From contig CAVXGQ010000005.1 of the NCBI GenBank assembly GCA_963761425.1, forward strand, positions 316,760 to 380,759: 64,000 nucleotides of DNA, written 5' to 3'. The notes below the pieces were generated by a model, which searched no databases, had not been told where the DNA came from, and saw only the letters and a program-made list of their open reading frames with translations. This document shows positions 1 through 64,000 of the stretch, piece after piece. The DNA comes from an uncultured Acidimicrobiaceae bacterium. GTDB taxonomy: Bacteria > Actinomycetota > Acidimicrobiia > Acidimicrobiales > Bog-793. Every line of letters starts with the position of its first letter. Position 1 is the stretch's first letter. The position numbers and the translations under genes were made by a program.

Positions 1-1005
1 GACGCCCTCCTCGCCGGCACCACCACCATCATCGACCACCACGCCTCGCCGAATCTCATCGACGGTTCGCTCGACCTCGTCGCTGAGGCCCTCGGGGAAA
101 TCGGGGTCCGCTCGGTTTTGTGCTACGAGGTCACCGACCGGGACGGCCTGGAGCGGGCGGTCGCCGGCCTCGAGGAAAACCGGCGCTTCCTCGGCCGTCC
201 GCGTCTTCTCGCCCGGGGCATGGTCGGCGCCCACGCCTCATTCACCTTGTCCGACGAGACCCTGGGAGCCTGTGCGGAGCTGGCGGCCGATGCCGGCGTG
301 GGGGTGCACATCCACGTGGCCGAGGACCAGGTGGACGAGCAGGTCTGCCTGGGGCGCCACGCCCAACGGGTAGCGGACCGGCTCGCCGGTGCCGGCCTTC
401 TCAACGATCAGGCCCTCCTCGCCCACTGCGTGCACGTCGACGAGGCCGAGACCCGGCTCATCGAGTCGGCCGGGGCGACGGTGGTGTGCAACCCCCGCAG
501 CAACATGAACAACGGCGTGGGCCATTCCCCGTTCACCTGGCGCCCCGGGCCGGTGGTGTTGGGGACCGACGGGATCGGCGGGGACATGCTCGCCGAGTCG
601 CAGGCCGGGTTCTTTCGGGCCAAGGAGGCCGACCTCGCCACGCAGCCGGAGTGGCCTCTCGTCCGTCTGGCGGAAGGCGCCCGCCTGGCGGGCCGGATCT
701 ACGACGAGCCCCTCCTCGGCACCCTGCGACCCGGCGCGCCGGCCGATCTCTGTGTTCTCGCCTACGACCCGCCGACGCCACTCGGTGGCGACAATCTCGC
801 CGGGCACTGGGTGTTCGGCCTGACGGCCGGGAAGGTGCGCGACGTCTACGTGGCCGGGGAGCTGGTGATCGCCGAGGGACGGTCGACCCAGGTCGACGAG
901 GCCGAAGTCGCCGCCCGCGAGGTGCCGATCACCCGGGAGTTGTGGAGGCGCCTCGAGGCGACGCCGGCGCACACCTACGATCCGCGAAGGAGAAACGAGA
1001 AATGA
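1..1005 (+). CDS. ssnA: SsnA-like amidohydrolase (5'-truncated by window edge)
   Basis: Frame open from base 1 ([18 protein letters not shown]); [20 protein letters not shown] and LGTDG metal-site motifs; DHHASP is typical of SsnA. Confidence 0.8.
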
Positions 1006-1991
1006 GAGCTGCCCTCTACCTGCAGGACCTGCACCCGATCCGCGACGGCATGGCCTACGCGCGCTACGCCGAGGAACACGGCTTTGAGGCGGTCTGGCAG
1101 GCGGAGAGCCGCCTGGTGCGGGAGGCGACGGTGCCGATGGCGGCCTACGCCGCGGTCACCAGCCGCATCAAGGTGGCTTCGGGGGTCATCCCGATCTGGA
1201 CCCGCAACGTCGGGCTGCTCGCCGCGACCTTCTCCACCCTCGACGAGCTCGCCCCGGGGCGGGTGATCCTGGGACTGGGGGCCTGGTGGGAACCGCTGGC
1301 GGCCAAGGTGGGGGTCGACCGCCGCCGACCGCTCACCGCGATGCGCGAGGTGGTCGAGGCGACCCGGAAGCTCCTCGCCATGGAGCGGGTCACCTATCAC
1401 GGCGAGTTCGTGCACCTCGACGACGTGGAGATCGACATCGTGCACGGCGACCGCTCTCCGAAGCACGTGCCGATCTACGTCGGCGCCACCGGCATGCAGA
1501 TGATGGAGGTCGCCGCCGAGGTCGCTGACGGCGTGGTGCTCAACTACATGGTGAGCCCCGACTACAACCGGCAGGCCATGGAGCATCTCGCCATCGGTGC
1601 TGCCCGCGCCGGGCGGGTGCTCGCCGACCTCGACCGGCCCCAGCTGGTGGTGTGCTCGCTCGACCGGGACCGCCAGCTCGCCCTGGACCGCTCGCGTGAG
1701 CTCCTCACCCAATACCTCGGCCAACAGCCCCACATCATGAAGGCAAGCGGGGTCGACCCGGAGCTCATCGAGGCGATCGGCAAGGTCCTCACCTGGCCGG
1801 CGGGACCCGAGGAGATCCATCGGGCGATGCGGCTGGTGCCCGACGACGCGGTCCAGATGATCACCGCCTCCGGCACCCCGGAGGAGTGCCGGGCCAAGGT
1901 CGACGAATACCTGGCCGCCGGGGCCACCTGCCCGATCCTGTATCCGCTGGGCAGCGACGTGCGGCTGATGATCGACACCTTCGGCTCTTAG
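1002..1991 (+). CDS. LLM-class (luciferase-like, Mer-type) flavin/F420-dependent oxidoreductase
   Basis: ATG at 1002 overlaps the upstream stop; [31 protein letters not shown] and VPIYVGA are LLM motifs. Confidence 0.85.
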
Positions 1992-2020
1992 GGAGATCGG
2001 ACAGAGGAGGGAGCCACCAG

Positions 2021-2971
2021 ATGAGGAGCTTTGCCGGACGGGACATCCTGTCGCTCAAGGACTTCGAACGTGACGAGTACTTCGAGGTCTTCCGGGTGGC
2101 CGAGGAGCTGAAGCCCTACGCCGAACGGCGGGAGAACGGCGACCTGCTCTCCTCGAAGACCCTGCTCACCGCCTTCTACCAGCCGAGCACGCGAACCCGG
2201 TTGGCCACCGAGGCGGCGATGCACCGGCTGGGCGGGCACGTGCTCGGGTTCTCGGACGCCAAGATGACCCGCGCCGGCGACTTCTACCAGGAGAGCATCA
2301 AGGACACCGTGCACATGCTGGAGTACTACGGCGACGTCATCGCCATGCGCCACTTCGAGCGGGGTGCACCGGAGGAGGCGGCGCGGTGGGCCTCGGTGCC
2401 GGTCATCAACTGCGGCGACGGCTGGGGCGAGCACCCCACCCAGGTGCTCACCGACCTCTACACCATCTGGAAGGACAAGGGCACCCTCGACGGGCTGAAC
2501 CTGCTCTGCGTGGGGGACATGCGGATGCGCACCATGCACTCCCTCCTCTACGCCATGACCCAGTTCGACATGACCGCCTCGCTGGTGCACCCCCCGGAGA
2601 TGTCGCTGCTGCCCGAGTTCTCGGCCGAGCTCACCTCCCGGGGCGTCCGCTACCGGGAGGTCGAAAGCGTCGAGGGGTGCCTCGCCGAGGCGGACGTCAT
2701 CTACATGGAGCCGGTGGTGCAGGCCGACTACACGAAGTCCCGGGAAGAGGTGGGAAAGCACGGGAGAACCCCTGCCGCCTACCGGGTGACCAAGGAGCTC
2801 ATGGCGACCAAGGCGAAGTCCGACGCCATCATCCTGCACTCGCTGCCGAGGATGGACGAACTGCCCGCCGAGGTCGACAGCACCCACCACGCCCGCTACT
2901 GGTTCGAGGCCTTCAACGGCGTGGTGATGCGCATGGCGCTCTTGGCGCTGGTGCTCGGGGCCGTGGAGTAG
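2021..2971 (+). CDS. Aspartate-carbamoyltransferase-like transcarbamylase
   Basis: RBS GAGGAGG upstream; PSTRTR, HPTQ and HSLPR motifs. Confidence 0.85.
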   Translation: MRSFAGRDILSLKDFERDEYFEVFRVAEELKPYAERRENGDLLSSKTLLTAFYQPSTRTRLATEAAMHRLGGHVLGFSDAKMTRAGDFYQESIKDTVHMLEYYGDVIAMRHFERGAPEEAARWASVPVINCGDGWGEHPTQVLTDLYTIWKDKGTLDGLNLLCVGDMRMRTMHSLLYAMTQFDMTASLVHPPEMSLLPEFSAELTSRGVRYREVESVEGCLAEADVIYMEPVVQADYTKSREEVGKHGRTPAAYRVTKELMATKAKSDAIILHSLPRMDELPAEVDSTHHARYWFEAFNGVVMRMALLALVLGAVE

Positions 2972-2998
2972 GGCGAAAGACGACGAGGGAGAGGGACC

Positions 2999-3976
2999 AT
3001 GCAGACACACCTCCGGGGTCGCGACGTCATCGACTTCTCCGAGTGGACCAAGGACGAGATCGACACCGTGCTCGAGGTGGCGTTGGAGCTAAAGCGCGAT
3101 CGCGCCCTCGGTCGGGCGCATCCGCTGCTGCGGGACAAGGTCCTCGCCATGTTGTTCTTCTTCCCGAGCACCCGGACCCGGGCCTCGTTCGAGGCCGGAA
3201 TGGCGCAGCTCGGGGGACACGCCCAGTTCATCGAGTCCCGCACCACCCAGATCGCCCACGGTGACACCGCCAAGGAGATCGGTGAGATCCTCGGGCGCTA
3301 CAACGACGGGATCGCCATCCGCCACGTCGACTGGCTGGTGGGCAACACCTACCTGCGAGAAGTCGCCGAGGCGAGCCGGGTCCCGGTGCTCAACATGCAG
3401 TGCGACGTCTTCCACCCGCACCAGGCGCTGGCCGATCTCATGACCATCATCGAGCGCTTCGGCGACCCGCGGGGACGCACCGCCACGATCAGCTGGGCCT
3501 GTGCCGCCAGCTACCAGAAGCCGATCAGCGTCCCGCAGAGCCTGGCGCTCCTGCTGCCGCGCTATGGCCTCAACGTGCGCCTCGTCCACCCGCCGGAGTT
3601 CGAGCTTTCGCCGGAGGTGGTCGACCAGGCCCGGGAGGAGGCCGGCCGGGCCCACGTCTCGTTCGAGGTGTCCCACGACTTCGAGGAGGGGATCCGGGGA
3701 ACCGACGTCATCTACGCCAAGAGCTGGGGGGCGCTGCGAACGACGACGGACGAGGCCGAAGGGGCCAAGCTGATCGCCCGCTACGCCGACTGGATCACCG
3801 ACGCCCGCCGGGTGGCGCTCGCCAACGAGGACGCGATCTACATGCACCCCTTGCCGGCGGACCGAGGAGTGGAGGTCACCGACGAGGTGATCGACGGAGG
3901 GCACTCCGTCGTCTACGACCAGGCCGAGAATCGCCTGCACGGCCAGAAGGCCGTCATGGCGCTCACGATGGGCTAG
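2999..3976 (+). CDS. YgeW-like ornithine-carbamoyltransferase-family protein
   Basis: PSTRTR, HPHQ and MHPLPAD motifs; the SWACAASYQKPISVPQ loop and YAKSW resemble E. coli YgeW as I recall it (WAYSPSYGKPLSVPQ, YPKSW). Confidence 0.8.
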   Translation: MQTHLRGRDVIDFSEWTKDEIDTVLEVALELKRDRALGRAHPLLRDKVLAMLFFFPSTRTRASFEAGMAQLGGHAQFIESRTTQIAHGDTAKEIGEILGRYNDGIAIRHVDWLVGNTYLREVAEASRVPVLNMQCDVFHPHQALADLMTIIERFGDPRGRTATISWACAASYQKPISVPQSLALLLPRYGLNVRLVHPPEFELSPEVVDQAREEAGRAHVSFEVSHDFEEGIRGTDVIYAKSWGALRTTTDEAEGAKLIARYADWITDARRVALANEDAIYMHPLPADRGVEVTDEVIDGGHSVVYDQAENRLHGQKAVMALTMG

Positions 3977-3987
3977 TCGTCCGGGCG

Positions 3988-4938
3988 ATGGACGGCCGAC
4001 TGGTCGTGGTGGCGATCGGCGGGAACTCGCTGATCAAGGACCGGATGCACCAAGAGGTGCGGGACCAGTACATCGCGGCCCACGAGACCTCCGAGCACGT
4101 GGCGGCGATGGTCGCCGACGGCTGGGACGTGGTGATCGGCCACGGCAACGGCCCCCAGGTGGGCTTCATCCTGCGGCGTTCGGAGCTCGCCGCCCACGAG
4201 CTGCACGAGGTGCCGCTCGACGCCTGCGGGGCGGACTCCCAGGGGGCGATCGGCTACGCCCTGGCCCAGAACCTGCAGAACGTGCTGCGGCGGCGCGGCC
4301 TTCTTCGGCCGGTGGTGGCGGTCGTGACCCAGGTGGAGGTGGCGGCGGACGATCCCGCCTTCTCCCACCCCAGCAAGCCGATCGGCTCGTTCATGGACGA
4401 GGGCGAGGCGCGTCGGCGACGGGCCCAGGACGGCTGGGAGGTGGCGGAGGACGCCCACCGGGGTTGGCGCCGCGTGGTGGCCTCTCCCCGGCCGCGGCGG
4501 ATCGTGGAGCTCGAGGCGATCCGGACGCTCGTGGCGGCGGGGGTGATCGTGATCGGGGTCGGAGGCGGGGGGATCCCGGTGGTCGGCGACGCCGAGGGCG
4601 ACCTGCGGGGGGTGGAGGCGGTGATCGACAAGGATCTCGGGTGCTCGCTTCTCGCCCGGGACCTCGGGGCCGACCTCTTTTTGATCTCCACCGCGGTGGA
4701 GAAGGTGGCGCTCTACTTCGGCACCCCCGCCCAGCGCTGGGTGGACCATCTCACCCTCGACGAGGCCCGCCGGTATCTCGCCGAGGGCGTGCACTTCGCA
4801 GCGGGTTCCATGGCGCCGAAGGTCGAGGCGATCATCGAGTACCTCGAGCACGGGGGGAGCCACGCCATCGTCACCGACCCGCCGAACCTCGCCCGGGCGC
4901 TCGCCGGGCAAACGGGGACCCACTTCACCGTGGACTAG
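3988..4938 (+). CDS. arcC: Carbamate kinase
   Basis: VAIGGNSL, HGNGPQVG, KPIG, GWRRVVASP, GGGGIPV, EAVIDKD and GSMAPKVEA motifs. Confidence 0.95.
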   Translation: MDGRLVVVAIGGNSLIKDRMHQEVRDQYIAAHETSEHVAAMVADGWDVVIGHGNGPQVGFILRRSELAAHELHEVPLDACGADSQGAIGYALAQNLQNVLRRRGLLRPVVAVVTQVEVAADDPAFSHPSKPIGSFMDEGEARRRRAQDGWEVAEDAHRGWRRVVASPRPRRIVELEAIRTLVAAGVIVIGVGGGGIPVVGDAEGDLRGVEAVIDKDLGCSLLARDLGADLFLISTAVEKVALYFGTPAQRWVDHLTLDEARRYLAEGVHFAAGSMAPKVEAIIEYLEHGGSHAIVTDPPNLARALAGQTGTHFTVD

Positions 4939-5399
4939 AACCCTTTTGGTAATGCCCTGACGTCTGTGCTGGCCACGGGAGAATGTTTCTGTCGCTCGTG
5001 AGCTCGGTGTCTCGCGCGCGACCGCCTCGCAATGGTCAGCGGCCTTTCGGCAAGGTGGGCTCGAGGTCCTCGCCGGCGCCGGGCGTGCCGGGCGCCGGCC
5101 CCTGCTGACCGTTCGACAGCTTGCAGACGTCGAAGGGCGCTCGCAAGAACGGCTTGCCGACCGAGCTCTGGACGCTCGCCCGCGTTGCGAACGTGATCGA
5201 GACGACGACTGGCGTCTCGTATTCGACGACCCAGACGTGGTGGATCTCCCACGAGCACCTCGGGTGGTCGCGCCAGCGACCGGCGAGCAGGAGCTTCGAG
5301 CGCGACGAGGAGGCGGCCTTACTCGCGGCCGGTGGGTCGTCGGCGCGGACGTCAACCTCGGGCCCGTCCGCCCTTGTACGCCGGGGCACTCTCGCTTAG
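4936..5399 (+). mobile_element. Degenerate IS630-family remnant
   Basis: ORF 5121-5399 encodes WTLARVANVIETTTGVSYS...LGWSRQRP...ERDEEA (winged HTH of IS630 transposases); terminus-like sequence starts at the CTAG of the arcC stop; no DDE domain. Confidence 0.7.
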
Positions 5400-5545
5400 C
5401 GTTCACCAGTAGCTGGCGTCCTCTCCGCTCGATTGGTCAGCACGGACGAGTGAGATGTACTGAGGGTCGAAATGGGGCTCAACGGGCCAAATTCGCTCGC
5501 CTTCGGTCTCGTTCCCCTTGTTTCTCTAAGCCTCCCGGCTCGCTG

Positions 5546-6673
5546 ATGGCGAGGTCGGCGTGGGGCGAATCGGGAGACGAAGGAGACCTGCATCGCGCAC
5601 GAGTGCTTGCCGCACTGAGCCACGAGACCCCGGACCGCTGCCCATGGCAATCCACCTTCACCCCCGAGTTCGCCGAACGTCTGCGGGCTGATCTGCACCT
5701 CGGTGCGGCCGCCAGCGCACACAACCCGCACGGCGGCGGCAATCCGTATGACCTCGAGATGGCCCTCGACCAGGACGTTCTCATCACCTCGGTGGGCTGG
5801 GCGAACTCCTACTACGGGGAGGGCACTGAGTACGTCGACGAGTGGGGCGTCGGCTGGGTGTCGATGCCCTACACCACGCCCTTTGGCGTGGGTCACTACA
5901 CCGAGCCGCGCGTGCATCCGCTCGCCGACGCCGACGATGTCGCGCGCTACCGGCCACCTGACCCTGGCCGGCCGGAGCTCTACACGGACTCCGAACGGCT
6001 CATCGCCGAGCAAGGAGCCCGGTACTGGATCGTGGGATCCACCGTCACCACGATCTTCGAGACGGCCTGGGCGTTGCGCGGCCTCGAGCAGCTGCTCACC
6101 GACTTCATCGAAGACCCCGATCTTGCCGAGGCCATCCTCGACATCCCTTACCGCTACCATCTCGCCGCCGCCGAGACGCTCGTGCGAATGGGGGTGGACA
6201 TGATCTGGCTCGGTGACGACGTCGGGCACCAGCAAGGCATGCTCATTTCACCCCGCCACTGGCGGCGCTTCTTCAAGCCGCGGATGGCGCACATCATCGA
6301 GCGCCTGAAGGCCATCAACCCGGGTGTGAAGGTCGCCTACCACACCGACGGCTGCGTCTACGCGATCATTCCGGAGCTGATCGAGATCGGGCTCGACGTG
6401 CTCAACCCGATCCAGCCCGCCGCGATGGACCCTTCTCGGCTGAAGCGTGAGTACGGGAGCGAGCTGTGTTTCTGGGGATCGATGGATGAGCAGTACACGC
6501 TGCCGTTCGGCACTCCCGACCAAGTCCGCCAGGAGGTGCTCAGCCGGATCGCCACCCTCGGCGCCGGCGGTGGGCTAATCCTGGCGCCGACCCACCACCT
6601 GCAGCTCGATACGCCCCTCGAGAACTTCTGGGCCATGGTCGAGGCGGTCACCGGCCGTGCCCGCGTGCCCTGA
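5546..6673 (+). CDS. Uroporphyrinogen-decarboxylase-fold protein (methyltransferase-cluster type)
   Basis: RARVLAALSHETPDRCP, DEWG, AWALRG, GDDVG, YHTDG, LNPIQP and APTH motifs; start uncertain (ATG 5546, or CTG 5588 after GAAGGAG). Confidence 0.85.
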   Translation: MARSAWGESGDEGDLHRARVLAALSHETPDRCPWQSTFTPEFAERLRADLHLGAAASAHNPHGGGNPYDLEMALDQDVLITSVGWANSYYGEGTEYVDEWGVGWVSMPYTTPFGVGHYTEPRVHPLADADDVARYRPPDPGRPELYTDSERLIAEQGARYWIVGSTVTTIFETAWALRGLEQLLTDFIEDPDLAEAILDIPYRYHLAAAETLVRMGVDMIWLGDDVGHQQGMLISPRHWRRFFKPRMAHIIERLKAINPGVKVAYHTDGCVYAIIPELIEIGLDVLNPIQPAAMDPSRLKREYGSELCFWGSMDEQYTLPFGTPDQVRQEVLSRIATLGAGGGLILAPTHHLQLDTPLENFWAMVEAVTGRARVP

Positions 6674-6689
6674 GCCGGCCGGACGATCA

Positions 6690-8657
6690 GTGGACGGCGT
6701 CCGGCGAAAGGATTCCCAGAGCACGACGACGGCTGCGGCTGACCCCAGCACCGCGTCCCTCGTGCGGGTCGAGGTTCAGCCGATCGGCCGGCGGGTCGAA
6801 GTGAGTCGCGGTGCAACCGTGCTCGAGGCGGTTCGGGCTGGCGGCTTGGAGCTCGTCGCGGTCTGCGGTGGCCTTGGGCTGTGCGGTACCTGCCGGGTGA
6901 AGGTCGCCAACGGCGCATTTACGCCGCCGACCGGGCAGGAGCGCGAGCAACTGAGCCCGGCCGAGCTCTCCGGGGGGATTCGCCTGGCCTGCCAGGCTGC
7001 GGTGATGGCGGACGGGCGCGTCGAGGTTCCGCCCGAGTCGCTGACTACGCCGCAGCGTCTCCAGTTCGAGGGCTACGCGACGAACGTGGCGGTATTCGAC
7101 CCCGCGGTGGTCGCGCTCGACGTCGAGGTCCCGCCGCCGGCGCTCGACGATCTGCGGGGCGACGCGACTCGCCTGCGTGACGCGGTCACCGCGGCCGGTC
7201 AGCCGGTGAGGCAGACCAGTCTCTCGGTATTGACCTCGGCACCCCTCACCCTGCGCGCCCGCAACTGGGCGGTACGGGTGGCGGTGCACCGCGGTGCCGC
7301 CGGTGACATCGCTGGCGAGATCGTCGCCCTCCTCCCCGAGGGCAAAGTGCCGCTCGGCGCGGCAATCGATGTCGGCACTACGAAGCTGGCGGCCTACCTC
7401 GTCGATCTCGAGACCGGCGAGACGGTGGCCCAGGGCGCCGCCCCGAACCCACAGATTGCGATCGGCGAGGACGTCATGAGCCGAATCGCGTATGCCGACG
7501 CAGACGAGTCAGGCGCCCGGGATCTGCATGAGCGGCTGGTCGACGGCATCAACCAGCTGCTCGGTGAGTTGCGAGGCCAGATCGACGCGCCCGCGGGGCA
7601 GCTCGTCGAGGCGGTCGCGGTCGGCAACACGGCGATGCACCACGCCTTGGTCAATCTGCCGCTCCGCCAGCTCGGCCTGGCTCCGTACGTGCCGGCCGTG
7701 ACCGAGGCGCTCGAGCTGCGCAGCAGCGACCTCGGTCTCGACCTGGCGCCAGGCGCACGGACCTACCTCCCGCCGAACATCGCGGGCTTCGTCGGGGCGG
7801 ATCACACGGCCGTGCTGCTCGCAAGCGGTGCCGCCGAGACCACGCGCACGGTTCTGGTGCTCGACATCGGCACGAACACCGAGATCAGCGTGGCACGTGG
7901 CGGTCGTCTGTGGAGCTGCTCGTGCGCCTCGGGCCCCGCGTTCGAGGGCGCCCACATCCGCGACGTCATGCGGGCGGCAGAAGGAGCGATCGAGCGCGTG
8001 GAATACCTAGATGGCAGGTTCCAGGTCCATACCATCGGTGAGGGACCGCCGGTGGGGATCTGCGGCTCGGGCATCCTCGACGCGGTCGTCGCCACGCTCA
8101 AGGCAGGGATCGTGGACGGGCGCGGCGGCTTTTGCCGGACGCACCCGCTGGTCACCCGGTCCTCGGAGGGGCCAGCGTGCATCCTGGTCCCGGCCGCGCT
8201 CGCGGGGCACGGCCGCGACATTTTGCTCACCCGCACCGACATTGGCGAGATCCAGCTTGCCAAGGCCGCCATTCGGGCCGGCATCGAGTTGCTCTTCAGA
8301 GCGGCTGGCATTGAAGCCGACGCGCTCGATGAGATCATCATTGCCGGGGCTTTCGGCACCTATCTCAGTATCGCCAGCGCCATCGCGGTCGGCATGCTGC
8401 CCCGGCTGCCCCCGGAGCGCTATCGCCAGGTGGGTAACGCGGCCGGCCAGGGGGCCCGGCAACTGCTGGTCTCCCGGCAGTGGCGGGAGAAGGCGGACGA
8501 CATCGCGCGCCGGGTGCGCTATGTCGAGCTGACTACGCATCCGGACTTTGCCGATACCTTCACCGAAGAGTTGGCCTTCGGCCGGCGCCCGGAGGATTTC
8601 GAACCCGGAAAGATCCACGCGGGATCCGATGACCTACGAGAAGGAGGTGAGCCGTGA
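6690..8657 (+). CDS. ASKHA-type reductive activator of corrinoid proteins (RACo/DUF4445) with N-terminal 2Fe-2S domain
   Basis: CGGLGLCGTC...RLACQ, IDVGTT, GEDVMSRI, GFVGAD, DIGTNTE, GPAFEG, GICGSG and AGAFG motifs; start approximate. Confidence 0.9.
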   Translation: MDGVRRKDSQSTTTAAADPSTASLVRVEVQPIGRRVEVSRGATVLEAVRAGGLELVAVCGGLGLCGTCRVKVANGAFTPPTGQEREQLSPAELSGGIRLACQAAVMADGRVEVPPESLTTPQRLQFEGYATNVAVFDPAVVALDVEVPPPALDDLRGDATRLRDAVTAAGQPVRQTSLSVLTSAPLTLRARNWAVRVAVHRGAAGDIAGEIVALLPEGKVPLGAAIDVGTTKLAAYLVDLETGETVAQGAAPNPQIAIGEDVMSRIAYADADESGARDLHERLVDGINQLLGELRGQIDAPAGQLVEAVAVGNTAMHHALVNLPLRQLGLAPYVPAVTEALELRSSDLGLDLAPGARTYLPPNIAGFVGADHTAVLLASGAAETTRTVLVLDIGTNTEISVARGGRLWSCSCASGPAFEGAHIRDVMRAAEGAIERVEYLDGRFQVHTIGEGPPVGICGSGILDAVVATLKAGIVDGRGGFCRTHPLVTRSSEGPACILVPAALAGHGRDILLTRTDIGEIQLAKAAIRAGIELLFRAAGIEADALDEIIIAGAFGTYLSIASAIAVGMLPRLPPERYRQVGNAAGQGARQLLVSRQWREKADDIARRVRYVELTTHPDFADTFTEELAFGRRPEDFEPGKIHAGSDDLREGGEP

Positions 8658-9322
8658 CGGTCCTCGAGGAACTCCGCCAAGCGGTGATTGACGGCCAGGC
8701 GAAGCTCGCAGTCGCGAAGGCTGCCCAGGGTCTCGAGGAGGGAGTCTCCGCCGAGACCCTGCTGCAGGACGGGCTCATTGCGGCGATGAAGGAGGTGGGC
8801 CGCTTGTTCGAGGAGGGGGAGATCTTCGTACCCGAGATGCTGGTCGCCGCACGCGCGATGAAGGACACCGTGGCGCTGCTGAAGCCACTGATCGTCGACC
8901 ACGAGGCTCAGTCGAGCGGGACCGTCGCCATCGGCACGGTGCAGGGCGACCTGCACGATATCGGCAAGAACCTTGTGGCGATGATGCTCGAGGGTTCCGG
9001 CTTCGAAGTCGTCGACCTCGGCACCGACGTCCCGCCCGAACGCTTCGTCGACGCCATCCGGGAAGGGGCCGACGTCGTGGCGATGTCAGCGCTGCTCACG
9101 ACCACGATGACCAGCATGCAAGCCGTTGTCGAGGCGATCAGGCTCGCCGGTCTGCGCGACCGGGTTCGCATCGTCGTCGGCGGCGCGCCGATCACGGCCG
9201 CCTACGCAGGCGAGATCGGAGCTGACGGCTACGCGCCCGACGCTTCGAAGGCGGTGCGAAAGGTTGACGAGGTGTTGACCGATGCCCTGGGCGGCAGAGG
9301 AAGGCCCGATGGAGCGGTATGA
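8654..9322 (+). CDS. Corrinoid (B12-binding) protein, MtaC/MtbC type
   Basis: FVPEML cap domain; GTVQGDLHDIGKNLV (DxHxxG), SALLTTTM and GGAP motifs. Confidence 0.92.
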   Translation: MTVLEELRQAVIDGQAKLAVAKAAQGLEEGVSAETLLQDGLIAAMKEVGRLFEEGEIFVPEMLVAARAMKDTVALLKPLIVDHEAQSSGTVAIGTVQGDLHDIGKNLVAMMLEGSGFEVVDLGTDVPPERFVDAIREGADVVAMSALLTTTMTSMQAVVEAIRLAGLRDRVRIVVGGAPITAAYAGEIGADGYAPDASKAVRKVDEVLTDALGGRGRPDGAV

Positions 9323-10691
9323 CCAGCTCAGCATCTCGCACCCCGACGATCTCGTGTTCGGCCGCTGCCCGCGTCCGTTGTGCGTCGGGGGTCTCGCCAT
9401 CGGCGGAGGGGTCGTCTTTCCGGAGCTGAACTTCACCCTGCCGCCGATGGTGATCAACGAAGAGACGATGCCTCAGGTTCGTGACGAGTACCGGCAGATG
9501 ACCGAAGAGGCGTGTGCCCGGGCTGTCGCCCTCCAGGTACCCGGCCTGGTCGTCGAGCTGGAGCTACTGCCCGAGCTGACCCGCCGGCCGGAATGGGGCG
9601 CGGAGATCACGGCGACCCTGCGTGAGTGTCTCGACGCCCACGGATCGAGTCACGGGCTCAAAAGCGCGCTGCGCGTCACCCCGAACGACGTGCGTGACTT
9701 CCTGCGACCTCCCCTGATGCGCACGGGCAAGGAATGGGAGGAGATGGTGCGCAGCTTCGATCTGTGTGCGCTGGCCGGTGCGGACATGCTCTCGATTGAA
9801 TCCACCGGGGGCAAGGAGATCCACGACGATGCACTGCTCAACGGGGACCTGCCGGGGGCGCTGTTCGCCCTCGGTGTCCTGGCGTCTCGCGATATGGCAT
9901 TTCTCTGGGACATGGTCGTCGGTGTGGCCGAGCAGCGGCGGGTGATCGCGGCGGGCGACTCGGCGTGTGGCTTCGGTAACACCGCGATGGTCCTTGCTGA
10001 GGGCGGATTCATCCCCCGCGTCTGGGCGGCGGTGATCCGGGTGATGACCGTCGCGCGTAGCCTCGTCGCCTATGAGCGCGGCGCCACTGGCCCGAGCAAG
10101 GACTGCGCGTACGAAGGGCCGTTCCTCAAGGCGATCACGGGCTACCCGATCGCCATGGAGGGCGCCGAGGCCGCCTGCGCGCACCTGTCTCCGGTCGGCA
10201 ACATCGCCAAGGCGGCCGCCGACTTGTGGAGCAACGAGTCGGTGCAAAACGTCAAGCTCCTCGGCGGCATGGCGCCCACCGTCTCGATGGAGCAGCTCGC
10301 CTACGCCACCAGGCTGATGAACGTGGCGAGCGCGCACGGAAAGGCCGTCGAGCTGCGCGACTGGTTCGTCGAGTCCGATGCAGGACTGGACCCGCAGGCC
10401 TACGTCTTAAGGCCCGATGTCGTGGTCGAGTTGGCGGCGGCGATCATCGCCGAACCGACGCCCTATCTGCGCACCCGGCGCGCCGCGCTGGCGGCATTGG
10501 AGGCGCTGCGCGGCGCTGCCAGCGACGGCGCCTTCACCCTGTCGCCCGCCGAGCAGCGCTGGTTGATGCGCCTGTCGGCGCAGGCCGAAGAACTACCCGA
10601 ACAGGAGGATCTCTTCATCGAAGAGATGGCGAGCCACATCGATAGGCAGAAGGTACGCCTCGATCAGTACGACCTTGAGGAGATTACGTGA
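9309..10691 (+). CDS. mtaB: MtaB-family methanol:corrinoid methyltransferase
   Basis: DDLVFG...IGGGVVFPELNF, SIESTGGKE, GDSACG, GPSKDCAYE, AACAH and DLWSNESV motifs; the putative Zn ligands Glu/Cys/Cys are retained. Confidence 0.85.
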   Translation: MERYDQLSISHPDDLVFGRCPRPLCVGGLAIGGGVVFPELNFTLPPMVINEETMPQVRDEYRQMTEEACARAVALQVPGLVVELELLPELTRRPEWGAEITATLRECLDAHGSSHGLKSALRVTPNDVRDFLRPPLMRTGKEWEEMVRSFDLCALAGADMLSIESTGGKEIHDDALLNGDLPGALFALGVLASRDMAFLWDMVVGVAEQRRVIAAGDSACGFGNTAMVLAEGGFIPRVWAAVIRVMTVARSLVAYERGATGPSKDCAYEGPFLKAITGYPIAMEGAEAACAHLSPVGNIAKAAADLWSNESVQNVKLLGGMAPTVSMEQLAYATRLMNVASAHGKAVELRDWFVESDAGLDPQAYVLRPDVVVELAAAIIAEPTPYLRTRRAALAALEALRGAASDGAFTLSPAEQRWLMRLSAQAEELPEQEDLFIEEMASHIDRQKVRLDQYDLEEIT

Positions 10692-10787
10692 CCGCCAGAG
10701 AAAGGCCGGCAGCTCGGCTTCGAGACCACATCGCCGCGCCGGATCGTTGGTGTCGGCCGCGGCCGAACGAGCAACGGGGGTGATTTG

Positions 10788-11825
10788 ATGGACTCGATCG
10801 AGCGGGTAGGGACCACGATCGCGCTGCGTGAGCCGGATCGTGTGCCAGTGGATCTACACAACTTCCAGCTCGCAGCGCGCGCCAGCGGCTTGCCGATGTC
10901 GCAGGTCTTCCGTGACGGAGCGCTGCTGGCCGAGGCCATGCTGGCGGCCTGGCGCGAATTCGGCCACGACATGATCCTCTTGGAGAACGGCACCGCCTGC
11001 AACGCCGAGGCCTGCGGCGTGGAGGTCCACTACCGCGATGACACCGCGCCAGTGGCCGGCCGTCCCCTTCTCGATTCCCTCGCCAAGGTGGGTGATCTGC
11101 AGGTGCCAGATCCCTATGTCACCTTCCCCATGTCCGAGATCCTCAAGGCGACCCGCATCCTCGCCCGCGAGATCGGTGACAAGGCCTGGATCTGCGCGCG
11201 TGCAGACCAAGGGCCGATGGACCTGGCGGCACAGCTTCGCGGCATGAGCGAATTCATGATGGATTTGGCCACTGGCGAAGAGGAGGAGCTGATCCAGGCG
11301 CTGCTCGACTTCGCGAGGCGCGTCGCGACGCGTTATGCCTACGCCCTGATCGAGTGCGGTGGTCGCTCCACCTCGATCGGCGAGCCGATGGCCGGGCCGG
11401 CCATGATCTCGCCACGGCACTACCGCCGGTATCCCTGGGCTCATGAGCGCCGCATGGTCGCCGAGCTCAAGGACCACGGCATCATCTTGCACCTGCACAT
11501 CTGTGGAGACACCGAGCGGATTACCGAGGATTTCATCTCGACCGGGGCGCCGGTGCTGGAGATCGACCACAAGACGGACGCGGCACGCCTCAAGGCGAAA
11601 GCGCGGACCACGACGTGCCTGCTCGGCAATATCGACACGAACCTCCTCGCACTCGGGACGCCCGACGAAGTTGACGCCTCCTGCCGCGAGCTCATCGAGA
11701 TCTGCAAGCCCGGCGGCGGCTTCATCCTCGGCCCGGGGTGTGCCATGGCCCCGACCACCCCGGCCGAGAACATTCATGCGCTCGTGGAGTCGGCAAAGAA
11801 GTACGGCTCTTACCGGAGTAGGTGA
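10788..11825 (+). CDS. MtaA/CmuA-like methylcobamide:thiol methyltransferase (UroD fold)
   Basis: PDRVPV, AEACG, HLHICG (H-x-C) and GPGC Zn motifs, LGNID. Confidence 0.8.
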   Translation: MDSIERVGTTIALREPDRVPVDLHNFQLAARASGLPMSQVFRDGALLAEAMLAAWREFGHDMILLENGTACNAEACGVEVHYRDDTAPVAGRPLLDSLAKVGDLQVPDPYVTFPMSEILKATRILAREIGDKAWICARADQGPMDLAAQLRGMSEFMMDLATGEEEELIQALLDFARRVATRYAYALIECGGRSTSIGEPMAGPAMISPRHYRRYPWAHERRMVAELKDHGIILHLHICGDTERITEDFISTGAPVLEIDHKTDAARLKAKARTTTCLLGNIDTNLLALGTPDEVDASCRELIEICKPGGGFILGPGCAMAPTTPAENIHALVESAKKYGSYRSR

Positions 11826-12162
11826 GCGCAGTCCGGGCATAGTGCCGGTGTGACTGGTGCCGCGGAACGGTGTCCTCGTTCCAACCCGTGGCGGGGAGCC
11901 CGGCAACCAATGGGTGGGCACGGGTTCGCGACCGTCGCCGCCGGGCCGCTGATGCACCCCAGAGCCACGACAGTGCGACTCAATCCCTGATCTTGGTAGC
12001 CGGTGGCACGCACGTATCCTTATGAGACATCGGTGCTCGCTCATCTGGTCACCACCACGGTTTCCATCACCTCACGGTGCTAAGGAACGTGTACCCAGTG
12101 GGTCGCATGGAGCCCGAAATTGGAGCGATGTGGTATGTCTTCGCTCGTCTGAGAGGAGCCCC

Positions 12163-14205
12163 ATGAGGGCGAACTCGGTTCTTTTCGCCCGGAGCGTTGC
12201 GGTTGGTGCGCTGTTCTTGTCAGGAATGACTCTTGCCACACTCACAGTGACATCGGCGGTCGGCGCAGCAGGGAGCAAGGCTTCCCAGGTTTCTCTGCCG
12301 GCGACGGCTGGGAGACCGCTCTCAGGCGTCAAGGTATTCGGTTGGGGGTTCGACGACCCCGCCGCCGTCGCTTCGGACGGGATTCACGTCTGGGTGGCGA
12401 ACTCGGGTGGCAACTCGGTCATTGAACTCTCGGTCTCGACCGGCGCCCTGGTCAGGGTGATCCGCGGCTCGACCTACGGGTTCGACAAACCCGACGCCGT
12501 CGCCTCGGACGCGACCCACGTCTGGGTGGCGAACGGGGCTGGCAACTCGCTCACTGAGTTTTCGGCCTCGACCGGCGCCCTGGTCAAGGTGATCCGGGGC
12601 GTGAACTACGGGTTCGACCACCCCGATGGCATAGCCAGGAGCGCGACCCACGTCTGGGTGGCGAACCGGCGTAGCAACTCGGTCACCGAGCTCTCGGCCT
12701 CGACCGGCGCCCTGGTCAGGGTGATCCGCGGCTCGAGGTACGGGTTCGACGGACCTCGGGGCATCGCCTTGGAGGGCAGCCACGTCTGGGTGGCGAACCA
12801 GGCTGGCAACTCGGTCACCGAGTTTTCGGCCTCGACCGGCGCCCTGGTCAGGGTCGACCGCGGCTCGAGGTACGGGTTCGGCGAGGTGGTCTCGGGCATT
12901 GGAGGCCTCGTAGTCCTCCCAGGCCCTTCAGCCATCGCCTCGGACGCGACCCACGTCTGGGTCGCAAACTCGAATGGCAACTCGGTTACCGAGCTCTCGG
13001 CCTCGACCGGCGCCCTGGTCAGGGTGATCCGCGGTTCGAGCTACGAGTTCGACTACCCCTTCAACTACCCCGAAGGCATAGCCAGGAGCGCGACCCACGT
13101 CTGGGTGGCGAACTCGAATGGCAACTCGGTCACCGAGCTCTCGGCCTCGACCGGCGCCCTGGTCAGGGTGATCCGCGGCTCGAGCTACGGGTTCGACGAC
13201 CCGGTCGCCGTCGCCTCGGATGGCAGCCACGTCTGGGTGGCGAACTTCGGTGGCAACTCGGTCACCGAGCTCTCGGCCTCGACCGGCGCCCTGGTCAGGG
13301 TGATCCGCGGCTCGATCTATGGGTTCGCCTACCCCTCGGGCATCGCCTCAGACGGCACCCACGTCTGGGTGGCGAACTACGACGGCAACTCGGTCACCGA
13401 GCTCTCGGCCTCGACCGGCGCCCTGGTCAGGGTGATCCGCGACTCGAGCTACGGGTTTGACTGTCCTTTAGGCATCGCCTCGGACGGCACCCACGTCTGG
13501 GTGGCGAATGTCTATGGCGACTCGGTCACCGAGCTCTCGGCCTCGACCGGCGCCCTGGTCAAGGTCGACAGCGGCGCGAGCTACGGGTTCGACAACCCCG
13601 ACGCCGTCGCCTCGGATGGGACGCATGTCTGGGTGCCGAACCGGGATGGCAACTCGGTCACCGAGCTCTCGGCCTCGACCGGAGCCCTGGTCAGGGTGAT
13701 CCGCGGCTCGAGCTACGGGTTCAACTACCCCGAAGGCATAGCCAGGAGCGCGACCCACGTCTGGGTGGCGAACCGGAATGGCAACTCGGTCACCGAGCTC
13801 TCGGCCTCGACCGGCGCCCTGGTCAGGGTGATCCGCGGCTCGAGCTACGGGTTCGACGACCCGGTCGCCGTCGCCTCGGATGGCAGCCACGTCTGGGTGG
13901 CGAACTTCGGTGGCAACTCGGTCACCGAGCTCTCGGCCTCGACCGGCGCCCTGGTCAAGGTCATCCGCGGCGCGAGCTACGGGTTCGATCCCGTCGCCGT
14001 CGCCTCGGACGGCACCCACGTCTGGGTCGCGAACTCGAATGGCAACTCGGTCACCGAGCTCTCGGTCCCGACCGGCGTCCTGGTCAAGGTGATCCGCGGC
14101 GCGAGCTACGGGTTCGACGACCCCGTCGCCGTCGCCTCGAAAGGGAGCCACGTCTGGGTGGCGAACTCGAATGGCATGTCGGTCACTGAGTTCTCAGCGT
14201 CGTGA
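12163..14205 (+). CDS. Secreted YncE/YVTN/NHL-like beta-propeller repeat protein
   Basis: RBS GAGAGGAG; signal-peptide-like N-terminus; 14 copies of a 44-aa repeat GFDxPxxxASDxTHVWVANxxGNSVTELSASTGALV. Confidence 0.85.
   Translation: MRANSVLFARSVAVGALFLSGMTLATLTVTSAVGAAGSKASQVSLPATAGRPLSGVKVFGWGFDDPAAVASDGIHVWVANSGGNSVIELSVSTGALVRVIRGSTYGFDKPDAVASDATHVWVANGAGNSLTEFSASTGALVKVIRGVNYGFDHPDGIARSATHVWVANRRSNSVTELSASTGALVRVIRGSRYGFDGPRGIALEGSHVWVANQAGNSVTEFSASTGALVRVDRGSRYGFGEVVSGIGGLVVLPGPSAIASDATHVWVANSNGNSVTELSASTGALVRVIRGSSYEFDYPFNYPEGIARSATHVWVANSNGNSVTELSASTGALVRVIRGSSYGFDDPVAVASDGSHVWVANFGGNSVTELSASTGALVRVIRGSIYGFAYPSGIASDGTHVWVANYDGNSVTELSASTGALVRVIRDSSYGFDCPLGIASDGTHVWVANVYGDSVTELSASTGALVKVDSGASYGFDNPDAVASDGTHVWVPNRDGNSVTELSASTGALVRVIRGSSYGFNYPEGIARSATHVWVANRNGNSVTELSASTGALVRVIRGSSYGFDDPVAVASDGSHVWVANFGGNSVTELSASTGALVKVIRGASYGFDPVAVASDGTHVWVANSNGNSVTELSVPTGVLVKVIRGASYGFDDPVAVASKGSHVWVANSNGMSVTEFSAS
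12346..14200 (+). repeat. Coding tandem repeat, ~132-bp unit x14
   Basis: CACGTCTGGGTGGCGAAC...AACTCGGTCACCGAGCTCTCGGCCTCGACCGGCGCCCTGGTCA recurs with a ~132-bp period. Confidence 0.95.
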
Positions 14206-14634
14206 CCGCAGCCAGGATTGGGGACAGCCTCCCTTGGGTGGGGCGGCATGGGCGGCTCTAATCTCCTTCGGACCTGATCCGCTGGGATTCATTGCGCGGG
14301 TCTCCCTCTCTCGAAGCTTGCGACAGCCAGGAGAATGGCGAGGCCCCTTGCCGCGCCGCTGGATACCTATCCGAGCGCGGCGAAGCGTGCATGATCCCCG
14401 GTTCCTTGAGAAGAGCTCGATTTGGTGCCGCCAGGCGTGACGACTTCTCGACTGCAACTCCCCGCCGAACTCCGCGACGCACGGCAAGAGCGGGGAACAT
14501 ACCTGTAGGTAGACGGCACAATTGGCGAACAACGGCAAGCGCCGATATCGACACGGCAGGTCTTGAAAGATGACGGTGTCCTCATCCCAGCCCGCTTGGA
14601 TGACCCAGTGACGTGCTTGATCCGTCGGGAGGTC

Positions 14635-15093
14635 TCAGCTACCCGCCGCGAGATGAACCGCGTCGATGATCTTCTGGTAGCCGGTGCAGCGGCAGAGGTT
14701 TCCGGAGAGAGCCTCGCGGATCTGCGCGTCGTCGGGAACGGTGACCCGCCGGAGCAGATCGTGGGTGGCCATGACGAAGCCGGGGGTGCAGAACCCGCAC
14801 TGGACGGCGCCCGCTTCGACGAAGGCCCGCTGGATGGAATCGAGCGTCCCCTCGGGGGAGAGCCCCTCGACTGTCACGACAGCCCGGCTCTCGGCTTGAC
14901 CGGCGGGGACGAGACAGGCGCAGACGAGCAGGTCGTCGAGGTAGACGGAGCACGATCCGCACTCGCCCTGTTCGCAGGCGTTCTTCGTGCCCACGAGGCC
15001 GAGCTCGTCGCGCAACAGGCTGAGCAGGCTGGCGCCCTCCTCGACGCCATCGGCGACGCGGAGCTGGCCGTTGACGGTCAACGAGACCCTCAT
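14635..15093 (-). CDS. Xanthine-dehydrogenase-family 2Fe-2S subunit
   Basis: CEQGECGSC, QCGFCTPG and GNLCRCTGY motifs. Confidence 0.95.
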   Translation of the reverse strand: MRVSLTVNGQLRVADGVEEGASLLSLLRDELGLVGTKNACEQGECGSCSVYLDDLLVCACLVPAGQAESRAVVTVEGLSPEGTLDSIQRAFVEAGAVQCGFCTPGFVMATHDLLRRVTVPDDAQIREALSGNLCRCTGYQKIIDAVHLAAGS

Positions 15094-15962
15094 GGGGCGT
15101 TCCCCCGGTACTCCTCCCAGCACCACGAAAGGGCGCGCCGGGCGAGGACCTCGAGCGCATGCCGTCGGTAGGCGGCCGAACCGCGCACGTCGTCGATCGG
15201 TCTCGCCGCTTCGGCGACCAGGCGGGCGAAATGGTCGATCACGGCGTCAGAAAGAGCCGGCCGCGCTTCCCACGCGCCGATCTCGCCGAGATGCTCCTCG
15301 AGGAACTCCTCGGCCAGCCGGGCTGGCAACGGCACCGGTCCGGCGGAGCCGATCCCGGTACCGACACGGCCGATTTCGGGGTGGAGAGCCAGTGAGAACG
15401 AGCAGATCGCGATGACCATGGCATTGCGCGATCCCACCTTGGAAAAGGTCTGGGGACCGCTCGCCGTCGGGACCCACACCGCGGCGATCAGCTCGTCTGG
15501 ACGAAGGACGCTGCGTTTCGGACCGGAGAAGTATTCGGCGACGGGGACGGTCCGGCTGGCGTGGAGGGAGGCGAGCTCGACCTCGGCGCGACAGGCGAGC
15601 AGTGGCGGGTGGCAATCCCCGGCGGGGGACGCCGAGCCGAGGTTGCCACCGATCGTGCCGCGGTTGCGGATCGGCGGGGAACCGACGGTGCGAGCAGCGG
15701 TGGCGAGGCCGGGGAGGTCGCCGGCGAGGTCAGCGATGATCGTCGAGTAGGTGACCCCGGAGCCCACCCGGACCTGCCCGTTCTCCCGGCCAAAGGTGCG
15801 CAGCTCGTCAAGCTGCGACAGATCAAGGAAGGCCGGCGGACGGAGACGACCGAAGTTGCACTCGACCATGACGTCGGTGCCGCCGGCGACGACCACGGCC
15901 TCGGGGTGTGCGGATCGTTCGGCGAGCGCCTCCGCCCAGCTCGTCGGCCGGATGAACGTCAT
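15090..15962 (-). CDS. Xanthine-dehydrogenase-family FAD-binding subunit
   Basis: AGGTD, IRNRGTIGGNLGSASPAGD and PIDDVRGSAAYRR motifs. Confidence 0.93.
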   Translation of the reverse strand: MTFIRPTSWAEALAERSAHPEAVVVAGGTDVMVECNFGRLRPPAFLDLSQLDELRTFGRENGQVRVGSGVTYSTIIADLAGDLPGLATAARTVGSPPIRNRGTIGGNLGSASPAGDCHPPLLACRAEVELASLHASRTVPVAEYFSGPKRSVLRPDELIAAVWVPTASGPQTFSKVGSRNAMVIAICSFSLALHPEIGRVGTGIGSAGPVPLPARLAEEFLEEHLGEIGAWEARPALSDAVIDHFARLVAEAARPIDDVRGSAAYRRHALEVLARRALSWCWEEYRGNAP

Positions 15963-16044
15963 GGCGCCATGGTGCCACCGCACCATGGCCTCACCCGGGA
16001 CGCGCTCAAAGGACCACGTCGCATCGAAAAAGATTCCGCGCGGT

Positions 16045-18435
16045 TCACATCAACTTCTGCTGGCCGGAGCTCATCTGGAAATAGAAAGGGACCGCCTGCT
16101 GGCCCGGTACGTCGGGCGACGGGGGAGGGCCCGTCGTCAGGGCGGGACCGCGCAGCCCGACCAGCTCGTCCGGCGTCACCGGCGCCCGGTTTAGCTCCCG
16201 CCCGGTCGCGTCGCGCAGGGCGGCAACGACGGCTGCGGTGGCGACGATGGTCGGCGACTCGCCGATGCCCTTCAGGCCATACGGGACGCCCGGTTCGGGT
16301 TCTTCGACCGCCACCGTGACGACCGGCGGCATGTCGAGGATGGTGGGGATGAGGTAGTCGGTGAACGACGGGTTGCGGATGGCGCCTTCTTGGAGCTGGA
16401 TCTCCTCCATCAGTCCGAGGCCGAGTCCCTGGGCGGTGCCCCCTTCGACCTGGCCGGTGAGTCCCAGGGGGTTGAGCACCCGGCCGGCATCGATCGCCGC
16501 CGCCACCTGCAGGACGCGCACCAACCCGAGGTCCTCGTCCACCTCGACGACCGCCCGCTCGGCCGCGAAGGCGAAGCAGACGTGGATGTCCCCCTGGCCG
16601 TTCTCGTCGAAGTGCCCGGTCGGGCGGTGGTGATAGACGGCCTCGGCGGAGGCCGGCTCGTCGAGCAGCTCCGCGAGCTCGACGAGGGGAGCACCGTCGG
16701 CGGCGACCCAGCCGTCGGCGAGCGAGAGCTCGACGCCGGGCGGGCGGGTCCCGGAACGAGCGCGGGCGCGCTGGAAAAGCTCCTCGCGGACCGCGGCGCA
16801 GGCCATCTGCACCGCGCCGCCCGCCATCATCGACTGGCGCGAGGCGGAGGTGGATCCGGCCCCCCCGATCAGGGTGTCGATCGGGTGCATGACCACCCGG
16901 TCCACCTCCAGCTCGGTGCGGACCACCTGGGCGAGCAAGGTGTACAGGCCCTGGCCCATCTCGACCGCCGCGGTGTAGATCTCCGCCTCCGGTCCGTCGG
17001 GGGTGCGGGCGAGGGTGATGCGGGCGGTGGCCGAGTCGTCGAAACCCTCGCTGAAGGCCACGTTCTTGTACCCGACGGCGAAGCCCACCCCCCGCCGGAT
17101 CCCCTCGCCGTGGGTGACGTTGCCCGCCCCTCCGGGATAGTGCATGCGGTCTCGGCCCGACGCCGGTTCCACCTCGGGCAGCGGGACGGCCGTGCAGCGC
17201 TCGATCAGCTCCCGCACCGGGGCGCTGCCCTCGACGACCTGTCCGGTCGGCAACACCGAGCCGGTACTGAGCGCGTTGATCAGCCTCAGCTCGACCGGGT
17301 CGATCCCGAGGGCACGGGCCAGCTTGTCCATCTGGGCCTCGTGCGCGAAGCACGCCTGGGGGGCGCCGAACCCCCGCATGGCCCCGCACGGGGGGTTGTT
17401 GGTGTAGACGACGGTGCCCTCCACCTGGACGTGGGGCACTTCGTACGGACCGGCCGCCATGCTCGCCGCGTTGCCGAGGACCGCCGGGGAGGACGAGGCG
17501 TAGGCGCCGCCGTCGAGCATCAACCGAATCTTCAGGGCGACCAGGTGACCGTCGCGGCTGGCGCCGTGCCGCATCCAGATCCGGGAGGGGTGGCGGTGGA
17601 CGTGGCCGTGGAAGGACTCCTCCCGGCCGTAGCTGAACTTCACCGGTCGGCCGGTCCGTAGCGCCAGCAGACAGGCGTGGATCTGTATGTGGATGTCCTC
17701 GCGGGACCCGAAGGCCCCTCCGACCCCCGCCAGGTGCAAGCGAACCTTGTCCGCTGGCAACCCGAGGCACGGCGCGATCTGTTCCTGGTCCACGTGCAGC
17801 CACTGAGTCGTGACGTAGAGGTCGACCCCGCCGTCTTCGGCTGGCACCGCCAGCCCGGCCTCCGGACCCAGGGCCGCCTGGTCCTGCATGGCCGTCTCGT
17901 AGTAGCCCTCCACCCACACGTCGGCCCGAGCCGAGTCGGGTTCGCCGTGGACGATGTGCACGTGGCGCAGGACATTCCCGAACTCGTGGAGTCGTGGGGC
18001 GTCGGGAGAGAGCGCTTCTTCCATGTCATAGACGCCGGGCAAGGGCTCGTAGTCGACGGCGATGCGCCGCAGCGCTTGCTGGGCGCGTTCGGGAGAGGTG
18101 GCCGCGACCACCGCGATCGGCTCCCCCGAGTAGCGCACCACGTCTTCGGCCAGAACCGGCTGGTCGAAGAAATTCAGCCCGAACCGGTTCGTCCCGGGAA
18201 CGTCGGAAGCGACCATGACCGCCGCGACCCCGGGGCTCGCCACGGCCGAGGCGATGTCGACCCGCCGGACGCGGGCGTGGGCCAGAGGCGAGCGCAATGT
18301 CGCTCCGAAGAGCATTCCGTCGCGGTGCAGATCGCTCGCGTAGGCGAACGATCCCATCACCTTGGGTACCCCGTCCATGCGCGGGGCGGCCTCTCCAACC
18401 CGACCTCGGGTCCCGACGGTGATGGTCGTGGTCAA
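16045..18435 (-). CDS. Xanthine-dehydrogenase-family molybdopterin-binding subunit (PucD-like)
   Basis: RMDGVPKVMG, LRSPLAHA, GGAFGSRE, AMRGFGAPQ, EMGQG and KGIGE motifs. Confidence 0.93.
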   Translation of the reverse strand: MTTTITVGTRGRVGEAAPRMDGVPKVMGSFAYASDLHRDGMLFGATLRSPLAHARVRRVDIASAVASPGVAAVMVASDVPGTNRFGLNFFDQPVLAEDVVRYSGEPIAVVAATSPERAQQALRRIAVDYEPLPGVYDMEEALSPDAPRLHEFGNVLRHVHIVHGEPDSARADVWVEGYYETAMQDQAALGPEAGLAVPAEDGGVDLYVTTQWLHVDQEQIAPCLGLPADKVRLHLAGVGGAFGSREDIHIQIHACLLALRTGRPVKFSYGREESFHGHVHRHPSRIWMRHGASRDGHLVALKIRLMLDGGAYASSSPAVLGNAASMAAGPYEVPHVQVEGTVVYTNNPPCGAMRGFGAPQACFAHEAQMDKLARALGIDPVELRLINALSTGSVLPTGQVVEGSAPVRELIERCTAVPLPEVEPASGRDRMHYPGGAGNVTHGEGIRRGVGFAVGYKNVAFSEGFDDSATARITLARTPDGPEAEIYTAAVEMGQGLYTLLAQVVRTELEVDRVVMHPIDTLIGGAGSTSASRQSMMAGGAVQMACAAVREELFQRARARSGTRPPGVELSLADGWVAADGAPLVELAELLDEPASAEAVYHHRPTGHFDENGQGDIHVCFAFAAERAVVEVDEDLGLVRVLQVAAAIDAGRVLNPLGLTGQVEGGTAQGLGLGLMEEIQLQEGAIRNPSFTDYLIPTILDMPPVVTVAVEEPEPGVPYGLKGIGESPTIVATAAVVAALRDATGRELNRAPVTPDELVGLRGPALTTGPPPSPDVPGQQAVPFYFQMSSGQQKLM

Positions 18436-18515
18436 CGGCGCTCTCTCGGCGTGAACCCTAGCGGGCCGGTCGCGCCAGCTTGTCGGGGTGCGGGAGGGCC
18501 ATCGCGAGGAGGCGG

Positions 18516-19673
18516 TTACGAGCCGGGTTGGTGGATGGGCCCCTCCGTGGCATGGAGCGGCGAGCCGGCGTGGTCCCGAGTGTGTGAGGCGATGATCTCG
18601 GCGCAGATGGAGACCGCGGTCTCTTCGGGGGTGCGTGCCCCGATGTCGAGACCGATCGGCGCTCTGATCCGGGACATCGCGGTCGCGTCCACCCCGGCCT
18701 CGCGTAGCCGCCTTCTCCGCTCGGCCGTCGTCCGGCGAGACCCCATGGCCCCGATGTAGCCGACCCGGGTGCCGAGGGCGGCGACCAGGGCCGGTACGTC
18801 GAACTTGGGATCGTGGGTGAGGACGCAGATGGCGTCCCGTTCGCCCAGCGTTGGCCCGACCGTCGCCAGGTGGCGGTCGGGCCAGTCGACAACGACTTCG
18901 TCAGCCGAGGGGAACCGGTCCGCCGTGGCGAAGACGGGGCGGGCGTCGCACACCGTGACCTGGTAACCGAGGATCTTGGCCACCTTGACGAGGGCGGCGG
19001 TGAAGTCCACCGCTCCGAAGATGACCATGCGCGGTGGTGCCGCGAAGGCCTCGATGAAGACCGCCACGTCCTGGAGGCGGGCCTCCCCCCGGGGGCCGTA
19101 GCGGCGAATCGCGGTCGTGCCGGCGTCGAGGTGACCGAGCGCGTCCCGCCGTACCGCATCGTCGAGGTCCGGCGGGCCCAGCGAGCCGAGCGACCGGCCA
19201 TCCGGCCGCACGAGCATCGTCGCCCCGGGCACGGCCAAGAGATCGTCTCTTTCCTCATGTCCGGCCGGGCTGTTGATCTCGACCACGGTGGCCAGCGCCA
19301 CCGGTTGACGCGCGGACAGGTGCTCGCGCAGCACTTCAAGGAGCCGGTCTCCCCACCCTTGGGGTCCCAGCGGCTCGACGAACAGTCGGACGGTCCCACC
19401 ACAGGTGAGGCCGACGGCGAAGGCTTGGTCATCGGAATAGCCGAAAGTCGACAGATGCGGTTTCCCGGTCGCCAGCACTTCGAGCGCGTCGGATACCACC
19501 GCCGACTCCACGCACCCCCCGGAGACCGACCCGGCGACCTCGCCGTCCTCGCTCACGGCCATCGAGGCTCCCGGTTCGCGGGGGGCCGAACCTTCGACGC
19601 CCACCACTCGGGCCAGCGCCACCTGTCGACCCGCCTGCCGCCACCGGTCGATTTGGTCGAGGAGCTCTTCCAC
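18516..19673 (-). CDS. xdhC: XdhC/CoxI-family Moco insertion protein
   Basis: GSAPREPGA, GSVSGGCVE, VGLTCGG, LTHDPKFD, YIGAMGSR and PIGLDIGARTPEETA motifs; GTG start inferred. Confidence 0.92.
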   Translation of the reverse strand: MEELLDQIDRWRQAGRQVALARVVGVEGSAPREPGASMAVSEDGEVAGSVSGGCVESAVVSDALEVLATGKPHLSTFGYSDDQAFAVGLTCGGTVRLFVEPLGPQGWGDRLLEVLREHLSARQPVALATVVEINSPAGHEERDDLLAVPGATMLVRPDGRSLGSLGPPDLDDAVRRDALGHLDAGTTAIRRYGPRGEARLQDVAVFIEAFAAPPRMVIFGAVDFTAALVKVAKILGYQVTVCDARPVFATADRFPSADEVVVDWPDRHLATVGPTLGERDAICVLTHDPKFDVPALVAALGTRVGYIGAMGSRRTTAERRRRLREAGVDATAMSRIRAPIGLDIGARTPEETAVSICAEIIASHTRDHAGSPLHATEGPIHQPGS

Positions 19674-19882
19674 CGGGTAGAGCGTAAGGGTGCCGCGGAA
19701 AAGCTGCCACGCGCGATTCACCCCGGGCATGGCCCAGAGCGGCGGCCTCTTCGTCGAGCCGCCACGCCGCAGAATCTGGCTGATCCGGGTCGGAGCCGGG
19801 CCGCGGGCCCCCGCGACCGGGTCCTCGATTCCCCGGCCAGGCGGTTTTGTCTCGGGCGGTGCGGCCTACGATCGAAGGCGCG

Positions 19883-20353
19883 ATGACCGGGGACGAGGAG
19901 AACTGGATCGCGGTCACGGCCGAGGAGCTGCCGGTGGCCCGGGCGCTGGCCTGGGCGTCTCAGCCGGACTGCGGGGGGGTCGTCGCCTTCTGCGGGTCGG
20001 TGCGCGATCAGTCGGCGGGCCGCCCGGGAGTGGTGAGCCTGGAGTACGAGGCCTACGAGACTTACGCCGCGACCAAGATGTCCGAGGTTGCCCGCGCGGT
20101 CCGAGCCCGGTTTACCCAGGTGCGGCGGATCGCCCTTCTGCATCGCGTCGGGGTCCTGTCGGTGGGCGAGGTGTCGGTGGCGGTGGTCGTCGCTGCCCCG
20201 CACCGATCCGAGGCTTTCGAGGCCGCCCGGGTCTGCCTCGATCTGGTCAAGGCGACGGTGCCGATCTGGAAGCGCGAAACCTGGGCCGGTGGTTCCGACT
20301 GGGGCCAGGGCGCGCGGGCGATCCTCGACGTATCCGAGGTCGAGGTTCCCTGA
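19883..20353 (+). CDS. moaE: Molybdopterin synthase catalytic subunit
   Basis: FCGSVRD, LEYEAY, HRVG, APHR and KATVPIWKRE motifs. Confidence 0.93.
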   Translation: MTGDEENWIAVTAEELPVARALAWASQPDCGGVVAFCGSVRDQSAGRPGVVSLEYEAYETYAATKMSEVARAVRARFTQVRRIALLHRVGVLSVGEVSVAVVVAAPHRSEAFEAARVCLDLVKATVPIWKRETWAGGSDWGQGARAILDVSEVEVP

Positions 20354-20461
20354 TTCGGCCGGTTTGCGCCCATTGTTTCCGCAGCCCGAGGGGTTCTGAT
20401 AGGTGCCTGGCGGGTAATTCCCCACCACTTGGTGAATGTTCTGAGGCTGTAGTCTCCCGAG

Positions 20462-21673
20462 GTGCACCGGTGGGGCGCAGCGATGTGGCTTGGCACCGCC
20501 TCAGGACTCCTTTTCGTGGCCGGTTTCGTCCCAGCACTCGGCTCGGGACGCCTCCTCGGACGTGCCGGGGCGCAGCCAATTTCGTTGACCGGCGTGGCGC
20601 TCACCTCCGAAGGCGTCTTCCGGTGCCCTAGCGTCGCCCCCGGGCTGGACGGGAAGGCGAAGGGGGCACACCCGCTGCCGATCACGCCGGTTTCGGCGCG
20701 TCTGTGCGTACTTGGCAAACGCCCCTCGGAAAAGTTCCCGCACCAACTCGTCGGTGGGGTTGTGCTCGGTGCCGGACCTGCCGGCGCCCTCGCCACGTTC
20801 TTCGACGGCTCACCGCCCGTGAACGCTGTCGCCACCCGATGCGCGACAAGTCGCACAAAGGAGGCCATCCTCCTCGAGTTCTTCTACCCGCGAGGGGCGC
20901 GGCGGGCGGTCGAGGTCGTCAGCACCGGTTGCCCCCAACCGGTGGCGTTCCTCGCCGAACAGCCCCGCCGTCTCGACGAGACGATCGCCGGCTTCCTGAC
21001 CGCCGCAACGGCTAACTACTTCACCCCTGGCCACGGCACACCCGACCTCTTCGGCGACAGTGTCTCGCAAGCGAGCCGAACGGCGGCACGCTTGGGTTTC
21101 TCACTTCAGTTCGAGGGCGAGGAAGCTGACCCCCACGTCCGAGCCGGTGTGGTGCTGCTCCAGAACCCGCTGGCCGGCGGGGCGAAAGTCTTTGGCGGGC
21201 AGATCGACGTCGTGATGTCCACCCGTGTCGCACTGGCATGCCGTGCCGGTGAGCTGGCGCTCGACTACTACGGCGGCGGGCCGGGTACCGGCAACGACTT
21301 CGGCACGATCCTCGTTCGCGACGTCGGGCCGAGGCCCTGCCTGTTGCCGGGACCCATCGGCGTCGTCGGCACGGACGCCGATGGCCACGACGTCACGCAC
21401 CGGCTCAGCTATCCCGTGGCACCGGGGCTCGTGCTCTCTTCTCGGGCCCCGAGGGTTCCTATCGGCGAAGAACCTCCCCTCGGCGAGGTCGTCGGCGAGC
21501 TCGGGCTCTCGGCCGAGTACCGAGACGGCCCTTACCCCCCGAGCTACCTCTGTGTCGGCCACTACGTGATCCCGAGGTTCTGGCGCCTCAGCTTCCTGTT
21601 CGGGACTGTGACCGTGCGTAACGCCAGTCGAGATCCCGGCTATCCGGCCTTTTCGAGCCTGCTCACGTGCTAG
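20462..21673 (+). CDS. Secreted protein with PASTA-like and DUF4232-like domains
   Basis: Hydrophobic N-terminus; TPDLFG...GVVLLQNPLAG (PASTA-like); CRAGEL...GPGTGN...PCLLPG (DUF4232-like). Confidence 0.65.
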   Translation: MHRWGAAMWLGTASGLLFVAGFVPALGSGRLLGRAGAQPISLTGVALTSEGVFRCPSVAPGLDGKAKGAHPLPITPVSARLCVLGKRPSEKFPHQLVGGVVLGAGPAGALATFFDGSPPVNAVATRCATSRTKEAILLEFFYPRGARRAVEVVSTGCPQPVAFLAEQPRRLDETIAGFLTAATANYFTPGHGTPDLFGDSVSQASRTAARLGFSLQFEGEEADPHVRAGVVLLQNPLAGGAKVFGGQIDVVMSTRVALACRAGELALDYYGGGPGTGNDFGTILVRDVGPRPCLLPGPIGVVGTDADGHDVTHRLSYPVAPGLVLSSRAPRVPIGEEPPLGEVVGELGLSAEYRDGPYPPSYLCVGHYVIPRFWRLSFLFGTVTVRNASRDPGYPAFSSLLTC

Positions 21674-21960
21674 GGCGAGTTGAACACCCCGGGGACTGTC
21701 ACCGCCGAGTGAGCGTTACCGGCTGGCGACAGGCGCGGCGTCACTGCTACTCCCGGCGATCAGTGACGCCCTCACCAAGGTTTTCGCCGCGTGTTGTGAG
21801 ATGTGACTCCGGGCGCCGCGACGGTCGTTCCGTGCTGTCGCCCCTCGCGGGCCACCGCGTCTGCGAGCGAACATGTGCGCAATTTGGCCGTGGGCGTCGT
21901 TCGCGCGACCCGGCCGGTGACGGTTTGACGGTTCCGTGTTGTCAACACTGGGCGTATGAC

Positions 21961-22194
21961 TCAGGCTGTCCTTGCCGGGGAGCTAACCGCAGCGTCGTGG
22001 GCCGCCTGGCACACCCGGCAGCGGATCTCCCGCGCCGGGGGCTCGACGACGACCGTGCGGTTGATCACCGCGGTGCGGGTCAGCCAGCGGGCGTTGACTT
22101 GCACGTGGTCAACGCAGAGCCCGGCGCCGCAATCCCTGCACACGCCGACCGCGGCGGTCATGGTGCCGATCGCGGCACAGTCGAAGCAGTTCAT
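21961..22194 (-). CDS. Small Cys-rich protein, DUF2180-like
   Basis: MNCFDC...CRDC...CVDH...CRVC; RBS GAGGAAGGAG; ATG overlaps the acr3 stop. Confidence 0.8.
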   Translation of the reverse strand: MNCFDCAAIGTMTAAVGVCRDCGAGLCVDHVQVNARWLTRTAVINRTVVVEPPAREIRCRVCQAAHDAAVSSPARTA

Positions 22195-23306
22195 CGGGTC
22201 TCCTTCCTCTCGGCTACATAGAGATGGCGTCGGATCCACAAAGCGACGTAGACGAGCCCGAGGAGGGCCGGCACTTCGATGAGCGGTCCAACCACCCCGG
22301 CGAGGGCTTGGCCAGAGGTGACTCCGAACACCCCGATCGCCACCGCGATGGCGAGCTCGAAGTCGTTGCTGGCAGCGGAGAAGGCGAGGGCGGTGGTGCG
22401 CGCGTAGGAGAGTTGCAGGCGACGACCGATGAAGAACCCGCCTGACCACATGATCCCGAAGTAAGCGAGCAGGGGCAGGGCGATGCGGGCCACGTCGAGC
22501 GGCTCGGAGGTGATCTTTCGACCCTGCAGGGCGAAGAGGATCACCACAGTGAAGAGCAGTCCGTAGAGGGCGACCGGACCGATCTTTGGGAGGAAGCGCT
22601 CCTCGTACCAGTCCCGGCCGCGGCGCCGCTCCCCAAGGGTTCGCGTGGCGAACCCGGCGACGAGCGGGATGCCGAGGAAAATGGCCACGGTGGCAGCGAT
22701 GGTGCCCATCGACACCGCCAGGCTTTCGGTCCGCAATCCGAGCCAACGGGGGAGCACGTTGAGGTAGAAGACGCCGAGCGCGGCGTAGGCGAGGACTTGG
22801 AAGACGGCGTTCAGCGCGACGAGCACCGCCGCCATCTCCCGGTCGCCGTCGGCAAGGTCGGTCCAGATCAGCACCATGGCGATGCACCGGGCCAGGCCGA
22901 CGAGGATGACCCCGGTGCGATAGGCGGGCTGGTCGGGAAGAAGCGCCCAGGCGAGTGCGAACATGACGGCCGGGCCGACCACCCAGTTCAAGATGAGCGA
23001 GGCGGCCATCATCCGGCGATCGGCCGCGATCCGCCCGACCTCGCCGTAGCGGACCTTGGCGAGTACCGGATACATCATCAAGAGGAGTCCCACGGCGATC
23101 GGGAGGCTGGTGCCGTGGATGGCCACTCGGTTGAGCGTCCGGTTGAGCCCGGGGAAGAGCCGGCCGAAGCCGAGGCCAACCGCCATGGCGGCGGCGATCC
23201 ACAGCGGCAGGAACCGATCGAGTCGCGACAGCCGAGCGACGATCGCCTGCTCCGCGCCGACATCTGTCAGAGCCGCGTGCCGCGTGGGTGTGGCTGTGTC
23301 GGTCAC
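22191..23306 (-). CDS. acr3: ACR3-family arsenite efflux transporter
   Basis: LDRFLPLWI, MMYPVLAKV, GLARCIAMV, ASNDFELAIAV and VGPLIEVP motifs. Confidence 0.95.
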   Translation of the reverse strand: MTDTATPTRHAALTDVGAEQAIVARLSRLDRFLPLWIAAAMAVGLGFGRLFPGLNRTLNRVAIHGTSLPIAVGLLLMMYPVLAKVRYGEVGRIAADRRMMAASLILNWVVGPAVMFALAWALLPDQPAYRTGVILVGLARCIAMVLIWTDLADGDREMAAVLVALNAVFQVLAYAALGVFYLNVLPRWLGLRTESLAVSMGTIAATVAIFLGIPLVAGFATRTLGERRRGRDWYEERFLPKIGPVALYGLLFTVVILFALQGRKITSEPLDVARIALPLLAYFGIMWSGGFFIGRRLQLSYARTTALAFSAASNDFELAIAVAIGVFGVTSGQALAGVVGPLIEVPALLGLVYVALWIRRHLYVAERKETR

Positions 23307-23315
23307 CGGCGCGCC

Positions 23316-23663
23316 CTACTCGTCGCAGGTTGGGCCGACCCGCTGGGCGCTGGGTGTCTTGCCCGGCAGCGGCACCCCGGCGGCCGCGACCGCCGCCCAC
23401 AAACCAGCGAACCCGGCTCCGTCGAGGCGATAGTCGATCCACCGTCCCCGACGTGTCGTGCTGACCAACCCGGCCTCGCGCAGCACCCGTAGGTGGTAGG
23501 AGAGGAGGTTGGGTGCGATCGCGACTCGCTCTTGGAGGTCACAGACGCAGCGCTGGCCGCATGCCAAGAGGCCAACGACCGCCAGACGCACCGGGTCGGC
23601 TAACGCCCCGAGCCGCTCTGCCACCTCAGCCTTTGTTGATTCAACAAAAATTGAACTGGTCAC
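23316..23663 (-). CDS. arsR: ArsR-family repressor
   Basis: ALADPVRL, CVCDL As(III) box, LSYHLRVLREAGLV and RRGRWIDY; start could instead be GTG at 23624. Confidence 0.92.
   Translation of the reverse strand: MTSSIFVESTKAEVAERLGALADPVRLAVVGLLACGQRCVCDLQERVAIAPNLLSYHLRVLREAGLVSTTRRGRWIDYRLDGAGFAGLWAAVAAAGVPLPGKTPSAQRVGPTCDE
23632..23648. promoter_or_regulatory. Putative ArsR operator palindrome
   Basis: Perfect AT-rich 8-1-8 inverted repeat TTTGTTGA-T-TCAACAAA at the 5' end of arsR. Confidence 0.6.
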
Positions 23664-23888
23664 CCTTGGACTGTCGCATTCGGCGTGCTCTGCGCACAGG
23701 GCCTTTGGTCACAAGTCCATCGGCATCCGCGCCGGCGGGCGAGGTGATGAGCAGTCGTCACGTCATGAAGGTTGATGAGTCGGTCGGCGGTCGGGACCAC
23801 GCGCGCCGGTGCGAGAATCTCTCGTCCACCGGGCTCAAGATGCAGGGATGCAGGAATAAACTTGGTTCTTCTGGGAGGGGGTCTCGCC

Positions 23889-24248
23889 ATGACCAGCGAC
23901 CTGCAGGCAAGACAGCCCGAGGACGTAACCCGTCTGGTCACAGAGCGGCTCAACGCGGGGGACGCGACGGGCGCAGCCGCGCTGTACGAGCCGCAGGCCG
24001 TCTTGGCCAATCCAGCTGACCAGCCGACGACAGGCCGGGAGGCCATCCGGGCGATCTACCAACGATTGGTCGACGCAGGAGTGAAGTTCGGACTCGAAAC
24101 TCCCCTCCCGACCGTCACGTTCGAGAACCTAGCGTTGACCTCCACCCGCTCGGCGGACAACACCGGGGTTCGAGTGCAAGTGTTGCGACGTCAACCCGAC
24201 GGCTCCTGGCTGCGGATTATCGACCGCCCCGAGGTCCCCCAGCCGTAG
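23889..24248 (+). CDS. YybH/SnoaL-like NTF2-fold protein
   Basis: RBS GGGAGG; LNAGD...ALYEPQA, GREAIR and RRQPDGSWLRIIDRP. Confidence 0.85.
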   Translation: MTSDLQARQPEDVTRLVTERLNAGDATGAAALYEPQAVLANPADQPTTGREAIRAIYQRLVDAGVKFGLETPLPTVTFENLALTSTRSADNTGVRVQVLRRQPDGSWLRIIDRPEVPQP

Positions 24249-24422
24249 CAGTCCCAACGGTCCCCGAACAGAACTGTCGCCGCACCGTTGTTACTTGCAA
24301 GCGCTTGGTCGCGTCAGCCCTAGCCACAAACCGGTACGGGCGCGTACAGAATGTTCGGCTGGTCGCCATTCCCAGCACGCGGTGGCCTCGCGAGAGTCGG
24401 CGTTACGCGTCCGAGAGGCTGT

Positions 24423-24492
24423 CCCAGAACAATGACAATGCCCCTGAAGGTCACCTCGTCATTTGTTGGTTCTCAATAGTTTCGGGAGCACT
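24423..24492 (+). repeat. 70-bp dispersed repeat, copy 1
   Basis: 68/70 identical to 33444-33513, same orientation. Confidence 0.95.
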
Positions 24493-24565
24493 ACGTCCTC
24501 AAACCTTCACCAAACTGAACCGTGCTGGGTTTCGTAGAGGCTCGTTGATCTGAGTCCGCTGCCTT

Positions 24566-25776
<1,211 letters not shown>

Positions 25777-25918
25777 GGCTCCATCCTTCTCATGGATTGG
25801 AGCCTCCACCAGATCCAGCGCGGTTCAAACCGGGAAGTAGGCGGTCTCGTGACTAGGCGCAACCGCTTTCGGTGTAGAACGTGAGCAAGGAATAAGGCTG
25901 AGCGCCTTCGGAAAACCG

Positions 25919-26518
25919 ATGGTGATGCGAACCGCTCACACAAAGAAGCTGCGTGTTACTGGGGTCGGGCTGGCGCTCGCCGCCGTCGCGACCCTCTTTG
26001 TCGCCTGCGGGGGAGCGTCTTCGCCGGGCGTCGCGAGCGTCGGCTCGACGACCACGACCACCCTGTCGATCCCTCCCGCCGGCTCGACTGGCCAGTCAGG
26101 ACCCACACAGGCGCAGTTGTTGAAGTACTCAGAGTGCATGCAGGCCCACGGGCTGCCGAACTTCCCGGACCCGGTCCCCTCGCCTCTGGGCGGGTTCACC
26201 TATCACGTCCACATCACCCCCGGTAGCGACCTCGACCCCAGTACACCGCGGTACCAGTCCGCTGAGAAGGCCTGCCAGAAGGACGTCCCGCCCGGCCTCG
26301 CCAACGTGACACCGGCCCAGATGGCGACCAACGCTCTCAAGTGGAGTGAGTGCATGCGGTCCCACGGCGAGCCCAACTTCCCTGAGCCCAACTCGCAAGG
26401 GTGGATCAAGTTCAACATCGACCCGAACTCGCTCCTGTTCCAGAAGGCCGAGAAGGCCTGCCAAAAGCTGGGCAGAGCCGAGTTCGATGTGCAGAACACC
26501 TACGGCTCCGGCACATGA
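25919..26518 (+). CDS. Putative lipoprotein with duplicated CMxxHGxPNFPxP...KAC motif
   Basis: Lipobox-like FVAC-GG, Thr-rich linker and two internal Cys repeats. Confidence 0.8.
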   Translation: MVMRTAHTKKLRVTGVGLALAAVATLFVACGGASSPGVASVGSTTTTTLSIPPAGSTGQSGPTQAQLLKYSECMQAHGLPNFPDPVPSPLGGFTYHVHITPGSDLDPSTPRYQSAEKACQKDVPPGLANVTPAQMATNALKWSECMRSHGEPNFPEPNSQGWIKFNIDPNSLLFQKAEKACQKLGRAEFDVQNTYGSGT

Positions 26519-26847
26519 CCTCCAGCTCCGGTGGGCTGGGCTCCGACGGCTGACCGGCTGTCACGTGAGGCGGATTGTGAGCGGCGCCACCTAGGGGTCT
26601 CCGCCACCTCGGACAGGATCTGCGAGCTCGTTATCTGCTGCACGGGCCCATCGCGGTGTGCTGGCTGACGGCGGGGTGGCCGAGGCAGCGTGGTGCGCTT
26701 GAACTTGGCCAAGGGCGTGAGCTTGAAAGGCGGCGTCGACGATGGCTGGGTATTGTTCGAGGCGACGGAGGGCGTCAGGTTCCCAGTATTCAGGCGTCGT
26801 CGACACGTGGCCGTGGGTCTGGCTCATCCCATAACTGTCACCCGAAC

Positions 26848-27010
26848 GGTCTGACTTTCGCGCGATTCGCCGACCCACGACCCGGCAGTTCAATTCTTCG
26901 AAACGTGTGGCCTCATAAGAGCTTGCCCTCCCACGCGGAGTGGCTCTTCATGGTTCTGCCCGCTGTCTTCACTCCCGAGCTCCGCAGGGACTTGACAACT
27001 GATAGGAGCA
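26848..27010 (+). mobile_element. Transposase-less IS110-family relic
   Basis: GGTCTGAC, GTGGCCTCATAAGAGCTTG and CTTGACAACTGATAGGAGCA occur in the same order as in the non-coding left end and right end of the IS110 at 36015-37344. Confidence 0.65.
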
Positions 27011-27188
27011 TCGCGGTGGGGCGCGAGCGGCCCGCTGCTTCAGACCTGCCGTACTGCCGCACCTATCCGGCGATCGGGGTCACCCGGAGAGCGGGTTCAA
27101 TCGGGTTATTGGGACACTTCGACGGACGACGCAGACCTTGAGCCCCGGGTAGCTGTGGATCTGGAGCACTCTGTCGTACCTACGACCG

Positions 27189-28442
27189 TCAGTACGGTTT
27201 CAACGATCCGTAGATGAGTATCCATCGAGTCCAGCCACGCGAAAACCAGAGCGCGTTTTGCGTCTTCACGTAAACGAAATCAGGACCGACCCAAATCATC
27301 TGCGGGAACTGATCCGCGATCCTTGTCGGGAGGGAGCCCGCCCATCGAATTCCGCCGTCCGTCGTTCGTAACACCGGATCCGGAAGCGAACCGGCAAGGA
27401 GAAGCGCGGCGTCTGTGGGCGAGGTGACGAAGAGGTAGTTCAGTGACCCGATTCCCACGAGGTAACCCATGTACGGAAAACCGCGCACGAAGCCGGGTCC
27501 GGGTCCAACTGCAACCGTCCTTACCCAGCTCCGCCCGCCATCGCTCGAACGCTCAACTAGCTTCACTTGCGAGCCGATCCCAGGCTGACTCCCACAAAGC
27601 AGCCAAAGCGAGCTTGCGGACGCTGCTTGTAGTCGTTCGTCGAAGTTGACGCTCGCATCGTCGAAACGCATGTCGCAGGGATCGCCAAGCCTCGACCAGT
27701 GCGCGCCCCCGTCGGTCGTCTCGACGATCGTCCACCACGGCATCGCGTTAAGAACACCCCCGACGAGGGCGAACGCGATGTTCTTCGACACCCAGGAGAG
27801 GTCAGCGCTGTAACCGCCCATGTTGAGCACCGTCGAGCGGAAGTGCCACGTCCTCCCTCCGTTTGACGACTCGTACAGCCAAGTGGGAGGACGCACCGGT
27901 CCGATTCCTGGCGCCGGCCCAGAGACGAGCGCCCAGATCTCGCTTCCCTTGGTAGCTTCGGCGAGAAGTAGATCTCCAAGGTCGGCCGCCCACCAGTGCT
28001 GCCCCGAGTCTTCGGTTACGGCGATCACGGGGGTCGTGGCCTGAGCGCCGTAGACGACGGCAACGCTCGCCGACACCGCGTTGACGGCACCGATCCCCGC
28101 CGTCGCCTCGGCGCCGCCAGTAGTGAAGGCGGGTCCTACTGTTCGCCAGATGCGACCGCCGTCGGTCGTCTTCAGGACGTACGTGAATAGGTTCTTGCTG
28201 CCGATCGCGTACCCCGTCGAAGCATTCGCAAAGGAGAACCCCGAAGTTCGGCTGAGGCTGAGCGGGGTGCCGAAAGGAAGCTCAGGGAGGACGGACTTCG
28301 GCGGGTACGTTAGAAGCCATGCGTTGATCGTCTTCTGTGGCACGGTGACGGATGCGCTCGATGGGTCTTGGACAGCGGCCCCTGTGGTTGTCAACGAAAC
28401 CGCGCCGAGCACAATTACGGTCGTAATCCATGAGATCTTCAC
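27189..28442 (-). CDS. Secreted BNR/Asp-box (YCF48/sialidase-like) repeat protein
   Basis: Signal peptide; repeated T/S-x-D-G-G-x-x-W boxes (TTDGGRIW, SSNGGRTW, TTDGGAHW, SSDGGRSW, TTDGGIRW). Confidence 0.8.
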   Translation of the reverse strand: MKISWITTVIVLGAVSLTTTGAAVQDPSSASVTVPQKTINAWLLTYPPKSVLPELPFGTPLSLSRTSGFSFANASTGYAIGSKNLFTYVLKTTDGGRIWRTVGPAFTTGGAEATAGIGAVNAVSASVAVVYGAQATTPVIAVTEDSGQHWWAADLGDLLLAEATKGSEIWALVSGPAPGIGPVRPPTWLYESSNGGRTWHFRSTVLNMGGYSADLSWVSKNIAFALVGGVLNAMPWWTIVETTDGGAHWSRLGDPCDMRFDDASVNFDERLQAASASSLWLLCGSQPGIGSQVKLVERSSDGGRSWVRTVAVGPGPGFVRGFPYMGYLVGIGSLNYLFVTSPTDAALLLAGSLPDPVLRTTDGGIRWAGSLPTRIADQFPQMIWVGPDFVYVKTQNALWFSRGWTRWILIYGSLKPY

Positions 28443-28758
28443 GTGAGTCTCCTCGCACTCCCGTGGGATTTGCTCGCGCTACCTCACGACTTCGGAGCAA
28501 TCTTCGCGCCAAGTCGAGTCATCTACCCGGCGGTCGGGGGCACCTCGAACCAGCCCCGTCGTGAATGTTTGGGGTCACTCACCAACAACCTCGATGCTCG
28601 ATCCCGCGGCATAGGGGTTCGGATCGGAGGAGGGACATGCTCGTTCTGCTACCAAGCACTGGCGGCTTGACGTCTAGCACGGAGAACGGACACCGACCGG
28701 TTGCCAGGGTGCCGGTCAGAGATCGATGCCCGCCCGTGAATCCACAAGCCGCAGCTCG

Positions 28759-31700
28759 TCACCTGACGACTCTGAGGGTCTCCTTGGCCGAAGTCGAGCC
28801 CTTGAAGTTCGTGCTGCCGCCGTAGGTCGCGATGAGGTGGTAGGTGCCCACCTTGAGCCACTTGGCGGACAGCCTGCAGGATCCCTTACCGGACGAGAGC
28901 CTGATCACACACAGCGTTCTCGTGGAGGCCTTGACGGTGACCGTCCCGGTCGGCATCGAGCCGGAGTACTGCGACGAGACCGTGACCGACAGGTGCTCGG
29001 TCTGCTCGTGTCCGTAGGTGACCTTCCTCGCAGACAGCTTGAGGGCGGTCCTGGTGGTGGCCTTGGCAACATGGGTCGGCACGGGCGGCGAGCCCGTCGA
29101 AGACGTGGTGGTCGCCTGGCCGACGGTGATCGTCTGCTGGACCTGCGTAGCTGCGAGATAGTCCGCGTCGCCCGCCTGATTCGCGTCGATGACGCAGCTT
29201 CCGGCGTGGAGGTAGCTCACGGTGTCACCGGAGATCGAGCAGGCATCGTTCGTCGTCGTGCCATCGACCGACAGCGTCACCGTGAGGCCCGAGGACGCCG
29301 TCGGCGACAGCGAAGCGGAGCCGTTCACGGTCCCGCTGGACGGGACAGTGAAGGTGATGGTCTGGGAAGCCTTGCCGACCGAGAAGCTCTGGGCACTGCC
29401 GTCGGCGGCTGCGTAGTCGGTCCCCGCCGCGACGTGCGCGGTGAGCGAGCACGTGCCGACCCCGACGTAGGTGACCACCAAGCCACTGACCGTGCAGACG
29501 CCCGTCGAGTTGGAGGTCACCGACGTGGCGCCGTCACCGGTGGTGCTCACCGACGCGGTGAAGCCGCCGCCGAAGGTGCCGCTCGCGGGGAGGTTGGAGA
29601 TCGACGGCGTGGTGGGCGTGGCCTTGCCGACCGAGAAGCTCTGGGCACTGCCGTCGGCGGCTGCGTAGTCGGTCCCCGCCGCGACGTGCGCGGTGAGCGA
29701 GCACGTGCCGACCCCGACGTAGGTGACCACCAAGCCACTGACCGTGCAGACGCCCGTCGAGTTGGAGGTCACCGACGTGGCGCCGTCACCGGTGGTGCTC
29801 ACCGACGCGGTGAAGCCGCCGCCGAAGGTGCCGCTCGCGGGGAGGTTGGAGATCGACGGCGTGGTGGGCGTGGCCTTGCCGACCGAGAAGCTCTGGGCAC
29901 TGCCGTCGGCGGCTGCGTAGTCGGTCCCCGCCGCGACGTGCGCGGTGAGCGAGCACGTGCCGACCCCGACGTAGGTGACCACCAAGCCACTGACCGTGCA
30001 GACGCCCGTCGAGTTGGAGGTCACCGACGTGGCGCCGTCACCGGTGGTGCTCACCGACGCGGTGAAGCCGCCGCCGCGGGCGCCGCTCGCGGGGAGGTTG
30101 GAGATCGACGGCGTGGTGGGCGTGGCCTTGCCGACCGAGAAGCTCTGGGCACTGCCGTCGGCGGCTGCGTAGTCGGTCCCCGCCGCGACGTGCGCGGTGA
30201 GCGAGCACGTGCCGACCCCGACGTAGGTGACCACCAAGCCACTGACCGTGCAGACGCCCGTCGAGTTGGAGGTCACCGACGTGGCGCCGTCACCGGTGGT
30301 GCTCACCGACGCGGTGAAGCCGCCGCCGAAGGTGCCGCTCGCGGGGAGGTTGGAGATCGACGGCGTGGTGGGCGTGGCCTTGCCGACCGAGAAGCTCTGG
30401 GCACTGCCGTCGGCGGCTGCGTAGTCGGTCCCCGCCGCGACGTGCGCGGTGAGCGAGCACGTGCCGACCCCGACGTAGGTGACCACCAAGCCACTGACCG
30501 TGCAGACGCCCGTCGAGTTGGAGGTCACCGACGTGGCGCCGTCACCGGTGGTGCTCACCGACGCGGTGAAGCCGCCGCCGAAGGTGCCGCTCGCGGGGAG
30601 GTTGGAGATCGACGGCGTGGTGGGCGTGGCCTTGCCGACCGAGAAGCTCTGGGCACTGCCGTCGGCGGCTGCGTAGTCGGTCCCCGCCGCGACGTGCGCG
30701 GTGAGCGAGCACGTGCCGACCCCGACGTAGGTGACCACCAAGCCACTGACCGTGCAGACGCCCGTCGAGTTGGAGGTCACCGACGTGGCGCCGTCACCGG
30801 TGGTGCTCACCGACGCGGTGAAGCCGCCGCCGAAGGTGCCGCTCGCGGGGAGGTTGGAGATCGACGGCGTGGTGGGCGTGGCCTTGCCGACTGTGAGCGA
30901 GGTGGAGGCGGACGTCATGCTGGAGGTGAAGTTGGCGTCGCCCGGATAGCTGGCGGTGAGCGAGTAGTTGCCCGCGGCTTGCTCGGTGATCGAGCACGTG
31001 CCGGTCGCGATCCCGTTCGAGCCGCTGAGCGTCGCCTCACAGCTCTGGGTGCCGTCGCTGACGCTGACCTGCCCGCTCGGAGTCAGCGATCCCGAGGTGG
31101 TGCTCGGTCCCGTGACCTCTACGCCAACGGAAATCGGCTGGCCGACGACCGGACTCGACGTGACCGAGGTGATGGTGGTCGTGGTCGTGGACGTGGTCGT
31201 GGAGTAGACGAACGCGTAGCCGATGTAGTCCACTGCGACGCAGAAGTGCGCCGTCGGACAGGAGATGAACTCCAGGTCGTTCCCCGGGTCGATGCTCTCG
31301 GGCGAGGACCACGAGCTGCCGTTGTAGGTGAGGGCGTTGCCGCTTAAGTCCACCGCGGCGCAGAAGCTCGCCGACGGGCAGGAGATGGACCACAGGTCGT
31401 TCCCCGGGTCGATGCTCTCGGGCGAGGACCACGAGCTGCCGTTGTAGGTGAGGACGTGGCCCCAGCTGTCCACCGCTGCGCAGAAGCTCACCGTCGGACA
31501 CGAGACGGAGACCGGCCAGTACCCCGCGTCGATGCTCTCGGGCAAGGACCACGAGCTGCCGTTGTAGGTGAGGGCGTAGCCGTTCTGGCCCACCGCGGCG
31601 CAGAAGTTCACCGACGGGCAGGAGACGGATTCCAGGATGTTCCCCGCGTCAATGCTTTTAGGTGGCGACCACGAGCTGCCGTTGTATGTGAAGGCGTTGC

Positions 31701-32148
31701 CTTTCCAGTCCACCGCAACGCAGAAGCTCGCCGTCGGGCAAGAGACGGAGGTCGGGGTGTTTCCAGTGTCGATGCTGTTAGGTGGCGACCACGAGCTGCC
31801 GTTGTAGGTGAGGGCGCGGCCGACCTGGTCCACGGCAGCGCAGAAACTCGCCGTCGGGCAGGAGACGGAAGACAGGCTGGACGACGCGTCGATCGCCTCA
31901 GGCGAGGACCACGAACTGCCGTCGTAGGTAAGGGCGTTGCCAGCGTCGTCCACCGCAACGCAGAAACTCGCCGTCGGACAGGAGACGGACTCCAGGCTGC
32001 TCCCGCTCGGGTCGATAAGCGTTCCCGATGACCAACCGGCCGTCGAAGCCGCGGCCGGCGACGGAAGCCCGGCAGCGAGTACCGCCGAGGTCGCAGCAGA
32101 CAACAGCGCAACGACGGCGAACAGACGAAGGAAAGCTAGTTTCGGCAT
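28759..32148 (-). CDS. Large secreted adhesin-like protein: Cys-rich propeller head, Ig-like domains and six 84-aa repeats
   Basis: Signal peptide; seven 40-aa SVSCPTASFCxAVD repeats; Ig-like group 3 segments; basic C-terminal Ig-like domain. Confidence 0.88.
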   Translation of the reverse strand: MPKLAFLRLFAVVALLSAATSAVLAAGLPSPAAASTAGWSSGTLIDPSGSSLESVSCPTASFCVAVDDAGNALTYDGSSWSSPEAIDASSSLSSVSCPTASFCAAVDQVGRALTYNGSSWSPPNSIDTGNTPTSVSCPTASFCVAVDWKGNAFTYNGSSWSPPKSIDAGNILESVSCPSVNFCAAVGQNGYALTYNGSSWSLPESIDAGYWPVSVSCPTVSFCAAVDSWGHVLTYNGSSWSSPESIDPGNDLWSISCPSASFCAAVDLSGNALTYNGSSWSSPESIDPGNDLEFISCPTAHFCVAVDYIGYAFVYSTTTSTTTTTITSVTSSPVVGQPISVGVEVTGPSTTSGSLTPSGQVSVSDGTQSCEATLSGSNGIATGTCSITEQAAGNYSLTASYPGDANFTSSMTSASTSLTVGKATPTTPSISNLPASGTFGGGFTASVSTTGDGATSVTSNSTGVCTVSGLVVTYVGVGTCSLTAHVAAGTDYAAADGSAQSFSVGKATPTTPSISNLPASGTFGGGFTASVSTTGDGATSVTSNSTGVCTVSGLVVTYVGVGTCSLTAHVAAGTDYAAADGSAQSFSVGKATPTTPSISNLPASGTFGGGFTASVSTTGDGATSVTSNSTGVCTVSGLVVTYVGVGTCSLTAHVAAGTDYAAADGSAQSFSVGKATPTTPSISNLPASGARGGGFTASVSTTGDGATSVTSNSTGVCTVSGLVVTYVGVGTCSLTAHVAAGTDYAAADGSAQSFSVGKATPTTPSISNLPASGTFGGGFTASVSTTGDGATSVTSNSTGVCTVSGLVVTYVGVGTCSLTAHVAAGTDYAAADGSAQSFSVGKATPTTPSISNLPASGTFGGGFTASVSTTGDGATSVTSNSTGVCTVSGLVVTYVGVGTCSLTAHVAAGTDYAAADGSAQSFSVGKASQTITFTVPSSGTVNGSASLSPTASSGLTVTLSVDGTTTNDACSISGDTVSYLHAGSCVIDANQAGDADYLAATQVQQTITVGQATTTSSTGSPPVPTHVAKATTRTALKLSARKVTYGHEQTEHLSVTVSSQYSGSMPTGTVTVKASTRTLCVIRLSSGKGSCRLSAKWLKVGTYHLIATYGGSTNFKGSTSAKETLRVVR
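29369..30880 (-). repeat. Six near-perfect 252-bp tandem repeats
   Basis: The same short ORFs recur every 252 bp; the only difference I saw is at 30077-30081. Confidence 0.97.
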
Positions 32149-33035
32149 CGTGCCCCCTCATGATTCGGAACTTCGATGAACAAGAGCCAGGTGACCACGG
32201 CGCTCCACGCCATCGCGCCGACCGGTGAGGTGGCGAGCTTGCTGAACCATGGGGTCGACCGGCAGGTCGCTACGACGGAGCCGAGCGGCGAGGCGTAGGT
32301 CTGCTCTGCCCAGACGAGGCCGGAGGGCCGGCCCGGCTCAGAAGACGGCTGGCACACCACAGGGACAGGAGCCAAGGCGCGACGAAGTAACGCCCAGATT
32401 TCCCAAGAGAAGCGCCTCGCCGAACCGCTGTGCGCCCCCGGCTCAGCGCCGACGCACCACGACGCTAGCCACCGGACGCGCTCTACCGACCGTCCCGGAC
32501 GATCTCGGCCCTCGAGCCCTACCGCAACGGGCCCGCCATGGCCTTGTGCTCTGGGCCATGCTTGCTCGAACCCGACAACTCGAGCACTCATTCTACCGCC
32601 CGTCTCGTTCACTGCTCGAAAAACCGAGCAGCTCCTAACCGAGCAAGGACGGTTTCACCATTCGCTCCTCCCGGCTCAGGTGACCAATCACGAGCCGGGG
32701 ATCACCGCTCCCCCGCCACTGCAACAAGACGCCCTGTGAACACGCAGCGACCTGCCATTTCGGCAGTTGTGCACATGGTAACAGACGCGATTTTGCTAAT
32801 TGATGGGCCTGTTGTATCCGTCTATTGACGGTGACGGTGTTGCCAATGATTGGGCAATTTGGCCGTTCGTGAACCCATACTTGTCCGTTGGTGAACCGAT
32901 GTGCCGCTCGCCGCCCGTTCTTCTGGACGTTCATAGGTCGAGTCGCCAAGCTAATCGGTCGTGCAATCGCGCAGAAGTCCCAAGTGGGCCCTTCAAGCCC
33001 ACCGGAACGGGCATCCATCGGCCTCCACCACAGCG

Positions 33036-33285
33036 CTATCGGCTGAAAGGGATGGCCAGCTTAAGCACCTCCACTCCGACCACCGTCGCCAGTGTGCTCC
33101 ACGTCGAGACGTGTGGAGTCCACTTCCCACGCCGGATGTCGGACGCGTACGCCTTGGAGCAGCCTGCCGCCGCGGCGATCTCGGAAAGTATCACAAGAGC
33201 GAGCCTCGGCAGGATCTCCCGCCGGAACAGCTTCGGGTCGCAGACCGCGCCGGGATTGGCTTTGTCCCCACTCCAACAGCGCCCG
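33036..33285 (-). pseudogene. HTH fragment resembling the C-terminal tail of casposase-type Cas1
   Basis: ALLEW/DKANPGAVCDPKLFRREILPRL...LSEIAAAAGCSKAYASDIRRGKWTPHVSTW with a 1-bp frameshift near 33268; family recalled from memory only. Confidence 0.5.
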
Positions 33286-33443
33286 GTGTGGGCGATGACG
33301 GCACCCGTCTCGCTTGGCCGTTGGACGAGCTCACAGAGCTGCCGGTAGGTGAGGCGCGCCAGGGTACAGAACAACGCCCTTGCACTCGCGCTGGTTGACG
33401 GGAACACCGCGCCCGAATCGGCGTTCCGCACTTTGACGAGTGC

Positions 33444-33513
33444 CCCAGAACAATGACAATGCCCCTGAAGGTCACCGCGTCATCTGTTGGTTCTCAATAG
33501 TTTCGGGAGCACT
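33444..33513 (+). repeat. 70-bp dispersed repeat, copy 2
   Basis: Matches 24423-24492; imperfect terminal IR AGTGCCCCAGAA / TTCGGGAGCACT. Confidence 0.95.
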
Positions 33514-33566
33514 GGAGAGTTCAGCCTGACTTGAATTGATGATGACGACGTCGGTTGTCGTCGGCT

Positions 33567-34434
33567 GAAGTTCTCCCGACGACGGTCGTAGACCGTCGTC
33601 GTCCTTGGATCGGCGTGTCGGGCCGCGATCTGCACATCGCGAAGCGGAACACCGGCGTCGAGGGCGGCCATGATGAATCCGGCCCGGAGCATGTGGGGAT
33701 GGACGGCTCGCAGGCCGGCCCGCTTGCCGATTGAGCGCACCCAACGGTGGGCGGTTCGGCGGTCGAGCCGCTCGCCGTCACGCCGGCGCAGAATTGGTCC
33801 CTCCGACCGTTCCCCGACGGCGAGGTCAATCGTTCTCGCTGCGCGCGGCACGAGCGGGATGACGGCTGGCTTGTTGCCCTTCCCGATGATGCGAAGGGTT
33901 CGGTGTCCGCGGTCAAAGCCGAGGTCCTCGATGTTCGTTCCGCACGCCTCGCTCACCCGGAGCCCGTTCAGTCCGAGGAGCACCGCCAGTGCGGCGTGAT
34001 CACGGTCGAACCTCTCGGCAGTGAAAAGGAACGTTCCGAGCTCGCCGCGGTCCATACCGCGACCTTCGCTCGGATACACGCTTTGGGCGTCGCACGTACT
34101 GAGCCGGGTTGGACGAAATTCTCCCGTCGATATGGGCGAAGCGGTAGAAGCCGCACACCGTCGACAGTCGTCGGTCAATCGTTGAAGCGGCGAGGCCCCG
34201 CTCCTCGAGCGCCGTGCGGTAGAGCTCGATGTGCGGTCGCGTCGCATCGAGAACCGGGAGCTTCGTATCACTCGCCCACTGGAAGAACGAGCGAAGGTCG
34301 AACCGGAAGGCGTCGAGAGTTCTCCCGCTGTAGCGGGCGAGAAAGGCCGCCGCGGCCACGTGTGCTTCGTCAAAGGCAAACTTCCTCCCAGGTGGTTCAA
34401 GGAACGCGGTCGTCGGTTGCAGTCCAGGCATCAT
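33567..34434 (-). pseudogene. Frameshifted tyrosine recombinase
   Basis: The N-terminal SAM-like part (RRLSTVCGFY, NPAQYVRRPK) and the catalytic part (GLRVSE, GKGNK, HMLR, RHADPRTTTVY) lie in different frames, with the shift near 34081. Confidence 0.85.
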
Positions 34435-34605
34435 CTTCCTCCGATCGTTGAGGAAGACAGCGAACACCCTGCCAAGGAGCCGGCGTTCAGAGGCACTTCA
34501 AGACGCCCCTCGTCATGAGTGTTTGGGGATACGGCTCGGCGAAGTCGATCTACGTAGCGACGGCCCAACTAGATCCCCTCACGCGAATCGGTCGGGCTCG
34601 ACGCC

Positions 34606-36017
34606 TCAAGGGTGCCGCGATGGAACGAGTATCGCTGCACAATTTGTCCAATTTTGCGCTCCCGCGAGCCCAAAATAAAGAACGGATTCGCCTGTCCACA
34701 GAAGCGTCGGACCGCCAGGGGAACTGCACGGGATCTTCGGCACGGCAAGCCACTTCTGATTGCTCGGGTCGTATGCCACCCCGTCACCAAGCGCGAGGTT
34801 GTCTTGTGACGAGCTCATGGTTTCGTTCATCGCATATAGCGCTCTTCCCGTCCAGACGACGGGACCGGCGTCGCTCGCGACTACATTGGGCGGCCAACGC
34901 GACCATGAGTCAGTCGTCGGATCGAAGACGTTGACGGTGTCCGAGTCGTCCCGCCCGATGCAATCCTCGTCCGGAAGACACGCGGTCGCATCGACGAGGA
35001 GGATGCGAGAACCGGTCCAAATGGTCCTGGCGCCAAGCGTGAAGACCCATTTCGGCGCGAGCCGCAGGAAAATCCAAGAAGTCGCTCCAGGCCGCAGCTC
35101 GGCCACCGGTCCATAGGCCGAAAAGGAGAGGGAGTCCTTGGTGAGCCTTGTCGTGATCTGGTACTCGAGAAACGCGACGAGTCGCTTTCCCGTCCAAATG
35201 AAGTCGGCGCTGACCAGCAATCCGCGGTGATCGACGAGCAACTGTGGTATTCGCGACCACTTCCACGTGCTGGGGTCGAAGGCCGCGCCGTTAAGCAGCA
35301 ACCTCCCCGATCGCGTGAGTCCGCTGATCACGACGACGCGGCTTCCCGTCCAGAGGGCGGCCGAGGCGAGGCGCGCTGAGATCGGAGCTGGCGGGAGCAT
35401 GCGCCATCGGTGTTCCGTCGGCGAATATGCGGCCCCATCTCCGTAGACGCGCAAGATGCCGTGTCCGAAGGTCTCGCGGTCGCCTCCCCACAATACGGCG
35501 ATCTTGCCCGTCCACACCGCGGCGATGTCGGTTCGTGGAGCAAGTGGTGAGGGTGGAAGGAGTGACCAGCTGTGCGTGGACGGGGAATACAGCGCACCGC
35601 CGGGCGAACGCCCGTAGGAGCGAGGGATCGTCTGCTCGTATATCTGCTGTTTGGTAAACCCGCCCCACACGAAGAGCTGCTTTCCCGTCCAAAGTTCCGC
35701 CGCTCCCATGCGTGGCGGAAGCGGTGAGGAGGGGAGCATCGTCCAGTGCCCGCGTGCGAGGGAGGACGCGGAACCGATTCCTGCGGCCAGGTCGCCTTTT
35801 CTCGCCGAGCGGAGTGCGACGGTCGAATCGAGCGGATTCAGATGAGGGGAAATGGCGGGCACGAAATTCTGGGGGTCGCTCGCGGCTCGGGGTCCGTGGC
35901 TGTCGAACGGCGCAAACGGATGCGCACCGGCGATCGCAACGCTCAGGAACGCGACAAGTGCCGCGAGTATCTGTCCTCCCACCGTGTTGATTTTCCCAGG
36001 TTCGCTCCGAGCCGGCA
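34606..36017 (-). pseudogene. Kelch-like repeat exported protein, cut off from its native start by IS110
   Basis: Repeated WTG..VWGG / GAxYxP...W motifs; in-frame TTG start and GGAGG RBS lie beyond the IS at 37343-37385; GTG 35982 could serve as an alternative start. Confidence 0.75.
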
Positions 36018-36280
36018 GCGAGGATCGCGTTGGACGTTGACGGTCTCTTCTTGACCGGCCAGCGTTTCGAGTGAGTGCCCGAGCCGGGTCTGACTCCATC
36101 TAAAACCGGCTGACGTCCTTTCGGACTGTCCTGAAGACGATCCGTCGGCCCGGCCCGGACACTGCTCGACACCCATCGGTTGGACGGAGTGACCTCATAG
36201 GAGCCTGCCGCACAGGCCCATCGCTGTCCTGTCCGTCGTCCTTTCGGTGCGGTGCCACCCACCCATCGATCAATGAAGGG
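36018..36280 (+). ncRNA. Putative IS110 bridge RNA region
   Basis: Two stem-loops whose internal loops match the target and donor half-sites (see findings). Confidence 0.7.
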
Positions 36281-37339
36281 ATGACGATGACCACTATCGC
36301 GCCACGCATCACCGGGGGTGTCGACACACACCTCGACGTCCACGTGGCTGCTGCGCTCGATGACCACGGAGCACTGCTCGGTGTGGAGATCTTTCCAACG
36401 ACTCCCTCCGGTTACCGGCAGCTCTACTGGTGGTTGTCGAGATTCGGAGCGGTCAACCTAGTCGGGATCGAGGGCACCGGCAGCTACGGCGCCGGCCTCA
36501 CCCGTTACCTCCACGACCACCAGGTCCGCGTCGTCGAGGTCGATCGGCCGAATCGTCAACGTCGACGTCGTCGAGGCAAGTCGGATCCCGAAGACGCCGT
36601 CTCTGCTGCTCGTGCCGCGCAAGGTGGTGAGGCCAAGGGGCTGGCGAAGACGAGGGACGGCAATGTCGAGTCCATGCGGGTGTTGCGCGTCGCGAGATCC
36701 TCGGCGCGCCGGGGGCGGACCCAGGCCCTCAACCAGATGCGGAGCCTCATCTCGACCGCTCCGGACACGCTCCGCTCCGAGCTCCGTGAGCTGACCATCT
36801 ACCAGGTGCTCGAGCGCACTTCCGCTTATCGGCCGGGCACCAAGCGCGACATCGTCTCGCTCACGAAAAAGACCTTGAAGACGCTCGCCCGGCGGGCGAT
36901 CGCGCTCGAAGACGAGGTCCGGGAGATCGATGCGGTCTTGAAGGCGCTGGTCACCGAGACAGCCCCGGAGCTGTGCGAGGTCATCGGGGTGGGCACCGAC
37001 GTCGCCACAGCGCTCCTGGTCGCGGTCGGTGACAACCCCGAGCGGTTGAAGAGCGAGGCGACCTTCGCTCACCTCTGCGGGGTGTCTCCCATCGATGCGA
37101 GCAGCGGCAAGAACGAACGGCATCGTCTCAACCGGGGCGGCGACCGCAGCGCCAACTCGGCCCTCTGGCACATCGTGTTCACCCGCATGGTCTGCGACCC
37201 CCGGACACAGCACTACATCGAGCGACGGATGAAAGACGGCCGAACGAAGAAAGAGGCCGTTCGATGCCTCAAGCGCTACGTCGCCCGAGAGGTCTTCGCC
37301 CAGTTACCCCGGCACCAATTCGTGCTTGACAACCCATAG
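36281..37339 (+). CDS. IS110-family DEDD recombinase/transposase
   Basis: GGVDTH, IEGTG, KSDPEDA, GVSP..ASSG, RLNRGGDR and CLKR motifs. Confidence 0.95.
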   Translation: MTMTTIAPRITGGVDTHLDVHVAAALDDHGALLGVEIFPTTPSGYRQLYWWLSRFGAVNLVGIEGTGSYGAGLTRYLHDHQVRVVEVDRPNRQRRRRRGKSDPEDAVSAARAAQGGEAKGLAKTRDGNVESMRVLRVARSSARRGRTQALNQMRSLISTAPDTLRSELRELTIYQVLERTSAYRPGTKRDIVSLTKKTLKTLARRAIALEDEVREIDAVLKALVTETAPELCEVIGVGTDVATALLVAVGDNPERLKSEATFAHLCGVSPIDASSGKNERHRLNRGGDRSANSALWHIVFTRMVCDPRTQHYIERRMKDGRTKKEAVRCLKRYVAREVFAQLPRHQFVLDNP

Positions 37340-37445
37340 GAGCATCGGTTGGGGACGCGCGGCACGGGTAATCAATCCACCTCCGGAAGGCTCCCACTGG
37401 TCACTTTGACGGTATACCGCATTGCGGACTATTGTTCACTTTGTC

Positions 37446-37772
37446 ATGGATGAACTCGGCTTCTTCGGCCGCTACACCGGGCCGGCGACCCTCATCCTTT
37501 CGAGCCTCGCCGCGGGAGCGAAACACGGCTATGCCCTGACCAAGGACATCGAGCACTTCTCCGGGGTGCATCTCGCTCCCGGGACCCTCTACGCGGCGCT
37601 CGACCGACTAGTGAATCGCGGCCTCATCGAAGGACTGGAACCCGAAGGTCGACGCCGCCCGTATCGCATCACCGCCCTCGGTGCAAAGACATTGCGGGAG
37701 CACTTAGAAGCACAGCGTCGGGTGACCGAGACCGGCCTTCGCCGACTCGCCGGGGAGTTCGGCGCCCCGTGA
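37446..37772 (+). CDS. PadR-family transcriptional regulator
   Basis: KHGYAL, PGTLYAALDRL and RRPYRITALG motifs. Confidence 0.92.
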   Translation: MDELGFFGRYTGPATLILSSLAAGAKHGYALTKDIEHFSGVHLAPGTLYAALDRLVNRGLIEGLEPEGRRRPYRITALGAKTLREHLEAQRRVTETGLRRLAGEFGAP

Positions 37773-38599
37773 GATCCCCAGAGCGACGCGCCAGGCGTCT
37801 CGTGCGCTGGTATCCGCGCGCCTGGCGCAAGCGCCATGAAGACGAGTTCACGGTGTTGCTCGAGGATTCGATGTCTGAACGGCCGTTCTCGCCACACCGG
37901 GCGCTCGACGTCGCGATGCACGGGTTGCGTCTTCGCGCTGTCGAACTACGCGAGTCGCGTCACCGGATGCTCGTCGGCTCGAGTGCCTCGTTGATCGTGT
38001 TGATCGGGGTGGTCGCCGTCGTCACGAACGGTTTCGGCCTTCTCGCTGTCACAGGGCCGACGAAGGGTCCGATTCCGCTCGACGCCAACGTGAAGGGTCG
38101 CGTCGACCTCAACAAGGTTCCCGATTTCGTCGCCACCGTCGGGAAGGGTGGCAAAGTCATCGGCTACGTGCCAAAGGCGGATCTCTTTCCTCCTTCGACA
38201 ACGGGCGTGCACCTCGGTCCGCAGACACCACTTGTTGTCGAGCCGGTCTACGCCGGTGATCTGAGGACCCTGGTCGGGCACCTCTACCCGGGCGTTGGGT
38301 TCGTGCCGCGCGGCGTGAAACCCTCGACAGAGACCTGTCTACCCGAGACGACGGTCGCAAACGGACAGGTCCAACCGATTCCGTGTCCGTCGTCCTCGGT
38401 GACCGTCCCGAGCGTTGTCGGGATGTTCACGCCAACCGCAGTCGGAAAGCTCTCCGGTCTCGGACTCAACGTCCAGATTGTCAACGTCAAGTCTTCTTCG
38501 GTCGCACCTGGTCACATCGTCTCGATCTCACCACCTGCAGGCTCAAATGTCTTCGCCCGATCGGTCGTGACGGTCGACATCTCAGTCAGGGTCTCGTAA
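37769..38599 (+). CDS. PadR-associated membrane protein with C-terminal PASTA domain
   Basis: LVRWYPRAWRKR...EF N-terminus, one TM helix, VTVPSVVG...PPAG. Confidence 0.75.
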   Translation: MRSPERRARRLVRWYPRAWRKRHEDEFTVLLEDSMSERPFSPHRALDVAMHGLRLRAVELRESRHRMLVGSSASLIVLIGVVAVVTNGFGLLAVTGPTKGPIPLDANVKGRVDLNKVPDFVATVGKGGKVIGYVPKADLFPPSTTGVHLGPQTPLVVEPVYAGDLRTLVGHLYPGVGFVPRGVKPSTETCLPETTVANGQVQPIPCPSSSVTVPSVVGMFTPTAVGKLSGLGLNVQIVNVKSSSVAPGHIVSISPPAGSNVFARSVVTVDISVRVS

Positions 38600-38783
38600 C
38601 GCCGGCCTCCTAGAGGTGGCGGCGGCGTCAAACTTGGGATGTCGCTCAGCCGGCGGTCAGGGACGGTCTGGCGTCGATGTCGTGACGCGCATGAGGGGAC
38701 GCGCTGTAAAATGGCTTCGCTAAACTTGCGCGGGGCGACAGGCGAAGAGCTTCAGCGCGAGGAAGCGCGAAGAGGTCGCCCGC

Positions 38784-39284
38784 ATGGTGTCACTACGATC
38801 CGGTGTCGTGACAGACGAGGATTGTGCTCTCTGTAACGTCCCCGCGGTCGATGCCGACTTCGGGAGGGTCGAGGTCTGGCGGGACTCTCTCTGGCGGCTC
38901 ACCACGAGCACGGGCCCGGGCGATCCGACCCCTGGCTTCTCCTACCTCGAGCCCCTACGACACATCCGGTACGTGCACGAGCTCGATGGCGAGGAATCGG
39001 CCACCTTCGGCCCGGTGGTCGCGCGTTGCGCCGCGGCGCTGAAGGAGGCGACGAGCGCTGAACTGGTGTACGTGTACATCTTTGGGGGAGGAATCCCGCA
39101 CCTCCACGTACACCTTGCCCCGCACGTTGCCGGCGACGCCCTGAACGAGTCGATCCTGCGGGGTGAGTTCGAGGAGCGACCCCTTCCCTCCGGTGCCGTC
39201 GCCTTCGTGAGCAAAGACTTCCCCGAAGTGCCCGAAAAGGAGCTTGCCCGCGTGGCCGACCGCGTCAGGGAGCTGCTGAACTGA
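38784..39284 (+). CDS. HIT-family protein
   Basis: CALC and PHLHVHL histidine triad; start may be GTG 38808. Confidence 0.85.
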   Translation: MVSLRSGVVTDEDCALCNVPAVDADFGRVEVWRDSLWRLTTSTGPGDPTPGFSYLEPLRHIRYVHELDGEESATFGPVVARCAAALKEATSAELVYVYIFGGGIPHLHVHLAPHVAGDALNESILRGEFEERPLPSGAVAFVSKDFPEVPEKELARVADRVRELLN

Positions 39285-39570
39285 TCGAAACGCCGAGGGA
39301 TTGACAACGCGGTGCCCTGACCGGACCGCGCCGTCCCGAGCCCAGGTGCGCCCCGCCCCGGCGGTAGGGGACGCGACAGCGCTACCCGCGCTCGCGCGTT
39401 TTGGGACGCGCGACCCAGCGCCCGATCCGTCGTTACGCGCCCGCGACCTGACTGAGGACGCACCTTGCGCGGCGTACAGATGATTCGATCGGCGGCAGGC
39501 CTCGCGCCGCCCGGCCGATGCAGTGGGTGCGTACCAAACCTGGCGTTCCTGCGCGAAGTGCTGTTGGCAG

Positions 39571-42500
39571 TCAACTCGCCTGCGGCCCGAGCCCCACAGC
39601 CAGATTCAGCCGCTCCAGGAACGGCTTCGCCCCGAGCTGGGTGAAGTTGTCCCTGGCCTCCTTGACCGCGGTGGCATCCGGGTAATCGGGGCCGAGCAGC
39701 AAGACGAGGTCCAGCTCGCATAGAGCAAGGTCGAGAGTGCACTGGAGTGCCCGCCAAGCCTCGATGGCCTTCCGGTAGGACTCGGCCGCCTCCTCCACAC
39801 GCCCGTCCAGTGCGGCCAGCCCGGCCTCCGCCGTGAGCCGCGCCGCCGCCACATGCCGGCCGCGGAAGGCCTTCATCGCCGTCAGGGCTTCTTGCACACC
39901 CTCCACGTCGCGCAGCCAGAGGCAAGCGCGTGCCTGGATCGCCAGGGAACTTGGGCTGTTGACTCCCGTTGGGTCGGCCGACACCGCCTCGGCCGACTCC
40001 CGCCGCGCCGCTTCCAAGTCACCTGCCGCGAGGTCCACGAGAGCCCGAGCCTTCAGGTAGGTGGCACGTCCGGCAACCATTTCTGTGGCCGCCCAGCGGT
40101 CGGCGTGTACGAAGAGTGTCGAGGCCTCTGCAGGGTTCCCCGTGAGCGCCATCAGCAGCCCTTCGTTGCAGCTGAGAAATGCCCTCTGTTCCGAAGGAAG
40201 GTCTCTCTGTCGAAGCTCTGTGATCGCGGCTCGAGTATCACTCCACTCCCCAAGGAAAAAGGACAACTCGGCACCGTTGAGCAGGTTCCCGACTTCGAGT
40301 CCTCGATGCCCTGCCCGCCTGGCCCATTCTGCTCCCTCGAACCAAGCGGACAATGCCTCTCGCGGGTCGTCGCCGGAAATGCAGAAGCTCAACATCGTCC
40401 AACCGAGCGCCTTTTCCAAAAGGGAGCCGGCTGCCTCGGCGAGGGCCACTCCCCCGCGGGCGAGGATGACGGCCTCCCGCTGACGCCCGAGGTTGAACAG
40501 CGCGATCGCCCTGGCGCCGATCGCCTCGGTGAGCAACTCGATGTCGTCGAGCCGCTCGGCGAGGACGAGGGCCGTCTCGGACCATTCCAGCGCATGTCCG
40601 TACGACCCGGCGCTGCTGTGCGCCCTCGCCAACGCGCAGGCGAGTTTCGCTCTCACGTTCTCATCGCCGTCATCCCCGACGGCATGGAACACGCGCACAC
40701 ACAGCTCGATCTCCTCGGAGTAGCGACTCGTATACAGGAGGACGGAGGCCAATCCGACAGTGGCGCGGCCGGCTGCATTCGCGTCGCCGGTTGCCTCGTA
40801 GTAGGCGATGGCCTCCTCGTAGAGAGTGACCGCCCGGTCATAGGCGGACGCGAACCATGCGGCCTCACCGGCGAGCTCGAGCAGGGCGGCACGTTCGGTC
40901 CCGGCGGTGGTCACCTCCAAGGCTTGCTCGAAGAAAACGAGCGCCTGTTCGGGGGAACCGAGCGAAAGCGCACGTCGGCCGGCACGCGTGAGCCAGTCCC
41001 GGGCAGCCGCGGCAATGAGACCGGCCTCGGGGCCTTCGGGGGCGGCACGGTGAGCCTCAACGTAGTGGGCTGCCACGAGGGAAGTGAGTTCGTCGTCTGC
41101 GAGAGACTCGAGATGACGGGCCAGGGCCAGGTGCTTGGCACTGCGGTCCCGGCGGGACAAGGTCGCGTAGGCCACCTCTGCGATGAGGCCCTGCACGAAG
41201 CCGTACTGGCCCCGCTCGGGTGAGCGGGGGTCGGTGTCGAGTGAGAGGAATTCTCTTTGCACGAGGTCGTGGAGATGGCCCTCCAAGCTTTCGTGGTCGC
41301 CACCGTGCACCACGGCAAGGGACGCGGTCGTGAAGGTCCTCCCGACGACGGAGGCGTCTTCCAGGAGCGATCGCTGTTCTGTTGACAACGTGTCCAGGCG
41401 CGAGGCGATGAGGGCGTGCAGGGTGTCGGGTATCTCGAGGGAACCGATCTCGCCGGCGAGGTGGTAGGCCCCCTCGTCCTGTAAGAGGACGCCTTTGTCG
41501 GCGAGCATCCTGACGGTCTCGACGGCATAGAGAGGGACACCTTCCGAGCGCTCGAGGATCTTGTCTCTGAACTCAGAGGGGAGGTCCTTGACGAAGCCCT
41601 CGAGGAGCTCGGCCATGGCTTGATCGGAGAGTGGCTCCAGGTGAAGCGAGGTGAAGGCGCGCTGTCCTGCCCCCCAGTTGGGCCTGCGGTCCATGAGCTC
41701 TGGGCGCGAGAGGGTGATCACCAAAATGGGGTGGTTGCGGGACCACTCGAGTATCGACTCTATGAAGTCGATGAGGCCGGGGTCGGCCGACTGCAGGTCC
41801 TCGAAGACCATGACAATCGGGCCGCGTTCAGAGACTCGTTCGAAAAAGGTCCGCCATGCGGAGTACAGCTCCTCGCGCTCTCCTGGCGGGGCGTCCCCGA
41901 GACCGAGCAGGTGCGCGAGGCGGGGCTCGATCCAGCGGCGCTCCTCGGGGTCGGAGACGTACTCGCAAAGCGACGAAGAGAGCTTGGAGCGTGACGAGGC
42001 GGCGTCCTCGGACTCGTTGATGCCGGCTCTCGTGCGTACCATCTCACCGAGGGCCCAGAAGGTGATGCCCTCGCCATAGGCAGGAGAGCGGCCCTCGTGC
42101 CAGTAGACGGTGTCCGACAGGCCGTCGACGTACTTGCGAAGCTCCCAACAAAGGCGGCTCTTGCCGATGCCGGGTATGCCGCTCACCGAGACGAGACGCG
42201 CCTTCTTCTCGCGGGCGGTGGCGTGAAGCAGTTCCTTCACAAGGCGCAGCTCCTCGTCACGGCCGACGAAGGGGGGCTCCAGGCGTTTTGTGCGACCGAC
42301 GCCCTTGCGCTGTGCCACGACCCTTTCCGCACGCCAGGCACGGACCGGCTCTTCCTTGCCCTTCAAGTTGAGCTCTCCGAACTCGCTGAAGGCGATCGCC
42401 CCGGAGGCGGAGCGCCAGGTGGCCTCGTCGACGAGCACCGAACCTGGCGGGGCGACGCTTTGGACCCTGGAGGCGACATTGACCGTGTCGCCGATCACCA

Positions 42501-43077
42501 TGCCCTCTGACACCTTGCCGATGGTGATCGCGACCTCCCCGGTGACCACCCCTGCCCGTGCCAAGAGCTCCAGGCCGGACTCGGCGCCGAGCTCGGCCAC
42601 AGACGCCACGATGTCGAGCGCGGCGCGGACCGAACGCTCGGCGTCGTCCTCGTTCGCTACCGGTGCCCCCCAGATGGCCATGACCGCATCGCCGATAAAC
42701 TTCTCGACCGCGCCCCCGTAGTTGGCGACGATGGCCTGGGCACGCTCGAAGTAGGAAGAGAGCAGCTCTCTTGTCTCCTCAGGGTCGCGTTTCTCCGCGA
42801 AGGGCGTGAAGCCGACCAGGTCGACAAACAGCACCGAGCACAGGCGGCGCTCGCTCGTGGTGGCGACTTGAACCGGCTGCGCGACACCGCCCGGGGATGC
42901 ACGCGATGAGGCGGAAACGACCGGAGCTGCAACCAGCGTCCCGCAGTTGGCGCAGAACGGCTTGCCCGAAAGAAGCTCCGCACCGCAGGACGCGCACTGT
43001 GCCGCCAACGATCCGCCACAGTTTGCGCAGAAGCGTTTGCCGTCCGGAGTCTCGCCTCCACACGCTGGGCAGCGCAT
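39571..43077 (-). CDS. Class III adenylate/guanylate cyclase with double zinc ribbon, AAA ATPase and TPR region
   Basis: Four CxxC; FVDLVGFT, KFIGDA, GDTVNVASR, GIPGIGKSR and EDLQ motifs. Confidence 0.93.
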   Translation of the reverse strand: MRCPACGGETPDGKRFCANCGGSLAAQCASCGAELLSGKPFCANCGTLVAAPVVSASSRASPGGVAQPVQVATTSERRLCSVLFVDLVGFTPFAEKRDPEETRELLSSYFERAQAIVANYGGAVEKFIGDAVMAIWGAPVANEDDAERSVRAALDIVASVAELGAESGLELLARAGVVTGEVAITIGKVSEGMVIGDTVNVASRVQSVAPPGSVLVDEATWRSASGAIAFSEFGELNLKGKEEPVRAWRAERVVAQRKGVGRTKRLEPPFVGRDEELRLVKELLHATAREKKARLVSVSGIPGIGKSRLCWELRKYVDGLSDTVYWHEGRSPAYGEGITFWALGEMVRTRAGINESEDAASSRSKLSSSLCEYVSDPEERRWIEPRLAHLLGLGDAPPGEREELYSAWRTFFERVSERGPIVMVFEDLQSADPGLIDFIESILEWSRNHPILVITLSRPELMDRRPNWGAGQRAFTSLHLEPLSDQAMAELLEGFVKDLPSEFRDKILERSEGVPLYAVETVRMLADKGVLLQDEGAYHLAGEIGSLEIPDTLHALIASRLDTLSTEQRSLLEDASVVGRTFTTASLAVVHGGDHESLEGHLHDLVQREFLSLDTDPRSPERGQYGFVQGLIAEVAYATLSRRDRSAKHLALARHLESLADDELTSLVAAHYVEAHRAAPEGPEAGLIAAAARDWLTRAGRRALSLGSPEQALVFFEQALEVTTAGTERAALLELAGEAAWFASAYDRAVTLYEEAIAYYEATGDANAAGRATVGLASVLLYTSRYSEEIELCVRVFHAVGDDGDENVRAKLACALARAHSSAGSYGHALEWSETALVLAERLDDIELLTEAIGARAIALFNLGRQREAVILARGGVALAEAAGSLLEKALGWTMLSFCISGDDPREALSAWFEGAEWARRAGHRGLEVGNLLNGAELSFFLGEWSDTRAAITELRQRDLPSEQRAFLSCNEGLLMALTGNPAEASTLFVHADRWAATEMVAGRATYLKARALVDLAAGDLEAARRESAEAVSADPTGVNSPSSLAIQARACLWLRDVEGVQEALTAMKAFRGRHVAAARLTAEAGLAALDGRVEEAAESYRKAIEAWRALQCTLDLALCELDLVLLLGPDYPDATAVKEARDNFTQLGAKPFLERLNLAVGLGPQAS

Positions 43078-43309
43078 CCGCCACCTCCTCTGCTGGCCAG
43101 AAGGCTATGGCCGAACGGGTGCACGTGCACCCTGCACCCGCTCATGCCGGCGGCTTCGGGGACCTTTCCGGACCCCATTGCTTGCAGCTTGGGCAGGATG
43201 ATCCTTCGCCAAGCTGTTCGGCGCTTGGCTGGTCGCCCTGACTCTCGTTGCCGCGGTATACCCGCACGTCGCAGTACCATCGTCGCGTCATCGAAGACAG
43301 GAGCTAGCT

Positions 43310-43744
43310 ATGTACAAATCGGTCCTTGTAGCGACCGACGGCTCCGAGACCGCTGGCGAGGCAGTCCGGATCGCCACAGAGCTAGCGAAGGAATTCGGCG
43401 CGATCTTGCATGTCGTGAGCGTGTACCAATCGGGAACGAAAGGGGCACCTCATATTGCGGGGATGATCGGCCCCTACCCCGGGTCGGTCGACTCGCTCAG
43501 CATCGCGGACACCTTGTTGGAGGGCATCGCCTCGCTCGCCCGAACCCAGGGTGTAGAGACACACACATACGCAGTGTCGGGCACGGTCGCTGATCGAATC
43601 GTGGCCGTGGCCGAAGAGCAACAAGTGGATCTGATAGTTGTGGGCAACAGGGGCATGAAGGGCGCCAAGCGGATACTCGGCAGCGTCCCGAACTCAGTAG
43701 CGCACGCAGCGCCGTGCGCGGTTCTCATCCACAGCACGACCTGA
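43310..43744 (+). CDS. Universal stress protein
   Basis: VATDGS, DLIVVGNRG and LGSVPNSVAHAAPCAVL motifs. Confidence 0.95.
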   Translation: MYKSVLVATDGSETAGEAVRIATELAKEFGAILHVVSVYQSGTKGAPHIAGMIGPYPGSVDSLSIADTLLEGIASLARTQGVETHTYAVSGTVADRIVAVAEEQQVDLIVVGNRGMKGAKRILGSVPNSVAHAAPCAVLIHSTT

Positions 43745-44344
43745 CAAGCTCCGGTGTGGCCATCGACGACCCGCTCCTTCGCCTCGAGCTTCACGCCAGC
43801 TCGGTCGATCTGCTCCACGCTTTGCTCAGCGCGCTCGAGGCAGCGAGCGAGGACACTGGCTCTGTGTTTTTACGCCGAGCACCTTCTCTATCTCGAGAAG
43901 TACCTCCTGCGGTGCCACAAGATGATGCCTGTCGACATCGGAGAGGCGACCGTCTAATCGGCACCGTCTCCAGAGGCGTGTCTTCGAGCATGCATATTTA
44001 GCGATTTGCATCCGCGGAACTGTCCCAGAACGTTCAGCCGACAGGATGCCTCGGGGTCGCCCGGATGTGCCGGTCGGGGGCACTCGCCAGGCTCAAGCCA
44101 AACCAAGCCGTTACGGTTCCCCACGGCGCGTACCCGCACCGTTAGCCTGACGGTGATGGACCGGATCGGCGGGTCAGGGCGAGCTTGCGTCCTCGAAGGT
44201 CGGCGCAGACCCTCGAGCAACTGGCGCGGACGAAGGGGCGCCGAAGGTCGCAGGAGTTGGTGATCAGGGTTGGCGAGGCGATGACGAGTTGATCGGAAAC
44301 GATCGTTGAGTCTGATGAATGGTGCTTCCCCAGGGGAGAAGAAG

Positions 44345-45397
44345 ATGGCGGCAACGGAAACCGTGGAATTGATCGACCTGTCAGCGGTGATGCAGCCCAT
44401 CGCTGGAGACGCGGCCGGGAAGAACCTGCTTTCCATGCGACAGGTGAGTGCCGACGACCTGCACACCTATCTGGAAGAAGCCTACGCGGCCGAGAAAGTC
44501 ATCCAGGATCCGGCGCGCCGCGGCCTGAACTTGTTGCCTCGGGCGGTCATGAAGGCCATCATGCGACAACCTTCGACCCGAACCGGGGGCAGCTGTACCT
44601 CGGCCATGCGGAAACTGGGCGGTTCCGCAGAACTGATCAGCGGCATGAGCGGCTCGTCGGAAGCCAAGGGAGAATCGCTGGCCGACTCCTGGGTGGCGTT
44701 TGCCACTCAAGCTGACATTCTTGGCATTCGGACGGCAGAGAACGGAGGTCCGGCGTTTGCCGCGCATGTCATCGCCCAGGCGGTGGAGTACGGGCAATTG
44801 TCACAGGTCGTGCCGGTCATCAACCTGGGCGACGGCCACAACGAGCACCCCACCCAGGCGTTGGGCGACATGTTCACCATTCACAAGAAGTTCGGGAGAT
44901 TTGAGGGCCTGGTGGCCGCGGTGGTTGGTGATCACGAGCGATACCGTGCCCACCATTCCTTCATGATTGCGGCCGCGACATTGGGCATGGACCTGGTGGC
45001 GGTGGAGTCACCCGCCGCGCCGGTTCCCCCGGAGTTGGTGGAGCTGCTGGGATCGAGGCTGACGAGAACCCAGGATCTGGACGGGGCCATGCGAGACGCG
45101 GACGTCTTGTATCTGGGCCGCAATCCCGATGAGTACACGGGGGAGGACCCGGCGGAGATCGTGCGGGCGGAGCAACTGGCCCGTGACTACACCACGTGGG
45201 TCGTCGATTACGAGAGAATCCAACAAATGTCACCGGACAGCATCGTGATGCACCCGCGGCCAAGACGGGACGAGCTCGACCCCAGCGTTGATTGCGATCC
45301 CAGAATGAAAGACGTGGAGCAGATGGCGAACATGATCCCGATGCGGATGGCCATCATTGCCCAGCATCTTGGCGAGTCAATTCTCAAGAACCTGTGA
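44345..45397 (+). CDS. Divergent stand-alone aspartate-carbamoyltransferase-like protein
   Basis: PSTRT, SEAKGESLAD, INLGDG...HPTQ and MHPRPR motifs. Confidence 0.8.
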   Translation: MAATETVELIDLSAVMQPIAGDAAGKNLLSMRQVSADDLHTYLEEAYAAEKVIQDPARRGLNLLPRAVMKAIMRQPSTRTGGSCTSAMRKLGGSAELISGMSGSSEAKGESLADSWVAFATQADILGIRTAENGGPAFAAHVIAQAVEYGQLSQVVPVINLGDGHNEHPTQALGDMFTIHKKFGRFEGLVAAVVGDHERYRAHHSFMIAAATLGMDLVAVESPAAPVPPELVELLGSRLTRTQDLDGAMRDADVLYLGRNPDEYTGEDPAEIVRAEQLARDYTTWVVDYERIQQMSPDSIVMHPRPRRDELDPSVDCDPRMKDVEQMANMIPMRMAIIAQHLGESILKNL

Positions 45398-46359
45398 AGT
45401 CGCCACCAGCTGAGCCAGACGAGTCTCGGATCGGCACCTCCTTGGCACGTGCAGTCGGTGGGGGAACCGGCGTTGGCGGTTGCGTGACCGGGTAGGGGAG
45501 AGAACCTCGATCTCGGCGCGAAGCCGGAAACCGTGCTGCTCTTCACTCTCCTCGTGCTGATGTGGGGGGAATGCTCGCCCTGAAGCCTCCGTCGAGGTGA
45601 GGAGCGGCGATCGTCAGGGCCTGTTTCACAGCAGGCCTCCGGGACCGGTTCGCCGGGGTGCGGCAGACCTCGACCACCTTTCAAGTGGCCCCAGGGGTGG
45701 GCCAACCCGACACTGCTGATCCCACGAAGCGTTGTCGGGCTGCCCGCCCGGTTGGCGGGGCCCACCTCTCACGGGTCGACCAGACGCGGTGCGCCGGGCT
45801 CGTCGAGGGGGTGGCCCCGCCCGAGTTTTCCTGGCGCTTCCCACCCAGATTGTCCGACCGATGGGCGTCTTCTGCGAAAGAGATCTCTCCGTCTCCGAGA
45901 AAAGCTGGCGATTCTTGATCGTCGCGGCACCCGGTGTTGCCTTGTTTCCACAGGTCGATGCCTCGCGAACTCGAAGGCGCGGTCGAAGCGACCCCAGAGG
46001 GGGCCACCGACGACGGTGGGACCCGGAGCACTCGCGCGACAAAGGCGGCCCGTAGGTCCCAGCGTCTCGGCTTCGCGAGTGGCCGGCCGAAAGAGGGAAG
46101 AGAGCCAATGTCACAGGCCGCCGGTAGCGTCCCGCGTCCTATCGAATCGCGTTCGCGATCCCTTCCTGCCAGCGGTTCCGGGCCTTCCCGGTTGCCGTGG
46201 CGACCCGTTGTCCCGCCATGGGTCCTCCTGGTGGCGTCCCGGTCGGAGTTTCGTTCCGGTTGCCGCATCTTCAGCTGACTCGCGACGTGCGGGGCTTAGG
46301 CCTCGGCGTCGCCGCCATCTCATCTGCATCGCACCAGCACGACACGAAAGGACAGAGAA

Positions 46360-46995
46360 GTGACCGCGCGGATCGAACGTTCGGATGTCATGGTGCGGCT
46401 GGCCGAGGGGATCGTCAACCTCACGTCCTCCGAGGAGTGGCGGCGCTACCTGGAGTTTCAGAGCCGCTTCCACAGCTACAGCTTCAACAACGTGCTCCTC
46501 ATCGCGGCCCAGTGCCGCGAGGCGACCCAGGTGGCCGGTTTCAGCGCCTGGCGCAAGGTGCACCGCTTCGTGCGCAAGGGCGAGAAGGCCATCTGGATTC
46601 TCGCCCCCATCATTGACCGGCGGGGCAGCGCGACAGACGGCACCCCCGACCCCGAGGTGCGCGGCTTCCGGTTCGTGCCGGTGTTCGACGTGTCCCAGAC
46701 GGAGGGACGAGAGCTACCGTCGGTCTGCAGCCGGCTCGTCGGTGACGACCCGGCTGGACACTATGGGCGTCTCCTCTCGGTCGCCCGGCACTTCGGCTTC
46801 GACATCGAGGATCACGAGTTCGACGGCAACGTCAACGGAGAGTGCTCCCATGCCGAGCATCTCATCCGGATAGAGAGCCGGAACACGCCAGTCCAACGGG
46901 TTAAGACCCTGGTTCACGAGATCGCCCACGCTCTGCTCCACGAGAGCTTCGACGATCAAGCGCTCGCCGAACTCGAGGCGGAATCGACCGCTTAC
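46360..46995 (+). pseudogene. ardC-like gene, N-terminal part (interrupted)
   Basis: FHSYSFNNVLLI, AGFSAW, VRKGEK, VFDVSQT, HEIAH and ELEAESTAY; homology resumes at 52332. Confidence 0.88.
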
Positions 46996-47132
46996 CCACT
47001 TATCTGGACAAGTGGAGACTTCAGAAGGAGATCGACTTGTTCGGCCCAGTTTCCAATGAGAGATCGATAGTCGTTGAGGAAGAGGTCGCTCGGGTCCCCC
47101 AGCTCGGCGGTCGAGAGTGGTCTTCTGGTGGG

Positions 47133-48305
47133 GTGGAGGCGAACGAGTTCCGGGTGAGGCGTCGTCGAGAAGGCGCCAGCGGCGCTCCTTGCGCACTCGT
47201 CGACGGCGCGGGCCATCCGGTGCCGATCATCTCGGGCTTTCTCCGATACTTGACGGCCCGGGGTTGCTCACCGAACACCGTTTCGGCCTACGCGCACGAC
47301 CTGCTGCACTTTTTTCGCTTCCTCGACGTCGCCGAGCTGACCTGGCAGTCCTTCGGGCCACCGCAGACGATCGAGTTCCTCGAGTACCTGCGCGCCGTGC
47401 CGGCTCGCCGCCCGGGCCAGCGACTCGGCCTCGCTCCCGTCGCCAGGTCCGGCTCTGGCGGCGCGACCCAGTTGAGCCCGCCCACGGTCAACCGAGTGCT
47501 GGCTGCAGTCTCGTCCCTCTACGACTACCTCATCTTGAGCGGCAACCTCACCGCCGGGGACAACCCGCTGCTGAAGCGCCCGGACCCGGCCGCGGCGCGG
47601 GTGTCGGAGCGGCACCGCCCCTTCATGGGCCGTGCCAGTCGCCAGCGCCCGATGCGCCGATCGATTCGGGTCCGGGAGGTCGAGCGCCTGCCACGGCCCC
47701 TCAGCGACGAACAGGTGGCGGCGCTGCTCGGCGAGCTGCACAGCGACCGTGACCGCGCGCTCGTGCTCGTCATGCTGGAGGGCGGCCTGCGTCCTGGCGA
47801 GGCCCTCGGTCTCCAGCTCGCCGACATCTCCTACGGGAGGCGCCGGGTGGTGGTCCGCTGTCGGGACGACCACCCGAAAGGCGTCCGCTCCAAGTCCCGC
47901 ACCGAGCGGGTCGTCGACCTCGGCGAAGGGGCGGCGCTCGCCGCGCTGAGCGCCTACGTGATGGGGAGCCGACCGCGCCACCTGGAGGTGCCCTGGGTCT
48001 TCCTCGTCGGCGGCCGCGGTCCCCGCCGGGCCGAGCCGCTCGGCTACCCCGCTCTCGCCAAGGCCTTCGCCCGGGCGGCGACCCGCGCCGGCATCCGCGA
48101 GCCCTGGGTGACCCCGCACGCCCTGCGCCACACCCATGCCACGAGGATGTGGGAGGGGGGCATGCGCGAGCTCACCTTGCAGCGTCGCCTCGGCCACGCC
48201 TCGGCGGAGTCGACCCGGCTCTACACCAGGGTGGCGGACCGAATGGTCGTCGCCGAGTACAACCAGGCGCTCGGAAACCCGGCCCCGGGAGCCTCCAAGC
48301 GATGA
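47133..48305 (+). CDS. Tyrosine recombinase (TnpA-like)
   Basis: SPNTVSAYAHDL, GLRPGE, HALRH, LGH and RLY motifs; start approximate. Confidence 0.92.
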   Translation: MEANEFRVRRRREGASGAPCALVDGAGHPVPIISGFLRYLTARGCSPNTVSAYAHDLLHFFRFLDVAELTWQSFGPPQTIEFLEYLRAVPARRPGQRLGLAPVARSGSGGATQLSPPTVNRVLAAVSSLYDYLILSGNLTAGDNPLLKRPDPAAARVSERHRPFMGRASRQRPMRRSIRVREVERLPRPLSDEQVAALLGELHSDRDRALVLVMLEGGLRPGEALGLQLADISYGRRRVVVRCRDDHPKGVRSKSRTERVVDLGEGAALAALSAYVMGSRPRHLEVPWVFLVGGRGPRRAEPLGYPALAKAFARAATRAGIREPWVTPHALRHTHATRMWEGGMRELTLQRRLGHASAESTRLYTRVADRMVVAEYNQALGNPAPGASKR

Positions 48306-50359
48306 CCGCCCTTGCCGCCCTCGCCACCGGGGTCGGGGCCGGGGCCCCGACCCCGACCCACGCGAGCGCCGAGGAGTTCGACGAGCTGGTGCGCCGGCTC
48401 TCCCCCGACCCCGACTACCGCCACCGCCGCCAGCGCCAGCGGGCCGACTTTGCCGATCGCTACCCCGACCTCGCCGACTGGTTCGCCGAGCCGCTCGGAA
48501 GACGGGTGGGGCGCCGCTTCGGGGCTCCCCCCGGGGAGCTCGTCGACCCGGTCAGTTACGAGGCCCGCACCTACCTGCTGTTCCTGGGTGTCACCGGCCG
48601 GGTGGCCTTCGACTTCGAATGGCTGCTCGCCGTTCCCTACGTCGGCATCTGGCGCTTCGCCGCCGCCCTCGACCTCGACGTGGCCCGCGTCGCCGCCGAG
48701 GAGTTGCCCGCCGTCGCCGAGAAGCTCGGCTATCGCTCGAGGACCGCCCAAAAGGCGGCGCACTGGGCACTCGCCCGGTTGTTCTTGCACAAGGCCGAGG
48801 CGAGCCTCGACGGGATCACCGTCGCCGACCTCGACGAGCTCTCCGAGGCGATCCGCGCCTTCGGGCACCGCGGAGACGTCGCCAGCTTCCACGGTCCGGG
48901 CTACGAGCGCCTTTCGGCCGACTGGCGGAGCGTGCTGCACCTCCTTCACGTCCTCCTCTACCACCGCGGCCAGGTTGCCGATCCTCCGCGACGCCGGCTG
49001 GTCGCCCCGTCTCGCCCCTCCCCGCTGCCCGAGCCGATGGCCCAAACGGTGACCCGCTACCTCGCGGCGCGGGCGTTGCTCGACCGTCCGGCCACGCTCG
49101 ACAACCTCGAGCGGGGCCTTCGCCGTTTCGCCGGCTGGCTGGCGGCGGAGGTGCCGGGGCTTTCGAGCTGGACCGAGCTCACCCGGGAGCAGGTCCTCGC
49201 CTACGCCGGGTGGCTGGGTGAGGCGCCGAACTCCCGCACCGGGGCCCCGCTGGCGGCCAACACCAAACGTGGCCTGCTCGCTCCGGTGGTGGCGTTCTTC
49301 CGAGACGCCTCGGCCTGGGGGTGGGAGGAGATGCCGTCCCGGCCGTTGCTGGCTGGCGGCGACCTGCCGAAGATCCCCCTCGCCGTTCCCCGTTACATCC
49401 CCGACGACGAGCTTTTCCGCCTGATGGTCGCGGTGCGCGAGCTCTCCTGCCCCTTCCAGCGGGCCGCCCTGTTGGTCGCCCGCTGGAGCGGGGCGCGCCG
49501 CGGCGAGATCGGCCGGTTGCACCTCGACTGCCTCGACGCCTACCCCGACGGCACGCCGCGTCTCCGCCTTCCGGCGGGAAAGACCTACCGGGAGCGGGTC
49601 GTGCCGTTGAACCCTGAGGCGGCGGAGGCCATCCAAGCGGTCCAGGCGCTGCGCTCCGGGCGGGCCGAGCGAGGATTCGTCGACGAGCTCACCGGGACCC
49701 CGACGCGCTACCTCTTCGTCCGCCACGGGACCCGCCTCTCCATGGGCTACCTGTTCGAAGCGGCGCTCCGGACGGCTTGTGGCGCGACGGGACTCGTGAC
49801 GCCGGAGGGCAAGCCGACGATCAGCGCCCACCGCTTCCGCCACACTGTCGGGACCCAGCTTGCCGAACGGGGTGCGAAATTGCACACGATCATGAGTGTC
49901 CTCGGCCACACGAGCGTGTCGATGGCCCTCGTGTATGCGCAGATCAGCGACCGGGAGGTGCTCCGCGACTACCAGGCCGTGCTCGGTCCCGGGGCCGCGC
50001 TCGCCGGGCCGAGCGCCGAGGTGTTGCGCTCGGGGACCCTTCCCGCCGAGGCGGTCGACTGGCTGAAGTCGAACTTCTTGAAGACCGAGCTCGAGCTCGG
50101 TCACTGCCTGCGGCTGCCGGAGGAAGGGCCCTGCGAGTGCGATCTCTACCTCAACTCCGCGAAGTTCGTGACGAGCGCCGCCTACGCGCCACGCCTGCGG
50201 CGTCGGCGCGCCCTCGAGCTTCAACTCGCCGAGGATGCGACCGTTCGTGACTGGCAGCGAGAGGTCGAGCGCCACCGCCGGATCGCGAACCGCATCGAGT
50301 GCCTGCTCGACGAGTTGCGGGAGCCGCTCGACCAACCCGAGGAGAAAGGTGAGAAGTGA
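48302..50359 (+). CDS. Large tyrosine recombinase (TnpB-like) with N-terminal extension and Cys-rich tail
   Basis: ATGA overlap with the upstream gene; GARRGE, GKT, HRFRH, LGH, VYA and HCLR...CEC motifs. Confidence 0.92.
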   Translation: MTALAALATGVGAGAPTPTHASAEEFDELVRRLSPDPDYRHRRQRQRADFADRYPDLADWFAEPLGRRVGRRFGAPPGELVDPVSYEARTYLLFLGVTGRVAFDFEWLLAVPYVGIWRFAAALDLDVARVAAEELPAVAEKLGYRSRTAQKAAHWALARLFLHKAEASLDGITVADLDELSEAIRAFGHRGDVASFHGPGYERLSADWRSVLHLLHVLLYHRGQVADPPRRRLVAPSRPSPLPEPMAQTVTRYLAARALLDRPATLDNLERGLRRFAGWLAAEVPGLSSWTELTREQVLAYAGWLGEAPNSRTGAPLAANTKRGLLAPVVAFFRDASAWGWEEMPSRPLLAGGDLPKIPLAVPRYIPDDELFRLMVAVRELSCPFQRAALLVARWSGARRGEIGRLHLDCLDAYPDGTPRLRLPAGKTYRERVVPLNPEAAEAIQAVQALRSGRAERGFVDELTGTPTRYLFVRHGTRLSMGYLFEAALRTACGATGLVTPEGKPTISAHRFRHTVGTQLAERGAKLHTIMSVLGHTSVSMALVYAQISDREVLRDYQAVLGPGAALAGPSAEVLRSGTLPAEAVDWLKSNFLKTELELGHCLRLPEEGPCECDLYLNSAKFVTSAAYAPRLRRRRALELQLAEDATVRDWQREVERHRRIANRIECLLDELREPLDQPEEKGEK

Positions 50360-51162
50360 TGGATAGCTTCCTCGTGGCCCGCAACCCCGATCCGGATTCC
50401 ACCCTGCCCTACCTCTTGCGCCTGCCGCTTCCCGGTGGCCCGCTCCTCTTGAAGGCTCGCGACCCCTGGCCCCGAACCACGAAGGTCTACTGCCACCGGG
50501 CCGAGTTCTGGCCGGAGGACCCCGACCTCGTCGAGGAGACCCCGATCCGCAGTTGCGAGCGCCGCGGCGTCGCCATCGATCTCGTCCTCGACCGCTCGCG
50601 GTTGAATCGCTCGCAGTTCGTGTTCACGAAGATCCAGGGCGGGCGGGAAGCGATCTTCTGGCAGTCTCCTCGCACCACACGGACCGCTCGTCCGGGCCTC
50701 CGGGTGCCGACCCGGCGGGCCTCTCGTCACCAGGCGCTCGAGATTCTCGTCGACAGCCGCGAGCGCTACCCCTATCGCTTCGCACGCCAGCAAGCCGTCA
50801 CCGAGCGGCGGGCAATTCCCGCCGGGGATTACGGGGTCGAGCTCGACGGGGACCTGGTCGCCGTCGTCGAGCGCAAGACGGTGCAGGACCTCGCGAGCTG
50901 CCTCGTCGACGGCAGCCTGGCCTACCTGCTCGCCGAGCTCTCCGCCCTCCCCCGAGCCGCCCTCGTCGTCGAGGGCCGCTACGCGCAGCTGCTGAAGCTC
51001 GAGCACGTGAAGGCCGGCTTCGTCGCCGAACTCCTCGCCACCGTCCAGGTCCGCTACCCGAGCGTCCCGATCGTCTTTCTGGACACCCGGCCACTCGCCG
51101 AGGAGTGGAGCTTCCGTTTTCTCGGTGCGGCCCTTTCCTATTCGCGAGCCGCGGAGTCTTGA
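50359..51162 (+). CDS. ERCC4/XPF-domain nuclease
   Basis: VDSRE, GDY and VERKTVQDL motifs; start overlaps the recombinase stop. Confidence 0.85.
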   Translation: MDSFLVARNPDPDSTLPYLLRLPLPGGPLLLKARDPWPRTTKVYCHRAEFWPEDPDLVEETPIRSCERRGVAIDLVLDRSRLNRSQFVFTKIQGGREAIFWQSPRTTRTARPGLRVPTRRASRHQALEILVDSRERYPYRFARQQAVTERRAIPAGDYGVELDGDLVAVVERKTVQDLASCLVDGSLAYLLAELSALPRAALVVEGRYAQLLKLEHVKAGFVAELLATVQVRYPSVPIVFLDTRPLAEEWSFRFLGAALSYSRAAES

Positions 51163-51429
51163 AGGTCTCACCGGCCTTGCCCCGTCGAGGGGCGAGGTCG
51201 GTGTTGGTGAAGGGAATTCCTTCCCGCCAGGTCGCCGCAGTCTACCGACACCCCTTCCGGGCTCAAGGGACGCTCCGGGGCGCCGCCACGGTGGGCGACC
51301 CTCCGGGTCGGCTCGCGCCTCGCCCACCGGGCTCCGCTTCCTCTGCTCTTCGCCCCTGACCCCGGCGGGGTCCCCGTCGGTCGCCCGCCGCCAAGGCGGG
51401 ACGGTCCCGCCGAAGAAAGGCGGAGTCCG

Positions 51430-52329
51430 ATGCAGCGACCAGCACACCACAAGAGCGAGATGCCCCGGAGGGACAGGCTCGCCGAGACCCACGATCGGCT
51501 CGTCCAGGCGGTCGAGTCGCTCACGAGCGGCGAAGACTGGCAGCGCATGCTCGACGTCGCGCGCCAGTTCCACACCTACAGCCCGAACAACGTTTGGCTC
51601 ATCTTCGCCCAGCGACCGGAGGCGACTCGGGTGGCGGGGTTCCACACCTGGAAGAAACTCGGTCGCTTCGTCCGGGCCGGCGAGAAGGGGCTCGCCATCC
51701 TGGCCCCCTGCGTCTACCGGGCCCGACCCCTCGAGCCGACCGAGGAGGTCGAGCACCCGGAGCTCGCTCGCATCCTCCGTGGCTTCCGGGTGGTTCACGT
51801 TTGGGACCTGGCCCAGACCGAGGGGGCTCCGTTGAGTGAGGTCGCGCCGGTCCTCTTAGAGGGCAACGCTCCTTCCGTGCTCTGGGAACGGCTCGAGACC
51901 CAGGTGCGCGCCGCGGGGTTTAACCTCTTGCGAGGCGACTGTCGTCCGGCGAACGCGACCACACACTTCCTCACCCGCACCGTCGTCGTCCGTCCGGACC
52001 TCTCGCCCGCCCAGGCCACCAAGTCCCTGTGCCATGAGCTCGCTCACGTCCGCCTGCACGATGGCCGCGAGTACGCCACCGGATGCCGGGGGATCGCGGA
52101 GATCGAAGCTGAGTCGGTGGCGTATCTCGTCTGCTCCTCGGTCGGCGTGCCCACGGACGGCTACTCCTTCCCCTACGTCGCACGGTGGGCCGAAGGGAAC
52201 ATTTCCACGATCAGGGCGACCGCCGACCGCGTGATCACCTGCGCCCGCTCGATCCTGAACGCTGCCGGCCTGGGGCGAGAAGCCCCTGGCGCAACGCTGG
52301 ACAACGAGCGACTTGATCTGTCCACATAA
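51430..52329 (+). CDS. Intact ArdC-like protein (ssDNA-binding plus HExxH metallopeptidase domain)
   Basis: FHTYSPNNVWLI, AGFHTW, VWDLAQT, HELAH, EIEAESVAY and YSFPYVARW; stop codon lies within the right IR. Confidence 0.88.
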   Translation: MQRPAHHKSEMPRRDRLAETHDRLVQAVESLTSGEDWQRMLDVARQFHTYSPNNVWLIFAQRPEATRVAGFHTWKKLGRFVRAGEKGLAILAPCVYRARPLEPTEEVEHPELARILRGFRVVHVWDLAQTEGAPLSEVAPVLLEGNAPSVLWERLETQVRAAGFNLLRGDCRPANATTHFLTRTVVVRPDLSPAQATKSLCHELAHVRLHDGREYATGCRGIAEIEAESVAYLVCSSVGVPTDGYSFPYVARWAEGNISTIRATADRVITCARSILNAAGLGREAPGATLDNERLDLST

Positions 52330-52331
52330 AC

Positions 52332-52634
52332 GTCGTTTGCTGTGCGCTCGGGATCGACAGCGGCGGGTACTCCTTCGGGTACCTCGCGACATGGGCCGGC
52401 GGCGGCGAGCCAGCGATCGCCGGTGTCAAGGTCTCCTGTGGGCGCATTCAGAAGGCCGCGGCCGTGATCCTGGGCGCGATGGGGCCCGAGGCGGCCGACC
52501 AAGCGGCCTCATGCTGGGCTGTCGGGAGACGGACGGGTGGCCCTGCCATAATCAGGTCAGCCAGCATCGGATCCGGGGAGGCCGCGCTCTCGGCACCTGC
52601 TCGCGACGCGGCAGGTCGGGGTTTCGCGCGATAG
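52332..52634 (+). pseudogene. ardC-like gene, C-terminal part
   Basis: My translation: VVCCALGIDSGGYSFGYLATWAGGG...RIQKAAAVIL. Confidence 0.85.
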
Positions 52635-52661
52635 AACGTGAACAGGGATGACGACGAATCA

Positions 52662-53066
52662 ATGACGGTTTCCTCGGACACATCTCCGGAACCGAACCGG
52701 ATCGGACTGCTCGAGAGCGCCTTCGCGTTCTCGCCCCTGGAGACGGTGTGCAAGGCGGTGTCCGCGGCGACGGAGATCGATCCAGAAATCTTCATCGAGC
52801 GGCAGGGGGACGGGTTCCGCTGGAGCTTCACCAGCAAAGAGGGTGCCTTCGTGCTGCTCGAGAAGGTCGCGAGGTTCTTGGGTATCGACCAGAGCCACCT
52901 CCTCGTCGGGTTCCGCACGCTCGACGACGGCACCTTCGTGGTCCACGACGATCGGGTCGACTTTGAACCGTCCGAGGAGTCGGCCCTCATTAGCTTCTCC
53001 GTTCCGACCACGGAATCCGAGGTCGCGGCCGAGATCCGCCGGCGATTCTCGGTCCAGGGCGACTAG
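52662..53066 (+). CDS. Hypothetical acidic protein
   Basis: Clean ORF with protein-like composition; no motif recognised. Confidence 0.6.
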   Translation: MTVSSDTSPEPNRIGLLESAFAFSPLETVCKAVSAATEIDPEIFIERQGDGFRWSFTSKEGAFVLLEKVARFLGIDQSHLLVGFRTLDDGTFVVHDDRVDFEPSEESALISFSVPTTESEVAAEIRRRFSVQGD

Positions 53067-53180
53067 AGCCGAGGCGGCTCCCCGGCTTCGCAACAGGAGC
53101 TGGTCGCCGAAGGGGTCCATCTGGCCACGTCGGGTCGTGGGCGCCCAGCGACGGAGGCGAACGGCGCCGATTCCCGGCGG

Positions 53181-53525
53181 TCAGCTCCAACCGAGCTCGG
53201 CGAGACGGGTGTCGTTGATCCCGAAGTGGTGGGCGATCTCGTGGATCACCGTCCTTCGAACGGCGGTGGTGACCTCCTCCTCGCTTCGACAGCTCGCACA
53301 GATGCTTCGCATGAAGATCGTGATCCGGTCGGGCAACACCGCCGAGTACCCGATGCCCCGATGGGTCAACGGCACCCCTTCGTAGAGGCCGAAGAGCCTT
53401 CCGGCCGGCGCGAACGGGTCGACGGAGACCGACACGTTCTCCATGGCGCGGCCGAGACTCTCCGGGAGTCCGTCGAGAGCCGAGGCGACGAGCTCGTCGA
53501 ACCGCTCCTTCGTCATCGCGACCAT
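53181..53525 (-). CDS. Minimal zincin-like metallopeptidase (DUF1025 type)
   Basis: FDELVASALDGLP, GLYEGVPL, LPDRITIF and HEIAHHFG motifs. Confidence 0.9.
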   Translation of the reverse strand: MVAMTKERFDELVASALDGLPESLGRAMENVSVSVDPFAPAGRLFGLYEGVPLTHRGIGYSAVLPDRITIFMRSICASCRSEEEVTTAVRRTVIHEIAHHFGINDTRLAELGWS

Positions 53526-53683
53526 GGTGTCGATCATCGCGCCGCCCGTGCGAACGCCGCGGGTGGAAGGCCGGTCGTCGGGCTTCGTCGAGGAGACACC
53601 GGGAATACCCCGCCTCCTGGGAGTATCCGGTGGGCTGGTGGCGGCCGGATTGCGCTGGCGGCCCCCGCTCGGGGCAGACTCTC

Positions 53684-54358
53684 GTGGTGGCCAACCGGCG
53701 AACCCGCCCGTCGACCCGCCGCGTGTCCCACCGGTCGGCGGCGACCCAGCTCGCCGGGCGGGACCCGGTACTGGCGTCATTGATCGAGGCGGCGGGTCCG
53801 CCGGTCTTCCGACCGCCGAGCGAGACACCGTTCGCCGCGCTGGTGCGGTCGGTCACCTACCAACAGCTGGCGGGGTCGGCGGCCGCCGCGATCCACGGAC
53901 GGCTGGTGGCCGCCATGGGAGATCGGAACGACCCGGCTGCGTTGTTCGGCCTTTCCGACGAGGAGGTGAGAGCGGTCGGGCTGTCCCGCAACAAGACGGA
54001 GTCGCTGCGTGACCTCGCGACCAAGGTGCTCGACGGGACGGTTGACCTCGACCCGCGACACCTGGCGCGTGCCGGCGACGAAGAGGTGGTGTCCCACCTC
54101 TCTTCGGTGCGCGGGATCGGCCGATGGACCGCCCAGATGTTCCTCATGTTCCAGCTGCGTCGCCTGGACGTCTGGCCGACGGGGGACTTCGGGGTCCGCC
54201 GGGGCTTCGGACTGGCGTGGAAGGTGCCGGCGCCGACCGCGCGGGAACTCGAACCGCTCGGGGACCCTTTCCGGCCCTATCGATCGGTTGTCGCCTGGTA
54301 CTGCTGGCGCGCCTGCGAGCTCTACGCCAACGCCGCAGAAAGCGCGCTCACCCGCTAG
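53684..54358 (+). CDS. DNA-3-methyladenine glycosylase II (AlkA family)
   Basis: YQQL, GLSRNK, HhH VRGIGRWTA, WPTGD and PYRS motifs; start approximate. Confidence 0.9.
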   Translation: MVANRRTRPSTRRVSHRSAATQLAGRDPVLASLIEAAGPPVFRPPSETPFAALVRSVTYQQLAGSAAAAIHGRLVAAMGDRNDPAALFGLSDEEVRAVGLSRNKTESLRDLATKVLDGTVDLDPRHLARAGDEEVVSHLSSVRGIGRWTAQMFLMFQLRRLDVWPTGDFGVRRGFGLAWKVPAPTARELEPLGDPFRPYRSVVAWYCWRACELYANAAESALTR

Positions 54359-57050
54359 GCGGGCTCACCGGTCCATCGGAGTCGGCGAGCTCTACCTCGA
54401 CCTCAAGTTGGCCTTCAGACGGCGAGAATTCGAGGTTGTCGATCCCGCCGGCGGCGACGAGATCGTCGGCTGCCAGCCGAATGAGGTCGATCGTGGCCGC
54501 CGGTGCGGACACCGCGACCCGGGCGGCGCGCGCCCGCATCGATCGCTTGGCGGCGCTCTTCGCCCGCCGGATTGCTCCGAGGACGGTGCCAACGTCGTCG
54601 AGCAGGCGGTCGTCGGCCCTGGCGGCTGCCGGAGCGAGATCGGCGAGGGTCGGCCACGGGGAAGCATGGAGCGAACCTTCGTGGCTCCACGACCAGGCCT
54701 CTTCGGTGGCAAAGGGCAGGAACGGCGCGAACAGGCGCAGCTGGACCTCGAGGGCGAGGGACAGGGCTTGACGCGCGGAACGGGCTCCCTCTCCGTGCCC
54801 GTAGGCGCGACCTTTCACCAGTTCCAGGTAGTCATCGCAGAACGTCCAGAAGAACTGCTCGATGTGTTCCAGCGCCCGGGCGTGCTCGTAGTTGTTCAGG
54901 GAGTCGGACGCCTCGACCACCACCGCCGCGAGCCGACCCAGCATCGCGAGGTCGAGCGGATGGCTCGCCGGCGCCGGCGGTCTCCCCTCCGGGGCGCTGG
55001 GGTCGTCGGCCAGCCTCTGCAGGATGAACCGGCTGGCGTTGAGGATCTTGATCGCCAGTCGCCTCCCAATCCGCATCTGCTGGGCGTCGAAGATGGTGTC
55101 GACGCCCAGACGGGCAGACGCTGCCCAGTATCGAACCGCGTCGGTCCCGTGGGCGTCGAGGGAATCGCTCGGCACGATGGCGTTGCCCTTGGACTTCGAG
55201 ATCTTCTTGTGGTCGGGGTCGAGAATCCAGCCGGAGATCGCGACGTGGTGCCAGGGCACACAGTGGTGTTCCAGCTCGGACCGCACGACGGACGAGAAGA
55301 GCCAGGTTCTGATGATCTCGTGGGCCTGGGGGCGCAGGTCCATCGGGAAAACGCGGGCGAAGAGCTCGGGCCGGTCGACCCAGTGCCCGGCGATGTGGGG
55401 GCTGAGCGAGGAGGTGGCCCAGGTGTCCATGACGTCCGGATCGGCGACGAATCCTCCCGGCTGGCCGCGTTGGTCGGGGCGATAGCCCTCGGGGACGGTG
55501 GTCGAGGGGTCGAGGGGGAGCTGGCTCTCGTCGGCGAGGATCGGGTGGTCGTCGTCGACCGACCCATCGGCGCCGACCGCGTACCACACCGGAAACGGCA
55601 CGCCGAAGTAGCGCTGTCGCGAGATGTTCCAGTCCCCGGTCAGCCCTTCGACCCAAGCCTCGTAGCGGGCCCGCATGAACTCGGGATGCCAGGCGATGCG
55701 GCGTCCCGCCTCGAGGAGGGCCTCCCGGCGTTCCAAGGTGCGGACATACCACTGGCGAGACGAAACGATCTCGAGCGGTCGTTCGCCTTTCTCGTAGAAG
55801 TTGACGAAGTGCTGGATGGCGCGGGGCTCGCCGACCAGGTCGCCGGAGGCCCGGAGAAGCTCGACGATCTTGTGCTGCGCTTTACGGACCGAGAGTCCTT
55901 CGAGCTCGGCGAAGGCGGCCGTGGCGCGGTCGGTATCTCGGGACTCCCAGCCGGCGGCGCCAAAGGGGGCGTGGCCGATGCGTCCGTCCCGTAAGACGAT
56001 GGTGCGAGTGGCCAGACCGAGGTCGCGCCACCAGGTGACGTCGGTGAGGTCACCGAAGGTGCAGACCATGGCGATTCCCGACCCCTTGTCGGGGTCGGCG
56101 AGCGGATGGGCGTGGATCGGCACCTCCACCCCGAAGAGCGGCGTCAGCGCGGTAGTACCGTACAGCGCCCGGTAGCGGGGGTCGTCGGGATGGGCGACGA
56201 GGGCTACGCAGGCGGGGATGAGTTCGGGCCGGGTCGTCTCGATCTCGATCGGCTCGCCGGTAGCCGACGAGACGAAGCGAACCCGGTGGAAGCTGGCCCC
56301 GATCTCCCGGTCCTCGAGTTCGGCCTGCGCGACCGCCGTCTGGAAGTCGACGTCCCACAGGGTGGGGGCCTCCTGGCGGTAGGCATGGCCGTTCTGCACC
56401 ATCCGCAGGAAGGCCCGCTGAGAGGTGCGCTGGGCGAGTGACCCGATGGTCGTGTACTGGGTCGTCCAATCGACCGACAGTCCGAGCCGGCGGAACAGCG
56501 CCTCGAAAGCCTGTTCGTCTTGGGCGGTGAGGGTGTGGCAGAGCTCGACGAAGTTGGGCCGGGAAATGGCTTGGGGGTGCTTCGGCGGGCTCGGCGGGGC
56601 TGAAAACCCCGGGTCGTAGGGGATGGAGGGATCGCATCGGACTCCGTAGTGGTTCTGCACCCGGCGCTCGGTCGGCAGGCCGTTGTCGTCCCACCCGATC
56701 GGGTAGAAGACGGCCTTGCCGCACATTCGCTGGAATCTCGCCACGATGTCCGTCTGGGTGTAGGAGAAGATGTGGCCGACGTGGAGCGCTCCCGACACGG
56801 TTGGCGGCGGTGTGTCGATCGAGTAGACGCCGTCTCGGGCGGTCGAGTCTCCAAACCGATAGGTCCCCCACGCCTCCCACTGTCGGGCCCAGCGTTCCTC
56901 GAGCCCTTCGAGCGTCGGGTGATCGGGTACCCGTAGGGAACGTCCGACCGGGTTCCCGGCGATGTCGGGTGATCCCGGGTCCGAGATCGACTGGTTCGAG
57001 GCCTCTGAGCCGAAGGCGCGTGCCGTGGTGGGCTCGTCTTCGACTTGCAT
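54348..57050 (-). CDS. valS: Valine--tRNA ligase
   Basis: DTPPPTVSG, HVGH, TTRPE, WNISRQRYFG, DTWATS and KISKS motifs. Confidence 0.96.
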   Translation of the reverse strand: MQVEDEPTTARAFGSEASNQSISDPGSPDIAGNPVGRSLRVPDHPTLEGLEERWARQWEAWGTYRFGDSTARDGVYSIDTPPPTVSGALHVGHIFSYTQTDIVARFQRMCGKAVFYPIGWDDNGLPTERRVQNHYGVRCDPSIPYDPGFSAPPSPPKHPQAISRPNFVELCHTLTAQDEQAFEALFRRLGLSVDWTTQYTTIGSLAQRTSQRAFLRMVQNGHAYRQEAPTLWDVDFQTAVAQAELEDREIGASFHRVRFVSSATGEPIEIETTRPELIPACVALVAHPDDPRYRALYGTTALTPLFGVEVPIHAHPLADPDKGSGIAMVCTFGDLTDVTWWRDLGLATRTIVLRDGRIGHAPFGAAGWESRDTDRATAAFAELEGLSVRKAQHKIVELLRASGDLVGEPRAIQHFVNFYEKGERPLEIVSSRQWYVRTLERREALLEAGRRIAWHPEFMRARYEAWVEGLTGDWNISRQRYFGVPFPVWYAVGADGSVDDDHPILADESQLPLDPSTTVPEGYRPDQRGQPGGFVADPDVMDTWATSSLSPHIAGHWVDRPELFARVFPMDLRPQAHEIIRTWLFSSVVRSELEHHCVPWHHVAISGWILDPDHKKISKSKGNAIVPSDSLDAHGTDAVRYWAASARLGVDTIFDAQQMRIGRRLAIKILNASRFILQRLADDPSAPEGRPPAPASHPLDLAMLGRLAAVVVEASDSLNNYEHARALEHIEQFFWTFCDDYLELVKGRAYGHGEGARSARQALSLALEVQLRLFAPFLPFATEEAWSWSHEGSLHASPWPTLADLAPAAARADDRLLDDVGTVLGAIRRAKSAAKRSMRARAARVAVSAPAATIDLIRLAADDLVAAGGIDNLEFSPSEGQLEVEVELADSDGPVSPPSG

Positions 57051-57058
57051 CGGACTAG

Positions 57059-57065
57059 TACCGTA
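57059..57065. promoter_or_regulatory. Putative bidirectional -10 element between valS and cysS
   Basis: TACCGT (+) and TACGGT (-) overlap inside a 20-bp intergenic gap with no RBS. Confidence 0.4.
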
Positions 57066-57070
57066 GTCGT

Positions 57071-58429
57071 GTGCTCAGGTTGCGCGACACGGTGACCGGT
57101 CGCGTCTCCGAATTGACACCACGGGACGCCGGTGTCGTCGGCCTTTACGTGTGCGGCCCGACGGTCTACGGCGCTCCCCATGTCGGACACGGTCGCTTCG
57201 CGCTGGTCTTCGACGTGCTGCGGCGCTATCTCGAATTCGAGGGCCTGAGGGTCGACCACGTCTCGAACGTCACCGACATCGACGACAAGATCATCGATCG
57301 CGCCGCCGCCGAGGGACGCGACTGGCGTGAAATCGCGCACGACTCCGAACTCGCCTGGTGGGCCGTCATGGACCAGATGGCCCTGGCCCGGCCGACAGCC
57401 ACTCCCCACGCCACGGCCTACATCGCCGAGATGGTGGAACTCGTGGCGGAACTCCTCGAACGCGGGGCGGCCTACGCGACGAGTGACGGGGTCTACCTCG
57501 ACACCTCGTCGGTGGCGGACTACGGGTTGCTGAAGCACCAGAGCATCGAATCGTTGCGCGCCGGAGCAAGGGTGGAGGTCGACGAGCAGAAGAAGTCGCC
57601 GGTCGACTTTGCTCTGTGGAAGAGCTCCAAGCCCGGGGAGCCGGCCTGGGACACGCCGTTCGGTTCGGGCCGGCCGGGCTGGCACACCGAGTGCGTGGTG
57701 ATGTCGCTCGCGCTGCTGGGGGAGGGTTTCGACTTGCACGGCGGCGGCGAGGACCTCATATTTCCCCACCACGAGAACGAGCGGGCCCAGGCGGTCGCCG
57801 ACGGAAAGAGTTTCGCCCGACGCTGGATGCACAACGGACTCGTGCGAGTCGGCGGCGAGAAGATGTCGAAATCGCTGGGGAATTTCACGACGATGGCGGA
57901 AGTGCTGGAGCGCACGGATGCGCGGGCCTATCGGCTGGTCGTGCTCGGTTCGCACTACCGCCAGCCGATCGAAGTGAACGAACACACCCTCGAGGAGGCG
58001 TCAACGACCTTGGAGCGGGTCGACAGTCTCGCTCGGCGATTCGCCGACGCGACGCCGGACGCCATGCTCAGCGAGGTCGGCGAGATGCGGAAGCGCTTTC
58101 GTGAGGCGATGGATGACGACCTCGACACGGCGCGCGCGCTCGGTGGATTGTTCTCCGCGATGCGGCGCGCCAACACGCTCGCCGACGCGGGCGATCTCCG
58201 AGCTGGCGGCGCGCTCGGCCGCGCGGTGCTGGACCTGTTCGCGGCGTTGGGCGTCGAGGGCGCGGTCGGCCGACGGGAGTTGGGTGACGAGGTCCAAGAG
58301 CTGGTGCGCAGGCGTGATGCGGCGCGCGCCGGGCGAGATTTTGCAGCTGCCGATCGGCTGCGGGCCGAGATCGAAAGGCTCGGCTGGGTGGTCGAGGACA
58401 CCCCCGGTGGGACGAGGGTCTACCGCTGA
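57071..58429 (+). CDS. cysS: Cysteine--tRNA ligase
   Basis: YVCGPTVY, HVGH, DFALWK, GRPGWHTEC, FPHHENE and KMSKS motifs. Confidence 0.97.
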   Translation: MLRLRDTVTGRVSELTPRDAGVVGLYVCGPTVYGAPHVGHGRFALVFDVLRRYLEFEGLRVDHVSNVTDIDDKIIDRAAAEGRDWREIAHDSELAWWAVMDQMALARPTATPHATAYIAEMVELVAELLERGAAYATSDGVYLDTSSVADYGLLKHQSIESLRAGARVEVDEQKKSPVDFALWKSSKPGEPAWDTPFGSGRPGWHTECVVMSLALLGEGFDLHGGGEDLIFPHHENERAQAVADGKSFARRWMHNGLVRVGGEKMSKSLGNFTTMAEVLERTDARAYRLVVLGSHYRQPIEVNEHTLEEASTTLERVDSLARRFADATPDAMLSEVGEMRKRFREAMDDDLDTARALGGLFSAMRRANTLADAGDLRAGGALGRAVLDLFAALGVEGAVGRRELGDEVQELVRRRDAARAGRDFAAADRLRAEIERLGWVVEDTPGGTRVYR

Positions 58430-58717
58430 GGGCTTTCGGGGGGATGGCCGGGGGTCCAGCTGGAGGCGCCGGCCGTGGCGCCATCCGACGGTGCGTCGGC
58501 CGGTTGCTCGCCCCGCGCCACGGCAGACTGGACGAGGCGTGTGACGGCGGGGGATGGGACTGGTAGCCTCCGGGTGAGGGCAAGCTGCCTCGTGGTTGCG
58601 ACTGTTGAGCACGCGCCGAAAAAAGGTCCGATCCAGTGGATCGGCCTGGGGCGCAAGCAACGGTAACCGGGGCGGTCCCTCGCGGTATTTGTAATCAAAC
58701 GAAGGGGGATCGCCGAA

Positions 58718-58918
58718 GTGGCGACCGGAACTGTGAAGTGGTTCAACGCCGAGAAGGGCTATGGCTTCATCTCGCAAGAAGGCGGTGCCGATGTGTTCGT
58801 GCATCACTCCGCCATCCAGATGAACGGCTACCGCACGCTTGAGGAGGGTCAGCAGGTCGAGTTCGAGATCCAGGAGGGCCAGAAGGGCCTCCAGGCCGCG
58901 AACGTTCGGCCGGTCTAA
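58718..58918 (+). CDS. cspA: Cold-shock protein
   Basis: [15 protein letters not shown] and DVFVH motifs. Confidence 0.97.
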
Positions 58919-59151
58919 CCGACCCACGTCTCGGTAGGGCCGCTTCTCGGGCTCGTCGGGGCGCTCGCGACATACGAGCGCGGATCTCTGGATTCCTCAC
59001 CATCTGCGCTGGCGACCTGTCGCGCCCGGTGAGCCTCCCGGTGCTCGGCGAACGCGCACCCGAGACGGACTTCCGGCCCGGTCGAGCCGAAGAGCGCCCT
59101 TCGGAGGGGCGGGCGCGGGGGATGGTTGCGAGGTCCCGGCCCCTCGCCTAG

Positions 59152-60123
<972 letters not shown>

Positions 60124-60493
60124 AGCTCACCGCGTCGGTTTCCGGTGGCTCTCGGGCCCTTCCCTCTCTCGGGGCTGGTCGGTAGGTCTCGAGAACCCGC
60201 TGGCGGGTCGGTGGGCGCGCCCGGTCCAGTGGTGGTTGCGCGCGCCAATGGGGGAGCCAGCGCTACCTCGTGGAGAGATGTCGGCACACCTTCCCTCCCG
60301 CCGCCCGGAAGTCGACAGGGGCGATTCGCCCACCCCGCCGCCCGGTTGGGCCCCACGGCGTGGCCCGGCGCGGGACGAGCCGGTTCGGATTGGTCCTTTG
60401 CCGCCGGTGAGTTGGAGGGATCGGACTCCCCGTCCGCCCCGCCGGAGCTGGCGTGCCGGGGCCGGGGCGCCGTCGGGGATCATCTCCCCGGGC

Positions 60494-61627
60494 TCACCCC
60501 AGGGACCGCAGCCGCTCGACGACGGCCGGGAAGGCGGCGGCGAAGGCGGCAACGTCGTCATCGTCTGTCGACCAGCCGACCGAGCAGCGCAGCGAGCGGT
60601 CCGCGTCGACGCCCATCGCCGCCAGGGCGGGCGAAGGTTTGAAGGCCTCCGAGGCGCAGGCCGAGCCGGAGTGGACGGCCAATCCGGCCGCGTCGAGACC
60701 CATGACCACGCCCTCGGCGGCGACGCCCGGGACCCCGAAACAGACGAGATGGGGGACGCGTCCGACCGGGTCGCCGTAGGTGACGACTCCGGGGACCCCG
60801 AGCGCCACCTCGGCGATCGCCTCGGTGAGGGCCCGGGAGCGTCGGGCCGCCGCCTCGACCGCTCCGGGGGCGGCGAGCGCCTTGGCCACCGCGCCGAACC
60901 CGACGATCCCCAGCACGCTCTCCATCCCCGCCCGGCGGGCGCGCTCTTCGGCCCCGCCGACGAGGAACGGGGGGATGCGGGTGATCCGGCCGACGACGAG
61001 GGCGCCGACGCCGGTCGGGCCGCCGAGCTTGTGCGCGGAGAACGACACGTAGTCGACGTCAAGCTCGGCGAGGTCCACGGCCATCTGGCCGATGGCGATG
61101 CAGGCGTCGACGTGGACGGGAACCTGCGCCCGGCGACAGCGTCCGGCGACCTCCTTGACCGGCTGGACCGTTCCGACCTGGTGGTTGGCGAGCTGGCAGT
61201 TGACCAGGGCCGGACGGGTCTTTCCTCGCGCCAGGAGCTGTTCGATGGCGGCGAGATCGACCCGGCCGACGTGATCGACCGGGATCGAGGACACCGGGCC
61301 GTAGCGTTCGGCGGACCGCCGCACCGCCGAGTGCTCGACCGGGCTGAAGGCGATCGGCGCGGTGCGGTTCGCCTGCCGTGCGGCCCAGTTCGCCCAGTTC
61401 GCCGCCTCGGTCCCGCCGGAGGTGAAGACGAGCTGACGGGGGCTCACCTTCACCAGGGCGGCGACCGCCTCCCGAGCTTCCTCGATCGCCTCGGCGACGA
61501 CGTGCCCTTCCCAGTAGGGGCGACCGGCGTCGGCAAACACCCCTTGGTCCAGCCACTCGGAAATCGCCCGTGCCGCCTCGGGCCGCAACGGGCAGGTCGA
61601 GGCGTGATCGAGGTAGTGCCGGGCCAC
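60494..61627 (-). CDS. Cysteine desulfurase family protein (IscS/NifS-like)
   Basis: YLDHAST, FTSGGTEA, HVDA, SAHKLGGP and SGSAC motifs. Confidence 0.92.
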   Translation of the reverse strand: MARHYLDHASTCPLRPEAARAISEWLDQGVFADAGRPYWEGHVVAEAIEEAREAVAALVKVSPRQLVFTSGGTEAANWANWAARQANRTAPIAFSPVEHSAVRRSAERYGPVSSIPVDHVGRVDLAAIEQLLARGKTRPALVNCQLANHQVGTVQPVKEVAGRCRRAQVPVHVDACIAIGQMAVDLAELDVDYVSFSAHKLGGPTGVGALVVGRITRIPPFLVGGAEERARRAGMESVLGIVGFGAVAKALAAPGAVEAAARRSRALTEAIAEVALGVPGVVTYGDPVGRVPHLVCFGVPGVAAEGVVMGLDAAGLAVHSGSACASEAFKPSPALAAMGVDADRSLRCSVGWSTDDDDVAAFAAAFPAVVERLRSLG

Positions 61628-61635
61628 GGCGTCGC

Positions 61636-62373
61636 TCAGCCCGCGACGCTCGAGCAGGACTCGTCGCCGCGGGCGCGTGACGAGAGCTGCACGGGGACCT
61701 CGTCACCGCAGAGCCCCTCCAGAAGCCCCTTCACCATGCCGCGGTCGACCGCACAGAGCACGGGGTGCTTGAGGACGACCTCTCCGAAGGGGCAGTGCTC
61801 GCGGATGACCCAAGTCGTCGTGTTGTCGCTCTCGGCGCGAGCGGCGAAGCCGTGGGCGGTGAGCGCGTCGATGACGGCGGACATCGCGGCCCCCATGGAG
61901 CGTTGCGAGTCGCCCGGCGCCATCTGGGCGGCGAGGGATCTCCCGTACTCCTCGCCGACCTCCTCGGCCAGGTGGTCGGCGACGTCGGGGTCGAGAGCCG
62001 CGAGCGTCCTCACCAACAAGGCGATCACGAGCTCGTTCGGCTGAGGCGGCATCGGCACGGAGGTCTCCCGCGAGGAGGGCCGGTAGCGCTTGGCCGGACG
62101 TCCCGCTCCCGGTGCGGCGCGGTCCAGCGTGACCTCCAGGTAGCCGCCGGCGGCGAGCTTGTCGAGATGATGGCGGGCGACGTTGGGGTGCAGCGCGAAC
62201 TTTCGGGCGACTTCGCCGGCGGTCGCGCCGTCGACCTCCCGCGTGAACAGGTAGATGTGCCGGCGGGTTGCGTCCCCGAAGGCACTGGTGACGGCGGCGA
62301 CCGCGGCGGAGAAGGATTCGTCGTCGTGAACGTCGTCCCCGGAAGTCCACGGAACCCCGCCGGGGGTCTGCAC
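61636..62373 (-). CDS. HTH metalloregulator (SufR-like)
   Basis: LHPNVARHHLDKL, GRPAKRY, HCPF...LCAVD and a C-terminal Cys; start uncertain. Confidence 0.85.
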   Translation of the reverse strand: MQTPGGVPWTSGDDVHDDESFSAAVAAVTSAFGDATRRHIYLFTREVDGATAGEVARKFALHPNVARHHLDKLAAGGYLEVTLDRAAPGAGRPAKRYRPSSRETSVPMPPQPNELVIALLVRTLAALDPDVADHLAEEVGEEYGRSLAAQMAPGDSQRSMGAAMSAVIDALTAHGFAARAESDNTTTWVIREHCPFGEVVLKHPVLCAVDRGMVKGLLEGLCGDEVPVQLSSRARGDESCSSVAG

Positions 62374-62504
62374 GGATCGACGGCTCCCGCTCGATCTGGG
62401 CCTTGCCGGCGCCCGAGAAGGAGGAGAGCGCACGATTGGTATCCTACCTGCGGCGCGCCGGATTCCCGGTGCGTTCGTCTTCCGGCTGGAGCCGCGGCTT
62501 AACG

Positions 62505-63611
62505 ATGAGTGATCCGGATCTTGACGGGCTGCGCGCGGCATTTGGAACGGTCGAAGACCCCTTCCTCTTCGCCCCCTTGGCGGATCTGGGCGTGCTCACC
62601 GAGGTGCGGGCCCGGGGCCACGGCGTCGATGCCGTCTTGAGGATCCCGACCGAGGAACATCCGGCCCTCGACGAGTTGCGCCGGCGTCTCACCGCGGCGG
62701 CGGCGGCGGCGGGTGCCCCGACATCGGTTGACGTCATCACCGAGACCATGGACGAGGAGGAGGCGGCCGCCCTCGGCGAGCGCCTGCGGGATCGGGAAGG
62801 GTCGGTGGATCCCGGGACGGTGGGGCGATCGCTGCGGGGGTCCCGGGTGCTCAGCATCGCCTCGGGCAAGGGCGGAGTAGGCAAGTCGACGGTGACCGTC
62901 AACCTCGCCGTGGCCCTGGTGGCCGCCGGCCACACGGTGGGGTTGCTCGATGCCGACGTCTACGGGTTCTCCGTCCCGCGCATGCTCGGCGTGGTGCGCG
63001 GACCGGTGATTCTCGGCCCGACGATCCTGCCCCCGGTGGCGCGGGGGGTGCGCTGCCTGTCGATGGGGTTCTTCGTCGACGAGGACCGCGCCGTTGCCTG
63101 GCGCGGCCCGATGCTCCACAAGGCGCTCGAGCAGTTCGTCACCGAGGTCCACTGGGGCCATCCGGAGTTCCTCCTCATCGACATGCCCCCGGGCACGGGC
63201 GACGTGGCGCTCTCCGTCGCCCAGCATCTTCCCGGCGCGGAGCTGTATGTCGTGACGACGCCGCAGCCCGCGGCCCAACGGGTCGCGCAACGTTCCGGGG
63301 CGCTGGCACGCGAGCTTCACCTGTCGGTTCGCGGCGTCATCGAGAACATGTCGTGGTATACGGCCCCGGACGGATCCCGCCAGGAGCTGTTTGGCGAGGG
63401 TGGCGGGCGGGCCCTGGCGGGCGAGCTCGGCGTGGAGCTGCTCGCCCAGATCCCCTTCGATCCCGCGGTGCGCGCCGGCGCGGACGAGGGACGTCCTGCG
63501 ACGCAGGTCGATCCGGAGGGCGAGGTGGCTCGGGCCTTCGACGCCCTGGCGACCCGTGTCGCCGCGCTCGGCCCCTCCCGGATCTACCGTCGGGAGCTCA
63601 CCATCACCTGA
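62505..63611 (+). CDS. mrp: Mrp/NBP35 (ApbC) P-loop ATPase
   Basis: ASGKGGVGKST, DADVYG, WRGPMLHK, DMPPGTGD, VTTPQ and ENMS motifs. Confidence 0.93.
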   Translation: MSDPDLDGLRAAFGTVEDPFLFAPLADLGVLTEVRARGHGVDAVLRIPTEEHPALDELRRRLTAAAAAAGAPTSVDVITETMDEEEAAALGERLRDREGSVDPGTVGRSLRGSRVLSIASGKGGVGKSTVTVNLAVALVAAGHTVGLLDADVYGFSVPRMLGVVRGPVILGPTILPPVARGVRCLSMGFFVDEDRAVAWRGPMLHKALEQFVTEVHWGHPEFLLIDMPPGTGDVALSVAQHLPGAELYVVTTPQPAAQRVAQRSGALARELHLSVRGVIENMSWYTAPDGSRQELFGEGGGRALAGELGVELLAQIPFDPAVRAGADEGRPATQVDPEGEVARAFDALATRVAALGPSRIYRRELTIT

Positions 63612-64000
63612 GCGCTCGTGTTCCGGGGTCGGCTGGGACCGGTGCCCCACGGCAGTGCCACGCCCAAGTGGCGGTCTCGTTGGTGCTCGTCGGAGGGCCG
63701 CGGGCTCGAGGCGACCGGGCGCGCCCCTAGGCTCAGCCCGTGCGATCGACCCCGAAGGCGGCTGAGGGGGTGGGCGCTTCCGCCCAGTCCGGCCGCTCGG
63801 ATCGGGCCGCGACCTGGGCGGCGACGATGGAGGGCCACCTGCTGGATCCGGAGTCCGGGGTGTGCATCGCCCATGCCACCAACCAGGGGCGTGCCGGGGC
63901 GGTGAGACCGAGGGCCCGGGAGGAACGGGAGTCCGAACAGGAAGGGGTCCTCGCGCCGGGCGCGACCCGGGCGGTTGGGGCCGGGAGGCGATCTCAGCCG

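Follow-up and report, generated by a model that had tools for sequence, protein, structure and literature searches.

A candidate variant of reductive urate degradation with an F420-type oxidoreductase and two carbamoyltransferases in an Acidimicrobiaceae bacterium

We propose, with moderate confidence, that an operon of an uncultured Acidimicrobiaceae bacterium and the genes diverging from it upstream encode a variant of the reductive (2,8-dioxopurine/yanthine) pathway of urate degradation, in which a luciferase-like oxidoreductase (LLM) would replace YgfK, an ATCase-like carbamoyltransferase (TcA) would replace YgeY, and a pair of PLP enzymes would replace YgeX. If this is true, both urea-like groups of urate may yield ATP, and three E. 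coli enzymes are swapped. A sequence-only reading of the same DNA had suggested the first two substitutions, and homology, gene context, phylogeny and absences support them. The F420 swap (Li et al. 2025, Chloroflexota) and the pairing of a pseudo-ATCase with ygeW (Barba et al. 2013) are already in print; the arrangement looks very widespread.

The window, a stretch of 64,000 nucleotides, opens inside the ssnA homologue: the whole gene (G000:C5:316406-317764) starts 353 bases upstream. The five genes at its beginning (Table 1) are as tightly packed as first described, all on the plus strand and with spacers of at most 29 bases: the stop of ssnA and the start of LLM overlap by 4 bases, and 29 bases separate LLM from TcA, 27 TcA from TcB, and 11 TcB from the carbamate kinase (CK). 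Since GC at the third codon position is 0.89-0.93 in the ssnA, TcA and TcB frames, in a genome of 68% GC, these are real genes. The five form the 3' part of an operon whose eight genes all point the same way: NCS1 permease, CysK-like PLP enzyme, ThrC-like PLP enzyme, SsnA, LLM, TcA, TcB and CK. The earlier reading turned on whether ygfK and ygeY lie just upstream. Neither does: besides the permease and the two PLP enzymes, this part of the contig holds hyuA, xdhD-ygfM homologues, a second Mo-hydroxylase and two purine deaminases (an adenine deaminase and an 8-oxoguanine-type deaminase), all divergent from the operon.

Table 1. Features of the window, with positions counted from its first letter
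Feature	Position	Strand	Predicted role or character
ssnA homologue, C-terminal 334 of 452 aa	1..1005	+	candidate ring-opening amidohydrolase
LLM, luciferase-like oxidoreductase, F420 type	1002..1991	+	candidate 2,8-dioxopurine (yanthine) reductase in place of YgfK/UacX
TcA, ATCase-like "pseudo-ATCase" carbamoyltransferase	2021..2971	+	candidate for N-alpha (2-) ureido phosphorolysis
TcB, short YgeW-clade carbamoyltransferase	2999..3976	+	candidate for 3-ureido phosphorolysis of 2,3-diureidopropionate
Carbamate kinase (CK), YqeA/ArcC type	3988..4938	+	carbamoyl phosphate + ADP -> ATP
Gene D	44345-45397		keeps K84, R105, H134, Q137, R167, R229

Six E. coli uricolytic enzymes have homologues in the locus: XdhD (36% identity), YgfM (31%), HyuA (43%), SsnA (36% over 421 aa), YgeW, as TcB (33% over 347 aa), and YqeA, as CK (47%). 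HyuA obtains 474 bits on TIGR02033 (cut-off 393), and CK 379.4 bits on NF009007 (cut-off 266) and 357.7 on TIGR00746, just below the cut-off of 358.25; the full SsnA, with 398.6 bits on NF005540, is below the cut-off of 444. The predicted absence of ygeY and ygfK extends to the whole assembly, which is 91.5% complete: the best match to the YgeY profile has 45 bits (cut-off 321.5), the best match to YgeX has 49 (cut-off 276), and YgfK finds only partial GltD-like matches of at most 295 bits (cut-off 835). Each of YgfK, YgeY and YgeX has a putative non-homologous counterpart within the operon, respectively LLM, TcA and the PLP pair. Neither uricase nor OHCU decarboxylase was found in the genome, so an oxidative urate route is not evident.

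In the following scheme, all substrates, the dependence on F420, the sequence of the two phosphorolyses and the yield of ATP are inferred from homology and gene context. An XdhD-YgfM-type enzyme would reduce urate to 2,8-dioxopurine, which LLM would dearomatise with F420H2, replacing YgfK/UacX, while the translationally coupled SsnA would open the ring and draw the LLM reaction forward. HyuA would open the ring of the hydantoin to give 2,3-diureidopropionate. The two ureido groups would be phosphorolysed by one enzyme each, TcB most probably attacking the 3-ureido and the ATCase-derived TcA the N-alpha 2-ureido, a step for which E. coli has the hydrolase YgeY. For each urate, the carbamate kinase could then form as many as two ATP, where E. 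coli gains one, and one or both PLP enzymes, replacing YgeX, would turn 2,3-diaminopropionate into pyruvate and ammonia. Stereochemistry counts against this scheme: the products of D-hydantoinases are D-configured, and ATCases act on L-aspartate.

TcA reaches 248.3 bits on the ATCase profile TIGR00670, over the cut-off of 236.95. In 21 of 21 orthologues it keeps S52, T53, R54, T55, R105, H134, Q137 and R167, and has P in place of R229 and S in place of P266; K84 is Y in the four TcA rows displayed, and for Q231 the substitute is V or T according to the alignment used. The carbamoyl-phosphate site is kept, and the aspartate residues K84, R229 and Q231 are gone. By comparison, R167, R229 and Q231 are present in every one of 20 aligned canonical PyrBs, of which 14 come from genomes that also have TcA. 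In two trees, TcA is moreover a clade by itself, separate from canonical PyrB (SH-aLRT 100 and 99). The separation from canonical PyrB on which the sequence-only reading depended is thus observed in both tree and residues, and the latter make it unlikely that TcA carbamoylates aspartate.

Orthologues of TcA and TcB occur in an identical set of 29 of the 300 genomes sampled from the class. Less than 1 kb separates the two genes in 28 of these, and 11.8 kb in the remaining one; the distance is about 0.9 kb in 10 of the 29, with opposite strands in those loci examined. These 29 genomes contain neither YgeY nor YgeW over cut-off; all have an SsnA-like gene, and 22 have HyuA over cut-off, which was not found at that level in the other 7. 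The companions of TcA at 20 of these loci are CK (18 loci), the CysK-like enzyme (16), a ThrC-like enzyme (14 plus 2) and SsnA (11). The two PLP enzymes are conserved though one lyase would suffice, and neither matches YgeX. The same gene order recurs in one congener and one member of the same family. A survey of named species gave 80 loci, 54 of at least 15 kb; in these large loci the commonest set around TcA is SsnA, LLM, TcB and CK (17 of 54), and TcB is missing near TcA in 12. Because a YgeY-like M20 gene appears in 3 of the 54 (4 of 80 overall), one case being without TcB, TcA does not strictly exclude YgeY. The survey of neighbourhoods proposed earlier thus reveals one that is kept across many genomes.

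TcB is under every NCBIfam cut-off (OTC 255 against 306, AOTC 236 against 288, YgeW 166.6 against 453) and about 70 aa shorter than YgeW. It has the motifs N[LM]QCD, SY[GQ]KP[LI]SVPQ and Y[PA]KSW in common with YgeW, does not have the OTC motifs DxxxSMG and GDxNNV, and lies inside the clade containing E. coli YgeW (SH-aLRT 98 and 96 in two trees). The original label "YgeW-like" thus holds by motifs and tree, and fails by the YgeW HMM cut-off. That low score and short length leave some room for another view: the twin carbamoyltransferases may act on other ureides (allantoate/ureidoglycine, oxalurate, or carbamoylated products of the PLP enzymes), the lower half of the operon not being equivalent to YgeW/YgeY. 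The two PLP enzymes left over, the 7 of 29 TcA genomes with no HyuA over cut-off, and the phosphorolysis of allantoate by a subgroup-1 pseudo-ATCase (Barba et al. 2013) would fit. We nevertheless consider this unlikely: uricase and OHCU decarboxylase were not found in this genome, TcA has the motif HSLP and not the HPLA given for subgroup 1 in Table 1 of Barba et al., all 29 genomes with TcA have an SsnA-like gene (within the locus in 11 of the 20 examined), and the motifs common to TcB and YgeW are the distinctive substrate-side motifs of the latter.

LLM matches Pfam Bac_luciferase (PF00296) with 232 bits. Its best subfamily is the F420-dependent Mer, at 162.5 bits (cut-off 276), and its top 16 NCBIfam matches are all F420-dependent LLM families, none reaching cut-off; LLM and SsnA are both under all equivalog cut-offs. 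Solved LLM relatives at E<=1e-10 are F420 enzymes in 8 of 8 cases (6 Mer sequences, 2 FGD), and CofD and CofH are present, both over their cut-offs. Orthologues with 65-74% identity occur in 42 of the 300 sampled genomes; in 20 loci chosen from these 42 for long contigs, ssnA adjoins the orthologue in 16 and an 884-aa Mo-hydroxylase is nearby in 18. An LLM orthologue is lacking from 25 of the 29 genomes with TcA and TcB, and the gene occurs within none of the 20 TcA loci examined, so that the LLM swap and the TcA/TcB swap are independent modules.

The missed subfamily cut-offs would also suit an LLM that serves some other F420-linked step, dearomatisation being left to an enzyme encoded elsewhere. 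GltD-like matches number five in the rest of the genome, beside a single weak match to DHO_dh, and on contig C4 a GltD-like gene could form another reductase with the latter; furthermore, two LLM orthologues, in L079 and L080, both from TcA-bearing genomes, are without ssnA. We regard this arrangement as rather improbable in view of the ssnA-LLM adjacency, which extends to named loci from several groups, and of the overlap of the two genes. Where ssnA has no neighbouring LLM, a YgfK gene or YgfK-like piece takes the adjacent slot (L049, L051, L053, L054, L055), and the reductase must be coupled to SsnA according to Li et al. 2025 (PMC12507026).

TcA and TcB could also assemble into a single heteromeric carbamoyltransferase. 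It would cleave only one of the ureido groups, and the second would be removed by a further hydrolase or leave as urea. The strict co-occurrence of the two genes and their 27-base spacer would agree with this, as would the loss of K84 in TcA: in ATCase, this lysine is supplied to the active site by the neighbouring chain. However, both proteins have a complete carbamoyl-phosphate site (STRT, R105, HPxQ), known transcarbamylases are, to our knowledge, homotrimers, and no ureidohydrolase candidate was found in the operon. The large named loci with TcA and no nearby TcB, and the wider, opposite-strand spacing in some genomes, do not suggest obligatory co-assembly, and we give such a heteromer little credence.

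Canonical pyrB is missing in the genus: the pyrR-pyrC interval has none on an uninterrupted contig, and a search with gene D as query finds nothing besides TcA and D itself in any of the 8 congeners. An anabolic role is therefore conceivable for TcA, which matches ATCase better than any other gene of the genome and exceeds the TIGR00670 cut-off. That TcA is the plain aspartate carbamoyltransferase of the organism is very improbable, with K84, R229 and Q231 replaced, R229 even in genomes that keep canonical PyrB, with a catabolic operon and a carbamate kinase around it, and with a better candidate in gene D, by virtue of its residues (Table 1) and its 84-89% conservation in 8 of 8 congeners.

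The reductive urate pathway described for E. coli and Clostridium sporogenes comprises XdhD-YgfM, YgfK, SsnA, HyuA, YgeW, YqeA, YgeY and YgeX (PMC12507026; bioRxiv 10.1101/2025.04.24.650524), and the E. coli pathway from which the sequence-only reading started agrees with these accounts by Li et al. 2025 and Liu et al. 2025; in the latter, YgeW and YqeA make ATP from the diureido intermediate. The present locus likewise joins XdhD, YgfM, SsnA, HyuA, YgeW (TcB) and YqeA homologues with purine deaminases and a nucleobase permease, and places a carbamoyltransferase immediately before the carbamate kinase, as in the ATP-forming pair YgeW/YqeA. It differs in the shorter TcB, and in that the places of YgfK, YgeY and YgeX are taken by the F420-type LLM, by TcA with its ATCase ancestry, and by a pair of unrelated PLP enzymes. 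In Chloroflexota, a reductase of the F420 luciferase family has been proposed to do the work of YgfK/UacX (Li et al. 2025, PMC12507026), and there too it is a PF00296 protein beside SsnA; the main text of that paper names the swap for this phylum only and does not mention a second carbamoyltransferase. Here the relatives are labelled Actinomycetota, LLM and ssnA are neighbours in 16 of 20 loci, and the swap is joined with twin carbamoyltransferases.

Barba et al. 2013 (PMC4016543) describe a subgroup 2 of pseudo-ATCases, with no function proposed at the time, in Nocardioides sp. JS614, beside a ygeW homologue, xdh genes and hyuA. Like these, TcA is annotated as ATCase, adjoins a YgeW homologue, has STRT, HPTQ and H[ST]LP, and has lost the RXQ aspartate motif; the subgroup 2 motif "GX[SC]" has no unambiguous match in TcA. 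A Nocardioides-labelled locus (L176) has a TcA of 74% identity in the order SsnA-LLM-TcA-TcB-YgfM-XdhD-HyuA. Subgroup 1, represented by the assayed ureidoglycine carbamoyltransferase Rxyl_2847 of Rubrobacter, differs in its motifs (HPLA and AIA/AIS/SIA) and in its allantoate substrate, which belongs to the oxidative pathway. Finally, the arginine deiminase pathway, with its catabolic OTC and carbamate kinase, gains substrate-level ATP from carbamoyl phosphate released by phosphorolysis of a ureido group, as proposed here; the substrate is another one, and in the present operon two different carbamoyltransferases would feed one kinase.

The five genes that open the window, namely ssnA, the gene for LLM (a luciferase-like oxidoreductase), TcA (an ATCase-like protein), TcB (a second carbamoyltransferase) and CK (carbamate kinase), are indeed as tightly packed as the sequence-only reading described them: the start of LLM shares 4 bases with the stop of ssnA, and gaps of 29, 27 and 11 bases precede TcA, TcB and CK. 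A scan of window positions 1-5700 returns no promoter-like site and three terminator-like ones, all intragenic, where 1.3 +/- 1.1 are expected by chance. The carbamate kinase scores 379.4 bits with the NF009007 model, whose cut-off is 266, and belongs to that family. In a search of sequencing runs, the DNA matches are coded as freshwater-sediment and soil metagenomes, and no RNA run is among the matches listed.

The rest of the neighbourhood is read from the 18.8 kb that lie 5' of the window in the same assembly (GCA_963761425.1, here G000: 2.28 Mb in six contigs, 68% GC, 91.5% complete).

Features of the window and of related loci in G000 (C3, C4 and C5 are contigs of the assembly; scores are in bits, against the family cut-off)
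Feature	Location	Direction	Score vs cut-off	Remarks
884-aa Mo-hydroxylase	C5:302151-304805	divergent	TIGR03311 819 vs 830	
D-hydantoinase HyuA	C5:308766-310127	divergent	TIGR02033 474.1 vs 393.25	about 6.6 kb 5' of window
XdhD-like Mo/Fe-S protein, 1156 aa	5' of window	divergent	TIGR03313 686 vs 1102	
YgfM-like FAD subunit	5' of window	divergent	TIGR03312 104 vs 241	adjoins the XdhD-like ORF
8-oxoguanine-deaminase-like	5' of window	divergent	527.7 vs 532	
Adenine deaminase	5' of window	divergent		
MocA-like transferase	5' of window	divergent		
NCS1 nucleobase permease	5' of window	as the five genes		
CysK-like PLP enzyme, 513 aa	5' of window	as the five genes		
ThrC-like PLP enzyme, 476 aa	5' of window	as the five genes		
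ssnA, last 334 codons	window 1-1005	+		gene starts upstream of window
LLM	window 1002-1991	+		
TcA, ATCase-like	window 2021-2971	+		
TcB, second carbamoyltransferase	window 2999-3976	+		
CK	window 3988-4938	+		
Methanol:corrinoid methyltransferase operon	window 5237-11825	+		MtaA-like URO-D protein, RACo-type reductive activator, MtaC-like corrinoid protein, MtaB, second MtaA-like
Third Mo hydroxylase	window 14635-20353			2Fe-2S (163 aa), FAD (298 aa) and MoCo (796 aa) subunits; XdhC/CoxI maturation factor; MoaE
Mobile DNA	window 24566-25690, 36281-37339, 46360-52329			rve-type integrase, IS110-family transposase, two tyrosine recombinases, two ArdC-like, ERCC4 nuclease
Gene D, divergent ATCase-like	window 44345-45397	+	TIGR00670 175 vs 237	
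pyr operon	C3:52717-59250			pyrR-pyrC-carA-carB
GltD-like gene and DHO_dh match	C4:420279-426284			3.6 kb apart

The 884-aa Mo-hydroxylase narrowly misses the cut-off of the "selenium-dependent xanthine dehydrogenase" family; since no selD gene over cut-off is found in the whole genome (best 52 bits against 125), its dependence on selenium is doubtful. Searches of family models and of PDB sequences give only distant matches, CysK-like and ThrC-like, for the two PLP enzymes. The third Mo hydroxylase may belong to the same purine supercluster, as its conventional xanthine dehydrogenase. The methyltransferase operon that comes next after CK, with an MtaB that matches PF12176 at 531 bits, is unrelated to the purine genes. 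Close relatives of this bacterium carry the label Acidimicrobiaceae, which makes the operon unexpected here. It recurs at 90-95% identity in one other locus (L121), and is absent from the corresponding stretch of a congener, G304.

In the account of Li et al. 2025 (PMC12507026), XdhD-YgfM turn urate into 2,8-dioxopurine by reduction; YgfK or UacX dearomatises 2,8-dioxopurine, only when coupled to SsnA; HyuA yields 2,3-diureidopropionate, one ureido group of which is phosphorolysed by YgeW and the other hydrolysed by YgeY; and YgeX cleaves diaminopropionate. Formation of ATP by YgeW with YqeA is shown by Liu et al. 2025 (bioRxiv). The two accounts disagree on the target of YgeW, the 3-ureido group for Liu et al. 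and the 2-ureido group for Li et al., and Percudani 2025 (PMC12990295) lists the ureido group attacked by YgeW as an open question.

Compared with the proteins of the E. coli K-12 uricolytic cluster, the locus contains a homologue of XdhD with 36% identity over 1001 aa, of YgfM (31%), of HyuA (43%), of SsnA (36%; the best family of the full protein is NF005540, at 398.6 bits, under the equivalog cut-off of 444), of YgeW (TcB, 33%) and of YqeA (CK, 47%), so that six of the nine uricolytic enzymes of E. coli are represented. The XdhD-YgfM-type Mo enzyme is present by identity, its scores being below the NCBIfam cut-offs, and the HyuA hydantoinase, over its cut-off here, is common to both systems. 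The other three enzymes are missing. The sequence-only reading proposed to look upstream for hyuA and ygeX and for the absence of ygeY and ygfK: hyuA is there, and profile scores place YgeY, YgeX and full-length YgfK nowhere in the genome, itself 91.5% complete. The best matches reach 45 bits against 321.5 for YgeY, 49 against 276 for YgeX, and 295 against 835 for YgfK, the latter confined to model positions 433-936, the GltD-like part. Each of these three enzymes is matched by a non-homologous candidate in the operon: LLM for YgfK, TcA for YgeY, and the PLP enzymes for YgeX. An oxidative route via allantoate is not evident, as neither uricase nor OHCU decarboxylase is found in G000.

The evidence on LLM points to an F420 enzyme. 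It matches PF00296 (Bac_luciferase) at 232 bits, and its top 16 NCBIfam matches are all F420 LLM families, with scores that stay under the curated subfamily cut-offs (Mer, the best, 162.5 against 276; TIGR03841, 125.6 against 213.65). All eight solved LLM relatives at E<=1e-10 are F420 enzymes, either Mer or FGD, and G000 has F420 synthesis genes over cut-off: CofD, 312 against 257, and CofH, 471 against 374. Among 300 other sampled genomes of the class, 42 have orthologues with 65-74% identity. In 20 of these, chosen for their long contigs, ssnA adjoins LLM 16 times, and the 884-aa Mo-hydroxylase has an orthologue in the locus, at 65-73% identity, 18 times. In TcA loci without LLM, the neighbour of ssnA is YgfK, as a gene or as a similar piece, as in L051 (TIGR03315, 907 against 835). 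The adjacency to ssnA, the presence of YgfK at the same position elsewhere, the F420-enzyme relatives and the CofD and CofH genes together support LLM as a stand-in for YgfK, with F420 as its predicted cofactor and the YgfK substrate as its predicted substrate.

Another ring reductase may be encoded elsewhere in the genome. A search of G000 with the DHO_dh model returns PyrD and one match of 42 bits on another contig, close to the GltD-like gene that gave the 295-bit YgfK match. These two genes may form a dihydropyrimidine dehydrogenase of the PreT/PreA-like kind, in which case they would be a candidate ring reductase other than LLM.

The designation of TcB as "YgeW-like" stands on clade and motifs, and not on family score. 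TcB is below every cut-off: 166.6 against 453 for the YgeW model NF005538 and 158.8 against 500 for TIGR03316; 255 against 306 for OTC and 236 against 288 for AOTC; and 241.3 with the OTC model TIGR00658, under 280.85. The ornithine motifs are missing, AKSWGALR replacing DxxxSMG, and the protein reads HPLP versus the HCLP of OTC; a plain OTC, AOTC or PTC is rejected by these cut-offs and motifs. TcB and E. coli YgeW have in common the motifs N[LM]QCD, SY[GQ]KP[LI]SVPQ, Y[PA]KSW and IAHG[ED]T, while three insertions of E. coli YgeW are missing from TcB. YgeW itself is reportedly a knotted (trefoil) protein. A tree places TcB in the clade of E. coli YgeW with an SH-aLRT of 98, on long branches. 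In a denser tree, to which 25 representatives from a search of the whole library were added, the 12-row clade (SH-aLRT 96) that contains TcB also contains the E. coli protein and a YgeW-like representative.

TcA scores 248.3 with the ATCase model TIGR00670, over the cut-off of 236.95, and 218 with NF002032, under 263; its nearest solved relative is the ATCase of Pyrococcus abyssi. The phylogeny proposed by the sequence-only reading sets it apart from canonical PyrB: TcA proteins form a single clade outside both PyrB clades, with an SH-aLRT of 100, and of 99 in a second tree. In an alignment of 21 orthologues, with E. coli numbering, S52, T53, R54, T55, R105, H134, Q137 and R167 are invariant, and residues for aspartate are lost: R229 becomes P in every one of the 21, Q231 becomes V in one alignment and T in another, and K84, in the 80s loop, becomes Y in four aligned TcA rows. 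P266 is S throughout the 21. Each of the 20 canonical PyrBs aligned has R167, R229 and Q231; 14 of these PyrBs come from genomes that also have TcA. As motifs, TcA has STRT, HPTQ and HSLP, and PVV where RXQ is expected; a GX[SC] at the RXQ position is alignment-dependent, G000 TcA having TKS, and two orthologues GKS, a few residues downstream.

Could TcA nevertheless be the aspartate carbamoyltransferase of this bacterium? TcA sits between LLM and TcB, and the pyr operon, on a different contig, has no canonical pyrB: at the position that pyrB occupies in a complete genome from the same taxonomic order, there are some 130 bases, none of them N. We examined the question with local tblastn and synteny, and with tblastx for lower-GC relatives, where GC3-filtered ORF calling misses genes. 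The only other ATCase-like gene of G000 is gene D, 30% identical to TcA, which keeps K84, R105, H134, Q137, R167 and R229, and keeps neither Q231 nor L267. Gene D is conserved at 84-89% in all eight congeners, and searches with D show D and TcA only. The kept residues and this conservation make D a likelier ATCase than TcA: D is likely, from these comparisons, the replacement for canonical pyrB, and TcA is unlikely to act anabolically in this genus. The idea that D is the passenger of a mobile island is rejected by its presence in eight of eight congeners; four of these have both genes on one contig, with 8-16 kb between D and TcA. In G000, 42 kb separate D from the purine operon, with mobile DNA between.

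The neighbourhood survey also agrees with the sequence-only reading. Orthologues of TcA (62-75% identity) and of TcB (64-76%) occur in an identical set of 29 of the 300 sampled genomes of the class, less than 1 kb apart in 28 of them and 11.8 kb apart in one; G212, G254 and G275, within the same sample, have neither. Around the 20 TcA loci examined among these 29, we count CK 18 times, the CysK-like PLP enzyme 16 times, the ThrC-like one 14 times, plus two of the G000 type, SsnA 11 times, and LLM not once. Over the whole genomes, YgeY and YgeW are over cut-off in none of the 29, HyuA in 22, and an SsnA-like gene is present at E<=1e-60, under cut-off, in all. An LLM orthologue exists in only four of the 29, each time on another contig, and none of the 29 has the gene order of G000. 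That order, PLP-PLP-SsnA-LLM-TcA-TcB-CK, is kept identically in two members of G000's family, the congener G304 and G311, and G310, of the same family, has a rearranged version. Since LLM and TcA/TcB occur apart in the class sample, they are separate modules, combined in G000's family. One TcA/TcB genome also carries, at G279:C132:1015-3479, a closer YgeW-like gene (315 against 500) beside an M20 gene (142 against 321.5), a pair that could represent an additional lower module of the E. coli kind.

A one-genome-per-species scan with the TcA alignment as query finds confirmed relatives in at least 582 genomes. The best 80 of these have 72-86% identity, and are labelled Actinomycetota, Chloroflexota, Planctomycetota, Spirochaetota, Verrucomicrobiota and others. 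Among these best 80, 54 loci are at least 15 kb long: TcB is found in 42 of them, CK in 39, SsnA in 38 and LLM in 29, and the commonest combination around TcA, with 17 loci, is SsnA+LLM+TcB+CK. However, TcA has no TcB nearby in 12 of the 54, and a YgeY-like M20 gene is present in four of the best 80 loci, which cut against a strict replacement rule. Such loci come from other phyla: in L189, a YgeY-like M20 peptidase directly precedes TcA in a locus without TcB; in L148, another is found together with TcA, TcB and CK.

The division of labour between the two carbamoyltransferases can be conjectured from their families. AOTC and SOTC, which are relatives of YgeW, target the side-chain nitrogen of an N-alpha-acylated ornithine, ATCase works on a four-carbon amino acid, at its N-alpha, and M20 enzymes such as YgeY are typically hydrolases of N-alpha-carbamoyl amino acids. 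By its relationship to the side-chain enzymes, TcB would phosphorolyse the 3-ureido group, on a substrate whose N-alpha carries a carbamoyl. TcA, in which R167, the ligand of the alpha-carboxylate, is still present and those of the beta-carboxylate are gone, would then act on the N-alpha ureido group of 3-amino-2-ureidopropanoate; replacing YgeY by TcA would be chemically coherent, since M20 enzymes also work on N-alpha-carbamoyl groups. Both carbamoyl phosphates could feed CK. If the ATCase-derived enzyme takes the N-alpha ureido group and the YgeW/AOTC-type enzyme the side-chain one, the specificities of TcA and TcB would settle the cleavage order of the gut pathway; family logic favours the order of Liu et al.

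As far as computation goes, the sequence-only reading of this operon, a variant of reductive urate degradation with two transcarbamylases and an LLM reductase, is supported, and the G000 operon represents an environmental version of the pathway that is far more widespread. Our broader conjecture, held with slightly more doubt than belief, is that soil and sediment bacteria of several phyla carry out an O2-independent uricolysis that departs from the gut pathway on three points: F420H2 drives it, both ureido groups are recovered as carbamoyl phosphate by two dedicated carbamoyltransferases of different ancestry, for two ATP per urate, and it ends with a new PLP pair. If this is true, purine fermentation gains a second substrate-level phosphorylation, F420 gains a role in purine catabolism, a family routinely annotated as aspartate carbamoyltransferase gains a function, and the ureido group attacked by YgeW-type enzymes becomes open to a direct test.

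To our knowledge, it took until 2025 to solve the reductive urate pathway, and then for gut bacteria only. The pathway itself is already known, the F420 swap has been hinted at in print, and the pairing of a pseudo-ATCase with YgeW was seen in 2013. The two-carbamoyltransferase variant appears in none of the titles and abstracts listed by full-text literature searches, and the literature searched yielded no mention of double phosphorolysis or of the PLP pair. Among the closest known systems are the proteins that Barba et al. 2013 (PMC4016543) call pseudo-ATCases. Their subgroup 1 was assayed, and is an allantoate-phosphorolysing ureidoglycine carbamoyltransferase; subgroup 2, from Nocardioides sp. 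JS614, was given no function, and its neighbours are xdh genes, hyuA and a homologue of ygeW. TcA has in common with subgroup 2 the motifs STRT, HPTQ and H[ST]LP, the last as HSLP, and the loss of RXQ; for the GX[SC] motif of that subgroup, TcA offers no unambiguous match. TcA likewise adjoins a ygeW homologue, TcB, with homologues of xdhD, ygfM and hyuA upstream. A locus labelled Nocardioides, L176, reads SsnA-LLM-TcA-TcB-YgfM-XdhD-HyuA, with a TcA 74% identical to that of G000.

Follow-up and report, generated by a model that had tools for sequence, protein, structure and literature searches.

A 5.3-kb insert in the window (the whole stretch of 64,000 nt that was analyzed) is, in the reading that we consider likely, a site-specific transposon of the Tn554 superfamily that uses two translationally coupled tyrosine recombinases, one short (YRA) and one long (YRB), without TnpC and belongs to a widespread subfamily with 11-bp terminal inverted repeats. 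The same reading includes movement by way of a circle and strand exchange, and it includes a cargo ArdC that stands in for the gene that the element breaks. The features of the insert and of the split gene are given in Table 1.

Table 1. Positions within the window of the element, its parts, and the ardC-like gene that it splits
Feature	Coordinates	Strand	Basis
Host ardC-like gene, N-terminal part, 212 aa (...HEIAHALLH...ELEAESTAY)	46360..46995	+	ORF, translation, Pfam ArdcN and Peptidase_M78, junction sequence
Left 6-bp spacer ACCCAC	46994..46999	+	Junction sequence, comparison of three copies
Whole insert, 5,336 bp, three copies in the genome	46996..52331	+	Copy comparison
Left terminal inverted repeat TTATCTGGACA	47000..47010	+	Sequence; motif also at the YRA-side end of relatives
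YRA, short tyrosine recombinase, at most 422 aa (position of the start codon uncertain)	47037..48305	+	Pfam Phage_integrase and SAM-like domain; Tn554 TnpA homologue
YRB, long tyrosine recombinase, 685 aa from the ATG overlapping the YRA stop	48302..50359	+	Pfam Phage_integrase; Tn554 TnpB homologue
ERCC4-domain nuclease, about 268 aa	50356..51162	+	Pfam ERCC4, E = 2.8e-12
Intact cargo ArdC-like gene, 299 aa, stop inside the right inverted repeat	51430..52329	+	ORF, Pfam
Right terminal inverted repeat TGTCCACATAA	52319..52329	+	Sequence; motif conserved in relatives
Right 6-bp spacer ACGTCG, the target's own sequence	52330..52335	+	Junction comparison
Host ardC-like gene, C-terminal part, 100 aa (VVCCALGIDSGGYSFGY...)	52332..52634	+	Sequence reading; tblastn matches to the cargo ArdC C terminus

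An ardC-like ORF that begins at 46360 stops short at 46995 (...ELEAESTAY; ORF list and translation), and its reading frame is restored at 52332 (VVCCALGIDSGGYSF...), from where it stays open as far as the stop at 52634. Junctions and translations agree with the first-pass annotation, made from the sequence alone, which had described a gene broken right after EAESTAY that resumes in frame 5,336 bp further on. The limits of the 5,336-bp insert can be placed at 46996 and 52331 or at 46994 and 52329, since the dinucleotide AC is present on both sides. In the Pfam search, the N-terminal part matches ArdcN (PF08401) at 33.7 bits and Peptidase_M78 at 23.7 bits, and the host gene of a second copy of the element (copy B) matches ArdcN at 39.7 bits (cutoffs, 22.6 bits for PF08401 and 22 for Peptidase_M78). 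ArdC combines an ssDNA-binding domain with a metalloprotease. The HExxH domain is present here and matches Peptidase_M78 (IrrE-like) at 23 to 26 bits, barely over the cutoff, so that "ardC-like" is the safe name, with antirestriction activity being only predicted.

The source genome contains three copies of the 5,336-bp element, with 0 to 2 differences among them. Every copy has its own ardC paralogue as host gene, broken immediately behind the Tyr codon of EAES.AY, and the orientation is always the same. No uninterrupted ardC was found outside the elements in this genome. The host ardC parts are 40 to 69% identical as proteins, and outside the 5,336 bp the flanks of the three copies diverge immediately, with no extended nucleotide identity beyond the repeats. 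Insertions within one gene family, where homology is possible, might be taken as the outcome of one ancient insertion spread by duplication, homologous recombination, or gene conversion among ardC paralogues, but such an origin is extremely improbable given inserts that are 0 to 2 bases apart within flanks and host proteins that differ so strongly. Also against it are boundaries that coincide with conserved terminal repeats and 6-bp spacers, both shared across phyla, and an independent element at the same codon in another genus.

That element came to light when genomes representing 185,579 species were scanned for the junction pattern (EAESxAY codons, 4 nt, and the left repeat), which gave one further match, in Williamsia sp. 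MIQD14; the pattern had 0 matches in viral contigs. The Williamsia element occupies the same ardC codon in the same orientation, has a spacer of its own (ACATGC), and encodes a YRA and a YRB that are 62% and 51% identical to those of the window element. Its cargo of about 6 kb is different and restriction-modification-like and includes neither ardC nor ERCC4. In a quick maximum likelihood tree of 36 representatives, the YRBs of the two ardC-targeting elements are sisters (SH-aLRT, 97). Four independent insertions in the same orientation, in three paralogues here and one in Williamsia, thus bear out the proposed specificity for one ardC-like codon. The conjugative leading region, named in that annotation as typical of ardC, fits the setting of copy B, which adjoins a TrwC relaxase, but not that of copy A (the window copy), which is surrounded by housekeeping-type genes, or of copy C, which interrupts an ardC remnant next to a GH6 gene.

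Only two ORFs within the 5,336 bp contain a Phage_integrase domain (Pfam; E = 3e-27 and 2.9e-21), and their genes overlap as ATGA at 48302 to 48305. When Tn554 protein queries taken from pWBG4 were searched against the element by tblastn, YRA matched TnpA (27% identity over 360 aa; E = 1.6e-33) and YRB matched TnpB (25.6% over 433 aa; E = 5e-31), and TnpC had no match at E values up to 10. The gene after YRB, which encodes the ERCC4 nuclease, had no DUF6262 in the Pfam search. The best NCBIfam matches of YRA and YRB are Xer models, with scores far under the cutoffs, and YRA homologues that are 46 to 62% identical adjoin YRB homologues in other genomes. Pfam, tblastn, and the ATGA overlap all support the earlier description of two coupled tyrosine recombinases with neither TnpC nor a third recombinase. 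An IMEX-type element, in which the host XerCD carries out recombination, was also considered and rejected, since the element encodes two recombinases of its own.

The 11-bp inverted repeats reported in the first-pass annotation were located at both ends of the insert. TTATCTGGACA and TGTCCACATAA are complementary at 10 of 11 positions, and the right repeat closes with the TAA stop of the cargo ArdC. Beside the left repeat, all three copies have the spacer ACCCAC, which for that reason appears to travel with the element; the AC with which it begins also completes the Tyr codon of the target. The right spacer reads ACCTGG in copies B and C, and the left and right spacers in the window agree only in the initial AC.

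This arrangement suggests a route in which the element would leave as a circle, with a joint (TGTCCACATAA-ACCCAC-TTATCTGGACA) that would form an 11-6-11 site built like dif. Its 11-bp arms (...CATAA and TTAT...) around a 6-bp spacer resemble the dif consensus. YRA and YRB would then bring the circle joint and the ardC site together, with strand exchange at that edge of the 6-bp spacer which reads AC. The exchange may be single or biased and completed by replication, as proposed for Tn554 and the SE elements, and this would explain why the spacer of the element is always on one side and that of the target on the other. On the pattern of the spacers, the 6-bp flank would be carried between sites via the circular intermediate. 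The contigs of four public runs yielded no circle joint, empty site, or new insertion, only the junctions already known for copies A and B, and they are uninformative as to absence. Part of the window is present in seven rows from three studies among the public runs. In one soil run from a second study, the element is present at 99 to 100% identity with the flanks of copy A uncovered, which is too little to name a second host.

Both cargo genes predicted earlier, an ERCC4 nuclease and an intact, divergent ArdC that ends in the right repeat, agree with the Pfam results and the coordinates. The ERCC4 start overlaps the YRB stop at 50356 to 50361, and in the source genome this gene is found only within the three element copies. 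The cargo ArdC (ArdcN, 39.8 bits; Peptidase_M78, 25.8 bits) shares 69% identity with the gene that copy B splits and 38 to 40% with the gene that copy A splits. It is intact in all three copies, is full length by comparison with 17 intact relatives, and keeps both HExxH and EAES.AY. The intact cargo ArdC probably replaces the gene destroyed by insertion, and compensation of this kind is plausible. Copy C is inserted in what remains of an ardC gene, and copy A has housekeeping-type genes for neighbors; not every gene that is hit needs rescue. The EAESVAY site of the cargo ArdC has three synonymous differences from the four targets, including TAC to TAT at the crossover Tyr codon, which may stop the element from inserting into itself; TAT is also found at this codon in 4 of the 17 intact ardC genes of relatives.

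ERCC4 proteins are structure-specific nucleases, and the one encoded here may either be left over from an earlier target or act in an accessory role. Relatives of it are encoded in 199 stretches of other genomes, and the best 80 of these (56 to 75% identical) have neither ardC nor a strong recombinase match within 8 kb. Weak YRA-like matches (about 29%) were seen in two stretches with an ERCC4 relative. A search of the element for a relic internal inverted repeat, allowing up to two mismatches, found none in a sensible place, and the interval between ERCC4 and ardC contains neither a relic inverted repeat nor a target fragment.

The ends of the window element are of a type shared well beyond the ardC-targeting pair. 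Of 132 related loci, 70 have inverted-repeat pairs of the form TTAT.T.GACA and TGTC...ATAA, and the window element has 11-bp ends of this type, each beside a 6-bp spacer. In several lineages, one spacer is constant and the other is target derived, with 2 to 4 bases in common at the 5' end. Both spacers are identical in some related loci. Relatives at 38 to 60% identity have other targets, and each lineage is found in one gene at one place (Pfam on flanks, tally); the lineage targets are Tn3-type and rve/Mu-type transposases, SRAP, DUF6915, a DUF1156 methylase, ERCC4, and ardC. Most relatives are bare elements of 3.3 to 3.6 kb, near-identical bare copies are numerous at different sites, and cargo is highly variable. 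Among the loci of close relatives, ardC was found in none of 49 from genomes and none of 83 from metagenomes and plasmids, and 400 sampled genomes of the same class had no YRB above 31% identity. The first-pass annotation had pictured a family that targets ardC and supplies its own copy. Relatives of the element do sit at other targets, each lineage at its own, and the ardC cargo is present in the window element and missing from the Williamsia element, that is, in one of the two ardC-targeting elements found.

A second pairing of cargo and target occurs in lineage L186 to L191, where five independent insertions have struck five different ERCC4 homologues at one site. These elements carry a full ERCC4 copy that adjoins the terminal repeat downstream of YRB. 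Among 16 cargo-bearing relatives, cargo and flank are clearly homologous only in L187, with weak matches in three and none in the other twelve, one of which has no flank for comparison. Because L187 alone is clear, a target gene copy as cargo is the exception in the subfamily. The weak matches (L056, L152, and L213; E = 1e-4 to 4e-6) were dismissed as noise, with scattered frames and high G+C.

These observations bear on what the cargo does. The element could be mobile and ardC specific with ardC (and ERCC4) as passive cargo, captured at an earlier insertion site when excision was aberrant or another end was used, without selected rescue. The Williamsia element, which hits the same codon without ardC, the wide variation in cargo among mostly bare members, and the 69% identity between the cargo ArdC and the target of copy B, a value compatible with the capture of a B-like gene, are all in keeping with such an origin, as is the view of the Tn552-II authors that features of its target-gene-like gene may be left over from an ancestral form (available text of PMC12486829). 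We nevertheless think it unlikely, as the cargo ArdC is intact in three copies, full length, and with its motifs kept; two unrelated lineages carry exactly their target gene, which chance capture alone would hardly produce; and the stretch from ERCC4 to ardC shows no remnant of an inverted repeat or of a target. In a further reading, the two cargo genes would serve the element itself: ArdC would shield or process an intermediate that is single stranded or circular, ERCC4 would take the place of the missing TnpC by resolving the Holliday junction that one strand exchange leaves, and the ardC target would be a side effect. The overlap of the ERCC4 start with the YRB stop, at the place where Tn554 has tnpC, is consistent with this, as are the absence of TnpC and the constant and variable spacers, which fit a reaction that leaves a junction for resolution. 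It is nonetheless very unlikely, since most relatives transpose with YRA and YRB alone and have left many near-identical bare copies, the best 80 of the 199 ERCC4 homologues lack ardC or a strong recombinase match nearby, and the Williamsia element lacks both genes.

Replacement of the broken gene by the cargo ArdC, the reading we prefer, can tentatively be extended to the subfamily. Its lineages would home to conserved codon motifs, mostly in genes of mobile elements, through a dif-like 11-6-11 joint and one-sided strand exchange. At least two lineages would have independently acquired a copy of the gene that they destroy, possibly an immune one, leaving the carrier, whether a conjugative element or a chromosome, dependent on the transposon in a form of addiction by gene replacement. 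Elements of the subfamily probably ride on the mobile elements that they hit; these are transposons that mostly strike genes of other mobile elements. The two independent cases of a transposon bringing a copy of the broken gene bear on how selfish elements cut their cost or become indispensable. With 11-bp ends in common, gene targets that differ, and spacers of which one is constant and the other derived from the target, the many lineages provide a natural comparative series in which strand exchange and target recognition are testable, and recombinases that read short coding motifs are candidates for programmable site-specific integration.

Tn554-type tyrosine-recombinase transposons are known chiefly for the resistance genes that they carry in staphylococci and enterococci. 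Tn554 requires TnpC for transposition. Like the window element, Tn554 has a short and then a long tyrosine recombinase gene, co-oriented and overlapping, and these are homologous to those of YRA and YRB in the same order. However, the window element lacks TnpC (DUF6262), is only 26 to 27% identical, targets ardC instead of radC, and, unlike Tn554, has clear 11-bp inverted repeats at its ends. It thus resembles the Tn554 family in its recombinase pair and in its single site and orientation and departs from it in TnpC. Tn554 is described, in the available text of PMC10214605 and PMC12486829, as using one site in a conserved gene with no classical target duplication and with 6 to 7 bp traveling along. 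The constant spacer of the window element is on the tnpA-like side, whereas the available text places the 6 to 7 bp carried by Tn552-II and SE elements at the far side.

Among other relatives, Van Houdt et al. (2012; PMC3414803) described Tn554-related elements of actinobacterial plasmids that pair a long recombinase with a short one and in some cases lack TnpC. As far as the available text goes, these resemble the window element in their adjacent recombinases, one of them abnormally long, in having one class without TnpC, and in multiple identical copies per genome; ends, targets, and cargo are not given in that text. The best match of YRB on Rhodococcus erythropolis pBD2 (NC_005073.1, listed in PMC3414803) is only 28% identical, and the window element therefore belongs to a different subfamily. 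The SE elements, for which, as for Tn554 elements, a 6-bp footprint was reported in 2023, have imperfect terminal inverted repeats, with the 6 bp of the target at one junction and a carried 6 bp at the other (available text of PMC10214605). They need intA, tfp, intB, and srap and are reported in the same text from Gammaproteobacteria; no counterpart of tfp or srap lies between or after the recombinases here, where YRA and YRB overlap directly and ERCC4 follows. RIT elements have three consecutive tyrosine recombinases where the window element has two, and elements that exploit dif and XerCD differ from it in that it has its own recombinases and coding-motif targets in place of the chromosomal dif.

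The closest parallel in cargo is Tn552-II, a Tn554-family element with a target-gene-like (tgl) gene homologous to the gene that it hits (Wan et al., 2025; PMC12486829). In the available text, the authors propose that tgl may rescue the disrupted function and also consider its features possible remnants of an ancestral form. Tn552-II comes from Staphylococcus, encodes tnpABC, inserts into a yolD-like target, and carries a resistance operon (same text), whereas the window element has a complete ardC abutting its right end and no TnpC. The "undescribed family" of the first-pass annotation is not borne out in that form: YRA and YRB are homologous over their full length to TnpA and TnpB of Tn554, two-recombinase Tn554-related elements without TnpC were already published (PMC3414803), and so was tgl cargo with a proposed rescue role (PMC12486829), both as judged from the available text. 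No paper treating ardC together with Tn554 was found in a search whose view excluded subscription journals and supplementary tables. Searches on Tn554-like elements of Actinobacteria and on paired or tandem tyrosine recombinases did not bring up the subfamily, and the lists supplementing PMC3414803 and PMC10214605 may bear on its novelty. What was met in no paper of the literature searched is the subfamily itself, with conserved 11-bp ends around a 6-bp spacer, which would be dif-like in the circle, combined with lineage-specific gene targets.

The insert in the window is 5336 bp long, starts CCAC-TTATCTGGACA, ends TGTCCACATAA-AC, and separates two parts of an ardC-like gene, the second of which encodes a product that aligns with the C-terminus of the ArdC-like protein carried by the insert as cargo. 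TTATCTGGACA and TGTCCACATAA are inverted-repeat 11-mers with one mismatch. The insert holds four genes, encoding a short tyrosine recombinase (YRA), a long one (YRB), an ERCC4-domain (nuclease) protein, and the ArdC-like protein. The usual catalytic motifs (R, HxxR, H, and Y) are present in both recombinases, as read from their translations. These features bear out the first-pass annotation in every part of its description of an ardC-like gene split after EAESTAY and resumed in frame 5336 bp on, 11-bp inverted repeats, two coupled tyrosine recombinases, an ERCC4 nuclease gene, and an intact ArdC that ends inside the right repeat.

Features of the split gene and the insert, with one other gene of the window
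Feature	Position	Strand	Remarks
Host ardC-like gene, N part	46360..46995	+	Pfam ArdcN and Peptidase_M78; last sense residues ...ELEAESTAY
YRA	47037..48305	+	Strong Phage_integrase match
YRB	48302..50359	+	ATG start; ATGA overlap with YRA stop; strong Phage_integrase match
ERCC4-domain protein	50356..51162	+	Start overlaps YRB stop
Cargo ArdC-like gene	51430..52329	+	Intact, 299 aa; 267 bp past ERCC4 gene; TAA is final triplet of right repeat
Host ardC-like gene, C part	52332 to 52634		Same frame as N part; starts VVCCALGIDSGGYSFGY...
1168-aa protein	39571-43077	-	Double zinc ribbon, adenylate/guanylate cyclase, AAA_16 ATPase, TPR repeats; unrelated to element

The genome that contains the window (2.28 Mb, 6 contigs) has three copies of the 5336-bp element, with pairwise differences of 0, 1, and 2. 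All three (copy A, in the window, and copies B and C) are inserted directly past the Tyr codon of EAES.AY in one orientation, and nucleotide similarity among the loci ends at the insert boundaries. Very probably, this is a site-specific transposon that has the ardC motif as its target and is active now or was so until recently. The host parts at copy A are 38 to 40% identical to the cargo ArdC and the host ardC at copy B (contig 3) is 69% identical to it; at copy C, only an N-part remnant of about 40 aa is found, adjoining a GH6 gene. No uninterrupted ardC was found in this genome outside the elements. Elsewhere in the order, the motif hardly varies: of 19 loci that have intact homologues in other genomes, 17 contain it, and 10 of those 17 read ...GCCTAC at the site, so that empty ardC sites are common in nature. 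The proposal that the target belongs to a conjugative leading region fits copy B, which lies immediately upstream of a TrwC relaxase-helicase, but not copy A, which is surrounded by carbamoyltransferase-family (Pfam OTCace), zincin-like, and HhH-GPD glycosylase genes. Copy A also adjoins a long ORF whose translation suggests a putative valS. The public runs holding the element are contigs, with only integrated junctions in them. In a soil metagenome run from a second study, contigs cover the element at 99 to 100% identity and leave the copy A flanks uncovered; these thin data may reflect the element in another habitat or host.

A degenerate junction pattern (EAESxAY codons, 4 nt, and the left repeat) scanned against one genome per species for 185,579 species gave a single match, in Williamsia sp. 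MIQD14, and a looser pattern returned the same match only. The break in an ardC-like gene there falls at the same codon (...EVEAESVAY, followed by VLAGLLGLDTATYSIGY), so that ardC targeting, as first proposed, is upheld by this locus together with the three copies. The Williamsia element is 9.3 kb long and has the same repeats, its YRA and YRB are 62% and 51% identical to those of the window, and its target adjoins DUF3560 and DnaB-N-like genes. The two ardC-targeting YRBs are sisters (SH-aLRT, 97) in a quick maximum-likelihood tree built from 36 representatives of YRB. The cargo of the Williamsia element encodes a PD-(D/E)XK nuclease, an N6/N4 DNA methylase, an AAA_5 ATPase, and a protein of 494 aa that has no match in Pfam; ardC and ERCC4 are both absent, contrary to the expectation that ardC cargo is conserved among ardC-targeting elements. 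This interior resembles a restriction-modification and McrB-like ATPase cluster (PDDEXK_13/REase-ARP, N6_N4 methylase, AAA_5) riding in an element that splits an anti-restriction-type gene.

YRA and YRB are homologous to Tn554 TnpA and TnpB across essentially the whole recombinase parts, and a Tn554 TnpC query had no match in the element, consistent with the noted lack of TnpC. Homologues of YRB with 38 to 60% identity occur in Chloroflexota, Alpha-, Beta-, and Gammaproteobacteria, and Actinomycetota, at 49 genome loci (43 with a YRA homologue directly upstream); a further 80 metagenome loci and 130 plasmid records matched. A left TTAT.T.GACA could be paired with a right TGTC...ATAA (at least 9 of 11 bases complementary) at 70 of 132 related loci. 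The majority of these repeat-paired elements are 3.27 to 3.6 kb long and have the two recombinase genes only. Ends were fixed by near-identical copies with unlike flanks, for example, a 3389-bp element of Rhodobacterales plasmids. A further pair of short and long tyrosine recombinases, only distantly related, lies on contig 4 of the window's genome (about 458130-460741; 37% identity to YRA and 28 to 32% to YRB) and is probably another Tn554-like element.

Every lineage has a target of its own, in all cases a single position in one protein-coding gene. Pfam matches on the reading frames abutting element ends name Tn3-type transposases, broken at about position 180 of the 389-position DDE profile by three different lineages, Mu-like and IS-type rve transposases, SRAP, DUF6915, and a DUF1156 methyltransferase. 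The tally over the 70 repeat-paired loci is 17 for DUF6915, 12 for Tn3 (13 with L022), 4 each for rve and Mu-like, 3 for SRAP, and 1 each for DUF1156 and ERCC4, with 26 lacking an assigned target. In the same quick YRB tree, target classes group as clades. Most of the target genes belong to other mobile elements, and the Tn3-inserting lineages are transposons that disrupt the transposase genes of other transposons. The expectation that recombinase homologues would be flanked by ardC split at the same codon held for Williamsia but not for the other relatives, whose lineages have other gene targets.

Several loci illustrate these classes. Tn3-family transposase genes are interrupted at L019, L022, and L193 (also L024, L025, L027, L152, L192, and L194); on Streptomyces sp. 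Q6 plasmid p1 (L152), a truncated gene of this kind directly adjoins the recombinase pair, and at L153 a long recombinase without a partner precedes a DUF4158 (Tn3 transposase N-terminal) ORF. The bare 3389-bp element (L029-L058 and L197-L201, Rhodobacterales genomes and plasmids) occupies many sites, always in a small DUF6915 gene, after ...VHDWFD. Two plasmids of an Arenibacterium strain have three copies between them, of which a 16.6-kb duplication contains two, and the L058 copy lies near an ORF that on translation appears to be radC-like (JAB domain). The clade that targets SRAP (SOS-response associated peptidase) genes includes L212, L049, L218, L229, and L061, along with L220 and L225, which have 2.7 to 3.8 kb of cargo.

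The 6-bp spacers outside the repeats suggest how insertion might proceed. The left spacer is ACCCAC in all three copies, and the right is the target's own (ACGTCG, ACCTGG, and ACCTGG), with AC only in common; the Williamsia spacers are ACATGC and ACGTCC. Other lineages follow the same rule of one constant and one target-derived spacer with 2 to 4 bases common at one edge (AGGCGG versus AGGTGG, AGTTGG, AGGTAG, and AGATAG; CATCGA versus GGTCGA, CGTCAA, and others; ACGCCG versus ACGAGG), and at some loci both spacers are identical (ACTCGG, CACTCG, CATCGA, and TCACCG). Ends joined head to tail would give TGTCCACATAA-ACCCAC-TTATCTGGACA, that is, a 6-bp spacer between two 11-bp arms in inverted orientation, an arrangement shared with tyrosine-recombinase core sites and with dif. 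From the spacer rule and this layout, we infer that a circular or copied-out intermediate would form and synapse with the ardC site, with strand exchange at the AC edge of the spacer. Replication or biased resolution would then complete the reaction, with no full exchange a second time over the nonidentical spacer, leaving the element's spacer at one end and the target's at the other.

Judged against the intact homologues of relatives, which it matches over residues of about 10 to 285 of 299, the cargo ArdC is full length, and it retains HExxH and EAESVAY. Its own target site reads GTCGGTGGCGTAT followed by CTCGTC, whereas the four split targets read (A/G)TC(G/C)(A/G)(C/T)CGC(C/T)TAC up to the insertion point. 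The three differences are all synonymous and fall at target-invariant or restricted positions, and one turns the shared AC into AT. This sequence would fit a copy immune to insertion, which is only suggestive because TAT is also found at that codon in 4 of 17 intact ardC genes of relatives. That the cargo ArdC has been retained as a replacement for the broken gene has, in our estimate, a little less than an even chance.

A metagenomic lineage (L186-L191, L210, L216, L221, and L222; YRB, 46 to 57% identical) indicates that a target copy is not a one-off. Five of its loci (L186, L187, L188, L190, and L191) are identical as far as CGTCCAGATAA plus 6 to 7 bp, outside which lie five different ERCC4 homologues, each interrupted just past a shared Tyr codon (...IEA(P/R)Y), and a complete ERCC4 gene is carried just within the CGTCCAGATAA end. 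L187 also includes the opposite end, TTATATGGACA, and the target's C part, giving an element of 7.1 kb; another 2.8 kb of cargo (L187:286-3118) extends from the left repeat to YRA. Carriage of a target copy therefore recurs without being typical, since cargo-target homology was not seen in other cargo-bearing relatives and the Williamsia element has no target copy. The window's ERCC4 gene, which has VVEGRY and AQLL at the position homologous to the break in ERCC4-type targets, is found in its own genome only within the three element copies. Its relatives are encoded by 199 stretches of other genomes, mostly Actinomycetota; within 8 kb of the best 80 of these (56 to 75% identical), neither ardC nor a strong recombinase match was found. 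The gene could be left over from a former target, could ride as a passenger, or could encode an accessory nuclease that occupies the position of TnpC.

Overall, the first-pass interpretation is partly supported. The searched literature yielded no subfamily with conserved 11-bp ends, no catalog of gene-motif targets lying mostly in other mobile elements, no ardC as a transposon target, and no complete, possibly immune target copy abutting an element end. That a motif-homing, gene-replacing subfamily is both the right reading and undescribed seems to us less likely than not. The label of an undescribed family is not supported as it stands, as published work already covers the general kind of element, the lack of TnpC, and the notion of a rescue copy. 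Van Houdt et al. (2012; PMC3414803) describe actinobacterial Tn554-related pairs, some without TnpC, for which the available part of that paper gives no ends, targets, or cargo, unlike here; on one of their plasmids, YRB finds a match of 28% identity at best. Wan et al. (2025; PMC12486829) report a gene like the target gene in Tn552-II and propose rescue, and Idola et al. (2023; PMC10214605) set out the 6-bp logic of SEs. A spacer outcome of the kind inferred here, with the element's 6 bp at one end and the target's at the other, is described in these two sources as a 6-bp "fingerprint" or "footprint" of SE elements and Tn554 relatives, but there the carried 6 to 7 bp lands on the far side from intA or tnpA. 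Tn554 is the closest characterized element, sharing the recombinase pair and site specificity and differing in its possession of TnpC.
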